The notes under the pieces are model-generated. The model searched no databases, was not told where the DNA came from, and saw only the letters and a program-made list of their open reading frames with translations. Below, piece by piece: positions 1 through 64,000 of a stretch of DNA of 64,000 bases. Position numbers and translations under genes: made by a program. Source of the DNA: Macrostomum lignano (taxonomy: Eukaryota); assembly GCA_002269645.1 (NCBI GenBank), contig NIVC01001255.1, positions 124,001-188,000 of the forward strand, in the 5' to 3' direction. Every line of letters starts with the position of its first letter. Position 1 is the first letter of the stretch.

Positions 1-1
1 C

Positions 2-2044
2 TGTCACTGAATAGGCGCTCCATCCGCACCAGGTACCATTAACGACCGTACCAGAGTCAGTGCCAGAACCGGGACAATCAACTCCACCGTACGATGGTGA
101 GCTACAGTTGCACTGACGAATTCTAGTCCCGATGCCGCTGGACACTGCGAATGCACCCCAATCGCACCAGGTGCCGTTCACTGCCGTACCGGAATCGCTG
201 GCGGAGCCGACGCAGTCGTTGCCGCCGTACGCCGGAGCGCTGCAGTTGCACTGTCGCGTTCTAGTTCCAACTCCAGAAATCACAGAGAACGGGCTCCAAC
301 CGCACCAGCTGCCGTTAACGACAGCTCCTGAGTCGATGGCAGACCCGGGGCAGTCTGTACCGCCATACGCTGGAGCGCTGCAGTTGCACTGACGTGTCCT
401 AGTGCCGACGCCTGAAGCCATGGAGAAGGCGCTCCATCCGCACCAGCTACCATTTGTTACCAAACCCGTGTCATTTCCGCTGCCAGGACAGTCCAATCCG
501 CTGTTTGCCGGTGCCGGGCAAGCGCAGGCGCGAGTCCGGGTGGCAAAACCTCCGCCTGCCGGTGCGTAGGCAGACCACGGGCACCAAGTCCCGTTGACTA
601 CTGCCCGCCATTCGGTGCTGTTTCCCTCGCATTTTGTGCCGTTGCCAGCAACGCTCGGACAGCTACAGTTCCGTTCGCGCATCTGCCACTCGCTGCTCAC
701 TGTACTCCAGTCGGTCCAGTTGCACCAGCCGCCGTTGATGTCTAGCTGGTCGCATACGTTCAAATTGGACTTCTCCAGATCGGAGATCTCTTCGAATAGC
801 CATACAGTAGGAGTGCTTGATTGCAGAGTGAGCACAGAGTAGCCGCTGACAGTGCTTGGCGCCAGGAAGTATCCGGCAGTATCGTTGAACGAAGATTTTA
901 TTGTGTACAGTCCACTGCCGCCACTGCCACCGGCTGAGTCAACAATCCAAAATTCGCGTTCTTTTGTTATGTTCTCAAAAGTGGCGTCTGCAACATCGGA
1001 GGACCAAGCGTCAGCCGGGGTGTAGCATGGCACAACGCTTCTGAAGATGAAGAAACCGTTAGGCTGAGGCATGGCCTCCCACATGACTGCGGCTTCGGTG
1101 CTTGGAGCGGTCAGAGCCAGTCGTCGCGAACCGTAAGCTGCCAGCGGAGCTGTGGAATTCGCCGCGGCGATGCTAGCGTTGCACAGACTTCTGCCGCTGC
1201 CGCAGCCAGTCTGCAGGTAGATCCTGTAAAAGCCCCAACGTAGCGCGAGTGTCTTGATGCCAACGTAGCTTCTGTAGTAGGGGCAGAATCGGATGCGCTT
1301 ATTGGGCTGGTAGTAGCGCTCTGTACTGCACCAGATCAGGTACCAGGGAAAGCCGGCCCCACTGGTGCAGTCGTCGTAACACTTTCCATTATAGTAGAAT
1401 GGAAAAGTACAGTTAGCATAAGGATCAGCCTGGGTGTATATGACGGAATAGCTGCTCAGCTGCGGCGTGATGTAGGCCGGCTCTGATGCGTTAAGCCGGG
1501 CGCAGCTCTGCGATGCCGCACCAGAAATTGTATAAGCGCAGTATTTGAAGTTGTTATCGATGATAGCGCTCTCTGCGGTAGTGGCGCACCACGGCTCAGT
1601 TGTAGTGGTCAGGCAGTCATAGTGACACTTACCGTTATACAGAAACGGGAACACACACTTGGTCCCGGAGCCGAGGCCAGCGTAGAGTACAGACGGCTCG
1701 GAACTCTGAGCCGCGGTTGCCAGACCGGAACAGTTTTCCTGCGTCAGGTTTGCTAGCCGATAGTTGCAGTATCGCCACAGGGTGCTGCTGGCGCCGTAGT
1801 CGCAGGAGGTCGCGCACCAGAAGCGGCACTGGCCGCTCGAGCAATACTCGGTGCAATCGTTGTAAGTGTTGGAGCCGTCCGCAAATGGGAAATAGCAGAC
1901 GCTGCCTGAGCCGCCCCCAGTGGTAGAGACTGTGACTCTGCTGTCTGAAGTTGAGTTGGGGGGATTGCAGCTGAGCGCTAGGGAAATCTGAATCAGCAGC
2001 AAGAGAAGCAGGGGCAGCAGACGCTGTCCAACTGTCAGGATCAT
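2..2044 (-). CDS. Secreted protein: signal peptide, 3 fibronectin type II domains, ~160-aa unassigned domain, >=6 compact TSP1-like repeats (3'-partial, runs off window)
   Basis: Manual translation from ATG 2044 gives 681 open codons with no intron: MILTVGQRLLPLLLLLLIQISLALS (signal peptide). FN2 motifs: CYFPFADGSNTYNDC..WCATSCDY..WRYC; CVFPFLYNGKCHYDC..WCATT..FKYC; CTFPFYYNGKCYDDC..WCSTERYY..IRFC. Then repeats such as NGSWCGWSAF..GTRTRQCNCSAPAYGGTDCPGS. Confidence 0.9.
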   Translation of the reverse strand, partial: MILTVGQRLLPLLLLLLIQISLALSCNPPNSTSDSRVTVSTTGGGSGSVCYFPFADGSNTYNDCTEYCSSGQCRFWCATSCDYGASSTLWRYCNYRLANLTQENCSGLATAAQSSEPSVLYAGLGSGTKCVFPFLYNGKCHYDCLTTTTEPWCATTAESAIIDNNFKYCAYTISGAASQSCARLNASEPAYITPQLSSYSVIYTQADPYANCTFPFYYNGKCYDDCTSGAGFPWYLIWCSTERYYQPNKRIRFCPYYRSYVGIKTLALRWGFYRIYLQTGCGSGRSLCNASIAAANSTAPLAAYGSRRLALTAPSTEAAVMWEAMPQPNGFFIFRSVVPCYTPADAWSSDVADATFENITKEREFWIVDSAGGSGGSGLYTIKSSFNDTAGYFLAPSTVSGYSVLTLQSSTPTVWLFEEISDLEKSNLNVCDQLDINGGWCNWTDWSTVSSEWQMRERNCSCPSVAGNGTKCEGNSTEWRAVVNGTWCPWSAYAPAGGGFATRTRACACPAPANSGLDCPGSGNDTGLVTNGSWCGWSAFSMASGVGTRTRQCNCSAPAYGGTDCPGSAIDSGAVVNGSWCGWSPFSVISGVGTRTRQCNCSAPAYGGNDCVGSASDSGTAVNGTWCDWGAFAVSSGIGTRIRQCNCSSPSYGGVDCPGSGTDSGTVVNGTWCGWSAYSVT

Positions 2045-2110
2045 CTTCGAGTCTTTTTTATTCAATGATGTATTTGTCTTCGATTCGAGCGTAGCATCGT
2101 AGCGGTGCAG

Positions 2111-2118
2111 TTTATATA
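2111..2118 (-). promoter_or_regulatory. Candidate TATA box of the FN2/TSP1 gene
   Basis: TATATAAA on the minus strand about 70 nt upstream of ATG 2044; motif match only. Confidence 0.25.
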
Positions 2119-2983
2119 ATTTTTCGAATTGCTAAACCCATTATAAACCCCTGTGGATTTTGTCACACATTGTTCTTCGAGGACTGCAATAAGCATCAAT
2201 GCAACCATTGCCTCATTAGATTAAAAGAACAAAATTGAGTACGAGATAGGCAAATAATAGAAGGCAAAAGGCTCCACTCGAGCCTGGAGTGTCCCACTTA
2301 GACTAATGGATGCTGAGTGCATTGCCTGCATCGCTTGCGCTCGAATTGGCCTGCCTGTGCACTCCTGGCCAACGTTTCAAGTACCACTGCGACAATGGGG
2401 GGTTGCGAAGGAGAGTGATGAGGCAGCGCCGCAGGGTGCTGAAATGGAACAGGTGATTTGCCAATTAACAGAGGCGCGAGAACATAACAGGGGGCCCAGT
2501 TAGAGTGACATGCCTTTCGCACAATGCCTTGCAGGCTCGGCTGCAGAAACTGGCAGCCCGTGAGAAAGAAGCCCTGTTGAAAATAAGCTGCGTGCGACCG
2601 TTTCCACTTATTTATCATCTCATTCCGCCTGCCTAAATACGTCAGGCATGGCTTCAATAAAAACAAAAGAAGCAAAAGGACTTTCAGTTTGAATTGTTTT
2701 ACAACTCTTGATGTGAAATCTTCTTTTCTTGAGCGAAGCGCTCGCCTTTCCGTTTAAACTGGAAAACACTTGTTTTATTATATGTAAGTTTCCAATGAGA
2801 CTTTGACAGCTTTGACAAGCCACCAATGCGTACGTGACTGCAGATCAATAGATGAACCATTAGATAAAAAAGGTTTGAGATTGAGTACTCGTATATGAAT
2901 GTCTTTTTATTGAACTTTAAGGTTTGCTGCAACTACAGAACTGCCTAGCACTTTGCAACTGATATTTCAATGTTCGAGAAAGA

Positions 2984-3460
2984 TGGCTTTTTGCAGCCCA
3001 TTTGGGCTCACGCGCATTGAATTTAATCCAAGATAGGTTTGCCAATGTAACGGAGCTTTTGTCTATGGTAGCAAGGCTGCCACAGCGGCACTTGATTTAG
3101 TCCAACAAGCATCCATTTGGTCCATAGCTTTATTTGCAACTGTTGCGGAGGAGCAAGATCAGCTCCAGAATTGTGGACAATATGCTAGGTTGTCGAACGT
3201 ATGCCACTGGCTTGTGATCAAAGCGCTCAACAGAGGTGAAAACCCAAAGGACATTGCAAGGTTGCTGAATATAGAAGAAAGATGACTTTACAGCATCCAT
3301 CAGCGTGTTGAAACCACTTCTGGCATAGGTCGCCTGTGAAAGGTGGCAATCGCCAAGACGAACCCTTTGTTGACGTTGCAGAAATGCAGCAAACGTCATT
3401 GGCAAACCTATCTTGGATTAAATTCAATGCGCGTACGCCCAAATAAGCTGCAAAAAGCTA
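2984..3460. mobile_element. MITE-like element with ~64-bp terminal inverted repeats
   Basis: 2984-3047 (TGGCTTTTTGCAGCCCATTTGGGCTCACGCGCATTGAATTTAATCCAAGATAGGTTTGCCAATG) is the near-perfect reverse complement of 3397-3460. No coding signal recognised inside. Confidence 0.6.
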
Positions 3461-3944
3461 TATTTGATGATCTACGAGTTCAATTTATATCGCATTTATG
3501 CGTAGCGACCAAAGAACAACTAACTACAAGCAAAAATTTGTGTAGAGTATATACTTCTACAGACTGCTCAAGTGATTAGCAACGTAGCAACAATGGAAAT
3601 GACAACTATTCAAAAGTCAGAGCAAAGTTTCTTTTGCTTGATTTCATTTGGTTGATAAATTTTCGCAGTTTTTTTCCACAGTTACTCTGCTTTGACTTTA
3701 TTGAAATTAAAACTCTTAAACGTTGCTAAACTCGCGTTTTCAAAACAAATAAGAAAAAAATTTCCGTGGCGGATCCAGACCGAATAAGTTAGCCAAGAGC
3801 TTCCTCACTCATCTCGCGTGCTCGTTGGTCGTCAGGACCCGGATCTTCTATCAGAGTGGATCCTCCGCCGACAAGACTAACGACAAGCGGCTGCTGACCA
3901 TGGGCTCTCCGGCTCTCTCCTGCCCTGATGCTATCGCCCTCTCC

Positions 3945-4080
3945 TCCCAAGATGCTAGCTCGTACTGCTCTCTCCTCCCCAGATGCTAGCTCGTACTGCT
4001 CTCTCCTCCCCAGATGCTAGCTCGTACTGCTCTCTCCTCCCCAGATGCTAGCTCGTACTGCTCTCTCCTCCCCATACGCT
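3945..4080. repeat. ~32-bp minisatellite, ~4 copies
   Basis: Unit CAGATGCTAGCTCGTACTGCTCTCTCCTCCC(C); related to the 24-bp array at 8846-9862. Confidence 0.85.
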
Positions 4081-4332
4081 CACGTGTTCGTTGGTCATCA
4101 GGACCCTGTCATTCTATCAGAGTGGATCCTCCACCGCAACATTGGTTTCTAAGCAACAGCTAAGCAACACGAATAGATGTTATAACACTTGTTGCGCACC
4201 CACTCACGCCAAAAGACTCCACTACAAATATAAATTTCGTCGCTCGAGTAAAAAGACGTAGAATGCATGCAACGTCGAGTTTTAACCATTGGTATCAATA
4301 CACGAATCAAATTGAAGAGTAGCAACACACAA

Positions 4333-7300
4333 TTACTCAGCAATGTACACATAGTACACCCAATAACCCAGGTTAAACATGCCGAACGACAGAGGAAACG
4401 CAGCTCTCGAGATCCTGTCGATCATCTCAGCGCTGCTAATGAACTCCTCCTCCTGCAGGCTGCCGTGGCTCCCACCGAATGGACTGTCGGAGTCGCCGCT
4501 ACCGACAGACTGGAAGGCGACCCGTCTGCGCAGGCCGCCGATCCCACCGCCGCCATCACCCGAGGTGGCGCCAGCCGCGCCAGCACCGACGCTTCGAGAA
4601 TTATTAATAAGGGTATCCGTCTCGCAGCTCCCGGTAGCAGCGTCCGCCTCTCGGTTCATGAAAGTCATCATCGGGATGGCCTGAGAGCGGTTCTGAAAAT
4701 TGAATGCAACAAATGTCTTGTGAGATTGTCTTTGTCAGGTACAAGCAGACTCTCCTCTCCTCTCCTCTCCTCTCCTCTCCTCTCCTCTCCTCTCCTCTCC
4801 TCTCCTCTCCTCTCCTCTCCTCTCTCCTCTCCTCTCCTCTCCTCTCCTCTCCTCTCCTCTCCTCTCATCTCCTCTCCTCTCCTCTCCTCTCCTCTCCTCT
4901 CCTCTCCTCTCCTCTCCTCTCCTCTCCTCTCCTATCCTCTCCTCTCCTCTCCTCTCCTCTCCTCTCCTCTCCTCTCCTCTCCTCTCCTCTCCTCTCCTCT
5001 CCTCTCCTCTCCTCTCCTCTCCTCTCCTCTCCTCTCCTCTCCTCTCCTCTCCTCTCCTCTCCTCTCCTCTCCTCTCCTCTCCTCTCCTCTGTCATCTCTT
5101 ATCTCCTCTTTTTTACTCTTTTTCTCCCATTTCCTCTATTTTACTCTCTCAGCTGGCTCGCAGCAATGATCTAGATTATATTTCGGCCCCCTGACATTAA
5201 AATTTTGCCGACCTCTGAGTCAATGAGTCCCGAGCCAACTCGGTAAGTGATTTACACGGCACTAAAATAGTATGGAAGACTTCAAAAAGTGTCGGTACAA
5301 AAGAAGTACTTCATATTTGACTATCAACGAAAGCGCCAGGTTTCCCAGGTGACAAACTGTTAAGTACATTTAATTAAATGACACTTAACGGCATACCTTC
5401 CTGTTAGATCCAACGCTATTGTCTCTTGCCTCGGCCAGCGCTGCACTCCGCTCGTCCAACATCCTGCGCAGGTTCTCCCAGCGTTCCAGAGTGCTGTGCT
5501 GCCGGGCCAGCACGTTCGCAATGGCGTACTCGATCAGGGCACCGAACACAAACACCAGGCAGGTGGACATCCACACGTCTATGGCCTGATTGGGACAGTG
5601 AGGGTTTGTGCTGTGTCATTTACAATCATTGGTCTACATTTCTTGATACGGTCCCTTAGATATCCTCGGAAAAGCTACAGAAGGGCTCATCTCAAAAATC
5701 TCGTGACGCAAACGGCAAAGCAGTCAAAGCGCTCTATAGCTTAAAATTTGCATCTTTTGCTTTCTCTTCCCCAGCCAGCATTTCCTGGAGCTTCATCGCC
5801 AACTCTGAATGCATTTCTGTTGACACGTAGAAACTATAAAAAGTTGTAAACACGCCAGTAGCCGCTCCAGCAATACGGGCAGCCAACAGAAAGGTTGAAT
5901 GACAAAGCAAATTTTCTGGTCTGCTTTTGCTGAACAAAAAGCAGTTGAGCCTCTATTTGCTCACCCGGAGCTACGGACAGGAAGTTGGACTCCCAAAGCG
6001 GAGCATCCGGCTTTCTTCTCGCCCAGTTCTGGCTTCTGGACTCGGCAGAGTTGATGGAGTACATTGTCAGAGCAATTTCCCCTCAGCATTCACGTCCATT
6101 TTTTCTCGGTCTCCCTGCTCCCTTCTCTATCTGATCTGTTCATTCAGCTTGGCTTTTTGTTAGGAAAACAAACCACGTTAAAAGTTTAGACAAGTTAGCC
6201 AGCCCCCACTTTAACAACTGAGAACTTATCAGATTTCGATGGATGCATCAACTTAAATGAGTGGCTGTCAAAATTATAAAGTATTCTTTGATTATCAATC
6301 AATTTATCCTAACAGAGTGAGTTTCGGCAAGTACTCAGGTGAATAATAGGCTGCTTGCGTCACATTCGAAGGAGGCTGTAAGATTTTATGTGAATTAATA
6401 ATAATAGTATTTGATTACACCTGCTCAATTGGGCCAGGTGTGCAACCGACAGCTCAGCCGCAGCTATTGCGCGGCGCATCTGAAGGCTGCGTACGGCTGT
6501 TCAGTCCAAGGACTGGGGGAGGGGGGGTCGCCACACACACCCTCAGTTCCCCAGGCTATTGCAGACACCCATTTTACAGCTGGGTGAACTGAAGCAATGC
6601 AGAGTCAAGTAGTGTCTTGCTCAAGGACACAAGCTGTTCCGATTGGGTCGAGAATCGAACCCCCGACCTTTCAGTCGTGGCTACAAGCCCCTTATGAACG
6701 TAGAAAATTGAGAAGCGACCTCTATCCCCTTCACAAGAGAGTCAAGGCACTTTCTTAGCTAAGTAAAATTCGCAGCAGCTTCCAACAGTGCAGTCAGAGA
6801 AAGCTCTCCGAATTGGGTTTCCCCTCTCTCCCCCCATCCTCCCCCTGCCCTGCATGCCAAGCGAATAAAGACGTCTGCGACGGGTCGGCTGGCGCAAAAA
6901 GTAGGAAATTCCTTCTAGAAGAAGTGAGTGCCTTTTTCTTTGGGCGGTGGAGGTCAACCAACCGATGCTGCTAGTGAGACCGGCTTAAAAATTGGGTCCA
7001 AATTGAATTATCCACCCCCCCCGAAAGCTGCTGGAGACTGGCGGCTGATCCCAGTGGGAAATGAAAGTGGCTGGGGTACATAAGTACGGCTTGAGCTGAA
7101 GAGAATGAAGGAAGTTTCTTTTATCCCTTTCCTCATCTGACATCAACTACTTAGTTTTCTTATTAATGACAGCATTTTTGTCCTTCGTCAATCAGTGAGA
7201 AGGACACTATTAGCTATATAACATCAGGACGTTCTAGATTACCTTCCGGACATTAAAAACGAGTCTGAAGTCCTTAACACCTATGCAAGGCATTTGTGTT

Positions 7301-10300
7301 GACCAGAAAATTATCCTGAAATCAATTTAAAACGTTTTTGAAGGAGGAACCGATAAAGCAAATATTGGACCAGAGCCTAACCCTTCAATGGATGTGATCT
7401 TTCGAAGTTCAATCGTGCCTACATAGTGGCACACCAGCCGCTAGAGAACGAAAGAAAGAATGAAATCTAAAAAATCGTCTATGGCCAAAACTCTTTATTT
7501 TGTGAATCGAAAAAATAGTAACTAATAATAAGCTTTTTGCAGAGAATCAAATATTCTTCAAATCAGACAGCGTTACGTGGTATAACATTTACTAAATACT
7601 TATATACATACGAGTTTTTCTATTTAATGAAGTCAGCCATCGACAATTGCAGCGGGTGGGATCTGCCGTGCGTTTCAACCCGTTTCAACCCACTTAGGCC
7701 AACTATAACAACACTCCCGCGTAGATAAAAAACTTCATCTTTAGAATCTCCTCAAAAAATTCGAGCTTTCGCCTGACATTTTAACATGCCAAAACCTACA
7801 AGTGAACTGTCAAATTTGTCTCAAAGAATGCCTTTCTCAATAGTTCTTTACACGGCAGACCTAGTCACGAAAACTTTCATTATTGCTGCCTTCGCTCCCG
7901 CTTTCTCCTGCTAACGGATCCGAGAATGAAGAAAAAATTTCTGCGTGTCAGGAAAAATTTCTCAAATCTTATTCGGCCGGCTCTGAGAGCGGAACAGAGG
8001 ACCCCTCAGCAGCAAAATGTTGAGGGGCTGCATGGCTTTACACCAAGCCAGAAAAGCTTCATTCCTTTAATCCAATTCCAATCCAGAATTGAGAAGACAA
8101 AAAAGGACAATAGCCAGATTGAGATTCCCTGTGAGCTGCTCAAGAGGTCCTCAATAGTCTCACCTAAAGCTGATAGAGCAGCTTCAGTGCCATGAAGAGG
8201 CGGAGTCAGAAGGCCTGATAAAATCGATAACGCCAACCTCTAAAAGAGTCACGAAAAACACGGAGGCAATTCTGAATGTTCTTCCGCTGCATTCTAAACC
8301 CCCTCCCCCTCCCTATATCATGGCTGCGGACAGTCTTTAGACAGATTAGACTGCTTATAAATCAGTTAAAGTTTCTTCCTCTTTACGCTTAATCCAAAAG
8401 AGATTTAGTAGAACTACTATTGAATTGAAGAAAGTCAAGTAGAATCATTGTGTAGGGGAAAACCAACAGCGGACACAATTGGGAGCTCCTGGTCTTAAGG
8501 TGAAAAATCCATGTCTGAAACATTACAAACAGCGGTATAGATCATACCAATCATAACAAACCTTGATGTAGGACACCCTGGGCAGCTGTCCCAACGCCCC
8601 AGAGCTCTGTGTAGTCATGCTGAGAACCGTCAGCAAGCCAAGACTGATCCTGGCTGGCACTGCTCTGACGTCAATCCAAAATGACACCCAGCTCAGGATG
8701 ACAATCAGAATGCTGGGTATGTAGGTCTGGATCAAGTAGAACCCCGACTTTCGGTTCAGGTAAAATGTCACCAGCAGATATGAGTAGTCGCCTAAATAGG
8801 AATGTCCAGGTTCACGGCAAGACGCCATTGACAATTGAGCTCTCCCACTCTCTCCTCCCCAGATGCTACCGCTCTCTCCTCCCCAGATGCTACCGCTCTC
8901 TCCTCCCCAGATGCTACCGCTCTCTCCTCCCCATATGCTACCACTCTCTCCTCCCCAGCTGCTACCGCTCTCTCCTCCCCAGATGCTTTCTCCACCCCCA
9001 TATGCTACCGCTCTCTCCTCCCCATATGCTACCACTCTCTCCTCCCCAGCTGCTACCGCTCTCTCCTCCCCAGATGCTTTCTCCACCCCCATATGCTACC
9101 GCTCTCTCCTCCCCATATGCTACCACTCTCTCCTCCCCAGCTGCTACCGCTCTCTCCTCCCCAGATGCTTTCTCCACCCCCATATGCTACCGCTCTCTCC
9201 TCCCCAGATGCTACCGCTCTCTCCTCCCCAGATGCTACCGCTCTCTCCTCCCCAGATGCTACTGCTCTCTCCTCCCCAGATGCTACCGCTCTCTCTTCCC
9301 CAGATGCTACCACTCTTTCCTCCCCAGATGCTTTCTCTACCCTCATATGCTACCGCTCTCTCCTCCCCAGATGCTACCGCTCTCTCTTCCCCAGATGCTA
9401 CCGTTCTCTCTTCCCCAGATGCTTTCTCTACCCCCATATGCTATCACTCTCTCCTCCCCAGATGCTACTGCTCTCTCCTCCCCAGATGCTACCGCTCTCT
9501 CCTCCCCAGATGCTACCGCTCTCTCCTCCCCAGATGCTACTGCTCTCTCCTCCCCAGATGCTACCGCTCTTTCCTCCCCAGATGCTACCGCTCTCTCCTC
9601 CCCAGATGCTACTGCTCTCTCCTCCCCAGATGCTACTGCTCTCTCCTCCCCAGATGCTACCGCTCTCTCCTCCCCAGATGCTACCGCTCTCTCCTCCCCA
9701 GATGCTACTGCTCTTTCCTCCCCAGATGCTACCGCTCTCTCCTCCCCAGATGCTACCGCTCTTTCCTCCCCAGATGCTACCGCTCTCTCCTCCCCAGATG
9801 CTACCGCTCTCTCCTCCCCAGATGCTACCGCTCTCTCCTCCCTATAGGCTACCGCTCTCTCCTCTCAACTGTCCCCCATAACTCTAGACATTCCCATGAC
9901 TTTTTGCATCTGAATTACCCCCAGTAGCAACCGCAACTCACCAGTGAGATATTTCACAACGCAAGTCTCCGTACTGATATTTGGGGGCGTGACAAACTCG
10001 GGCAGTTCTAAGTCATCGCTGAACTCGACCCTCTCGTCAATCTTAGCCACCCATTCGAACAAGAGCTGATGGGTTGTGTAACCGTCTGAAAATACGAGTA
10101 GAGTGTCTCAGGCTCATTCGAAGGTCAAGGCAGTTATGCCCATGTATGCCCACGCAGGATGTTCTGACTTTCTTACAATGGGGTTGGCCCTCATGGGTAT
10201 AAATCATTCGACAAGTTCAAAATTAATGAAGTAATCGAGGTCGAGCACGGAATCTAACCTGGGCAGTTTCGCGCGCTAAACAGGGTTGATAAGAACGTAT

Positions 10301-13300
10301 TCTAGAAGTGTTTTTATAATACTGTAGCTAGTAGTGATCATAATGCAACCGCATTCTGGCAGCTGTTCCGGATGATCAGAGAGGCAGTCAGAAAAGACTG
10401 ACCAGCAGTCAGCTGTCGTTGACCTATTTGTCCTATGAATTTGCGAAAATAAAAATGACTGTCCTTCTATGCTTGACAGGGAGGCATTCATAGACTCATT
10501 CCCCCTCTACATTTCCATCTGTCTGTCTTCTAAAGCCGTTTTACTCAGCACTGTTGCAGAAGTGGAGAGGCCTGCGTTTGCGTCTATAGAAAAGCAGAAC
10601 AGGTGCTTCAACAGGCCCAGTTGCTATACCGAAAAAAAGCATAATTTACTGCAATTCCAATGGACAGAAAGAAGTACATGCAGCCGCGCCAGGTGATACT
10701 TTCACTCACAGCTCTCCATCTTCAGGTGGCACTTTTGCTTGTCCATTGGAAACTTTTTCAAGTCCATGTTGCATGAGAGCTTCACGGTGAGTCTGCAAGA
10801 TTTATGGATAAAAATGTGAGGGAAGTCGGCTGGAAGGTGGGAAGCTATGTTCTGCGTATGGCCTGATGCTGAGCCGAAACTCATCCTAAACGCGCCTCAT
10901 CTCATGCCTCTTAAACATGTCTCATAACAGTAGAACTACCAAAGGTTGGGGAAGGTTGTTGCGCACCTTCTCAAACAAGAATCAAGTCGCCAGCCCACCG
11001 GACAGTCGAGATATTCGACAATTCTGCCAGAAGGTCGGATTTTTCCCATAAGCGCCAGTGTATTCAGTACACCCCTGTGCGCCAATCAGCACTGCGCCTC
11101 AGTGCAGCCTTGCCAAGCCTCCAAATTTCATCAGCACGTCGACCACATGTGTCTGCATCAGCTCTGACTTTGTTAGTCACTGGCCTTCACCCAGGCGGAG
11201 CTTCTGCACCTTCAACGGGTGACCAAGAAAGTCAGAGCTAATGCAGACATACCCATACACTGTACACATCGGCAGCTAATGAGCGATCAAACGCCTTGTG
11301 CGTGACCTTTCTTTTTTAAAGCTATAAATCAATAATGAAAGGTACCTCCCCCCAGAAAGACACATAAAACGAACTCACTTTTGACTAAAAGTCACCTCGC
11401 CGCTCGGTTTAACCCTTAGCAACAAATTTGGAGTGGTGATCTCGTGAAAATTGCCTCGTTTCTCGTTGATAAAGTACAAATCAGGGACCCACAATTCGGA
11501 TTTCTTTGAGTTTAGGGTTAGCGACTCGTTGTAGCCCCGATGGGCGTATGCCAACCGCGTGTCGTTCCAGTACTGCCTCAGGAACATGTTGACGGAATAG
11601 TCCTGAGAACGAGGATATTGGGCAGAAATTTTAATTTATTCTTGCTTGAAAAAATCAGGAAAGGATTAAAAAACAGATGCCTCGATAAAGCATGATTTCT
11701 CCTGATAAAAATAAATTACATTTTCACTAGCAATAGTTTTTCCGGTAACGAAAAATTGAAGCAATCTCAGTAATGACAGTCAGATCCAGAATCTCAGCAA
11801 TGACAGTCAGATCCAGAATCTCAGCAATGACAGTCAGATCCAGAATCTCAGCAATGACAGTCAGATTCAGAATCTCAGCAATGACAGTCAGATTCAGAAT
11901 CTCAGCAATGACAGTCAGATTCAGAATCTCAGCAATGACAGTCAGATCCAGAATCTCAGCAATGACAGTCAGATTCAGAATCTCAGCAATGACAGTCAGA
12001 TTCAGAATCTCAGCAATGACAGTCAGATCCAGAATCTCAGCAATGACAGTCAGATCCAGAATCTCAGCAATGACAGTCAGATTCAGAATCTCAGCAATGA
12101 CAGTCAGATTCAGAATCTCAGCAATGACATTCAGATTCAGAATCTCAGCAATGACAGTCAGATTCAGAATCTCAGCAATGACAGTCAGATCCAGAATCTC
12201 AGCAATGACAGTCAGATCCAGAATCTCAGCAATGACAGTCAGATCCAGAATCTCAGCAATGACAGTCAGATCCAGAATCTCAGCAATGACAGATCCAGAA
12301 TCTCAGCAATGACAGTCAGATCCAGAATCTCAGCAATGACAGTCAGATCCAGAATCTCAGCAATGACAGTCAGATCCAGAATCTCAGCAATGACAGTCAG
12401 ATCCAGAATCTCAGCAATGACAGATCCAGAATCTCAGCAATGACAGATCCAGAATCTCAGCAATGACAGATCCAGAATCTCAGCAATGACAGTCAGATCC
12501 AGAATCTCAGCAATGACAGTCAGATTCAGAATCTCAGCAATGACAGTCAGATTCAGAATCTCAGCAATGACAGTCAGATTCAGAATCTCAGCAATGACAG
12601 TCAGATTCAGAATCTCAGCAATGACAGTCAGATTTAGAATCTCAGCAATGACAGCTGCTGGTAAGATTCAGAGAATGAGCACATCCCAGCAGACAGACAG
12701 AAGTCAGATATGGCGGTTGATTAAAAGTACACGATTCCGCGGTCAGTCTGCTCACTACACTACAGTGATGAGCATGAATACTAAGTGCTCAATCTCTCCA
12801 GTTTCCCACATATGCCTGCTAAAACTTCTGGCAAACACAAACAAAAGGCCTCAGAGCAGGGCATTTAGGAGCACTTCAGATAAATCTGCTTGGAAATGGC
12901 TGCGGCATTCAGCTCCCAAGTTTCTCCCTGCATGCCCTCCTAAACTCTTCCCTACTTCCAAAAGGCTTTGCCGCCGGTTGAGAAGTTAAATGTGACGCCA
13001 ATTTCCCACAGAAAACTGGTGTGGCTGTGCACTGCAGGTCGCAACTCATTTGCCACTTCTAAGAAACGAAGTTTACCCAGGGACCGACGGAAACTACTCA
13101 AACTAAGAGATCTCACAGCCTATTAGCTCATTCCGAGCGAGTGTGTACTCAATCAGAAATACGATGATTTCTATCGCTAGAAAATCGTTCTCACCATATC
13201 GATTACGTTGATGGAACTCATCGCGTGAACCATTAGTGACACTCTGACAATGGTTGTTTTGCCTGCAATGTTTCGGTTGCAAAAGAAACACTGTAATTTA

Positions 13301-16094
13301 TTGCATTGGACACTGACACAAATTGAGCTACCGACACAAGAGTTGATGTCATACATGTACTCAACTATTTTAGCAAGCACCAATTTTACTAATGCTATTC
13401 GTAACAGTGCACCAACGAGATCGAATTCTCTTCACATATAGAGAAAGTGAAGTTTAGAAGAGCTTAGCCATTCACTACTTGGCCCGCACAGTAGGGCTAG
13501 GTACTCTTAGAGCGCCGAGCTGCACTCGATGAAGATGGGACGGCAGGAGAAACTTGGGGGAACCCCCCGTCCCCCTTTACCCCGGTCGCCGGGTCAGCCG
13601 TAGCGCCAGGCTCTTTGTCACGCGCCCAGACCGCCTCCCCAATGCTGTTCTCTCAATTAACTGCGACCCAAGCCAGAGACGGAGATTCTCAATCTGCAAT
13701 CCAGACTCCCTCAATTCTCTCTGCACGTAATTCTCTGGTGAGTCTCTTGAGACAACCCCAACCACCAATCCCCAACCCGGGGGATAGGTGCAGGAGACAA
13801 GTTCATACAGTCTAACGGACGAAGGAGCTGAGGGGAAGGCAAGGGGAGAATCTGGGGAAGTGGTAAATCAATGCAAGAAAATCTGGTTGGTCTGAGTCGT
13901 CTCATCCACGACGACTGTGTTGCGATTTTCCTTGAGAAATAACCTTCGAGGAGGGGAAGGTAAAGAGAGAGAGACAAAGGGAAGGGAGAAAGATGCATAG
14001 CGAAGGAGAGAGATGCAGGGAAAGGAAGAGACATTCAGGGAATGGGAGAGAGATGCAGGGAAAGGGAGAGAGATGCAGGAAAAGGGAAAGAGATGCAGGG
14101 AAAGGGAAAGAGATGCAGGGAAAGGGAGAGAGATGCATAGCGAAGGAGAGAGATGCAGGGAAAGGAAGAGACATTCAGGGAATGGGAGAGAGATGCAGGG
14201 AAAGGGAAAGAGATGCAGGGAAAGGGAGAGAGATGCAGGGAAAGGGAAAGAGATGCAGGGAAAGGGAGAAAGATGCAGGGAAAAGAAGAGACATGCAGGG
14301 AAAGGGAGAGAGATGCAGGGAAAGGGAGAGAGATGCAGGGAAAGGAAGAGAAATGCAGAGAGAAGGGAGAGAGATGCAGGGAAAGGGAGAGAGATGCAGG
14401 GAAAGGGAGAGAGATGCAGGGAAAGGGAGAGAGATGCAGGGAAAGGAAGAGAAATGCAGAGAGAAGGGAGAGAGATGCAGGGAAAGGGAGAGAGATGCAG
14501 AGAGAAGGGAGAGAGATGCAGGGAAAGGGAGAGAAATGCAGAGAGAAGGGAGAGAGATGCAGGGAAAGGGAGAGAGATGCAGAGAGAAGGGAGAGAGATG
14601 CAGGGAAAGGGAGAGAGATGCAGGGAAAAGGAGAGAGATGCAGGGAAAGGGAGAGAGATGCAGGGAAAGGAAGAGACATGCAGGGAAAAGAAAGGGAGAT
14701 GCAGAGAGAAGGAGAGAGATGCAGGGAAAGGAAAAGAGATGCAGAGAGAAGGGAGAGAGATGCAGGGAAAGAAAGAGAAATACAGAGAGAAGGGAGAGAG
14801 ATGCAGAGAGAAGGAGAGAGATGCAGGGAAAGGAAAAGAGATGCAGAGAGAAGGGAGAGAGATGCAGGGAAAGAAAGAGAGATGCAGGGAAATGGAGAGA
14901 GAAGCAGGGAAAGGGAGAGAGATGCAGGGAAAGGGAGAGAGATGCAGGGAAAGGAAGAGAAATACAGAGAGAAGGGAGAGAGATGCAGGGAAAGGAAGAG
15001 ACATGCAGGGAAAGGGAGAGAGATGCAGGGAAAGGGAGAGAGATGCATAGCGAAGGAGAGAGATGCAGGGAAAGGGAGAGAGATGCAGGGAATGGGAGAG
15101 AGATGCAGGGAAAGGGAGAGAGATGCAGGGAAAGGAAGAGACATGCAGGGAAAGGGAGAGACATGCAGGGAAAGGGAGAGAGATGCAGGGAAAGGGAGAG
15201 AGATGCAGGGAAAAGGAGAGAGATGCAGGGAAAGGGAGAGAGATGCAGGGAAAAGGAGAGAGATGCAGGGAAAGGGAGAGAGATGCAGGGAAAGGGAGAG
15301 AGATGCAGGGAAAGGGAGAGAGATGCAGGGAAAGGGAGAGAGATGCAGGGAAAGGGAGAGAGATGCAGGGAAAGGAAGAGACATGCAGGGAAAGGGAAAG
15401 AGATGCAGGGAAAGGGAGAAAGATGCAGGGAAAAGAAGAGACATGCAGGGAAAGGGAGAGAGATGCAGGGAAAGGGAGAGAGATGCAGGGAAAGGAAGAG
15501 AAATGCAGAGAGAAGGGAGAGAGATGCAGGGAAAGGGAGAGAGATGCAGAGAGAAGGGAGAGAGATGCAGAGAGAAGGGAGAGAGATGCAGGAAAAGGGA
15601 GAGAGATGCAGGGAAAGGGAGAGAGATGCAGGGAAAGGGAGAGAGATGCAGGGAAAGGGAGAGAGATGCAGGGAAAGGGAGAGAGATGCAGGGAAAGGGA
15701 GAGAGATGCAGGGAAAGGGAGAGAAACGAAGGAGCTGCATTCCTAGTGCAATTGACTGTCATCAGCACGCCCCCTCACCTGTGTACATTGACGGCGGAAT
15801 CGATTTGTCATATTTCTCAAATATTTTCGCAATAAAATCGCGCATCGTGTCATTGTTGTGGCCAATTCTGAAGTGGTCATTGATTTCAATTGAACGATTA
15901 AAATGCCAGCTTTGAGTATTTTCTAGTATTTTGAGTACTTAAAAAATCGAACAGACTGCTCACCGCAGCTTAATGTCGGCTTGCAGTCCTCCGCAGAGGC
16001 AGGCAAATGCCAGGCAGCTGGCAACGAAAAAGTGGCCCAATTGGCGACGAAGTCTTTCTCGACTGCCGCCGCTGATGCGACCGGCGGGCGGCAT
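4333..16094 (-). CDS. Cys-loop ligand-gated chloride channel subunit (GluCl/glycine-receptor-like), 9 exons, 501 aa
   Basis: Exons 16094-15964, 15867-15779, 13262-13195, 11602-11379, 10792-10710, 10085-9942, 8791-8562, 5585-5397, 4680-4333. All are GT-AG and phase-compatible, total 1506 nt. Motifs: N-terminal hydrophobic segment, [28 protein letters not shown], Cys-loop [16 protein letters not shown]2 [18 protein letters not shown] (PAR anion filter), M3 SYIKAIDVWM, M4 [15 protein letters not shown]. Confidence 0.93.
4750..5090. repeat. (CTCCT)n pentanucleotide microsatellite
   Basis: Near-perfect CTCCT run in the last intron of the channel gene. Confidence 0.95.
6395..6700 (-). mobile_element. 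tRNA-derived SINE with CORE-like central segment
   Basis: Minus strand: B-box GGTTCGATTCTCG, then GTGTCCTTGAGCAAGACACT...CAGTTCACCCAGCTGTAAAATGGG (resembles the CORE-SINE domain), ending in a (TAT)n tail. The A box was not clearly resolved. Confidence 0.65.
8846..9862. repeat. 24-bp minisatellite with ~92-bp higher-order blocks
   Basis: Unit CAGATGCTACCGCTCTCTCCTCCC; periodic variant units (CTTTCTCCACCCCCATATG) in the first third. Confidence 0.95.
10090..10300 (-). mobile_element. Degenerate tRNA-derived SINE copy
   Basis: B-box-like GGTTAGATTCC on the minus strand. Shares GGTTGGCCCTCATGGG with ~23815 and CTGACTTTCT with ~36577. Confidence 0.4.
11764..12655. repeat. 27-bp minisatellite
   Basis: Unit ATGACAGTCAGAT(C/T)CAGAATCTCAGCA, ~33 copies, with occasional 22-bp deletion units; intronic. 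Confidence 0.95.
13975..15725. repeat. 20-bp purine-rich minisatellite
   Basis: Unit GAGATGCAGGGAAAGGGAGA over ~1.75 kb; source of the long spurious ORFs at 13868-15915. Confidence 0.95.
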
Positions 16095-16129
16095 CGTTCC
16101 AGATTCCGAGTCCGAATCTGCCGCTGTGA

Positions 16130-16705
16130 AGTGACGGGGTGGTGAGTTTATGTTTACCTGTGTCTGTGGCTTATCAGTGACGGGGTGGTGAGTTTATGTT
16201 TACCTGTGTCTGTGGCTTATCAGTGACGGGGTGGTGAGTTTATGTTTACCTGTGTCTGTGGCTTATCAGTGACGGGGTGGTGAGTTTATGTTTACCTGTG
16301 TCTGTGGCTTATCAGTGACGGGGTGGTGAGTTTATGTTTACCTGTGTCTGTGGCTTATCAGTGACGGGGTGGTGAGTTTATGTTTACCTGTGTCTGTGGC
16401 TTATCAATGACGGGGTGGTGAGTTTATGTTTACCTGTGTCTGTGGCTTATCAGTGACGGGATGGTGAGTTTATGTTTACCTGTGTCTGTGGCTTATCAGT
16501 AACGGGGTGGTGAGTTTATGTTTACCTGTGTCTGTGGCTTATCAGTAACGGGGTGGTGAGTTTATGTTTACCTGTGTCTGTGGCTTATCAGTGACGGGGT
16601 GGTGAGTTTATGTTTACCTGTGTCTGTGGCTTATCAGTAACGGGGTGGTGAGTTTATGTTTACCTGTGTCTGTGGCTTATCAGTGACGGGGTGGTGAGTT
16701 TATGT
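16130..16705. repeat. 46-bp tandem repeat, ~12 copies, directly upstream of the channel start codon
   Basis: Unit GTGACGGGGTGGTGAGTTTATGTTTACCTGTGTCTGTGGCTTATCA. Confidence 0.95.
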
Positions 16706-17334
16706 CTGCCTGTCTTATTGATAAATTTAAATTTAATTTCTTTCTGATATACTGGCATTGCAATATACTCAAAATTTTGAATATTGCTTCGTAATTTCAC
16801 AGTATGTCAAAAGATTTATCGTATCAGAAATTTAAAATCAGCTGTTAACTGATTGATTGGTTCAGTAAAGACAGGGGATCATACAGTAAAATGGGGATTC
16901 ATATCCGCCAAACAATGCGCCAAGCAAATCTGCCTTCGGCTTCAAGTTTCAAGTTTCAGGTTTTTTCTCCCAAATTAAATTTTCCAGCTTGGGGATCGAG
17001 TCAGCCTCCCAAAAACCAAGCCAGCAGATCCCCGCTTGTAAAGCAGCTCCAAAGCTTTCCAAGAAACCAAAGTTTTTAAGCCGAAGCTTCCCGCTTCGCT
17101 AATTGGGGGGGGGGGCAAAGAAGATTCCGAATTCGGGAAGAAGACAAGAAGTGAGGATTTCAAGAAGAGCGAGCTTCACCAGAAAACACCAATAAGTCAA
17201 GACAGAAGCCCTAAGGATAGAATTTTTCACCCCAGCTCTCCCAGTAGATCTTTCAGGGTTGGTTTTAAACACAGAAGTGAATTATTTATGTTTGAATTCC
17301 TTTAGTGATTGATTGTATTGGCATCTTGTGCTTG

Positions 17335-17495
17335 TCTTTGGCTAGATTAGCAATCTATTCTATTCCTTCATGTGTGATGTGTTGGCTAGATTAGCAATCC
17401 ATTCTATTCCTTCATTAGTGGTTGGCTAGATTAGCAATCCATTCAAATTCTTCATCAGTGATGTTGGCTAGATTAGCAATCCATTCTAATCCTAG
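17335..17495. repeat. Degenerate ~40-bp tandem repeat, 4 copies
   Basis: TTGGCTAGATTAGCAATC(C/T)ATTC recurs four times. Confidence 0.8.
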
Positions 17496-18379
17496 CTACC
17501 GGTAGATTGGTGTCCAATGTTACTCGTTTCAAATTATGAATTCCAGATCAACTCATATGGACTCATAAATGTACTCATATTTATTTAGCAATCCACACAA
17601 AACTATCGCTAAGCTTGAGTATAGTAAATCTCATCGTGAGAATGTGGAGGCATCCGAGCAGGTGCCCAAGGACTGCACACCGCACAGCAAGTGTCCTCTC
17701 CTCAGTCTCCTAGAGGAATATTTCCGCATTAACTTTGCAGCAGCTCGGGGCCGGAAATTCCTTATCGATTCAAACGGGAGTCGGTTAGCTGCCGGGGGGA
17801 TCTGCAGTGAATCTGAGCGGAAGGCAGCCTGTGTTTCATGCGGATAGATTCCGTTCTTGGAGACTGCATCCGGCATAAAGTCTGCTTTTAGTTCCGTTGG
17901 ACAGAAGAGATAAAAAGATCGCAGATTTTTTCTGATAGATGCATTTTTATTGTAAGACACGGCTAAGCTTTACAAAGGGTGCCGCCAGACACACGGGAAG
18001 ATAACAGAGGATCTGAAAAATTGCACAACGTAATCCCCAAGCCACTCCCTGCAATATGGGCTCTCCGCTAACCCCCCAAGCCCTAGCAACTGAGCCTGCT
18101 TTGACAATTGGAATTTAAATTTAAATTATATTACATATTTTTTCCCATACCAAAAGCTATCCCAGCTCAAAACATCAATGATGCTAATTTATCTCGCAGG
18201 ACGCCGACCTGTCAGAAGAGCCACCCGCAGCCTCCCTTCAGTGCCGTCTCAGGTGGCATTGCAAATGATAAATTATCAGTAGTTGCAGTGCCGCGTAAAA
18301 CATTTTTAATAACTTTGCTGATTGGGCTGTTGGGGAATAAAATTATTATTGTACTTTAAACAATCCTATATGCAGCAAA

Positions 18380-18900
18380 ATCTAACCTACCGATCTATTC
18401 AGAATCTACCAACTCCACGGAAAATCTACCTAATCTACTCAGAATCTACCAAATCTACGGAAAATCTACCAAATCTAATCAGCATCTATCGAATCTACTT
18501 AGAATCTACCAAATCTACTCATACTGACTCTACTCCGAATCTATGAAATCCAATTCGAATGTACCAAATCTACCTCCGAACCTACTAAATCTACTCCGAA
18601 TCAACCGAATCTATTTAGAATCTATCAAATCTACTCCGAATCTACTGGATCTACTCAGAACCTACCAAATCTACTCAGAATCTACCAAATCTACTCCGAA
18701 TCTACCAAATCTACTCAAGAATTTACCAAATCTACTCCGAATCTACCAAATCTACTCAAGAATTTACCAAATCTACTCCGAATCTACCAAATCTACTCAA
18801 GAATTTACCAAATCTACTCTGAATCTACCAAATCTACTCCGAATCTACCAAGTCTACTCAGAATCTATCAAGTCTGCTTCTCTAATCTACCCAAAATGTA
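18380..18900. repeat. Degenerate AATCTAC-based minisatellite
   Basis: GAATCTACCAAATCTACTC variants. Confidence 0.9.
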
Positions 18901-19666
18901 CTCCATATGTACTTCAGCTAAGTGTAAATATCCAACAAAATCAATTTACAGTGCCTTTTGTTCTATCTTCAAAACCCTTAGAATAATCTGACATTTCAGT
19001 AGTCAATGTCACTCTCCCAAAAAACAGCTTTTCCTACAAAGAATACAATTATAATCTCACCTTTTCACCTTTTTGCTCTGGGCAAGTCAACAAAAATTGC
19101 AGCAGTTTATTCAGGTGTCTGTTTCTTGAAGCTGCCCTTTTGGAGAAATTTTGAGGCGAACCTCTTTTAGGAGCAGAGTTTGCAATGCTCCCACATTTTT
19201 GGTCTCTCGGTCCGAAGCCTTTTTTGCTGTCCGCTCCTTGATTGGACAGCCGGGCAGCCAATCACGGAACATCTCGACGCTGCAAGATGGGCAGGTGTGA
19301 CCGAACCTGTTCCTTGTACAGTTAGCTGCATGCTCATGACAGCGAGTGAGAGGCTGCGACACCCCGTGTGCTCTACCGCTGCTAAAGAGCTCAGCTTAAT
19401 TTTTGCATTTTGTAGTCAGCCGCGTACTAACCGCAATAGACTCTGCTTAACTCTTGTACTCTAGGCATCATATAAAATCGCAAGCCCTTTCAGCACACAA
19501 ACAGCATAAATGCATAATTAAGAGGCATTTCCGTGTCAAAAAATTAGGCTGCCCAGTCGGCAACATGTCGGTAGTTTTAATTAGTCAATACTCAGGTAAG
19601 CATAAATAATTAACTAATAAATGCAGCCAAAAAAGTCTAGGTTAAAACAAGCCGCCCCGGGCGCTG

Positions 19667-22600
19667 TCAGTCTTTCTTCAATTTCGAGCCTTGGAACTTT
19701 GCCTTGCCGGCGATAGCCTTGGACTCGGACGGCTGGGCCCCGTTGCTGAGCAGTAGTTCCTCGATATTCGCCTGATTTGCTGACACCACCGCACCAACCT
19801 TGGCGCCGCCTTTGAATAGCACGAATGTCGGCACCGCCCTGACGCTGTACTCGTCAGCGACAGCCTGCAGGTACATTGCGATAGTTTAGTAAATTGTAAA
19901 GACTTTCTCATGTAAATAACTTTAACCCAGACGCAAATGACAAGTAAAAACGATCATTCAGGGACTCCACTGACAGATTTTTTTTCCATCTGATAAGAGC
20001 AGGCATACTGCCTTGATTTTATTGAACTAATTAACTGACTAAGATACAGACTCTATCTTATCAGATTGCCAGTTCAACTGCCCCTCGCCACGCGTACATC
20101 AATGTACATCAATACTCTCTGCCCCAAGTGACCAACTAAGCATTTCTGCACTTGATAAACCAAGGACTATTGCACTTGATAAACCAAGGACTATTGCACT
20201 TGATAAACCAAGGACTATTGCACTTGATAAACCAAGGACTATTGCACTTGATAAACCAAGGACTATTGCACTTGATAAACCAAGGACTATTGCACTTGAT
20301 AAACCAAGGACTATTGCACTTGATAAACCAAGGATTATTGCACTTGTTAATAAAGAATATATTGCACTAGATAAGCCAAGGATTATTGCACTTGATAAGC
20401 CAAGGATTATTGCACTTAATAAGCCAAGGATTATTGCACTTTGATAATAAGGAATATTGCACTAGATAAGCCAAGGATTATTGCACTTGATAAGCCAAGG
20501 ATTATTGCACTTTGATAATAAGGAATATTGCACTAGATAAGCCAAGGATTATTGCACTTTGATAATAAGGAATATTGCACTTGATAAACCAAGGATTATT
20601 GCACTTGATAAACCAAGGATTATTGCACTTGATAAACCAAGGATTATTGCACTTAATAAACCAAGGATTATTGCACTTGATAAACCAATTGGATCACTGA
20701 ACTTGATAAGCCAAGGATTATTGCACTTTGATAATAAGGAATATTGCACTAGATACGAGCGTAAGCCAAGGATTATTGCACTAGATTAGAAAGGGCTATT
20801 GCACTAGCTGAGACATCGATTTTTGGACTTGATGAGTAAAGGATTATTGCACTAGCTGAGACATCGATTTTTGGACTTGATGAGTAAAGGATTATTGCAC
20901 TAGCTGAGACATCGATTTTTGGACTTGATGAGTAAAGGATTATTGCACTAGCTGAGAAGCTGATTCTTGCGCTGTCTAAAAAAGAGATTATTGCGCTCGC
21001 TGAGACGTGGATTGTTGCACAACCTGAGAAAGCGATTATTGCATTAGCGGAGGTAACATTTGCACTAGCTACTTGCTGTCTCGCGGATGCTTGCTATCTG
21101 GATGATGCTTGCTCTCGAGGGGGGATACTTGCTATTTGGGAGGGGGGGTACTGGCTACATGTATGGGATTCTTTCTATCCAGGGATGCTTGCTATTTAGG
21201 GATGCTTGCTATCTGCAGGATGCTTGCTATCTGGGTGGATGCTTCTATCTGGGGGATGCTTGCTATCTGGGTGGATGCTTCTATCTGGGGGATGCTTGCT
21301 ATCTGGGTGGATGCTTCTATCTGGGGGATGCTTGCTATCTGGGGTGATGCTTGCTATCTGGGGTGATGCTTGCTATCTGGGGTGATGCTTGCTATCTGGG
21401 GGATGCTTGCTATCTGGGGTGATGCTTGCTATCTGGGGTGATGCTTGCTATCTGGGGTGATGCTTGCTATCTGGGGTGATGCTTGCTATCTGGGGTGATG
21501 CTTGCTATCTGGGGTGATGCTTGCTATCTGGGGGATGCTTTGTATGAGCATTAGGGGATGCTTGCTATCTGCGGTTGCTTACTTTTGGGAGGGGGTGCTT
21601 GCTATCTGGGGGGGGATGCTTGCTGTCTTGGGAATATTTTCTATTTAGATTGAGCTATATTTTGTTGTCTGTTTGCTAATTTTAAAGAAAAAGTGATTCA
21701 TAGCAAACATCTTTGTCCGTGACCATTTTACACGAATAAGCTGATTTTTAAAAGTGAAGAAGGAATTGGTACTTAAGAAAATGTGCTTTTTTAATTGTTT
21801 TCCATTAACTATTTTTTCTCCTTGCTTACTGGGCGTAAAAATTCTATACAAATATTTTTCAGGCATGCTATCTAGCACTCCCAAGTCAGTGCAACCAATG
21901 ACCGCCCGCTTGTATCTTGAAGGATGCAGAATAACCGCTTTTTTCGTGAGATAATATCAGTTATTACAATTCCTTCATCAAATCAGCAAAAATCAGTGAA
22001 GAATAATTTGGCGTTTCTCTTGGCCAAAGCCTTCAATTTGTAATTATAGGTGTCGTATATGTTGAGCAAAGTAGCTCGTATTGTGGCCAAATTGCATAGA
22101 ATCAAACAATAATTTTTAGTCTGTGCAATAGGAAATTGAATTTAAAAAATGTTCAATATAGTCGCATCAGCCTGTCCACCCCACCTCATACACTATAGCT
22201 TTTACTCAGAGTAGTATGAGAAAGAAACTGCAACCGGGAATAAAGAAACATGAACCTAGTACTTTGTTTTTAACTTCACCTGTTTTTATCAAGCAATAAC
22301 ACTCAACCGGTATCCCTCATCTGTTATCTCTCTCAACCGGTATCCCTCAACCGGTCTCCCTCCTAACTAGTATCCCTCTTGACTGGTATACCTCAACCGG
22401 TATCTCTCTCAACCGGTATCCCTCCTAACTAGTATCCCTCTTGACTAGTATCCCTCAACCGGTATCTCTCTCAATTGGTATCCTTCTTAACTGGTATCTC
22501 TCAACCGGTATCCCTCTTAACTGGTATACCTCAACCGGTATCCCTGAACAGGTATCCCTCAACCGGTATCCCTCAACCGGTATCCCTCAACCGGTATCCC

Positions 22601-23546
22601 TCAACCGGTATCCCTCAACCGGTATCCCTCAACCGGTATCCCTCAACCGGTATCCCTCAACCGGTATCCCTCAACCGGTATCCCTCAACCGGTATCCCTC
22701 AACCGGTATCCCTCAACCGGTATCCCTCAACCGGTATCCCTCAACCGGTATCCCTCAACCGGTATCCCTCAACCGGTATCCCTCTTAACTGTTATCCCTC
22801 AACCGGTATCCCTCAACCGGTATCCCTCAACCGGTATCCCTCAACCGGTATCCCTCAACCGGTATCCCTCAACCGGTATCCCTCAACCGGTATCCCTCAA
22901 CCGGTATCCCTCAACCGGTATCCCTCAACCGGTATCCCTCAACCGGTATCCCTCAACCGGTATCCCTCAACCGGTATCCCTCAACCGGTATCCCTCAACC
23001 GGTATCTCTCAACAGGCAATCCCAGACCCGCCTCACCGTCATTCTATCCACGTTAATCTTAACAAAGGCAACCTGGCTGAACCGCCGAGCCAGCAACTCC
23101 AGCTTCGGCGCAAACACCACGCAGGGTCGGCACCATTTCGCACCGAAGCAGGCCAGCACCAGATTCTTGTTGCTGTTCTTCTTCTTCTTCTCCTCCTGCT
23201 CGCTCTCCGCCGAAAGCAGAGCCTGAAAGCTGGCGACTTCGGTTATCTCAACTAGGGCGCTCGTTGAAGCGGCAGAGTCCGAAGCGACAGAAGCCAGCTC
23301 TTCTGCGGGATCGGCAAGAGCGCCGTTCACCAGCTGGCTCTCGTCTGCCGCGGTGGCATCCGCCGGCTTTGGCGCGGCGCCCATCTGCGAGTCCTGCGCC
23401 TTTTTTACTTTCGTTCGCTCTGACGACTTCTTCCCGGCCGCTCCGGCCGCAGAAGCAACAGCAGCAGCAGCAGCCGCCTGATTGTCTTTTGATTTTTGCT
23501 TCTTCGACTTTTTCTCTGCGGCGTTGGACGATGAACTCAGCGGCAT
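19667..23546 (-). CDS. Thioredoxin-domain protein (WCRPC) with low-complexity N-terminal extension, 2 exons, 235 aa
   Basis: Exons 23546-23037 and 19864-19667, joined in phase 0 (ACG|gtgagg ... ctgcag|GCT). Motifs: LVLACFGAKWCRPCVVFAPKLELLARRFSQVAFVKINVD, EYSVRAVPTFVLFKGGAKVGAVVSAN. Confidence 0.9.
20150..20960. repeat. 24-bp minisatellite with variant blocks
   Basis: Unit TTGATAAACCAAGGA(C/T)TATTGCAC; later longer variants containing GCTGAGACATCG. In the thioredoxin intron. Confidence 0.9.
21085..21625. repeat. ~19-bp minisatellite
   Basis: Unit GATGCTTGCTATCTGGGG(T). Confidence 0.9.
22300..23012. repeat. 14-bp minisatellite
   Basis: Unit CCCTCAACCGGTAT; ends ~25 nt from the thioredoxin exon-1 donor. 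Confidence 0.95.
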
Positions 23547-23669
23547 TCTTGGCTGTGTCTGAGCTCGAGGCTTTTAGCGAGGAGCTGGAAGGAGCTGAAA
23601 GCGCTTCTAAATCATATTATAGCAAAGCAAAATATCTATGGCCAATAAATACATAATAAAACATATTCG

Positions 23670-23830
23670 CAGAAAAGTCGCGGGCACCCGGGCGCAACGC
23701 CTTTAGAGGTCTTTTCCCACATCCAGAAATGAGGCAATTCTGCCGATTCCACTGACTCGCACTGGGTGCCCGCAGGCACGCACTCAAGCATGTTCACTCT
23801 CTGTGCCTTAAGGGTTGGCCCTCATGGGCC
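23670..23830 (-). mobile_element. Truncated SINE body
   Basis: GCGGGCACCC.GG.GCAACG..CCCACATCCAG..GAGGC.ATTCTGCC aligns by eye with 36480-36560; the element is cut off by the 22-bp array. Confidence 0.5.
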
Positions 23831-24650
23831 CTCCATCATCCTCCCCTTGATTCTTCCTTATCCGCCCCTTGATCTTCCATCATCCGCCCCCTTGATCCTC
23901 CATCATCCGCCCCCTTGATCCTCCATCATCCGCCCCCTTGATCCTCCATCATCCTCCCCTTGATTCTTCCTCATCCGCCCCTTGATCCTCCCTCATCCGC
24001 CCTTTGATCCTCTCTCATCCGCCCCTTGATCCTCCCTCATCCGCCCCTTGATCCTCCCTCATCCGCCCTTTGATCCTCCCTCATCCGCCCTTTGATCCTC
24101 ACTCATCCGCCCTTTGATCCTGCCTCATCCGCCCCTTGATCCTGCCTCATCCGCCCCTTGATCCTCCCTCATCCGCCCTTTGATCCTCTCTCATCCGCCC
24201 CTTGATCCTCCCTCATCCGCCCCTTTGATCCTCACTCATCCGCCCCTTTGATCCTCCCTCATCCGCCCTTTGATCCTCTCTCATCCGCCTCTTGATCCTC
24301 CCTCATCCGCCCCTTTGATCCTCACTCATCCGCCCTTTGATCCTCTCTCATCCGCCCCTTGATCCTCCCTCATCCGCCCCTTTGATCCTCACTCATCCGC
24401 CCCTTTGATCCTCCCTCATCCGCCCTTTGATCCTCTCTCATCCGCCTCTTGATCCTCCCTCATCCGCCCCTTTGATCCTCTCTCATCCGCCCCTTGATCC
24501 TCCCTCATCCGCCCCTTTGATCCTCCATCACCCGCCCCTTAATTTTCCATTATCCTCCCCTTGCTCCTCCATCATCCGCCCCTTAATTCTCCCTCATCCG
24601 CCCCTTGATCCTCCTTCATCCGCCCTTTATCCTCCCTCATCCGCCCTTTC
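23830..24650. repeat. ~22-bp pyrimidine-rich minisatellite
   Basis: Unit TTGATCCTCCCTCATCCGCCCC. Confidence 0.95.
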
Positions 24651-25034
24651 TTTTCTTACAGCTGCATTACTAAACGCACAAGTAGATATGTAAAAATTCT
24701 AACAATAAAAATGTATCTGCGGACATCAAAAACAAGGAAAAGCATGAAGCTGAGCCACTATCCGATTTTATTGCGTTCGGAATTACGTCGAGCAGTGAAA
24801 ATCGACACCTGCCGCCGCCCGTTCATGGAGTTGGCACAAATTTTCTCGAAAAATTGCTTTTATGCAAATATTTTTTTGGGGCTGCAGAAACCGCTGGCAG
24901 CGCTGGACTTCTTTGGACAGTTTTTTCGGATGGAATTTCGCGTCGCAATTATTGCTGCTCTATATATATAAGCACTATAAGCATATGATATTGCTGATGG
25001 CGCTGCGGCTGCTGCGACACTGTGACAGTTTTAA

Positions 25035-25350
<316 letters not shown>

Positions 25351-25358
25351 GCACACGA

Positions 25359-27227
25359 ATGCCCCGCTCAACAACAGCCAAGGAAGCAGTCAAAGCGGCT
25401 CCGTTGCTGGGCAAGAAGTCGCTGCTTTCGGTCGTGCTGTGCACCAATGCTTTCGCCGCGTTGCTAACGCTCACCATTTCCATGGCAACGGACTTTTGGA
25501 TAGTGACTTTCGAATGGGAGGCGGAGCGGAACGGGACGCACAGGGTGACCGCGATCCACTCGGGACTCTGGCGCCTCTGCTCGGAGCAAAAGTTTGTGCC
25601 GAGCAGCAAGAAGACAGTGTTCATCTGGACCAAGGATGCAGGTTAGCAACTTTCCTACTGTTTTATTTTTAGGTTGAGATTCACACAGTTTTCAACTTTT
25701 ACGGAACCTGTCATCGCAGTCACATTCAACGGGCACCGAACCAACTGCACGAGGTACAACAGCTCGCATATTGCTGACGGCATCACCTTCAAGTACCGGC
25801 GCGATGGAGGCGACATGAAACCGACTGACATTCGTGAGTTGAGCCACTTGAGCGTGTGAATTGAGTCTGTAAATGGAGTGTGTGAATTGAGTCTGTAAAT
25901 GGAGTGTGTGAATTGAGTCTGTGAATGGAGTGTGTGAATTGAGTCTGTGAATGGAGTGTGTGAATTGAGTCTGTGAATGGAGTGTGTGAATTGAGTCCGT
26001 GAATGGAATGTGTGAATTGAGTCTGTGAATGGAGTGTGTGAATTGAGTCTGTGAATGGAGTGTGTGAATAAAGCTTGTGAATGCAGTCTGTGAATAGAGT
26101 CTACGAACGAGTTTGTGATTGAATCTGAAAATGATCCATCGAGGTTCACGAGACTGTGAACAAAGTTTGTGAATATGTGAATGGAGGATAGGAATGGAGT
26201 TTCTGAACCGATTCTGTGAACAGATCAGTCCGTGAATAGACTCTTTCTTATCCCGCACGCCAGAAGCTCAACCACAGAATTCTGTGAGCTCAACAACCGG
26301 CATAGCAACCAAATAAACTTGCTTAATTTTCAGACATCGTGCAGGCCGCCAGTCCTTTGCCTCTGGCCGGCTCCATCCTCGCCATTTCCGCCTCCATCGC
26401 CGCTCTTCGCTCCGCCTACCGGCCGCAGTCAACCCGGCCGGTGCTTCTCGGCGGCGGCCTCTATGTGATATCGGGTAAGCGAGATAGTTTCTGAATAGCT
26501 GCGTCATGCTACTTACTGTCAGTAGAGTAATTTGCGTATCAACTTTTCTCATACAGATTAGCAAAAGGCGCTTTAAAACATGATTTTTTCTCCACCAGAA
26601 AAATATAGGACATCCGCTCACACCAGATGAATAAAATTAACATCCGCTCTCTACCAGTCAATTTCAACAAAAATCCGCTCTCTACCAGTCAACTCAAACA
26701 AGCACATCCGCTCTCTAGCAGTCAATTCAAACAACAAATCATCTCTCTTCTGATTAATCACAATCGACATCCGCTCTCTACCAGTCAATTCAAACAAGCA
26801 CATCCGCTCTCTACCAGCCAATTCAAACAAAAATCCGCTCTCTACCAGTCAACTCAAACAAAAAATCCTCTCTCTACCAGTCAATTCAAACAACACAAAT
26901 CCTCTCTCTTCTGATTAATCACAATTGACATCCGCTCTCTACCAGCCAACCACCGCTCTCTCCCCACCCAAATCGCCCCCAGGCCTGTTTCTCCTCATCG
27001 GTATAGTGCTCTACATCGGCAACGTGTCTCAGGCATTCGACAGCTCCTCTGGCGGCGTCTCCTCGGACAACAAGTATGCCTACGCCTACGGCTACTCGTT
27101 CCACCTGTTCATTGTGGGCTTCAGCCTGTCCGAGACGGCCGGGGTGCTGGCCGTGTACCTGCACCTGGCTCGGGCTCGGCACTCAGACTCCAACAACGCC
27201 AGCGGCTGCAGCAACAGCAGAGTCTGA
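25359..27227 (+). CDS. Claudin-fold tetraspan protein, TARP/stargazin (CACNG)-like, 4 exons, 260 aa to the first stop
   Basis: Exons 25359-25641, 25720-25833, 26334-26474, 26983-27227, all phase 1 and GT-AG, total 783 nt. Motifs: [16 protein letters not shown], second ECL1 Cys (TNCTRY), [42 protein letters not shown] (compare CACNG2 YSYGWSF..AEMVGVLAVHM). The frame reopens after TGA to 27587 (see findings). Confidence 0.85.
25855..26070. repeat. 26-bp minisatellite
   Basis: Unit TGTGAATTGAGTCTGTGAATGGAGTG. Confidence 0.9.
26640..26960. repeat. Degenerate ~30-bp tandem repeat
   Basis: ATCCGCTCTCTACCAGTCAATTCAAACAA variants in TARP intron 3. Confidence 0.85.
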
Positions 27228-27862
27228 GTCAGAAATCCGAAAGGCAGCGCCAGCTGCAACGCCTTGATGGCTAATGATGATGAGGATCAGCTCCGTCGGC
27301 AGCCGGAGGACGAGGCAGCCGTCGACACCCCCGACTGGCCATCGCCGCCGCCACTGGTCGGAGATAAGCCGCCGCTGAGCATGTCGTGGCATTCCGCGAT
27401 GGCCGCTGGTAGGTCTTTAGCCGCCGACGCCGCCCCGACGAGGTCCTGGAGTCACGCGGCCGGTGCCAGCTGCCAGTACCTGCCGCAGGAGGAGTCCCAG
27501 CTGCTGCCGACAACAGCGACAATGTCGTCAACGATGTGTCGCTGTTCGATTGGCAGCGGCAAGCTGGTGAAGACGACTCTGGTGTGAAAACTTTCTCAGT
27601 TTGTTTGTTTGCGAGGACTGACCCGCAGCTACCGGGGGCGAGAAGTCACGGCCCGTTCTGGTGACCCCTGAGCACCCGCGAACAGACACGCTCTCATGCA
27701 CCAAAGACTACTCAAGTAGAAGGAAAAGTTTTGGGAAATTGGAAAATTTTAGGAAGCAGGTTTTTTCCTAAAAATACATTTCGGAGATACGAGGCTTTCA
27801 TTTTTTTCAGCACAAAAAATTGTTATTGCATTAGATAGGAGGCAGCTAAGACCCACAGATAT

Positions 27863-28184
27863 TAGAATAACTAGATGGGCAACTTGGCAAATTGGCGTGT
27901 AAGCTACTTTCAGTTCAGTAGTAAGTTAAACTGAAGCATTTTAATGTATTTTACAAGCCAAGGCTCATTTATTGGCTCTTACCCCCAGCTTAAACCCTCC
28001 AACCTTTCCACACTACCCCCGCCCCGCCCCAATTTTTATTGCCTTCCTCGGAATTCCAGCCTAAAGCTGCCATGTACATTTTAGTGGACTGGCCAATGTA
28101 CATTATTGCTGGACCAATTAGCAAGTTGTTTACGCCTGAAAGCTTGGGCTTCTAAACTTATCAAAGTCATTTCAGCTGGTTTTA
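27863..28184 (+). mobile_element. Dispersed repeat (MITE-like), copy 1, truncated by a downstream insertion
   Basis: Reverse-complement match to 56480-56822; contains the TIR CTACTTTCAGTTCAGTAG. Confidence 0.7.
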
Positions 28185-29147
28185 TGTGGAATCAGGGACG
28201 GTGCTAGGACCGAGTCCACCCAGGCCACCACCCAACAGACAAGTCTTCGGGAGTGCGCAGAAAAAGTTGGAATTAGCGAAAAAAGCTTGGGTTACTACTA
28301 AAAGCAGTCCGAGAGAGGGGAAACCCCGAAGTCTACCGAAATGGCTTATTATTGGAGCGAGTCTGGAAGGCTTGTTTCCGAGGGCGAGACTCCAGGCAGG
28401 AAGACCGTCTACCGGCTACAAACCCAAAGGTATCGCCTATCCAGCTCAATATTGGAGGCCAGGCCAAGGGGTCGGGAAGGGGCACAAGGGGCAAGAGGAC
28501 CCGGACTCAGCCAGTATCCCCGAATCGGGCGAACTCATTCCCCAGGACACCAATCCACTGTCAGGATGAGAGCCAGAGGCACTTAGGCAGGGAGACAACC
28601 AGAGGAGCCAGCAGATGGACCAAGGACAGCGCAGGATGGACCGGGCAGGGAGGGCAGAGCTCATAACTCTGGAGAATTCTAGCGGCAATCTAAGGCCTTA
28701 CATTAATAAAACCAGTACAGTAATGGGGATAAAAACAGGACGGAGGAGCACCTGAACCCTACTAGCAGGTGGAGGGACCCTGCTTCCCGGGGCACAGCCT
28801 CAGGGCTGGCATCAACTGGGCTCTACCGTACACCTTCGTGAATGGTCATTCTTTCCTGCAGGGCGGGTACGACCGGGGGGCTCAAGTCCCATTCTAGCCA
28901 CACTGCAGTCCAGAGTACACACTCACTCCAGGTACATCCCCCCCTCTAAACCAAGGCCGAGGGCCAAATAATTGGAATGCACGAAAAAGAATGGTTGGGG
29001 TTATTTTTAGAATGGGCACAGCCCCTCTGGGGCGGACCCTTAGTTAATTGGGCTAGCCGAAGCCAGGCCAATCGGATTGCGCACAACCCTTAGACAAGCT
29101 ACCAGAGAGGCAACCAGGGTAAAAACAGTCAGAGACCGTCTAGTTAC
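28185..29147. mobile_element. Possible solo LTR (~960 bp)
   Basis: GC-richer block starting TGT and ending TTAC (no terminal CA), flanked by TTTA at 28181-28184 and 29148-29151. Internal AATAAA near 28705. It interrupts the dispersed repeat. Confidence 0.4.
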
Positions 29148-30009
29148 TTTAATAATAGTGCTAATATATATATTTTGATATGTTGTGTCTTTCTTATAGG
29201 TCTATTGATTTTCATAAAGTTTTTCGTTTAGAAAAATAGGATTTCCATGTCAATTTTTAATACTCTACGTACAATCGGACATGTACTGTGCCTAAAAATC
29301 TTAATCAATTCTATCATTCTTAGCTTAATGATAGAATCATAAAAATAGATTCATAAAACCAATGAGTCGATCGAGTTGAGCCATTTTTAAATGATTTTTA
29401 GGCACACGACGTGAACGAAGACTAAAAAAATAGCATAGAATCCCAAGTTTCTAAACGAAAAGCTTAACTAACATCAAACGAACATCATCGTTGTCGTACA
29501 CACGCGCTCACGCAGGGTGCACAGCGGCCAAGTAAGTGAGCGAGTAACAGGTTTGAGCTGATGCCACCAGTTCGCACTCCTGAGCTCTGTGCTAGCAGAT
29601 TCGGGCATATTTTATCTTTATAACCATTCTAGGCTCGATAAACACTACTGAAATGTTGGGGTTTATCAGTAGCTAATAAAGACATTAATAGTTTTAATAT
29701 TTACAACACTCGTTATATTTTTTCCTAATTAACGCGCTGTTCGCACCAACTGATGCTTTGTGCTTTTTTATTTATGATTATAATTTATGGTTACGGATGC
29801 ACTCGCACCGAATATGAATCTTTCTACTGAGAAGTATTGTCAAATTCTGTACAATCAATTATTCATTGTCACTACGAGCTATGTGCTATGCCTTTCACTT
29901 CCTTAGTAAACTATAAACTCGATTTCTCATCCATCTCTATTTCCTGTTCTATCTTCATACATCTATCTATTCTAACCCCATATCGCTATTATCTCCCCAT
30001 CTCCATTGT

Positions 30010-30700
30010 TACCGCATATCTACTCTCATCTTTTATCCAATCTCTCGCCATATCTATTCTCACCACATATCTTTTCTCATCACATTTCTATTCTCACCAC
30101 ATATCTTTTCTCACCCTATATCTATTCTCACCACATATCTATTCTCATCACATATCTTTTCTCATCACATATCTATTCTCACCACATATCTTTTCTCTCC
30201 CTATATCTATTCTCACCACATATCTTTTCTCTCCCTATATCTATTCTCACCACATATCTTTTCTCTCCCCATATCTATTCTCACCACATATCTTTTCTCA
30301 TCACATATCTATTCTCACCACATATCTTTTCTCACCCTATATCTATTCTCACCACATATCTATTCTCATCACATACCTTTTCTCATCACATATCTATTCT
30401 CACCACATATCTATTCTCACCACATATCTATTCTCTCCCCATATCTATTATTACCCCATATCTAATCTCATCTTATATCCAATCTCTTGCATTATCTATT
30501 CTCACCACAAGTCTATTCTCATCGCATGTCTATTCTAACCAAATATCTATTTTCACCTTATCAATTCTATCTCCATATCTATTCTCTCCCCATATCTATT
30601 CTCTCCCCCATATCTATTCTCTCCCCCATATCTATTCTCTCCCCAAATCTATTCTCACCTCATATCTATACCTATCAGCCATTCTCTTTCTTGGTGTAGC
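30010..30700. repeat. Degenerate ~17-bp pyrimidine-rich minisatellite
   Basis: TATCTATTCTCACCACA / TATCTTTTCTC variants. Confidence 0.9.
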
Positions 30701-31454
30701 CCAGCATCCAGGAGACTCCAAGCAATAATTAATAAATTGAATAGAGAACACAGCCGCTCAAATTTGGTCTAATTTATTTTATATTTTCCAATAATGACTA
30801 TAGTTATTATAGTTGCATCACAAGGAGCGCAAAATTAACATCTCAATCACAATCAATAAACTAGGTTAACATCAGTGCACTGACACTAGACTTAAACTTT
30901 CCGTCAATACGAATTAGTAAAAGTACAAATAATTGATTCCTGGCTCAGTCGCAGTGGAAATTTTGAAATTAAAAATCCTACAGCTGTTTCCCGACCCAGA
31001 TTTCAACCATCGACACAATTTTGCGCATAAACAAAATGTACTTTTATCGAACAGGCCAAAAACAGAATGGGGGATTTGTAGACTGAAAATTTTGGGATAA
31101 CATGTTTTTCTCGTCGGGGATTGCAGACACAGACCGAGTGCTCCAGGGAAATTGCGAGTTTTTTTATTGCCTTGCAATTTGAACAGAAAAATATAGCGGA
31201 AACCGTTTCCTTCCCGAGATGAAATTAATAATTTTTTTCCGCATATGAGTTTGGCTGAAATTCGATCCTTCTACTGAGAGACTTCGCTGTAGGAGATAAA
31301 AATATGATAAAGGACTCCGGATAGGCAAATGCTAATCGCCGATTCTTAATATCGTGTCTTGGGACTTCGATTCGTGTCGCGGAATGACTATGTGCATGGG
31401 TAAGTATTCTTAAAGGAATTTCTAAAGTATTTTATCGCGAGAGCATTATTAAGC

Positions 31455-32620
31455 CCTCTCTATCCCACACTCTCTATCCCACACTCTCTATCCCACACTC
31501 TCTATCCCACACTCTCTATCCCACACTCTCTATCCCACACTCTCTATCCCACACTCTCTATCCCACACTCTCTATCCCACACTCTCTATCCCACACTCTC
31601 TATCCCACACTCTCTATCCCAAACTCTCTATCCCACACTCTCTATCCCACTCTCTCTACCCCATACTCTCTATCGCACACTGTCTATCCCACATCCACTA
31701 TCCCACACAGTCTATCCCACACTCTCTATCCCACACTCTCTATCCCACACTCTCTATCCCACACTCTCTATCCCACACTCTCTATCCCACACTCTCTATC
31801 CCACACTCTCTATCCCACACTCTCTATCCCACTCTCTCCATCCCACACTCTCTATCCCACACTCTCTATCCCACACTCTCTATCCCACACTCTCTATCCC
31901 ACACTCTCTATCCCACACTCTCTATCCCACACTCTCTATCCCACACTCTCTATCCCACACTCTCTATCCCACACTCTCTATCCCACACTCTCTATCCCAC
32001 TCTCTCCATCCCACACTCTCTATCCCACACTCTCTATCCCACACTCTCTATCCCACACTCTCTATCCCACACTCTCTATCCCACACTCTCTATGCCACAC
32101 TCTATCCCACACTCTCTATCCCACTCTCTCTACCCCATACTCTCTATCGCACACTGTCTATCCCACACTCTCTATCGCACACTGTCTATCCCACATCCAC
32201 TATCCCACACAGTCTATCCCACACTCTCTATCCCACACTCTCTATCCCACACTCTCTATCCCACACTCTCTATCCCACACTCTCTATCCCACACTCTCTA
32301 TCCCACACTCTCTATCCCACACTCTCTATCCCACTCTCTCCATCCCACACTCTCTATCCCACACTCTCTATCCCACACTCTCTATGCCACACTCTATCCC
32401 ACACTCTCTATCCCACTCTCTCTACCCCATACTCTCTATCCCACACTGTCTATCCCACACTCTCTATCGCACACTGTCTATCCCACATCCACTATCCCAC
32501 ACAGTCTATCCCACACTGTCTATCCCACTCTCTCTACCCCATACTCTCTATCGCACACTGTCTATCCCACATCCACTATCCCACACAGTCTATCCCACAC
32601 TCTGAAGCTCGTATCCCACA
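31455..32620. repeat. 14-bp minisatellite
   Basis: Unit CACACTCTCTATCC; abuts the arrestin 3' region. Confidence 0.95.
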
Positions 32621-32769
32621 CCCACGATCCCATTAATGCTCAAATTTCCAAAGTGCTCAAATCTCAGTCCCAAGGTGAAACCCCAATTAAATTAATCCGC
32701 TTAAGTCCGTTGAAAATCGCAGGTGGCCGCTAGCGCAGTGAACAATGAATTCCCCGAACAGAAACTACT

Positions 32770-35700
32770 CTAAGCCTCGTCATCCGGCTGACTGCGCAGG
32801 CGCAGCCTCGCGAAGTCCTCGAATACCAGATCCTCGTCTCCGGCAGGTTTTGCCGCGGTCTTGTCGGGCTGGTCCTGACCGTCCAGCTGGATCAGGTTCC
32901 CCTCGGCCGGTGGTGCCTCGGAGCCGCCGGCGTCTCCCGCATCGGGTGTCGCCGTCGCGGGTTCCTCAGTCTCGTCGTCAACCTCGTCCAGCTCGTCCGG
33001 CGGTTTCGGGTGGGTCAGCACAAACGGCAGCTCCAGGCAGACGTCGGACGAACCAAAGCCGAGCACCAGGCGGACCTTGACTCGATAGTTGACTACGATG
33101 CCGAGGTTCTCCTTGGACTGGCTGGAGTCCTTCATGATGGTGCTGCTGGCCAGGTTCGTGTCCTCGTGCTTCAGCTGACCATCGAGTGCCAGGCCGCGTT
33201 TGTCGCGGTTGTTCGCCAGCAGCGGGCAGACGTGGAAGACGCGGCACCAGCCAGTCTGGCCGGGCCCGATCGGGAAGCCCTCCTCCGATTCGAGCTCGGC
33301 CACGTTGCACTTGTAACTGTTGGGGCTGAACAGGCAGATGTCAGCCACTTGTCGAACTGAGATTCGAACTTTTTTAGCCGTCTTTCCGGTGTTGTTGTCA
33401 ACGAGTAGATTGACCGCGATCGACTCGCCGTGGTAGTACTTCTCCTTGTCGAGGCTGGCCTCCAGGCGCAGGGTGCCTGCGCTCATGCGGAACTCCTTCG
33501 TTACCTGAGAAATGGCAAGATCGCAAGGCGCGATCAGACTCACACTTTGAACTTTTCATGATCGCTGTGACCTGCTCTGGTTTCTCTTACCCATGACTGC
33601 TCACACCCCTACCCTGATTGCTCATACCCCTAACCCTTATTGCTCACACCCCTACCCTGATTGCACACACCCCTACCCTGATTGCTCATACCCCTACCCT
33701 GATTGCTCACACCCCTATCCATGATTGCTCACAACCCCTACCCTGTTTGCTCACAACACCCCTACCCTGATTGCTCACAACCCTACCCATGATTGCTCAT
33801 ACCCCTACCCTGATTGCCCACACCCCTACCCTGATTGCTCATACCCCTACCCTGATTGCTCACACCCCTACCCATGACTGCTCACACCCCTACCCTGATT
33901 GCTCATACCCCTACCCTGATTGCTCACACCCCTATCCCTGATTGCTCACACCCCTACCCTGATTACTCACACCCCTACCCATGATTACTCACACCCCTAC
34001 CCATGATTACTCACACCCCTACCCTGATTTCTCACACCCCTACCCTGATTGCTCACACCCCTACCCTGATTTCTCACACCCCTAACCTGATTGCTCACAC
34101 CCCTACCCTGATTGCTCACACCCCTACCCTGATTTCTCACACCCCTACCCTGATTGCTCACACCCCTACCCTGATTTCTCACACCCCTAACCTGATTGCT
34201 CACACCTCTAATCTGGCTGCTCATATCTATAGACTTGTTGCTCATATCTCTAATCTTGTTGGTCATATCTATACTCTGATTGCTCATATATATACTCTGG
34301 TTGGTCATATATATACTCTGGTTGGTCATATCTCTAATCTGACTGATCATATCTATACTCTGGTTGCTCATATCTATAGTCTGGTTGCTCATATCTCTAA
34401 TCTGGCTGCTCATATCTATACTCTGGTTGCTTATATCTCTAACCTGGCTGCTCATATCTATACTCTGGCTGCTCATATATATATACTCTGGTTGGTCATA
34501 TCTATACTCTGATTGCTCTTATCTATACTTTGGTTGCTCATATCTCTAATCTGGTTGCTCATATCTATACTCTGGTTGCTCCGAGTCCACATTTACAGCT
34601 TAATTTCAAAGAAAACCCTTTTAGTGCTTTAAGTTGTCCCGTTTACAGGTTGTCCTCAAGCGGCACTTCAAAGCCAGTGGAACCGCGGCCTGTTTGCAGC
34701 CGCCTGCACATTCAGCTCTGGATAGTCAAGTACAGAGCTGCAGATGGGGCAAAACAATTATAGTTGTTGTATCCCTGTAGTCAATAGGCGGCATTCTGTC
34801 ACTCTCAGCATAGTGGATCCCATCGGGATGGGCGCAGAGCATTCAAGCCTGAATCAGCATCAACCGCCCTCAGCATCCGGCACAACCCCCTCCGCCCCAT
34901 CCATCCCCTTCCTTCGTCTCCAATGCAAATTTTGCTATTTGATGTTTTTATGAGCTCTTGAAAGCGATTGCGCACATTTTTCTGTCCCTACCCTGTGCCC
35001 TTATCTCTGCTTATCCATTTCTCTTCATAGATTTAAGCCTGTATATGTTTCAAACCCCTACGAGTATTTCCCATAGCATCAAGCGTTTATTATTTAGCAA
35101 AAAATGAATTTCCAATAGTAGGCAGTCAGCCAAGTCAATGTGTGTGACGCAGCTGCTAGATAAAAGATAGACACATTTAGCTTGTGTCTTGAAGAAGCAT
35201 AAAATTCTATTTGTTCGGCAGCCGAATTACCACCCCTGATTTCGAAGCTGCGCTGCATACCGAAGCTATAGCTCTTGACAGTAGGCAGAAGTTGCTTTAA
35301 AAGATCTTCCTTCAAGGTCTGAGGCTTGGTTTGAGCAGCAATCTCGTATTTGAGCCGCGCGAGTCGGAAAATACACTGTCGAAAAAAACTGTCTTCAAAA
35401 AATTGGCGATAGCGGACCTGACTTTCATTGGCACCCACTCTTTCCTTCGATTGTTGGCTTTCATGGACGGAAGAATCATACGAAAAATTTACCTATAAGA
35501 CTTTTTTAACGCGGAGCTGGGTCGGACCCGTTGTCGCACTTCGCTAGTCCAAATCTTTTATAGATAAATGGTAAAGATAAAAAGATTCCGATCGATAAAG
35601 TAGACTAAGAGCCACCCTTTGCTGCGCCAGTAAGCAACTTCTCTCGGACTAAAGACTATTCTGAATTAACCATTGTAGTTCGAATGTTGCTACCTGGTTA

Positions 35701-36914
35701 ACGAAACTCGTAAATAAACGATTTTGTCGCAACTGTTCAGCAATCTGCGGAGTCCCTCTGCTGAACTCTTGGCTTTACAAAGTGTCAGACATGCTCGATG
35801 GGTTCGTGTCTGGAGGAGAGACTACGATCACCGATGGCTTTCTAAACTTTTTGAGTCATGTGGCAGTGTGAGTTAGACGGGGCGTTGGGGTAAAATGGCC
35901 TCTACTGCTCACCTCAGCAGTGGGCTGCGGCCCGGGCTCCTCTGGCGCATAGGTGAGCTTCCGGATGGCCAGGGTGACAGTGCTCCTTTTGTGCGTCTTC
36001 CCGTCAGCTTGGTCGGCAACGTAAGTCTTTAACTCGTAGTCCACGCCGCACGGCTTGCCACCGTCGTTAGCCCCGGCTGCAGGGTGACGGACGCCGGGCT
36101 CTGCTGGGGCGGCAGCTCAAAGTAGAATGGATGCGCGTTCTCGCCAAGCTTCTTCATCAGGCGCTTCTGCAGCCGGGTCGGCGGTCTGGTGTCCTCCCCC
36201 AACGGCGGGCAGACCTGCATGCAGGCGATGTACAGGTCCTTGCGGAATGTCAGGCCCAGGACGTCGAGGTCCTCGCGTCCGTAGCGGAATGCGGCGAGAA
36301 CGTGGACGAAAACCTCCAAAAATGTAAGCGGGGTGAGGTGGTGCTAGTTCGATGACGCAGCACTCACACAGGATGCACACGTGACAACTAAAGTACGATT
36401 TCAGTGCTTTAGTACTTTAGTTTACCGTGGGTGCACACACAGTGATCACGATCATATTAATAATAGTAATTGCAAGAAGGTTGCGGGCACCCAGGTGCAA
36501 CGTCTTCGGCGAAATCGTCCCACATCCAGCTCCGAGGCGATTCTGCCATTCCGCTCACACAGGGTGTACAGCAGTCCTGACTTTCTGGAATGTGCACTCT
36601 CTGTGCCTTGTGGATTGGCCATCATGGCTGTGAATCGCACGACACAAGGAATTCCAACCAAGGGTCGTGACGCGAGAGTCAGACGCGTTTATCGCTGATC
36701 AGTTTCTCACCTTGCGATCCTTGATGTAGTCTGGATCCACAAGCACAACCCCATCGATTGGGTCGACTCGGGTCAAATGATCGACGAAGTCTCTCTTGCT
36801 GAGGTAAGTAGTAATCTTGTTGTTGGGCGAATTTTTCTTGAACACTCGAGTGCCACTGGATGGAATTCGTTTTGGATCGCTGCTGCTCTGGTCTGCCGCG
36901 CCGCTGGTTGCCAT
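32770..36914 (-). CDS. ARRB: Beta-arrestin (non-visual arrestin), 3 exons, one apparent 1-nt deletion
   Basis: Exons 36914-36711, 36313-35913, 33504-32770. Motifs: [72 protein letters not shown], clathrin box LIQLD, AP2 motif [13 protein letters not shown]. The exon sum is 1340 nt; restoring one G in the run at ~36071-36074 gives QPG(A)[14 protein letters not shown]. Confidence 0.93.
33590..34570. repeat. 21-bp minisatellite with two consensus halves
   Basis: TGATTGCTCACACCCCTACCC grading into TGGTTGCTCATATCTATACTC; arrestin intron 2. Confidence 0.9.
36465..36700 (-). mobile_element. tRNA-derived SINE in arrestin intron 1
   Basis: Minus strand: B-box-like GGTTGGAATTCC, body AAGGCACAGAGAGTGCAC..GCTGTACACCCTGTG..GGAATGGCAGAATCGCCTC, TATTATTA tail. 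Similar to 50727-51075. Confidence 0.6.
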
Positions 36915-37039
36915 TTTGTTGCTATGAAGCCAAACTGTCCGGGTACTGCAATTTCAATTTCAGCCGGGTGCCCGATGATGTTCTGGACTAAGGACTGAGT
37001 CAGACGCACAAGAGGATACCCACCGGTCAGGACTAAGGC

Positions 37040-37790
37040 ACGCTATTCATGAGGACACACACCTCTCAGGACTGAATCAAGATACTCATGAGGACACACA
37101 CCTCTCAGGACTGAATCAAGATACTCATGAGGACACACACCTCTCAGGACTGAATCAAGATACTCGTGAGGACACACACCTCTCAGGACTGAATCAAGAT
37201 ACTTGTGAGAATACACACCTCTGAGGACTGAATCAAGATACTCGTGAGGACACACACCCCTGAGGACTGAATCAAGATACTCGTGAGAACACACTTCTCT
37301 CAGGACTGAATCAAGATACTCGTGAGGACACACACCCCTGAGGACTGAATCAAGATACTCGTGAGAACACACATCTCTCAGGACTGAATCAAGATACTCG
37401 TGAGAACACACCCCTGAGGACTGAATCAAGATACTCGTGAGGACACACACCTCTCAGGACTGAATCAAGATACTCGTGAGGACACACACCTCTCAGGACT
37501 GAATCAAGATACTCGTGAGGACACACACCCCTGAGGACTGAATCAAGATACTCGTGAGAACACACCCCTGAGGACTGAATCAAGATACTCGTGAGAACAC
37601 ACATCTCTCAGGACTGAATCAAGATACTCGTGAGGACACACACCTCTCAGGACTGAATCAAGATACTCGTGAGAACACACCCCTGAGGACTGAATCAAGA
37701 TACTCGTGAGAACACACACCCCTGAGGACTGAATCAAGATACTCGTGAGAACACGCACCCCTGAGGACTAAATCAAGCTACTCATGAGGA
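37040..37790. repeat. 39-bp (some 37-bp) minisatellite
   Basis: AGGACTGAATCAAGATACTCGTGAGGACACACACCTCTC variants, upstream of arrestin. Confidence 0.95.
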
Positions 37791-38689
37791 CATTCGAGCC
37801 TCAGGCGATCCTGCTGCCAACGCACTATCTGATAAATAATTTGTTGCTGCTTTAAAACAGTACTTTCGACTCAATCCTATTTTCTATCGCACAATATTGA
37901 TTGGCAAAGCTGTTGCTTGGTCACTATCGACTAATCTCTCAGGGTGTGGCTGCTGGGGGCACCGGCTCGTCCTCTCGTGCTGCGCCTCATATGTCTGCAT
38001 GCCTACCTGCCTAAGGCAGGTTCTGATTTCCCGAAAATATTGAAAAGCTTGTGTTGCACCGAAGCCTCTCATTCTCTCTGTCAAGCCATATACCGTGCTC
38101 ATTTCTTCGCATGTAGATCTTTTGGACCCATGCCCTGCTAAGCGTGCAGCCTGCGCTCAAAGCAGGAAAAAATCTGGGGGGGGGGTGGGGTGACAAAGGT
38201 GTGGTCGCTTTGTCCCCCATCTGTTCGATCCTTTTCTTGTCGTCATCTTTTTCTACTGCAGATTCTCGCGGGTCTCCTTTGGGCTTGGGCTCTGGGCGCA
38301 AGCAGCTTGAGTCTATATTTAGTGTTGCCGCCTGGGTCCGATGGAGCAGGCACACAGGCGAAGCCCACACTGACTAACTCGCCCTTCATGCCCGTTAGGG
38401 TTAGAGCGGAATGGGAGGAAGCTGGGATGCAGCATCTTCTTGGCATGCTCGCTGCTTGGAGAGGGGGGCGGGTCGGGGCAAAGATAGCTAATGCGATTAA
38501 TCAAATCCAATTCCTGCATCAGATGGGACAAGCCGGAGGACTTCAACCTCCTCACCTACGGAGCACCCTCTGAACCCCCTTGTGGGAAAGGAAAGTGCGC
38601 GTTTACACAGCAAGACTTGAGACAGTTGCAGCACTGTCTGTAACCTACTCTGGGAGGTGACACTGCTCACACAATGCAGTTGCAGCACT

Positions 38690-39045
38690 GTCTGTAATCT
38701 GTCTGCAACCTACTCTGGGAGTCTGCAACCTGCTCTGGGAGTCTGTAGCCTACTCTGGGAGTCTGTAGCCTACTCTGGGAGTCTGTAGCCTACTCTGGGA
38801 GTCTGTAGCCTACTCTGGGAGTCTGTAACCTACTCTGGGAGTCTATAACCTACTCTGGGAGTCTGTAACCTACTCTGGGAGTCTGTAACCTACTCTGGGA
38901 GTCTGTAACCTACTCTGGGAGTCTGTAACCTACTCTGGGAGTCTGTAACCTACTCTGGGAGTCTGTAACCTACTCTGGGAGTCTGTAACCTACTCTGGGA
39001 GTCTGTAACCTACTCTGGGAGTCTGTAACCTACTCTGGGAGGTGA
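38690..39045. repeat. 20-bp minisatellite
   Basis: Unit GTCTGTAACCTACTCTGGGA. Confidence 0.95.
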
Positions 39046-40896
39046 CACTGCTCACACGCTAAAGCAAAATAAACCACACATTAATTGAGTTTTTGATACA
39101 TATAGAGCAAAATATTCGTGAGGTTTTAAACTCTCTCCCCATAAATTATTCCGTCTGTACGGTACTTCTCCCCCAGGGCCTCACTGAGTAACTTACGCAA
39201 GATTTTCGGCTTACCCAGCCAAGAAAGGTATTAGCGGCGCTGCCTGACTCAGTTCAAGGGGCAAAGCCGGGCTCAGAAGATCAGAGGCTGGAGTGCGGGC
39301 GGGACTGAAAAAGCTGGCCGGAAGCTTGTTGGAAGGAAATAAGTGATGATGAAGAGCGGTCGACTATATGCAAAATCTTTCTTCTGAATTTCCAAGCGGG
39401 GGGCCGGATGATCGCTGCTTCCTTCTCTGTGTTTTTGGACTACAGTATTTGAAATCGCTGCTCGTGGTTGGGACGACTTTGAAGCGAGAGAAAGGGAGGT
39501 AGGGAGGGAGGAGAGCACTTCGGGAATGGGGGGAGAATGGAGGATGGCCCGAGCTAGTGGTTGGCCCCTGAAATGATGGGATGGATGGGCTGGGCAGGAG
39601 AGAAGAGAGAGAGAGCCAGAGAGCCAGTTGTTCAGCTCTCGAGTAATGGAGAAGTTCGCCAAATGTATGCTTACAGACAGCTATGGGAGAAAGGTGAGGT
39701 TTTAGAGAGATAGAAAGAGCGGGTGGATGGACAGAGACAGATCTAGAGAGAAACCCATGGCAAACAAGCGAGTTGAGCAGCGAACTCAAACTACTCTTTT
39801 CGCCATTCGTACCTGTTCCCGTTCCGTGTTACCAGTGCAACTCGCAATCCTCTTTAGGGACCTGCACAGAGCGGGGTTGCAGCTTCTTTGCTTGAAAATC
39901 GGGGATCGAAGAGGCGGGAAGAAGAGGGAAGCGTCTTACCAAAATGGGAACATCTGGCAGTATTTTTTGGCATCATGCCTTTTATAGCCAGTGGTTATTC
40001 GTTAGAAATTCGATTTTGGGAAAGGCAGTATTAGGTACAGCATGCCTGTCGATTCTGCGTGACTAGCTTTGTCCATCAGCTACTGACATGTCTTACTTCA
40101 TCAGTGGACGAATATGGCCACAGCAATTCTTAAACACTTTTTGACCTCAAAGTACGTCTACAAGGAAGCTGTTTGAGTTCTATTTTACTTTGGCCTCTCT
40201 CCTAGTTTGGTTGCTAATTTATGTGTGCCTCCCAGGGTCTGTTCGATTTCTCAACGTCCTTTCCTTGCTGCGCCCTTTCCCTCCAATTAAACCAGTGGAA
40301 TTCCAATTAAACAAGGGCCAATAAGGACAGGCACAGGACGAGAGCGCATCACAAGATTTCGGTTCTTTGTCGCACTAAAAAATACGAGCGAGAGGATTTC
40401 ACGTATTCTATACTCACTGTACTGTTTGGTACTACTTAGAGTATTAACAAAGCACTCGCGAAATAAATTTACGTGGAATTATTTTATTGATAAGCTTTAT
40501 TTCTCGTAGATTAAAATTTCGCATTGCACTTTTAAAAATTTTACCCCGCCAACAAGTCTGTCAAGTTAGCAGAACGAAAGATAGACAGAGATGCTTATTC
40601 AAATAGGCTCGCCTCTGCGAGCTGCGACACTCTGAGCCATAGACAGTTTGCTGAAGCCAAAGTGCAGACTTGATCGGTGCGCGAAGCATAGCACTGAGCA
40701 GCTCTGGCTCAAGTCTCAGCCATAGACGCACAGATTTTCAGCTACGTACAGGACTCCGAGATAGGCGCTTGAAGACTAGTGAGCCCGAGCAGCGACCAGC
40801 TTATAAGTCAATCGGACCGAAAGCTCTGTCCCTTCGCACCCATCGGATTGATCGCCTTTCGCTCGAAGCCGGGTCCCCATTAGCAAAGCCAGCAAG

Positions 40897-42324
40897 ATGC
40901 GCGAGATCGTTCACATGCAAGCCGGCCAGTGCGGCAATCAAATCGGAGCCAAGGTGAGTCGTCCTGATAATCTTTCTGACTATCGACTACTGGCGCTTTA
41001 AACTTAGTATTTTCTTATCGTAATTAATACGCATTTTTGCATTGCAGTTCTGGGAGGTGATCTCAGATGAGCACGGTATCGACCCCACTGGCACCTACCA
41101 TGGAGACTCGGACCTGCAGCTGGAGCGAATCTCTGTCTACTACAACGAGGCAACTGGCGGAAAATACGTGCCGAGGGCTGTCCTCATCGACCTTGAGCCC
41201 GGCACCATGGAGAGTGTCCGGTCCACTGCTTTCGGCATGCTGTTCCAGCCCGACAACCTCGTGTTCGGCAAGAGCGGCGCCGGCAACAACTGGGCCAAGG
41301 GCTACTACACGGAGGGCGCCGAGATCATTGAGAAGATCATGGACGTTGTTCGCAAGGAGTGCGAAGGTTGCGAATGCCTGCAGGGCTTCCAGATAACCCA
41401 CTCGCTCGGGGCGGCACCGGTTCCGGCCTGGGATCCCTCTTGCTCAGCAAAATTCGCGAGGAGTACCCCGACCGCATCATGAGTTCCTACTCTATCGTAC
41501 CGTCACCCAAAGTGTCCGACACTGTTGTGGAGCCCTACAACTGCATGCTGTCTTTGCATCAGCTAGTCGAGAACACTGACGCTAGCTTCTGCATCGACAA
41601 CGAGGCCCTGTACTACATCTGCTTTCACACCCTGAAGCTCGGCCAGCCGACTTACAGCGATCTGAACCATCTAGTCAGCGCTGCCATGTCCGGCACAACC
41701 ACCTGCCTGCGATTCCCTGGTCAACTCAACGCTGATCTGCGCAAGCTGGCTGTCAACATGGTGCCGTTCCCGCGGCTGCACTTCTTCATGCCCGGCTTCG
41801 CCCCGCTGACCGCTCGCGGCAGCTCCAGCTACAAGCAGGTGAACGTCGCCGAGCTCACCCAGCAGATGTTCGACGCCAAGAACATGATGGCCGCCTGCGA
41901 CCCCAAGCACGGCCGCTACCTCACCGTCGCTGCCATCTTCCGCGGCCGCATGTCAACCAAGGAGGTCGACGAGCAGATGCTCAACCTTCAGAACAAGAAC
42001 AGCTCCTACTTTGTCGAGTGGATTCCGAACAACGTTAAGACCGCCGTGTGCGACATCCCGCCTAGGGGTATGAAAATGTCGGTGACCTTCATCGGCAACT
42101 CCACCTCAATCCAGGAGCTGTTCAAGCGAGTCTCGGAGCAGTTCAGCGCCATGTTCAAGCGGAAGGCCTTCTTGCATTGGTACACCAACGAAGGCATGGA
42201 CGACCACGAGTTCATGGAGTCCGAGTCCAATGTCAACGATCTGGTCTCCGAGCTGCAACAGTACCAAGACGCCACCGCCGACGATGAGGGCGAGTACGAG
42301 GAAGAGGAAGAGGAGCTCGAGTAA
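40897..42324 (+). CDS. TUBB: Beta-tubulin (divergent isotype), 2 exons, one apparent 1-nt deletion, 444 aa restored
   Basis: Exon 1 40897-40953 ([19 protein letters not shown], conserved intron after codon 19); exon 2 41048-42324. The GGGTGSG loop is restored by adding one G at 41408-41411. Acidic tail [12 protein letters not shown]. Confidence 0.97.
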
Positions 42325-43139
42325 GATCAGTGACCAGCCCAGCAACTCTGACTTTTTCAACTCAAATTCTTTGTTGAGACGTTTTTATTTTGTAAAAGCT
42401 GAACACGTGTGCCGCCCGATAACGTCTCAGTATGCAATTATTTTATGACAACAATTCTTATTGTAAAACTTTCATTCGCCAAGATTTTCCAACAACGCCT
42501 CAAGTCTTATGCGAAGTTTTTGAACTGGTCATTATTTTCATAATAAATTTTTTTAATTTCACTGCGAGAGATTTTGCTTTTCTGCCAAAGGCTTGCCTTT
42601 TTCTTACATATTAGTTCAACAGATTTCTCGCTGAGCAAGTCGTTTAAGGCAAACAGAATTTGCGAAATTACTTTATGAATATATGAATACTCAAGTGCTG
42701 CAGTTGCAGAAGCGCGTGTTCCTTATTTTGCTAATCAAATTTGTCAGAAGCCTTTAATGCGGATATCCTCTTTGAAAATTCTAGTATGCCAAGTCAAAGT
42801 AAGGCCTCGGAGCCGCTCTGCTGTCAACTTTGGCAGAGGCGAAATCGATGATAAAAAATAGAGAATCTTGCTAGATTAGGCTGGGGCATGATGGCGGCAT
42901 GGGGAGTGCGAGTACGTGTTGTTGCTAACTGCTTGCCCGTCTGTCTGCACTCGCCTCGCAATTAGGCAAACCGCGGTAGATTAGCAATGTAACAAGGGAA
43001 GTAGGAAATAGGAAGAAAATGAAAATGCTCCATAGCAACCGCGGCTCATTAGGGAGCGCAAACCAACAACTCTGTACTGCTGGTACATTCGAACAGGAAT
43101 TCGGTGGCTAAGTAAACTCAAATAGACTGTCTTCTACTT

Positions 43140-43400
43140 ACTTCCTTGCTCCCTTCCCCTCTCCCTTCTCCTCTCCCTTCTTCTCTCCCTTCTTTTCTCC
43201 CTTCCCCTCTCCCTTCCCCTCTCCCTTCTTCTCTACTTCTCCTCTCCCTTCTTCTCTCCCTTCTTTTCTCCCTTCCCCTCTCCCTTCCCCTCTCTCTTCC
43301 CCTCTCCCTTCCTCTCTCCCTTCCCCTCTCCCTTCTTCTCTCCCTTCTTCTCTCCCTTCCTCTCTCCCTTCCCCCTCCCTTCTCTCCCTTCCCCTCTCAA
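43140..43400. repeat. CT-rich low-complexity repeat
   Basis: CTTCCCCTCTCC variants between the convergent tubulin and ATPase-beta genes. Confidence 0.9.
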
Positions 43401-43654
43401 TTCTACTCTCCATATAAAATTTATTACCAGAACTGAAATAATTTAGCGAAGACACATCTGCGAATAGTGTAATTTGATTTTTACTTTCAGTCGTTTAATG
43501 GTTTGGATGTCTGAAGTTTTATAACAATCCTGACAGTATATATTTAGTTTGATGATGACGCTACGATCGTACTATCAGTAGCTGTAAAATTACGAGTTGT
43601 CATGATTTCTACACATGGACTACTACAAGGACAGTTACATGAGTAATATTTGAA

Positions 43655-45337
43655 CTACTCAAACAGAAATTGCAGACTGGACTGCGTGCTGTCGTTCGCC
43701 AGTGCTGAGTTGGCCAGCGAGCAGTTCAGCACGAAGCTGCGACCTCGAGGTGGTCGGACCACCTGCACCATCACCATGGGCGGCAGGTAGAATGACTCGT
43801 CGCTTGGGTATGGAAAGTAAAACCTGCGGATTGGAAAATGGCAATGTGAGCTGAGTTCAATGTGGAGATGGGAGATGGGAGATAGGAGATGGGAGATGGG
43901 AGATGCGAGATGGGAGATAGGAGATGGGAGATGGGAGATGGGAGATGGGAGATGGAGATGGGAGATGGGAGATGGGAGATGGGAGATGGAGATGGGAGAT
44001 GGGAGATGGGAGATGAGAGAAAGAGATGGGAGATGAGAGAAAGAGATGGGAGATGGAGACGCGAGATAGAGATGGGAGATGGGAGATGAGAAATGGGAGG
44101 TGGGAGATGGAGATGGGAGATAGGAGATGGGAGATGGGAGATTAGAAAGTGAGAAAGGAGATGGAGACGGGAGATAGAGATGGGAGATGGGAGATGAGAG
44201 ATGGAGATGGGAGATGGAGACGCGAGATAGAGATGGGAGATGAGAGATGGGAAATGGGAGATGAGAGATGGGAGATGAGAGATGGGAGCTGAGAGATGGG
44301 AGCTGATGAAAGATGAGAGATGGGAGATGGGAGATAGGAGATCGGAGATGGAATATGGGAGATGTGAGATGTGAGATTTAAGATGTGAGATTAGAGATGG
44401 GAGATGTGAGATGTGAGATTTAAGATGTGAGACTAGAGATGGGAGATGGGAGAAGGGAGATAGAGATGTGACATCGGAGTTGTGACATCGGAGATGTGAG
44501 ATGTGAGACTGGAATGAGAGATAGGAGTTGACGTATGGAAGGTGGCAACAGCCAACCCGCCTGAACTCGATAAAGATCTCACAAGACTACCTGGGAAAGT
44601 AGCCGTACATCTGTCCGTGATGCGCCACTCTGGGGTGGTACTTCAGCTCCAGTTCCTCGCCACCAGCGCCACCCCTGGTGTCAATCAGCCCAGCCCGGCA
44701 GCTCAGCAGCAGGTCTTCGGTGTAGTTGCCAGCCAGAGCGGCGCCCGGCTTCACCAGTACGCAGGGGTCGCCAACGAGATAGCCGAAGGCGGTGTACAGA
44801 TTGCAGGCGCCCAGCGGGCCCGTCAGCTGCGGCACGCAGACCTCGCGTTCGGGCATCGGATAGACGCCCAGGCCGTCGCAGTCCTTGGGCCGTCGGCCGG
44901 ACCTGATTAGCCGGGGGTACCAGCGTCGGATCTCGTAGTTGCTGAGCTCGCCGCCGATGCGAGCCAGGACGCCAGCGAGGTCGTCGTCGTTGCTCCTATC
45001 GAGTCGGACCAGGCCTCTGCCGCCTCCGCCGCTGCCGACCCTGCCGTTTAGACGCGGCTCCATCCGCAGGTACTCTCGCGAATCGTCCTTGCTGAGCAGC
45101 AGGCTGATGATGACGCTGAATATGGCGACGAACGCTAGCAGGATGCAGCCGCCGAGTAGCAGCTGCAGCCGGAGCTGCTTGTTGATGCGCTGCTTCTGCT
45201 CCTGGGTTTCTTCGTCCTGGGCCAGACGGAACGGATCGGCGAGCAGCTCGGCGGCGGCCGCCTCCGTCTGGTGCTGCCGGTAGCGGGCGCTTTGACGGCG
45301 TCCGAAGAACAGGGCGTGGAACTCACGTCGACAGCAG

Positions 45338-45368
<31 letters not shown>

Positions 45369-45423
45369 CCTGCTGGTCGTCTGGCTCAGACGGAGGTTCA
45401 GCAGCCGGTGGTGGCGACGACAT
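43655..45423 (-). CDS. Na+/K+-ATPase beta-subunit-like type II membrane protein, 2 exons, 333 aa
   Basis: Exons 45423-44591 and 43823-43655 (phase 2, CCCAG|gtagt ... ccgcag|G), total 1002 nt. One TM segment (LLLGGCILLAFVAIFSVIISLLL), six ectodomain Cys, LGAC..FGYLVGDPCVLVK, FYFPY..YLPPMVMVQ..LNC. Confidence 0.82.
43860..44540. repeat. GGAGAT/GGGAGAT simple repeat
   Basis: Fills nearly the whole intron of the ATPase-beta gene. Confidence 0.93.
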
Positions 45424-46169
45424 TTCTGCCGGTAGAGCGGCACCCTGGTCAGGCGTTTAAGGGTGGCAGGAATATAGTTTAGGTAGGTAGTTAGGCATAG
45501 TTGACTGATTATTTATTCATGGTGACAGATAGGCTTGGCTGCTTGAGCTGGCAGTTGAGGTGGGCAGATGGAGAATACTGGGATGCTGGGATGTTACTTC
45601 CCTCTCTTGTCCCTCTGCCTCTCTCTCTCTCTCTCTCCCTTCCTCATCTCTGTCTCTTTCGCAAGCAGGACAAATGGAGTCGCAGCTAGGGAAGGGGGAG
45701 GGGCCGGTATAGCAATGGGCTGAGCACTGGCCACGGCGTTTTAGATGGCAGAATATTCTGGAAACTGGCTGGCGGGTCAAGTTTTTGCGTTGCTAATATT
45801 TCTGCGACATACGGAACGGGTCCGACGGGTTTCCAATCCAGATGCTGACTATGTCTAGTAGTCCATGGCCTAGTCTATAGAAGAGACAAAAGGGAGGGAA
45901 AGCGCCAAGTTCAGATCGGACGTGACTTTTTGAAAAGATTGTCCTCAGCAGGATTCTGAGTTAATCATGTCTGCCTGCCAGCCGCTAACTCTCACTGTTC
46001 ATTGTTTCGAGGGCTCTTGTGAGCGGCGTCTTGCCTCCTGAGCGGGAAATTACTCATATTTGTGTGATGGGATTTCGGTTGACAGCAACGATGGCCGCCC
46101 TTCTTAATCATCCCACTAAATTAAGTATCATTGTTTCAGGATGATGCCTCCCTGTGAATCCAGAAAAAT

Positions 46170-46830
46170 GTCTCACCACTGACTCTCATAGTGTTTCACC
46201 ATCGCCTCTCGGTGTCTCACCACTGACTCTCATAGTGTTTCACCATCGCCTTTCAGTGTCTCACCACTGACTCTCATAGTGTCTAACTTCTGACTCTAAG
46301 AATCTCATAGTGTCTCACCACTGACTCTCATAGTGTCTCACTACCGACTCTCATAGTGTCTCACCACTGACTCTCATAGTGTCTCACCACTGACTCTCCT
46401 AGTGTCTCACCACTGACTCTCATAGTGTCTCACTACCGACTCTCATAGTGTCTCACCACTGGCTCTCATAGTGTCTCACTACCGACTCTCATAGTGTCTC
46501 ACCACTGACTCTCATAGTGTCTCACTACCGACTCTCACAGTGTCTCACCACTGACTCTCATAGTGTCTCACCATCGCCTCTCAGTGTCTCACCACTGACT
46601 CTCATAGTGTCTCACTACTGATTCTCATAGTGTCTCATCACTGACTCTCATAGTGTCTCACTACTGACTCTCAGAGTGTCTCACCACTGACTCTCATAGT
46701 GTCTCACCACCGACTCTCATAGTTTCTCACCACTGACTCTCAGACTCCCATGGTGTCTCAACGCAGCCTCTCACAGTGTCTCACCAGCAACTCTCATAGT
46801 CTCACCATCAAATCTCATAGTGTCTCACAA
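46170..46830. repeat. ~23-bp minisatellite
   Basis: Unit GTGTCTCACCACTGACTCTCATA. Confidence 0.93.
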
Positions 46831-47990
46831 GCCAACAGTTACTTCATTCAAAGTTTCCTTTCAACCTGTCTAAACTGTTCTGTTTCTATTAAGTCATTAA
46901 TGCAACTTTTCTAATTTGCGCAGAAAAGCAATTACTAAAAAAAACTGATTTCAGCGCCGATGTTGTTAAAATCGAGATTTAAAATGAATTTCAAATGTAA
47001 CTTAATAGAAGCACATTACCCCCGATTCGACACAGTTTCTGAAACTGGAATTTTAGAGCATAATAAAATCCAATTCGCAAAATGCATTTAATTAAACAAA
47101 CAAGTGTCAATCTCAGCATCTAAATGGCTGTTTGCATGAAAGAAAGTACACTCAGCGGTCGATTAGGGCTACCATTTCAAACATAGAATAAGTTCAACGC
47201 TTTGCTCGGTACTCAAATCGCAGTCTATGGCCGCCAAGGACGCTTTGCAGTTGCCGCCTCTCCCGTCCGCCCCTTCGATCCGAAGCGATTTTAAAGACGT
47301 CAGAACAGAGAGCGGCAAAGTTAGGTTGAAAGATTTTCTTGGTGTAGATAGAAGCTGAAATTGTCTTTCATATACTTTTGAGAGGAGGAATCTACTGGTC
47401 GGCGAACTCTCTCTTTCTCTCAATTCTTGGACTCGAAGGGATCAGGTGAGTGCAACTTGACATAGGTATGGGAGTAGCTTCAGTTGACGACTGACCAGGT
47501 GGATAACTCGACTGCACAGGACTGCGCATTGCTACAGTCCTTCTCATGGCTCTCGGGCACACCATTGGCATTAGTATAGCAGCCGATATTGTTGCGACAG
47601 TTTCTCGAGTAGAGATCTCTCGTTCTTCGAAGCTCTCCCCCCCCGAGTGTGGGTCTCTCTCCAATGTTTACCCGATTGGTTTCCCAGTCTTCTCCGCCCC
47701 CCTCTCTCTACACTACTTCATTCGTTTGCGTAAAGCAATATCTTATCTTGAGCTAGTAGGCCCCGAGATTGTGCCACGAAAGCCAGCGAGGAAGGGAGAG
47801 AGGGAGAGACCCGGTTTTCGTGGACCCTTCCCTGTACAATGGCTCGCCTGCACCAGCGCTTGTTCCAGGGTCCGAGGCCCGTTTTGCAGCCAACCTCCCT
47901 CCGCTTCGAATCCAAAATAGGTTACCAGCCAGCCACAAGCGTCGTATTACTAGCCATTAGCGAAGGCCCGGCCAGAACCGTACAAAAAGC

Positions 47991-50900
47991 ATGGTGTACA
48001 ACGAACTGACGCGTCACTTCGGCTCGCTCAGCCTTGAAACAGCGTACCACCACCAGCAACAGCAGCAGCAGCAGCACCACCAACAGCAGCAACTGCAACA
48101 ACTGCAGCAACTTCATCTCGGCTCCATCGGCAGCATCATGGACCCCGGCCAGGGCTACAGCCTGCACCAGCCGGCGCCCAGCGGACCCGAGAGTCCCAGC
48201 ACGGCCTCGTCCGAGATCAAATCGCAGAACAATCAGAACGCCATCGTTGTACCGCCCGAGGAAGCAATTTTGAAGCTGTGCGAACGCACCAAATATCAGA
48301 TTGTGCAGGAGAACGGCCAACGAAGGTACGGGCCGCCGCCGGACTGGGAGGACACGCCGCCCAACCGCGGCTGCGAGGTGTTCATCGGTAAGATACCCCG
48401 CGACTGCTTCGAAGACGAACTGGTGCCAGTGTTTGAGAAGGCCGGGCGCATCTACATGTTCCGCCTGATGATGGACTTCTCCGGATCCAATCGGGGCTAC
48501 GGGTTCTGCATCTACACGAATCGGGAGGACACGAAGCGAGCCGTTCAGAAGCTCGACAACTATGAGATCCGTCGAGGCAAGACGCTAGGCGTCTGTCTCA
48601 GCGTTGACAACTGCAGGCTGTTTGTCGGCGGCATACCGAAGACCAAGACCAAGCACGAGATCCTTGTCGAAATGAAAAAAGTCACCGACGGTGTGCGCGA
48701 CGTCATCGTGTATCCATCGGCGGCTGACAAGGGCAAAAATCGCGGCTTTGCATTCGTCGAGTACGAGCACCACAAGGCGGCCGCCATGGCCCGCCGAAAG
48801 CTGATTCCGGGTCGCATCCAGCTGTGGGGCCACCAGATCGCCGTGGACTGGGCCGAGCCGGAGCGCGAAGTCGACGAGGACATCATGTCCAAGGTGAACG
48901 GTTTGAGAATCTGCCTCTCCGCTCTCCCTCAGTGCTTGAGAATCTGCCTCTCCGCTCTCCCTCAGTGCTTGAGAATCTGCCTCTCCGCTCTCCCTCAGTG
49001 CTTGAGAATCTGCCTCTCCGCTCTCCCTCAGTGCTTGAGAATCTGCCTCTCCGCTCTCCCTCAGTGCTTGAGAATCTGCCTCTCCGCTCTCCCTCAGTGC
49101 TTGAGAATCTGCCTCTCCGCTCTCCCTCAGTGCTTGAGAATCTGCCTCTCCGCTCTCCCTCAGTGCTTGAGAATCTGCCTCTCCGCTCTCCCTCAGTGCT
49201 TGAGAATCTGCCTCTCCGCTCTCCCTCAGGGCTTGAGAATCTGCCTCTCCGCTCTCCCTCAGTGCTTGAGAATCTGCCTCTCCGCTCTCCCTCAGTGCTT
49301 GAGAATCTGCCTCTCCGCTCTCCCTCAGTGCTTGAGAATCTGCCTCTCCGCTCTCCCTCAGTGCTTGAGAATCTGCCTCTCCGCTCTCCCTCAGTGCTTG
49401 AGAATCTGCCTCTCCGCTCTCCCTCAGTGCTTGAGAATCTGCCTCTCCGCTCTCCCTCAGTGCTTGAGAATCTGCCTCTCCGCTCTCCCTCAGTGCTTGA
49501 GAATCTGCCTCTCCGCTCTCCCTCAGTGCTTGAGAATCTGCCTCTCCGCTCTCCCTCAGTGCTTGAGAATCTGCCTCTCCGCTCTCCCTCAGTGCTTGAG
49601 AATCTGCCTCTCCGCTCTCTCTCAGTGCTTGAGAATCTGCCTCTCCGCTCTCTCTCAGTGCTTGAGAATCTGCCTCTCCGCTCTCCCTCAGTGCTTGAGA
49701 ATCTGCCTCTCCGCTCTCCCTCAGTGCTTGAGAATCTGCCTCTCCGCTCTCTCTCAGTGCTTGAGAATCTGCCTCTCCGCTCTCCCTCAGTGCTTGAGAA
49801 TCTGCCTCTCCGCTCTCCCTCAGTGCTTGAGAATCTGCCTCTCCGCTCTCCCTCAGTGCTTGAGAATCTGCCTCTCCGCTCTTCATGACTTCTTGAGAAT
49901 CTGCCTCTCCGCTCTCCCTCAGTGCTTGAGAATCTGCCTCTCCGCTCTCCCTCAGTGGTTGAGAATCTGCCTCTCCGCTCTTCATGACTTCTTGAGAATC
50001 TGCCTCTCCGCTCTCCCTCAGTGCTTGAGAATCTGCCTCTCCTCTCTTCATGACTTCTTGAGAATCTGCCTCTCCGCTCTCCCTCAGTGCTTGAGAATCT
50101 GCCTCTCCTCTCTTCATGACTTCTTGAGAATCTGCCTCTCCTCTCTCCCTCAGTGCTTGAGAATCTGCCTCTCCGCTCTCCCTCAGTGCTTGAGAATCTG
50201 CCTCTCCGCTCTCCCTCAGTGCACAAAGTCACCTAAACATATTTTCAGTAAATCTTATTATATTCGGTTTAGATTTTATCGGCCTCAGCAACTGATTAAC
50301 CCATTCTTTGAAGCGACCGTCTATGGCAGAAATATTCACCGTTGTACATTCGCGCTAGTGTACTTCGGTTACATTTCATACACCATATGCACTTTTAAAT
50401 TTATGCTTTCATTCGTAAATCCTTATGACATCAATAAAGAATATTCTAAAATTCCTCCATACACCCCCGACTCAAGGTAAAAATCCTGTACGTCCGCAAT
50501 CTCATGCTGAACACAACGGAGGAGCACCTGAGGGAGCTCTTTTCCTCCGCCATCGGCATCAGCCCCGAGTCTGTTGAACGGGTCAAAAAAATCCGCGACT
50601 ACGCCTTCGTGCACTTCAAAGACCGCGCCGACGCCATCGCCGCCATGGAGAAGCTGGACGGTGAGCAACTCTGCGTTTGAGATGAAGCTGAGCACGAGTC
50701 CGGCTTAACCCCAACCTCTCATGCCAGGGGAGCCGTAGCCCAGTGGTTTGGCGCGGCTCTCTGATGTGCCAGCGGCCCAGGCTCGATTCCAAGTGCAGTC
50801 ACATTACATTGCAGTCACAGGACTGAATTGGAATCTCGGCTTGGCTCTGCTCGTGCAATTAACGCCCTTGAAGTGTACATGCCTAACGATAAGTAAAGTC

Positions 50901-53900
50901 AGGGCTGCTGTACACTCCTGTGAGTGTGTGCCTGTGCGTGTCACTGCGTACGTGCTCAGGGGAGTCGGCGGAATGGGCAGCAATGCCTCTCGCCGGTTGT
51001 GTGCCAATGCACGCAGTCCCCTGTCTGTGATAAGAAAGTCCTTATGCCTCACCTCTTCATTGTCTTATCTATCATGCCTCAAACCAAATCTATCTAATGG
51101 TATTTTTAACTTAACTGTCCGAATCCCCACAGACACGGAGATCGACGGCTCCCGGGTGGAGGTGACCCTGGCCAAGCCGGTGGACAAGGCCGAATCTGCT
51201 CGAGCAAAAACTGCCGCAGCCGCGGCCGCAGCCGCAGCCGCCGCCGGTCAGCAGTCGAAGCTGCAGCCATTGGCTCAGCTGATTACGCCGCAGCAGGCTG
51301 CTGGAGTCGGGCTGTACCATCAGCACCAGCTGCAGGCTCATCCAGCCGCTCTGCATCAACTCGAACCGCTGGCTCTGAGCGCCTACTGTCAGGGCAACGG
51401 CCTGCTAGCGCAAGAACAGACAGGACAGCAGCAGCAGCAGCAGCAGCAACAACAACAGCCAACGCATACGCAAAGGTAAAAGTTAGGTCTTTAAGTTTAT
51501 AAACTCTCTCGGTGAGAGACTGGTCTGTGTGCCAGTGGATCTCTGTGTGTGTGCCAGTGGATCTGTGTGTGTATGTGCCAGTGGATGTGTGTGTGCCAGT
51601 GGATCTCTGTGTGTGCCAGTGGATCTCTGTGTGTGCCAGTGGATCTCTGTGTGTGTGCCATAGGATCTCTGTGTGTGTGTGCCAGTGGATCTCTGTGTGT
51701 GTGCCAGTGGATCTGTGTGTGTGCCAGTGGATGTGTGTGTGTGCCAGTGGATCTGTGTGTGTGCCAGTGGATCTGTGTGTGCTCCAGTGGATCTGTGTGT
51801 GCCAGTGGATCTGTGTGTGTGTGCCAGTGGATCTGTGTGTGTGTGCCAGTGGATCTGTGTGTGTGCCAGTGGATCTGTGTGTGTGTGCCAGTGGATCTGT
51901 GTGTGTGCCAGTGGATCTGTGTGTGCTCCAGTGGATCTGTGTGTGCCAGTGGATCTCTGTGTGTGCCAGTGGATCTCTGTGTGTGCCAGTGGATCTGTGT
52001 GTGTGTGCCAGTGGATCTGTGTGTGTGTGCCAGTGGATCTGTGTGTGCTCCAGTGGATCTGTGTGTGCCAGTGGATCTGTGTGTGTGTGCCAGTGGATCT
52101 GTGTGTGTGTGCCAGTGGATCTGTGTGTGTGTGCCAGTGGATCTGTGTGTGTGCCAGTGGATCTGTGTGTGTGTGCCAGTGGATCTGTGTGTGTGCCAGT
52201 GGATCTGTGTGTGCTCCAGTGGATCTGTGTGTGCCAGTGGATCTCTGTGTGTGCCAGTGGATCTCTGTGTGTGCCAGTGGATCTCTGTGTTTGCCAGTGG
52301 ATCTGTGTGTGCTCCAGTGGATCTGTGTGTGCCAGTGGATCTCTGTGTGTGCCAGTGGATCTCTGTGTTTGCCAGTGGATCTGTGTGTGCTCCAGTGGAT
52401 CTGTGTGTGCCAGTGGATCTCTGTGTGTGCCAGTGGATCTCTGTGTGCCAGTGGATCTCTGTGTTTGCCAGTGGATCTGTGTGTGTGCCTTTTCAGCTGG
52501 CTATAAGGATGTTACTTCAGTCGCGAAGTGCACGCTGTTAAGAAGACCCATCCATCTATAATTTCTACAAAAATGTATAATTGAATACTTGAAACAAAAG
52601 GCGGCTAGCAAATTCCTGATGCAATCAGTCTAGTAGAATGCGGTGTCTTAACACTGCACAAACCAGCTGGGTACCAACTACCTGCAACAATTGATTGTCA
52701 TCGCCCTGTCCAATGTTTAGCAAAATCTAGAAGGCAATTCAGCTTGGCAGTTTAAACTAAATCAGTCACAGAAACGTGGCTTTAGAGAAGTTGTTTATAA
52801 CTAAGCGTTGGTGTAACACCACGCCAGCGCCCCCGCTGCGCTCAATCTGCACCTCTGTTACACCAAGCCCAGTGGCTCCGAAATCTACATGTAATATTAT
52901 TTTAGCCCGTACGCTACTGGTCACATAGCAGAACAAGAATGACTACATTCTGCAGTTGAAGCTTAGATAGATATTTTTGCAAGGGGGGGGGGTAGCTTGT
53001 ACACGGAGGCAAGCGCTTAAGAACTTAGTCAAGATTGTGTATAGTTTAGCCCGGATAAGATGCCAGAATCTAAAAATTCACCTTGTTCTCTTTTTGTTTA
53101 AAACAGCTTTTTCTCCCCAATTCCCCGCAGTGTGTCAGCAGGTCAAACCTTCTCCACCCCAATTTCCTGCAGTGTGTCAGCAGGTCAAACCTTCTCCACC
53201 CCAATTTCCTGCAGTGTGTCAGCAGGTCAAACCTTCTCCACCCCAATTTCCTGCAGTGTGTCAGCAGGTCAAACCTTCTCCACCCCAATTTCCTGCAGTG
53301 TGTCAGCAGGTCAAACCTTCTCCACCCCAAATCCCCGCAGTGTGTCAGCAGGTCAAACCTTCTCTACCCCAATTCCCCGCAGTGTGTCAGCAGGTCAAAC
53401 CTTCTCCACCCCAATTCCCCGCAGTGTGTCAGCAGGTCAAACCTTCTCCACCCCAATTCCCCGCAGTGTGTCAGCAGGTCAAACCTTCTCCACCCCAATT
53501 CCCCGCAGTGTGTCAGTGGGTCAAACCTTCTCCACCCCAATTCCCCGCAGTGTGTCAGCAGGTCAAACCTTCTCCACCCCAATTCCCTGCAGTGTGTCAG
53601 TGGTTCAAACCTTCTCCACCCCAATTCCCTGCAGTGTGTCAGCAGGTCAAACCTTCTCCACCCCAATTCTTCGCAGGCAGTTCCGCAACGCCGCCGGCAG
53701 TCGATCTGCGAGCGCCAGGAGCGGCGCCAGCAACAACTCGGGTGGTTACCATAGAGACAAGCGGACAAATCTGGAGGTGAGGCTTGCAAAAGTTCCCTGT
53801 CGTCTGTCAACTGTCATTCAAGAGATGGTTTGATATTTTTTCACGTTTTCGATTTGATTTGACAAAGAAGCTGACCTCTCCCCTGGGTCTTTTAGCTGAC

Positions 53901-55133
53901 CTCCGCTGTCCCCGAGTGTACTCTACAAAGATTTCACTCCATCACTGCAAGATAAAAGTTTAAGAAAAGGTTAATAACATAAAAATCAAATCACTTGTAT
54001 AACCCGACAGACACGCTGGATAATGCACTTCCCGGACCCCAGGCTGAAGGTTTGGCAGATCCGCGCTACTGCTAGATTATGGAGCTAATTAATGCATAAC
54101 TTAGCCGCTAGCTTTTTCTTGTAAACTGCTTTAGACACTATTGAAAGTAGTTGCTGACGTGCAAATCCAACCGATGTTTTTAAAATCCTGCCGATTTAAG
54201 AGATATGATTCTTCAAGTCTTAGTTGAACTTTTCATGCATTTAAAAAAATGTAACTCGGCAAATTTTATTTCTGCATTCAGATTCTGGACGAGATCAGCA
54301 CTCAGAACGGATTGGGGAGTCCGTCCTATCAAGTTCAGTGCCACGAACTGCTAGAGACCAATACGGGGGTTAAGAGCAACTGGTTTCTGGGAAAGGTGAG
54401 TTGGATAAGAGAGTTGACTTATTGCAGACAGGAAGGCTGTGTGCGCCCTGCCGCACTTTAAGCGACATTGTTGCACGACCGGCGAGAGGCATTGCTGCCC
54501 ATTCCACCGGCTCCCCTGAGCAGGCATACAAGCGCGCGGATACGTACGCAGTCATACGCACAGGCGCACACTCACACAGGAGTGTACAGCGGCCTCTAAC
54601 TGTATTTATCGTTAGGCATGTACACTTTACTGTGCCTTGGGGCAGTGACCCAAGCCGATATTCCAATTTAGCCCCAAATTAATGTGACTACACTTGGAAT
54701 CGAGCCTGGACCGCTGGTACATGCGTCGTAGGAGAGCCACGTTAAACCACTGGATAGACATGGATAGGGATCAGATCCTACAATTCCCAGAAACACCCCC
54801 TCCCCCCACTCCCCAGGTGACAATCGGTGGCAGGCAGCAGTTCACGGCGCACAGGTTCGCCCAGACAACCGAAGAGGCGCGGCTCGCAGCGGCTGAGGCG
54901 GCCCTGATCGGCCTGACGCAGGTGCAGCAGCAGCAGCCGCATCAGCAGCCGCAGCAGCAGCCGGCAGGCGTATTCGCTTCGTCGGGCAGTGAGCAGGCCC
55001 TATTCCTAGGTGAGTTCAATCGAGTCCAACAGTTGCAAACATTTCAAACAGCCGCTGTGCCGATGCTTGCCGCCGGCGCGCCGATCGTCTCCATGGCAAC
55101 GGCCGGCTGTCAGCAGCTTCAGCAGGCGCCTCT

Positions 55134-55165
<32 letters not shown>

Positions 55166-56131
55166 CGCCAATGGCGATGCTTCAGCCACCGATATCGACA
55201 TCGCTGCAGCTTGCGCCCGGTTGCTACCCGGGCCTAGCAACCACTTACGGAGGCCCGATTGCTCAGATGGCGCAGATTCCGCATCAGCTCGGCCTGCAGC
55301 AGCAGCCGATGCAGTTTTACCAGTTGCAGCAGCAACAGCAGCAGCAGCTGCTAGCAACTAGTGATGCGGATTCCAGTGAGTGAGGAGCAGGCGGTTTTGG
55401 TCGAGTTGGTTTTGTTGGCGCGCGTCTTCCATCGTTCATTGTCAAGTTCATCGAGTTTAGCGCTTAAACTTCTGCTTTTTACCTGTTTGTTTTATTCTGT
55501 TTTTGCCAGTTTAACTTTTGTTATTAGCAGCAGTAGACGGGGTAGAGATGGATAGATAGGCAGATAGGATAGAGATGGATAGATAGGCAGGATAGAGATG
55601 GATAGAGAGGCAGGATAGAGATGGATAGATAGGCAGGATAGAGATGGATAGAGAGGCAGACAGGATAGAGATGGATAGATAGGCAGGATAGAGATGGATA
55701 GAGAGGCAGGATAGAGATGGATAGATAGGCAGGATAGAGATGGATAGATAGGCAGGATAGAGATGGATAGATAGGCAGGATAGAGATGGATAGATAGGCA
55801 GGATAGAGATGGATAGAGAGGCAGACAGGATGTTTTCAAAGAAACTCGCAACCCCTCCATTGCAGCCGGTTCGGGCGTGACGGCCATGCAGCTTCCCGCC
55901 ATCTCGGAGGCGGCCGGATTTCCCGGCGCGTTTCTTTACGCGCCCGGCGCCGCTGCGGGCGCCGCTCCTGGCAGCGCCGCCGACTCTGGCGCCGCGTATT
56001 TCGCCGCGGCCGCAGCCGCCGCAGCCGCCGCCGCAGCCGCCATGCCGCCGCCGCAGCCGCCGCCGCCTCCTCCGCCAGGTGCTCAGTACGTTTCCGCCTC
56101 CTGCGGTGATGGCGGAGCCAACGGCAACATT

Positions 56132-56175
<44 letters not shown>

Positions 56176-56218
56176 ACCAGGCGGTGGCGCGGAGATGTAC
56201 ACCGGTTACTCCAACTGA
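47991..56218 (+). CDS. RBM47/RBM46/A1CF-family RNA-binding protein (3 RRMs, Q/A/P-rich tail), 6 exons, ~813 aa
   Basis: Exons 47991-48893, 50477-50660, 51133-51475, 53677-53776, 54817-55375, 55866-56218, phase-compatible, total 2442 nt. Motifs: [99 protein letters not shown]. The exon 4 acceptor is ambiguous (see findings). Confidence 0.92.
48903..50222. repeat. 33-bp minisatellite, 40 copies
   Basis: Unit TTGAGAATCTGCCTCTCCGCTCTCCCTCAGTGC; starts 9 nt into intron 1 of the RRM gene. Confidence 0.97.
50727..51075 (+). mobile_element. tRNA-derived SINE (RRM gene intron 2)
   Basis: A-box TAGCCCAGTGG (50735) and B-box GGCTCGATTCC (50780), followed by a non-tRNA body shared with 54370-54765. Confidence 0.75.
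51512..52490. repeat. GT-rich minisatellite (GCCAGTGGATCT + (GT)n)
   Basis: Variable-length units of ~20-26 bp, just after the exon 3 donor. Confidence 0.95.
53131..53676. repeat. 42-bp tandem repeat, 13 copies, ending at a splice acceptor
   Basis: Unit TGTGTCAGCAGGTCAAACCTTCTCCACCCCAATT(CCCC/TCCT)GCAG; 546 nt = 13 x 42. Confidence 0.97.
54370..54765 (-). mobile_element. tRNA-derived SINE (RRM gene intron 4), inverted relative to the intron-2 copy
   Basis: Its reverse complement shares CCAGGCTCGATTCCAAGTG, AAGTGTACATGCCTAACGATAA and GGAATGGGCAGCAATGCCTCTCGCCGGT with 50727-51075. Confidence 0.75.
55545..55830. repeat. 23-bp purine-rich minisatellite
   Basis: Unit AGGATAGAGATGGATAGATAGGC in intron 5. 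Confidence 0.93.
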
Positions 56219-56433
56219 CTCAATGATGTAAGGAATCGCTGACCTCACTCGACGAGTGCCTTGCCCTTTACCTTCTTCTATATTCCTCGTAAGTATGAAC
56301 GAATTGGCTCTTAGATAGGTGCATGTGGATCCTAGTGGTGATGCCGCTTCTCCATCATATACTTATTGCATCCCACAGATGCTAAAATAACTTGATCGGC
56401 CACTCAGGCAGATATACTTAGTAAAACAGCTTT

Positions 56434-56822
56434 CTACTTTCAGTTCAGTAGCAAAGAAGAATACATAAGCTATTTTATAAAAATAAAACCAGCTGAAATG
56501 ACTTTGATCAGTTTAGAAGCCCAAGCTTGCAGGCGTAAACAACTTGCTAATTGGTCCAGCAATAATGTACATTGGCCAGTCCACTGAAATGTACATGGCA
56601 GCTTTTAGGCTGGAAGTCCGAGAAAGGCAATAAAAATTGGCTGGCGGGGGTGGGGTAGTGTGGAAAGGCGCGGTTGGAGGGTTTAGGCTGGGGGCGGGGG
56701 GGGGTAAGAGCCAATATGCATTGGCTTTGATAAAAATACACTACAATGCTTCTGGTTAACTCACTACTGAACTGAAAGTAGCTTACACGCATATGCGCTA
56801 AGTGGCCCATCTAGTTATTCTA
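56434..56822 (-). mobile_element. Dispersed repeat / MITE-like element, copy 2
   Basis: 18-bp inverted repeats CTACTTTCAGTTCAGTAG (56434-56451) and CTACTGAACTGAAAGTAG (56764-56781); body matches 27863-28184. Confidence 0.7.
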
Positions 56823-57679
56823 GCAGCTGTGCTCAACCCTAACCTCCTTTTAGTCATAAATCTTTCCCAATTACCCATATTCTCAGCCTTGAACGTTATC
56901 TGCCTGTCCGAGCTTGTCAAGTTTCTATGCGTACTGTTATAATATAATTGTAATAATTGTATTACTTAGCCCTCTACTCTCTCTCTCTCGCTGCCAACCC
57001 TATTTGAATTAGGGTCTAAAACACTAAATAGAAAATTCATAGTTATATAGATAAGAGAGAGCATTTTCCAGTTTCTTATTAAGTAGCAACTAATTCGCGC
57101 AATTTAGACTCGGCTTAGAAGTGAATGTTTATGAGAATTTTCTTCCTTCAACTTGGCTGTCTCATTTCATTTATTATAATTTGTATAATTGTCTATCTTT
57201 CTATTTTGTAATGACAGACTGACAAACAAACAGCAGCACCTATTTATTATTAGCTGCTGCAGTGTGCAATCAATCCCTCCATATCCCCAGTTAAAACTGC
57301 TACTTAATGCTACTAATAGTAATATAAGATTTGTCAATTTTCTTGTTTTTTATACTAAAAATGCAAGGTTTCATTTGCTCAGATAATCAACAGCAAGATA
57401 CTAAATATTAATACTATATAATTGCTGCCGCTGCTATATAAGGTCACTTTGTGAATGAATGCCCCTAACCCCCTACAGAGAATAAATTACATAATGACGA
57501 AATGCCAAAAGCCTATCTATTCGAAATGTCTACTTTGCACACATTCACATATTTTCGGAGAATTCCAACTTTTATTTGAATTTCTTGCTATTATATTGAC
57601 TTACTAACATGGTTAGGGCGGTTTTAAAAGACAGATGCTGAGAGAATAGATGGTGCGATGAAAGCTGGTGGGAAAGGAG

Positions 57680-58145
57680 ATGAGATGTGGGGAGAAGAGA
57701 TGAGGAGAGAAGAGAAGATGAGAGGTGAAGGAGAGGGAAGATAGGGGTAGAGGGAGGGGAGGGGAGATGAGAGATGGGGACAGGGGAGATGAGAGGTGGG
57801 GAGGGGAGATGAGAGGTGGGGAGGGGAGATGAGAGATGGGGAGAGGGATGATGAGAGGTAGGGAGAGGGAAAATGAGAGATGGGGAGAGGGGAGATGAGA
57901 GATGGGGAGAGTTAAGATGAGAGATGAGAAGAGGTGGGATATGAGGTGAGGGGAGATGAGAGATGGGGAGAAAGGAGATGAGAGGTGGGGAGAGTGGAAA
58001 TGAGATATGGGGAGAGGTAAGATGAGGGGTCGGGAGAGGAGAGATGAGAGATGGGGAGAGGGGAGATGAAAGGTGGGGAGAGCGGAGATGAGATATGAAG
58101 AGAGATAAGATGAGGTAGGGGAGAGGGGAGATGAGAGATGTGAAG
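57680..58145. repeat. GA-rich degenerate repeat
   Basis: GGGGAGAGGGGAGATGAGA variants. Confidence 0.9.
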
Positions 58146-58429
58146 AGGAAATGTATACAGTACTGGAAAATTACTTAAGGCAAACACAAGCTGACTAGCT
58201 GGAGCAGGCATTCATCACTTTTCAACTCTTGCTATACGTCGATCTTGACGAAATCGATTTGTCGTACGACCAATTATTTATGGATATGGAGCCAGCTCAA
58301 GATGCTTGATAATAATACTGACGGCTGAAGATTTACAACGACACCTGGACGACATATAAAGGCATCTCGTTCCCAGGCTCGACTTATGGCTGAGACTCCT
58401 CAGTGATGGCACTATCCCTAGTTTTGTCT

Positions 58430-58575
58430 CTGGTTGTCTCCAGCTCTTAACAGATTGACGTTCGCGTTGAACCCTTTTGGATCGACAGGTCCAGAATACC
58501 GTACCACCTGCTGAGAAAAACAAACGTTCTGTCCACAAGGCGGAGATTGTCGGTGAGAGGGTTGTGGTGTTGTTT
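58430..58575 (-). mobile_element. Possible degenerate hAT transposase C-terminal fragment
   Basis: Minus strand reads LSPTISALWTERLFFSAGGTVFWTCRSKR, resembling the hAT dimerisation motif (P-x-T-S-A-x-S-E-R-x-F-S-x-x-G..R-S); no intact ORF. Confidence 0.35.
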
Positions 58576-58789
58576 AAGTGATTGTATTAAAAAATTCGAT
58601 GAACCTTGGTTGAAGCGAATTGATCAAACTGTTACTTGCTATTATCTTGATTATTTGCTATTTTGTACGAGCTATTAAATATATGTTTGCCTTTCTGAAG
58701 ACACTTTTGCTTTACGTTTCTTACGGACCATTGTGCCTAGTTTCGTTTGGGCCACAAACGATTGCGTAGACGATTGCATCAGATGTGCC

Positions 58790-59580
58790 AACAAGCCCAT
58801 TATCTATATAATGGTCCTGACAGCAAGCCCATTATCTATATAATGGTCCTGACAGCAAGCCCATTATCTATATAATGGTCCTGACAGCAAGCCCATTTTC
58901 TAGATAATGGTCCTGACAGCAAGCCCATTTTCTAGATAATGGTCCTGACAGCAAGCCCATTATCTATATAATGGTCCTGACAGCAAGCCCATTATCTATA
59001 TAATGGTCCTGACAGCAAGCCCATTATCTATATAATGGTCCTGACAGCAAGCCCATTATCTATATAATGGTCCTGACAGCAAGCCCATTATCTATATAAT
59101 GGTCCTGACAGCAAGCCCATTATCTATATAATGGTCCTGACAGCAAGCCCATTATCTATATAATGGTCCTGACAGCAAGCCCATTATCTATATAATGGTC
59201 CTGACAGCAAGCCCATTATCTATATAATGGTCCTGACAGCAAGCCCATTATCTATATAATGGTCCTGACAGCAAGCCCATTATCTATATAATGGTCCTGA
59301 CAGCAAGCCCATTATCTATATAATGGTCCTGACAGCAAGCCCATTATCTATATAATGGTCCTGACAGCAAGCCCATTATCTATATAATGGTCCTGACAGC
59401 AAGCCCATTATCTATATAATGGTCCTGACAGCAAGCCCATTATCTATATAATGGTCCTGACAGCAAGCCCATTATCTATATAATGGTCCTGACAGCAAGC
59501 CCATTATCTATATAATGGTCCTGACAGCAAGCCCATTATCTATATAATGGTCCTGACAGCAAGCCCATTATCTATATAAA
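58790..59580. repeat. 32-bp highly homogeneous minisatellite with internal palindrome, ~24 copies
   Basis: Unit AAGCCCATTATCTATATAATGGTCCTGACAGC; CCATTAT..ATAATGG is self-complementary; no spacers. Confidence 0.97.
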
Positions 59581-60599
59581 AACATCGCGTCGGTTTTAGT
59601 ATTAGGATGGTCCAGTGATACTTGAGTGCGGCCATAGACAAGCCCATTCCCGAAAAATAACGGACCATTATACAAGCTGTTTTGGCGTAAGTGGAGTTTA
59701 CTTACTTAAAAAACTGCACACAGAGAAAAGCCAGAGACAAAATGGGGCATTGAGTTTTGGATAATCTGGTTGTGATAGTCGATAAAGCAAATCTAATATA
59801 TTTTCACTCAGAAACTCAAAAGATTATCCTGTGTAAAAAATCGATTCATTTAAATTGAGGCTGTCACATTGGACGATGGCAATGGACGATATAATGAGAT
59901 TAATCTGTCAAAAAGTCAATTAATTGATAAGACAATTAGGTCAGATTAGCACAGTCATTAGCTTATCAGTAGAGACAATAAAATAAGAAGTGTACAGAAC
60001 ACATCACTGATTTTAAAAAAGCAATATATCAATCTAAATAAAGTGAGAACAGAAGCATACATTCGAGGGTATGTACAGAGTAAAAAGGTAAAAAAGTTGA
60101 AAGTTAAATAATAATTAAAAAACAGACAATATACTAAATAAAATATCCATCACACAGTAAGAATCATTCTATCGGATCAATATAAAATCAATAAAAACGG
60201 ATTATTCATGGAAAATGGTTTTGTTAATCATTTATGATTTGAGCAGCGCAGATAGATCTGGATATAAAGGTCGCTTCATTAATGTCTATTGTTTAGGTTA
60301 TAATATCGCTTTTTTGGCAGCAGTAGGTTTAGTCTGGCCCATAGACATAAAGCTCCAAAAATGTCTTGAAAACTGAGTGAGAGAGAGAGAGTCAAGTGAC
60401 AGGCGTTGCTTTGTCCTTTGTGCCGAGGTCTATGCCCGAACTATCAACTTGGTTGCCTTTTTCCGTCTATGTCTATGGGCAAGACCGATTCTACATGTAC
60501 TTCTGCCAAGTGTGGCCAATAGCACAGGGTTCGGCGAATCCGGCCTTCGGGTCCTTTGAAATTTCACAATAGCAATCCGGACCGCTCAATATTCATGTT

Positions 60600-61330
60600 T
60601 CTTTTCAGCTGTTTCTTCTCTCTTCCTCTCCTCTCTTGTTTCCTCTCTCCTCCCCTCTCTCCTTATCCCCTCTCTTCTCCCCCTCTCCTCTCTTCCCCTC
60701 TTCTCTCCCCCTTCCCCTCTTCTCTCCCTCTTCCCCTCTTCTCTCCCTCTTCCCTTCTTCTCTCCCTTCCCCTCTTCCCTCCCTCTTCCCCTCTTCTCTC
60801 CCCCTTCCCCTCTTCTCTCCCTCTTCCCTTCTTCTCTCCCCTTCCCCTCTTCTCTCCCTCTTCCCTTCTTCTCTCCCCCTTCCCCTCTTCTCTCCCTCTT
60901 CCCTTCTTCTCTCCCCTTCCCCTCTTCTCTCCCTCTTCCCTTCTTCTCTCCCTTCCCCTCTTCTCTCCCTCTTCCCCTCTTCTCTCCCTCTTCCCCTCTT
61001 CTCTCCCCTTCCCCTCTTCTCTCCCCTTCCCCTCTTCTCTCCCTCTTCCCTTCTTCTCTCCCCTTCCCCTCTTCTCTCCCCTTCCCCTCTTCTCTCCCCC
61101 TTCCCCTCTTCTCTTCCCCTTCCCCTCTTCTCTTCCCCTTCCCCTCTTCTCTCCCCCTTCCCCTCTTCTCTCCCCTTCCCCTCTTCTCTTCCCCTTCCCC
61201 TCTTCTCCCCCCTTCCCCTCTTCTCCCCCTTCCCCTCTTCTCTCCCCCTTTCCCTCTCTCCTCTCCCTCTTCTCTAAACTTATCTTCTGCCTTATCTTTC
61301 ATCCCATCTCTCGTCTCTCCTCCCGAGAGC
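60600..61330. repeat. CT-rich low-complexity repeat
   Basis: CTTCCCCTCTTCTCTCC variants. Confidence 0.93.
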
Positions 61331-61535
61331 TCGTAATCCCTCTCCTTTTCTTTTCTTTCTATAAAGCTGATTTCTTTAAATCTGGCCCTCGGGGTAAATA
61401 AGTTTGCCGGACCCTGGTTTAGCATCTTACTGCAATATCTGCGCGCATAGACAATAGCAATTAAAAATCACAATGCAGCTGTCTTATGTTAATCTGGTTA
61501 ATCTAAAAATTGATAAAATCTAGAAAACAATCTGA

Positions 61536-62135
61536 TCAAAGCGGCAGCTGCCAGAATCCGCAACAGGCGATGCTGTAAGCGGTGAGGTCTGGGAACAGCG
61601 CCGTGGATCTGTTAGGATTGTCCGGCGCCATCTGTTGCAATTGGCGCCAATAGCGCCAGAGCGCCAATCGAGACAGGCGCGTCAGACTGGCTGGCTGATT
61701 GAGTCCAGCCTCCCATTCTGCATCAAATAATAATTTAGCGCAGCGGCGGCCAGCCGGCGCCAGGCTGCTAGTTGGCGCCGCGGCGCCAGGCGCCAGGTGT
61801 GTCGGATTGGCGCCGAATTCCAACAGGACGCGCGCAACTTCGGCGTGATCGCGCCTGAGCGCAATGTGCAGCGCCGTGCAGCCCAGATGGCCGGCATCGA
61901 CGTTGGCACCGCTACGGAGCAGCGCCGCGGCGGCTTCGGGCCGGTTGTACAGCGCCGCCAAGTGCAGCGGCGTCATGCGCTGGGCGTTGCGACTGCCGGG
62001 CCATTGGCCGGCCGCCAGCAGCCGGCACACTTCGTCCGGACGGTTCGCCTTCACCGCCAAGTGCAGCGGTGTGTCGGAACGAAACGACGCCGGCGCCGGC
62101 GGTGCGAGCGGCGGCGATGCCGGAGCCTGCGGCGC
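61536..62135 (-). CDS. Ankyrin-repeat + SOCS-box-like (ASB-type) protein, terminal exon only
   Basis: Acceptor tttcag|GCG at 62135. Three ankyrin repeats (DTPLHLAV.., MTPLHLAA..LLRSGANVD, CTALHIAL..LLEFGANP), then PASLTRLSRLALWR (BC-box-like). No in-frame ATG precedes ankyrin 1. Confidence 0.75.
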   Translation of the reverse strand, partial: APQAPASPPLAPPAPASFRSDTPLHLAVKANRPDEVCRLLAAGQWPGSRNAQRMTPLHLAALYNRPEAAAALLRSGANVDAGHLGCTALHIALRRDHAEVARVLLEFGANPTHLAPGAAAPTSSLAPAGRRCAKLLFDAEWEAGLNQPASLTRLSRLALWRYWRQLQQMAPDNPNRSTALFPDLTAYSIACCGFWQLPL

Positions 62136-62204
62136 CTGAAAGTTTGAGTTCGATTGGAAAGTCCTCGAAGGTCCTTGTTATCCTTCAGGACACCCGCTGT
62201 CGCT

Positions 62205-62370
62205 TCAGGGTTAGAGTCGCTAATCCTTCAGGCAGCCCGCTTCCGCTTCAGGGGAAGAGTGGCTAATCCTTCAGGCAACCCGCTTCCGCTTCAGGGGAAG
62301 AGTGGCTAATCCTTCAGGCCAGCCAGATTCCGCTTCAGGGTTAGAGTCGCTAATCCTTCAGACAGCCCGC
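62205..62370. repeat. ~43-bp tandem repeat, ~4 copies
   Basis: GCTAATCCTTCAGGCAGCCCGCTTCCGCTTCAGGGGAAGAGTG variants. Confidence 0.85.
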
Positions 62371-62754
62371 TCCTAACCTCTTAACTTTCGGTCTTTCAGG
62401 CAAGATGCAAATAAAAGTACTTTTGAGTACACATGCCAATCACAGAAAAAGCAAAAATATGAATGAAATCTTTTATTTGAAGAGCCAGTGTTCTAAATAT
62501 GTTACTTGAAGTAGTTTAATGTAATAATGCCAATAACGATTGTAAAAATGCTCGAAATTCTATAGAACTATATCGAGGCTATACTGATGCTTAATGACAC
62601 AAAACAATGTTTCAAAATATGTAAAATAATGAAAATGACTATGAAACAGTTTACAGATGTCATATACTCGTATAAGCGAAAAAGGCAAAAATTCTTTAAT
62701 GCCCTAAAAAGAAATCGAGAAATCGAGTTTGAAATCCTTCAAGACTCCAAGGAA

Positions 62755-62885
62755 TCTAACAGGATTCCGATAATCCCTACAGGATTCCGTTAATCCCTAC
62801 AGGATTCTGTAAATCCCTTCAGAATTCCGATAATCCCTACAGGATTCCGATAATCCCTACAGGATTCCGATAATCTCTACAGGAT
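62755..62885. repeat. 20-bp minisatellite
   Basis: Unit ACAGGATTCCGATAATCCCT. Confidence 0.85.
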
Positions 62886-62892
62886 GTATATA

Positions 62893-63071
62893 ATCTTTGT
62901 CTGTTCTTTTGGCTCCCATGGCAGAGAAAGGCCGAGGACGCTGTTCTCAGGCCGAGGCGAAGCCGAGTTCTCAGTTCTGACTGAGACTGAGAGCCTGAGC
63001 CTGAAGGATTAGCCTTAGAATTGCGTCCTCGGCCTCTCTCTGCCATAGGAACCAAAAGAACAGACGAAGAT
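62893..63071. repeat. 49-bp inverted repeat with 81-nt spacer
   Basis: 62893-62941 and 63023-63071 are reverse complements with 4 mismatches. Confidence 0.9.
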
Positions 63072-63179
63072 CGTACTTAATCTACAGATTTTGGAAGCGA
63101 CTGGGAGTGGGAGAGAGGTATTCGTCAAAAGCGGGGGTGTGGGGGGCATGGGAGGCATGTGGGGGGAACTGAGAATCAT

Positions 63180-63736
63180 GGAACACGACTTGGAACTCGC
63201 TTTCGACTGGTTGAATGACATTGAATTGAGAGAAAACGAGGCTTCTAGATTTGCTTTACTGTCCGATAAGAGGTTGCTGAAAGGATTGACGCTGCTGTGC
63301 CGGAATCGACACGCCGGAAGGAACGATGGGCACTAAAGCAATTTGACGACTGGTTTCAGGAGAGGCAAACCAAACTGCTTCATGGAGACGCCTGCGGTCT
63401 ATCTGTGTCTACCTATCGGCCGGCATACTCTCGACTCCAATTGTGGCGAATATCACCAAACCCGTGTCTACGGATGGTAAATTCTCAAACCAGTCTCCAA
63501 GGAAGACTTGTGCCAGCAGGTTGCATCGGGCTGGACTGGCTAGGGACGATACAGCCCGCGTCACTGGACATTCGTCCAACGCAATAGAGAGGTACATACG
63601 GCTAGACGTCCAGGACCATTCGCGTATGACCTACGCTCTACACGCCGGAGGAGCCGTGGAGTCCAATGGGCGGACCAATGAGCAAGATGTCGTGTCTGAG
63701 TACTACCAAGAAGATGCGCATGACTGTCCACGGTGA
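63180..63736 (+). mobile_element. Internally deleted, frameshifted Crypton-like tyrosine-recombinase remnant
   Basis: N-terminal RFALLSDK..IDAAVPESTRRKERWALKQFDDWFQER and C-terminal KFSNQSPRKTCASRLHRAG..TARVTGHSSNAIERY. These match the Crypton/DUF3504-type pattern (H-x-x-R, TGH, catalytic Y); the central ~250 aa are missing. Confidence 0.65.
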
Positions 63737-64000
63737 CACCAACAGCGTAGAAATCATGTTCGAGTAAATCGGCAAGAATGAATCGGTCTTTACTGCTGTT
63801 GATAGTTTATACTTCTAATGGACTAACTGACAAATTATAGTCGTTCTAAAATATTCTCAGGCCTTGTTCTTAGGCCTGTTAACCGGTTAACAGGCCTCGT
63901 TTTGAGTTCTCAGGCTTAGTTTTTTAGTGAGGTTTGGCCATAGACTATCGTTCCACTAGAAAAGAAGGAGCCTAGGAATTTAGTGTGAACCGTCATATCT

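What the first reader, a model, noticed from the sequence alone, without database searches (positions are those of the whole stretch)
27225..27587. TARP-like gene: in-frame TGA followed by 119 open codons ending in a TARP-type PDZ ligand (KTTLV*) - candidate stop-codon readthrough
Seen in the sequence: exon 4 reads ...AGA GTC TGA GTC AGA AAT... The same frame stays open from 27228 to 27584 with GC-rich, coding-like codons (ANDDEDQLRRQPEDEAAVDTPDWPSPPP...) and ends GKLVKTTLV-TGA. Established: type I TARPs such as stargazin end in -RRTTPV, a class I PDZ ligand needed for synaptic anchoring of AMPA receptors. Inference: the functional C-terminus lies beyond the first stop. This would give a short 260-aa form with no PDZ ligand and a 380-aa form with one, i.e. 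a translational switch for receptor anchoring. Alternatives: a nonsense allele or dying paralog; a base-call error; or compensating assembly indels, since another frame across 27182-27274 reads as a plausible Q-rich stretch ([28 protein letters not shown]). The UGA-G context is not the classic leaky UGA-CUAG.
Basis: partly seen in the sequence, partly recalled or inferred. Interest (0 to 1): 0.75.

Follow-up and report, generated by a model that had tools for sequence, protein, structure and literature searches.

The report
Stargazin-like gene interrupted by a stop codon
An invertebrate gene for a glutamate-receptor helper protein (a TARP, the stargazin family) has one TGA stop codon 120 codons before its normal, family-typical end; the stop looks like a young mutation, and deliberate read-through by the ribosome is possible but not shown.

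Summary
A four-exon TARP-like gene (25359-27587, + strand) has an in-frame TGA at 27225-27227. It is followed by 119 open codons ending KTTLV-TGA.

The 119 codons are real coding sequence in the TARP frame:
- Open frame plus codon periodicity occurs in 0.04% of shuffles.
- GC3 is 0.76 against 0.79 in the upstream CDS, and the signal stops at 27587.
- The end, KLVKTTLV, matches the terminal [RK][RK]TTPV of TARPs from bee, centipede, annelid, acorn worm and amphioxus.

In ten TARP last exons fetched from metagenomes the tail runs uninterrupted to RRTTPV or RKTTPV. The stop here is therefore the exception.

The T of the TGA has two properties. It is the only base that breaks an (AGAGTC)2.5 microrepeat. 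It also completes a perfect 10-bp inverted repeat (27181-27190 / 27220-27229). That is the footprint of a template-switch mutation, probably AGA to TGA.

I found no SECIS element, no leaky UGA-C context, no downstream RNA structure and no convincing intron.

The short form ends -SRV, which is itself a class 1 PDZ ligand.

No close relative exists in any collection I could search, so conservation of the stop could not be tested.

Estimates: young nonsense allele about 0.45, programmed readthrough about 0.28, base-call error about 0.1.

The parts
25359..25641 (+). Exon 1 (ATG to the GT donor). Encodes the N-terminus, TM1 and the SGLWRLC motif of extracellular loop 1.
   Evidence: The N-terminus and GLWRxC align to TARP gamma-7 and gamma-5.
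25720..25833 (+). Exon 2, the rest of extracellular loop 1. It follows a 78-nt intron.
   Evidence: GT-AG borders and consistent phases.
26334..26474 (+). Exon 3 (TM2 to TM3).
26983..27224 (+). Exon 4 up to the first stop. Covers the end of TM3, the YAYGYSF family motif, TM4 and a 16-residue tail ending NSRV.
27225..27227 (+). In-frame TGA. The next base is G.
27228..27584 (+). The 119 open codons in the TARP frame. This is the genuine ancestral C-terminal tail.
   Evidence: open frame, GC3 0.76, periodicity, codon usage. (terminal motif shared with TARPs of five phyla).
27570..27584 (+). K-T-T-L-V, the canonical TARP C-terminal class 1 PDZ ligand. Relatives have [RK]TTPV.
   Evidence: Chance of [KR]TT.V from composition is about 3e-5.
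27585..27587 (+). Second TGA, the ancestral stop. GC content and codon periodicity collapse after it.
27213..27224 (+). N-S-R-V, the C-terminus of the 260-aa form. It fits the class 1 PDZ pattern.
   Evidence: In this tail, 6.7% of random truncation points give such an end.
27181..27190 (+). Upstream arm ACTCAGACTC of a perfect 10-bp inverted repeat. It lies in the codons for H-S-D-S.
   Evidence: I1.
27220..27229 (+). Downstream arm GAGTCTGAGT of the inverted repeat. It contains the TGA, and T27225 pairs with A27185.
   Evidence: With A at 27225 no perfect stem longer than 3 bp covers that position.
27219..27233 (+). Microrepeat AGA GTC TGA GTC AGA, which is (AGAGTC)2.5 with the T of the TGA as the only off-pattern base. 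It holds the only two AGA codons among the 20 Arg codons of the ORF.

Best explanation
This is an orthologue of the canonical TARP (stargazin / CACNG) family. Its ancestral reading frame is the 380-codon one, ending in the family's PDZ ligand (KTTLV).

On the sequenced haplotype that frame is interrupted by one derived TGA. The most likely origin is a young nonsense change. Either an AGA (Arg) codon inside an (AGAGTC)n microrepeat became TGA, or a small in-frame piece was copied in. In both cases the cause would be template switching within a quasi-palindrome whose other arm lies 40 nt upstream.

Shown:
- The downstream 119 codons are real TARP tail.
- The stop sits in a perfect inverted repeat and breaks a direct repeat.
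- Relatives have no stop there.

Inferred:
- The change is recent, because the tail has no further stop or frameshift.
- Ribosomes mostly terminate at 27225. The stop is in the last exon, so no nonsense-mediated decay is expected. The main product is then a 260-aa TARP with a 16-residue tail ending -SRV.
- Only the ordinary low-level near-cognate leak at UGA yields the full-length protein.
- The allele may be heterozygous or polymorphic in the population.
For: Evidence that the extension is coding:
- Open frame P = 0.03, and open frame plus frame score P = 0.0004.
- GC3 is 0.76 against 0.79 in the upstream CDS, and third-position A is 0.09 in both.
- Periodicity is present throughout and stops at 27587.
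- Codon-usage log-likelihood favours the TARP frame in every sub-segment.

Evidence that it is the family's tail:
- TARPs of Saccoglossus, amphioxus, Capitella, Apis and Strigamia end TVRKTTPV, FLRKTTPV, SYRRTTPV, TLRKTTPV and TLRRTTPV (File S1 of PMC7653359). The window ends KLVKTTLV.

Evidence that the stop is the exception:
- Ten TARP last exons from metagenome contigs were read. Nine run uninterrupted from TM3/TM4 through a tail of about 120-220 aa to RRTTPV* or RKTTPV*. The tenth (L021) runs off its contig, still open.

Evidence that the T is derived and mutational:
- It is the only off-pattern base of AGA GTC TGA GTC AGA.
- The two flanking AGA codons are the only AGA among 20 Arg codons.
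- It completes a perfect 10-bp inverted repeat, 27181-27190 / 27220-27229. That occurs in 0.15% of shuffles and covers 0.5% of window positions.

Evidence against a readthrough signal:
- The +4 base is G. A C after UGA promotes readthrough and CUAG confers very high readthrough (PMC12233894).
- The 120 nt from the stop fold no better than shuffles, z = -0.68.

Evidence on taxon:
- The protein lacks the signature shared by bee and centipede TARPs. It is closest to the acorn-worm and human gamma-7 sequences.
- It is therefore probably not from Pancrustacea, the only clade with abundant readthrough (PMC5100048).

That paper treats a recent nonsense substitution as the standard alternative that leaves a coding signature downstream.
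Against: - A deleterious truncation of a gene whose PDZ ligand is conserved across Bilateria should be rare in a reference genome.
- The truncated protein happens to end in a class 1 PDZ ligand (-SRV). Only 6.7% of truncation points in this tail do that. This hints that the short form is tolerated or selected, as a two-isoform readthrough gene would predict.
- UGA is the leakiest stop codon.
- The ancestral state (AGA) is inferred from a 15-nt repeat pattern only.
- The inverted-repeat statistic was computed after I saw the fold. A second perfect 10-bp inverted repeat lies in the same tail, so the local background may be higher than the window average.
- No read data, population data or orthologue could be obtained.
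Confidence: 0.45

Rival explanations
1. Programmed stop-codon readthrough. The TGA is fixed and maintained. Most ribosomes stop, giving a 260-aa form ending -SRV. A regulated fraction inserts a near-cognate residue (Arg, Trp or Cys) and continues to the canonical KTTLV end. The result is two TARP isoforms with different tails and different PDZ ligands.
For: - The extension has an intact coding signature and the conserved terminal motif.
- UGA is the leakiest stop (PMC13170385; PMC12233894).
- The short form also ends in a class 1 PDZ ligand, which only 6.7% of truncation points give.
- The neighbouring arrestin gene shows no frame disruption, so the local assembly looks sound.
- Readthrough affects 5-6% of stops in flies and mosquitoes (PMC5100048).
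Against: - The +4 base is G, and there is no CUAG.
- No RNA structure follows the stop.
- The predicted hairpin has its 5' arm upstream, so it is already melted when the stop reaches the A site (inference).
- The T looks like a recent templated mutation in otherwise undecayed repeats.
- The protein lacks the bee/centipede TARP signature, so the host is probably outside Pancrustacea. Outside that clade readthrough genes are few.
- No TARP appears in the readthrough supplements I searched.
- No paper in the library links stargazin to readthrough.
Confidence: 0.28
2. Base-call or consensus error. The true codon is a sense codon, most simply AGA, and the gene encodes only the 380-aa protein.
For: - One substitution restores a perfect (AGAGTC)2.5 repeat and an Arg codon.
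- The site lies in an inverted repeat. By general knowledge such repeats can cause polymerase or library artefacts.
- Everything downstream is intact.
Against: - Substitution errors are rare in consensus assemblies (general knowledge).
- The neighbouring arrestin exons are intact.
- The four TARP exons have clean splice sites and phases.
- There is no homopolymer at the site.
Confidence: 0.1
3. A short in-frame intron (exitron) removes the TGA from the mRNA. Candidates are 27222-27284 (63 nt) and 27222-27290 (69 nt). The result joins ...SNSR to DQLRR... or LRRQ....
For: Several GT...AG pairs with lengths that are multiples of three exist. Intron 1 of this gene is only 78 nt.
Against: - The only usable donor is AGA|GTCTGA. 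The gene's real donors are GTTAGC, GTGAGT and GTAAGC.
- The candidate acceptors are purine-rich (gatgatgag, gaggatcag) and lack a pyrimidine tract.
- The stretch 27228-27290 keeps codon bias in the TARP frame, +4.8 bits against -9.3 and -20.2 for the other frames.
- In the metagenome relatives the ORF runs open from TM3/TM4 through the whole tail.
Confidence: 0.07
4. A-to-I RNA editing of the last base of UGA. UGI is read as UGG (Trp), so the edited mRNA encodes the full-length protein.
For: The TGA lies in a perfect 10-bp stem, with its A paired to U.
Against: - Ten base pairs are far shorter than typical ADAR substrates.
- The 5' neighbour of the A is G, the least favoured context (general knowledge).
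- The 200-nt fold is no more stable than shuffles, z = -0.78.
Confidence: 0.03
5. The stop is avoided in a different way. Either the true protein passes through the Q-rich frame ([26 protein letters not shown]) by two compensating indels, or the UGA encodes selenocysteine.
For: - The Q/R-rich frame is open from 26915 to 27271.
- It loosely resembles the basic membrane-proximal stretch of relatives, for example Capitella KKQQRQHL.
Against: - Codon usage favours the TARP frame over the Q-rich frame in 27186-27271, +4.8 against -2.7 bits. Most codons in the TARP frame end in C, as in the rest of the gene.
- Two errors within 90 nt would be required.
- No SECIS element or any other Rfam family was found, either at gathering thresholds across the whole window or at E <= 10 in 27100-30500.
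Confidence: 0.02

Closest known systems
Canonical bilaterian TARPs ending [RK][RK]TTPV: vertebrate type I stargazin/CACNG2, Apis STG1, Strigamia SMAR006032, Capitella CapteG156450, Saccoglossus Sakowv30018222m, amphioxus Brafl1|64581
   Same: - Four-TM claudin-type protein with GLWRxC in loop 1.
- YxYGxSF before TM4 and GVLxVYL in TM4.
- A long disordered tail whose C-terminus is basic-T-T-x-V.
- In the metagenome last exons read, the ORF likewise runs from TM3/TM4 through the tail.
   Different: - An in-frame TGA lies 16 residues after TM4. None of the relatives read has one.
- The terminal motif is TTLV, not TTPV.
- The middle of the tail has no significant similarity to other tails.
Vertebrate type II TARPs (gamma-7 and gamma-5)
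   Same: These are the best sequence matches among solved structures: gamma-7 at 8.6e-19 and the GluA2-gamma-5 chimera at 1.7e-15. The literature places most invertebrate TARPs nearer type II (PMC7653359).
   Different: From memory (not checked here), gamma-5 and gamma-7 end in atypical ligands (-SSPC and -TSPC) and have tails of about 70 residues. Here the long form has the type I-like TT-x-V end.
Functional stop-codon readthrough genes of Drosophila and Anopheles (Jungreis et al., PMC5100048; Dunn et al., PMC3840789)
   Same: A UGA first stop, a long in-frame second ORF with a protein-coding signature, and a neuronal gene with a disordered C-terminal extension.
   Different: - Stop conservation is untested.
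- The context is UGA-G, not UGA-C.
- No downstream structure was found.
- The host is probably outside Pancrustacea.
- The stop shows the marks of a recent local mutation.
Quasi-palindrome (template-switch) mutations
   Same: One base makes an imperfect inverted repeat perfect while departing from the local direct-repeat pattern.
   Different: The ancestral sequence is inferred, not observed. Only one event is seen, so chance cannot be fully excluded.

Membership tests
TARP / CACNG subfamily of the claudin superfamily | Four-transmembrane PMP22/claudin domain | tested here: met
   Pfam Claudin_2 at 5.3e-17 (62.7 bits, cut-off 29.1) and PMP22_Claudin at 2.6e-12.
TARP / CACNG subfamily of the claudin superfamily | Closest relatives are TARPs rather than claudins or VDCC gamma-1 | tested here: met
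   Solved-structure search: gamma-7 8.6e-19, gamma-5 1.7e-15, gamma-2 2e-13, gamma-8 1e-12. Gamma-1 scores only 0.019.
TARP / CACNG subfamily of the claudin superfamily | Conserved motif Y-S-Y-G-W-S-F before TM4 (PMC7653359) | tested here: met
   The window has Y-A-Y-G-Y-S-F. That is 5 of 7 identical, including the most conserved Ser.
TARP / CACNG subfamily of the claudin superfamily | C-terminal class 1 PDZ ligand, canonically [RK][RK]TTPV | tested here: inconclusive
   K-T-T-L-V is present, but only beyond the in-frame TGA. The annotated-style 260-aa form ends -SRV. That fits the class 1 pattern but not the canonical motif.
TARP / CACNG subfamily of the claudin superfamily | Last exon encodes the end of TM3, TM4 and the whole tail without interruption | tested here: not met
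   This holds for the metagenome TARP last exons read. In the window the frame is broken once, by the TGA at 27225.
TARP / CACNG subfamily of the claudin superfamily | Binds and modulates AMPA-type glutamate receptors | not testable with these tools
   Needs co-expression electrophysiology or co-purification.
Programmed stop-codon readthrough gene | Second ORF in frame with a protein-coding signature | tested here: met
Programmed stop-codon readthrough gene | First stop codon conserved across related species, which excludes a recent nonsense substitution | not testable with these tools
   No close relative was found:
- Protein searches gave nothing.
- The exhaustive search with the extension gave two spurious repeat proteins.
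- The exact look-up was empty.
- Metagenome scans gave only relatives at 33-43% identity.
Programmed stop-codon readthrough gene | Leaky context (UGA followed by C, or UGA CUAG) | tested here: not met
   The stop is UGA but the context is UGA GUC AGA. Context rules come from PMC12233894.
Programmed stop-codon readthrough gene | Stimulatory RNA structure just downstream of the stop (present in a minority of cases) | tested here: not met
   The fold of 27225-27344 gives z = -0.68.
Programmed stop-codon readthrough gene | Alternative explanations excluded (splice variant, SECIS, downstream initiation) | tested here: inconclusive
   No SECIS was found. Only weak splice candidates exist. A recent nonsense substitution cannot be excluded.
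Selenoprotein (UGA = Sec) | SECIS element in the 3' UTR | tested here: not met
   No Rfam match at gathering thresholds in the window. No SECIS at E <= 10 in 27100-30500.
Quasi-palindrome templated mutation | The mutated base converts an imperfect inverted repeat into a perfect one | tested here: inconclusive
   A perfect 10-bp inverted repeat contains the T, and with A the stem is broken. The pre-mutation state is inferred from the direct repeat only.

The most novel reading that the evidence does not exclude
An animal probably outside Pancrustacea uses programmed UGA readthrough in its canonical TARP. This would produce two receptor-anchoring isoforms: a short-tailed one ending in a new class 1 PDZ ligand (-SRV), and a full-length one ending in the ancient KTT(L)V ligand. 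Translation would then set which scaffold proteins the glutamate-receptor auxiliary subunit can bind. The stop would have been born by a template-switch mutation and then retained.
Probability: 0.25. Interest if true: 0.7.

Novelty: new member of a known kind. Interest (0 to 1): 0.4.

Why it matters
For annotation: an automatic pipeline would call a 260-aa TARP and miss the conserved tail and PDZ ligand. The gene should be flagged as a full-length 380-codon ORF with one internal TGA.

For biology: TARP tails control synaptic anchoring of AMPA receptors, so it matters which of two cases applies. A natural truncation allele that keeps a PDZ-type end would be a natural experiment on tail function. 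Regulated readthrough would be a new way to diversify receptor anchoring.

For mutation research: the site is a clean candidate for a nonsense codon made by template switching in a quasi-palindrome.

All three readings can be settled with reads already likely to exist for the sequenced organism.

Tried and rejected
Searches that gave nothing useful:
- Word-indexed protein searches with the 380-aa and 260-aa forms: no hits.
- Exhaustive search of 1.84 billion [15 protein letters not shown] with the extension: two hits, both unrelated repeat proteins.
- PDB search with the extension: nothing.
- Exact look-up of the ORF MANDDED...KTTLV in public assemblies: not on record.
- First metagenome scan with the single protein: no relatives.
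- Synteny through the neighbouring arrestin gene: the one arthropod contig checked (Notodromas) has no TARP next to arrestin.
- Literature: no paper links stargazin or TARPs to readthrough. There is no stg1 in the supplements of PMC5100048 or PMC3840789 that are held as text.
- Smith-Waterman of the extension against six TARP tails: no clearly significant similarity in the body of the tail. The weak resemblance SCQY-LPQEES / SNYTLPREPS is therefore not claimed.

Explanations rejected:
- Selenocysteine.
- The Q-rich alternative frame.
- An alternative genetic code. The same TGA terminates the ORF directly after the conserved terminal Val.
- A paralogue in the window.

One control was uninformative. 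Window segments of similar GC are full of tandem repeats with periods that are multiples of three, and of other exons (fraction >= observed 0.11). I replaced it with shuffles of the extension itself.
Full report
**Observation.**
- The window reads ...AGC AGA GTC TGA GTC AGA AAT... with the TGA at 27225-27227.
- The same frame is open from 27228 to 27584 (119 codons). It ends GKLVKTTLV, followed by a second TGA at 27585-27587.
- I rebuilt the gene on the + strand with exons 25359-25641, 25720-25833, 26334-26474 and 26983 onward. All borders are GT-AG and the phases agree.

**Gene identity.**
- The 260-aa part matches Pfam Claudin_2 at 5e-17 and PMP22_Claudin at 3e-12.
- Among solved structures it matches TARP gamma-7 (8.6e-19), gamma-5, gamma-2, gamma-8 and gamma-3. 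Calcium-channel gamma-1 scores only 0.019.
- It carries SGLWRLC in loop 1 and YAYGYSF where the family has YSYGWSF (PMC7653359).
- There is no paralogue in the window.
- Other genes in the window show this is an animal genome of about 50% GC with many minisatellites. They are a Cys-loop receptor, a thioredoxin-like exon, an intact beta-arrestin and an hnRNP R/Q-like RRM.

**Is the extension coding?**
- The open frame alone occurs in 3% of dinucleotide shuffles. The other two + frames carry 4 and 6 stops.
- GC3 is 0.76 against 0.79 for the upstream CDS, and third-position A is 0.09 in both.
- GC falls from 0.64 to 0.42 in the 357 nt after the second TGA.
- Base composition depends on codon position inside the extension (chi-square p = 0.0009). 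It does not in the next 357 nt (p = 0.41).
- A three-periodic model was trained only on other genes of the window. It prefers the TARP frame, and only 0.9% of shuffles do as well. Open frame plus that score occurs in 0.04% of shuffles.
- A sliding window shows the signal along the whole extension, ending at 27587.
- Codon-usage log-likelihood favours the TARP frame in every sub-segment.
- A first null drawn from other window segments was uninformative, because the window is full of tandem repeats and other exons.

**Is it TARP tail?**
- The body of the tail has no detectable relatives in 1.84 billion [15 protein letters not shown]. The two hits are unrelated repeat proteins. The PDB search also found nothing. 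This is expected for a disordered tail.
- The end is diagnostic. In the family alignment published with PMC7653359, the canonical TARPs end as follows:
  - Saccoglossus: TVRKTTPV
  - Amphioxus: FLRKTTPV
  - Capitella: SYRRTTPV
  - Apis STG1: TLRKTTPV
  - Strigamia: TLRRTTPV
- The window ends KLVKTTLV. From the protein's own composition, [KR]TT.V at a given C-terminus has a probability of about 3e-5.
- A second metagenome scan with a three-sequence alignment returned 20 contigs carrying TARP last exons at 33-43% identity.
- I read ten of them. In nine the ORF runs without interruption from TM3/TM4 through a tail of about 120-220 residues to ARRTTPV* or LRKTTPV*. The tenth runs off the end of its contig, still open.
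- The 380-codon frame is therefore the ancestral gene, and the internal TGA is the exception.
- TGA does function as a stop in this organism, because it directly follows the conserved terminal Val.

**Nature of the TGA: what I could exclude or weaken.**
- Selenocysteine: no SECIS element or any Rfam family was found.
- Intron: the only donor upstream of the stop is AGA|GTCTGA. The in-frame acceptors are purine-rich. The gene's real sites are GTTAGC, GTGAGT and GTAAGC with pyrimidine-rich acceptors. The stretch after the stop keeps codon bias.
- Compensating frameshifts: disfavoured by codon usage.
- Readthrough signals: the stop is UGA, the leakiest stop, but the next base is G. A C after UGA promotes readthrough and CUAG confers very high readthrough (PMC12233894; PMC13170385). 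The 120 nt from the stop fold no better than shuffles.

**Nature of the TGA: a mutational footprint.**
- The local sequence AGA GTC TGA GTC AGA is (AGAGTC)2.5, and the T is its only off-pattern base. The two AGA codons here are the only AGA among the ORF's 20 Arg codons.
- GAGTCTGAGT (27220-27229) is the perfect reverse complement of ACTCAGACTC (27181-27190).
- With A at 27225, no perfect stem longer than 3 bp covers that position.
- A perfect stem of 10 bp or more over a fixed position occurs in 0.15% of shuffles. Such repeats cover 0.5% of the window.
- A base that breaks a direct repeat while perfecting an inverted repeat is the classic footprint of a template-switch (quasi-palindrome) mutation.
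- Caveats: I noticed this after seeing the fold. A second 10-bp inverted repeat lies in the same tail. The ancestral AGA is an inference.
- The hairpin cannot promote readthrough. Its 5' arm is already behind the ribosome when the stop is decoded (inference).

**The logical fork.**
- An untranslated 357-nt tail would soon collect stops or frameshifts.
- So either the TGA is young (a private or polymorphic allele, or an error), or the tail is kept by selection because it is still translated (readthrough).
- PMC5100048 names exactly this alternative and removes it by requiring stop conservation. I could not apply that test.
- No search produced a close relative. The best arrestin match is only 73% identical.

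**Priors.**
- Abundant readthrough, 5-6% of stops, is confined to Pancrustacea.
- The arrestin's best named matches are arthropods.
- The TARP, however, lacks the signature shared by Apis and Strigamia. It is closest to the Saccoglossus and human gamma-7 sequences. The host is therefore probably not a pancrustacean.
- In favour of readthrough: the short form ends -SRV, a class 1 PDZ pattern that only 6.7% of truncation points in this tail would give.

**Verdict.**
- The extension is real ancestral TARP tail with the family's PDZ ligand.
- The TGA is derived and carries a mutational footprint.
- My estimates:

| Explanation | Probability |
|---|---|
| Young nonsense allele | about 0.45 |
| Programmed readthrough | about 0.28 |
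| Base-call error | about 0.10 |
| Cryptic intron | about 0.07 |
| RNA editing | about 0.03 |
| Other | about 0.02 |

- Reads from the sequenced individual, a few conspecifics and one sister species would decide among these.

Noticed in passing
window 25035-25350: An (ACAG)79 microsatellite ends nine bases before the TARP start codon, so the 5' UTR or promoter is almost pure tetranucleotide repeat.
   Followed up: no
window 25850-26127 and 26642-26893: Both larger TARP introns are mostly minisatellite. Intron 2 has a 26-nt unit x 10.8, and intron 3 has a 31-nt unit x 7.9.
   Followed up: no
window 13936-15912: A purine-rich tandem array of about 2 kb (GC skew 0.69, AT skew 0.64). It is open in all three + frames for hundreds of codons, reading as [13 protein letters not shown]-like repeats. 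It is probably a minisatellite, not a gene.
   Followed up: no
window 27863-28185 (+) and 56483-56822 (-): A dispersed repeat of about 330 bp at 87% identity. One copy lies 280 bp downstream of the TARP stop, and the other is inverted 28 kb away.
   Followed up: partly
window 33058-36854 (-): A beta-arrestin gene with at least four intact exons. The best database match is only 73% identical, and the best named matches are arthropods (67-72%). No close relative of this organism is in the collections.
   Followed up: partly
window 4336-11635 (-): Exons of a Cys-loop ligand-gated ion channel. They include the Cys-loop region (...[11 protein letters not shown]...), a TM segment (...[18 protein letters not shown]...) and the C-terminal TM4.
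   Followed up: no
window 19670-19885 (-) and 50450-50677 (+): A thioredoxin-like exon (...VPTFVLFKGGAKVG...) and an hnRNP R/Q-like RRM exon (...[21 protein letters not shown]...DYAFVHF...).
   Followed up: no
window 27194-27206 and 27245-27257: A direct repeat with 51-nt spacing (17 codons, in frame) flanks the TGA. It encodes NASGCSN before the stop and SASCNA after it. This suggests an older in-frame duplication within the tail that spans the stop (D1).
   Followed up: no
window 27512-27521 / 27537-27546: A second perfect 10-bp inverted repeat (AACAGCGACA / TGTCGCTGTT) lies inside the extension. It raises the local background for the inverted-repeat argument.
   Followed up: partly
L002-L019 (metagenome contigs): A series of contigs from related samples carries the same TARP last exon. 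The tail has a variable Gly-rich middle and a conserved 60-residue end (...SVGRDLAGYADTASYNGSVLMRGSPLGSAIYRRSMDSLLLPSDHQSAASLGDVARRTTPV). This looks like host animal DNA from several related species in host-associated metagenomes.
   Followed up: partly
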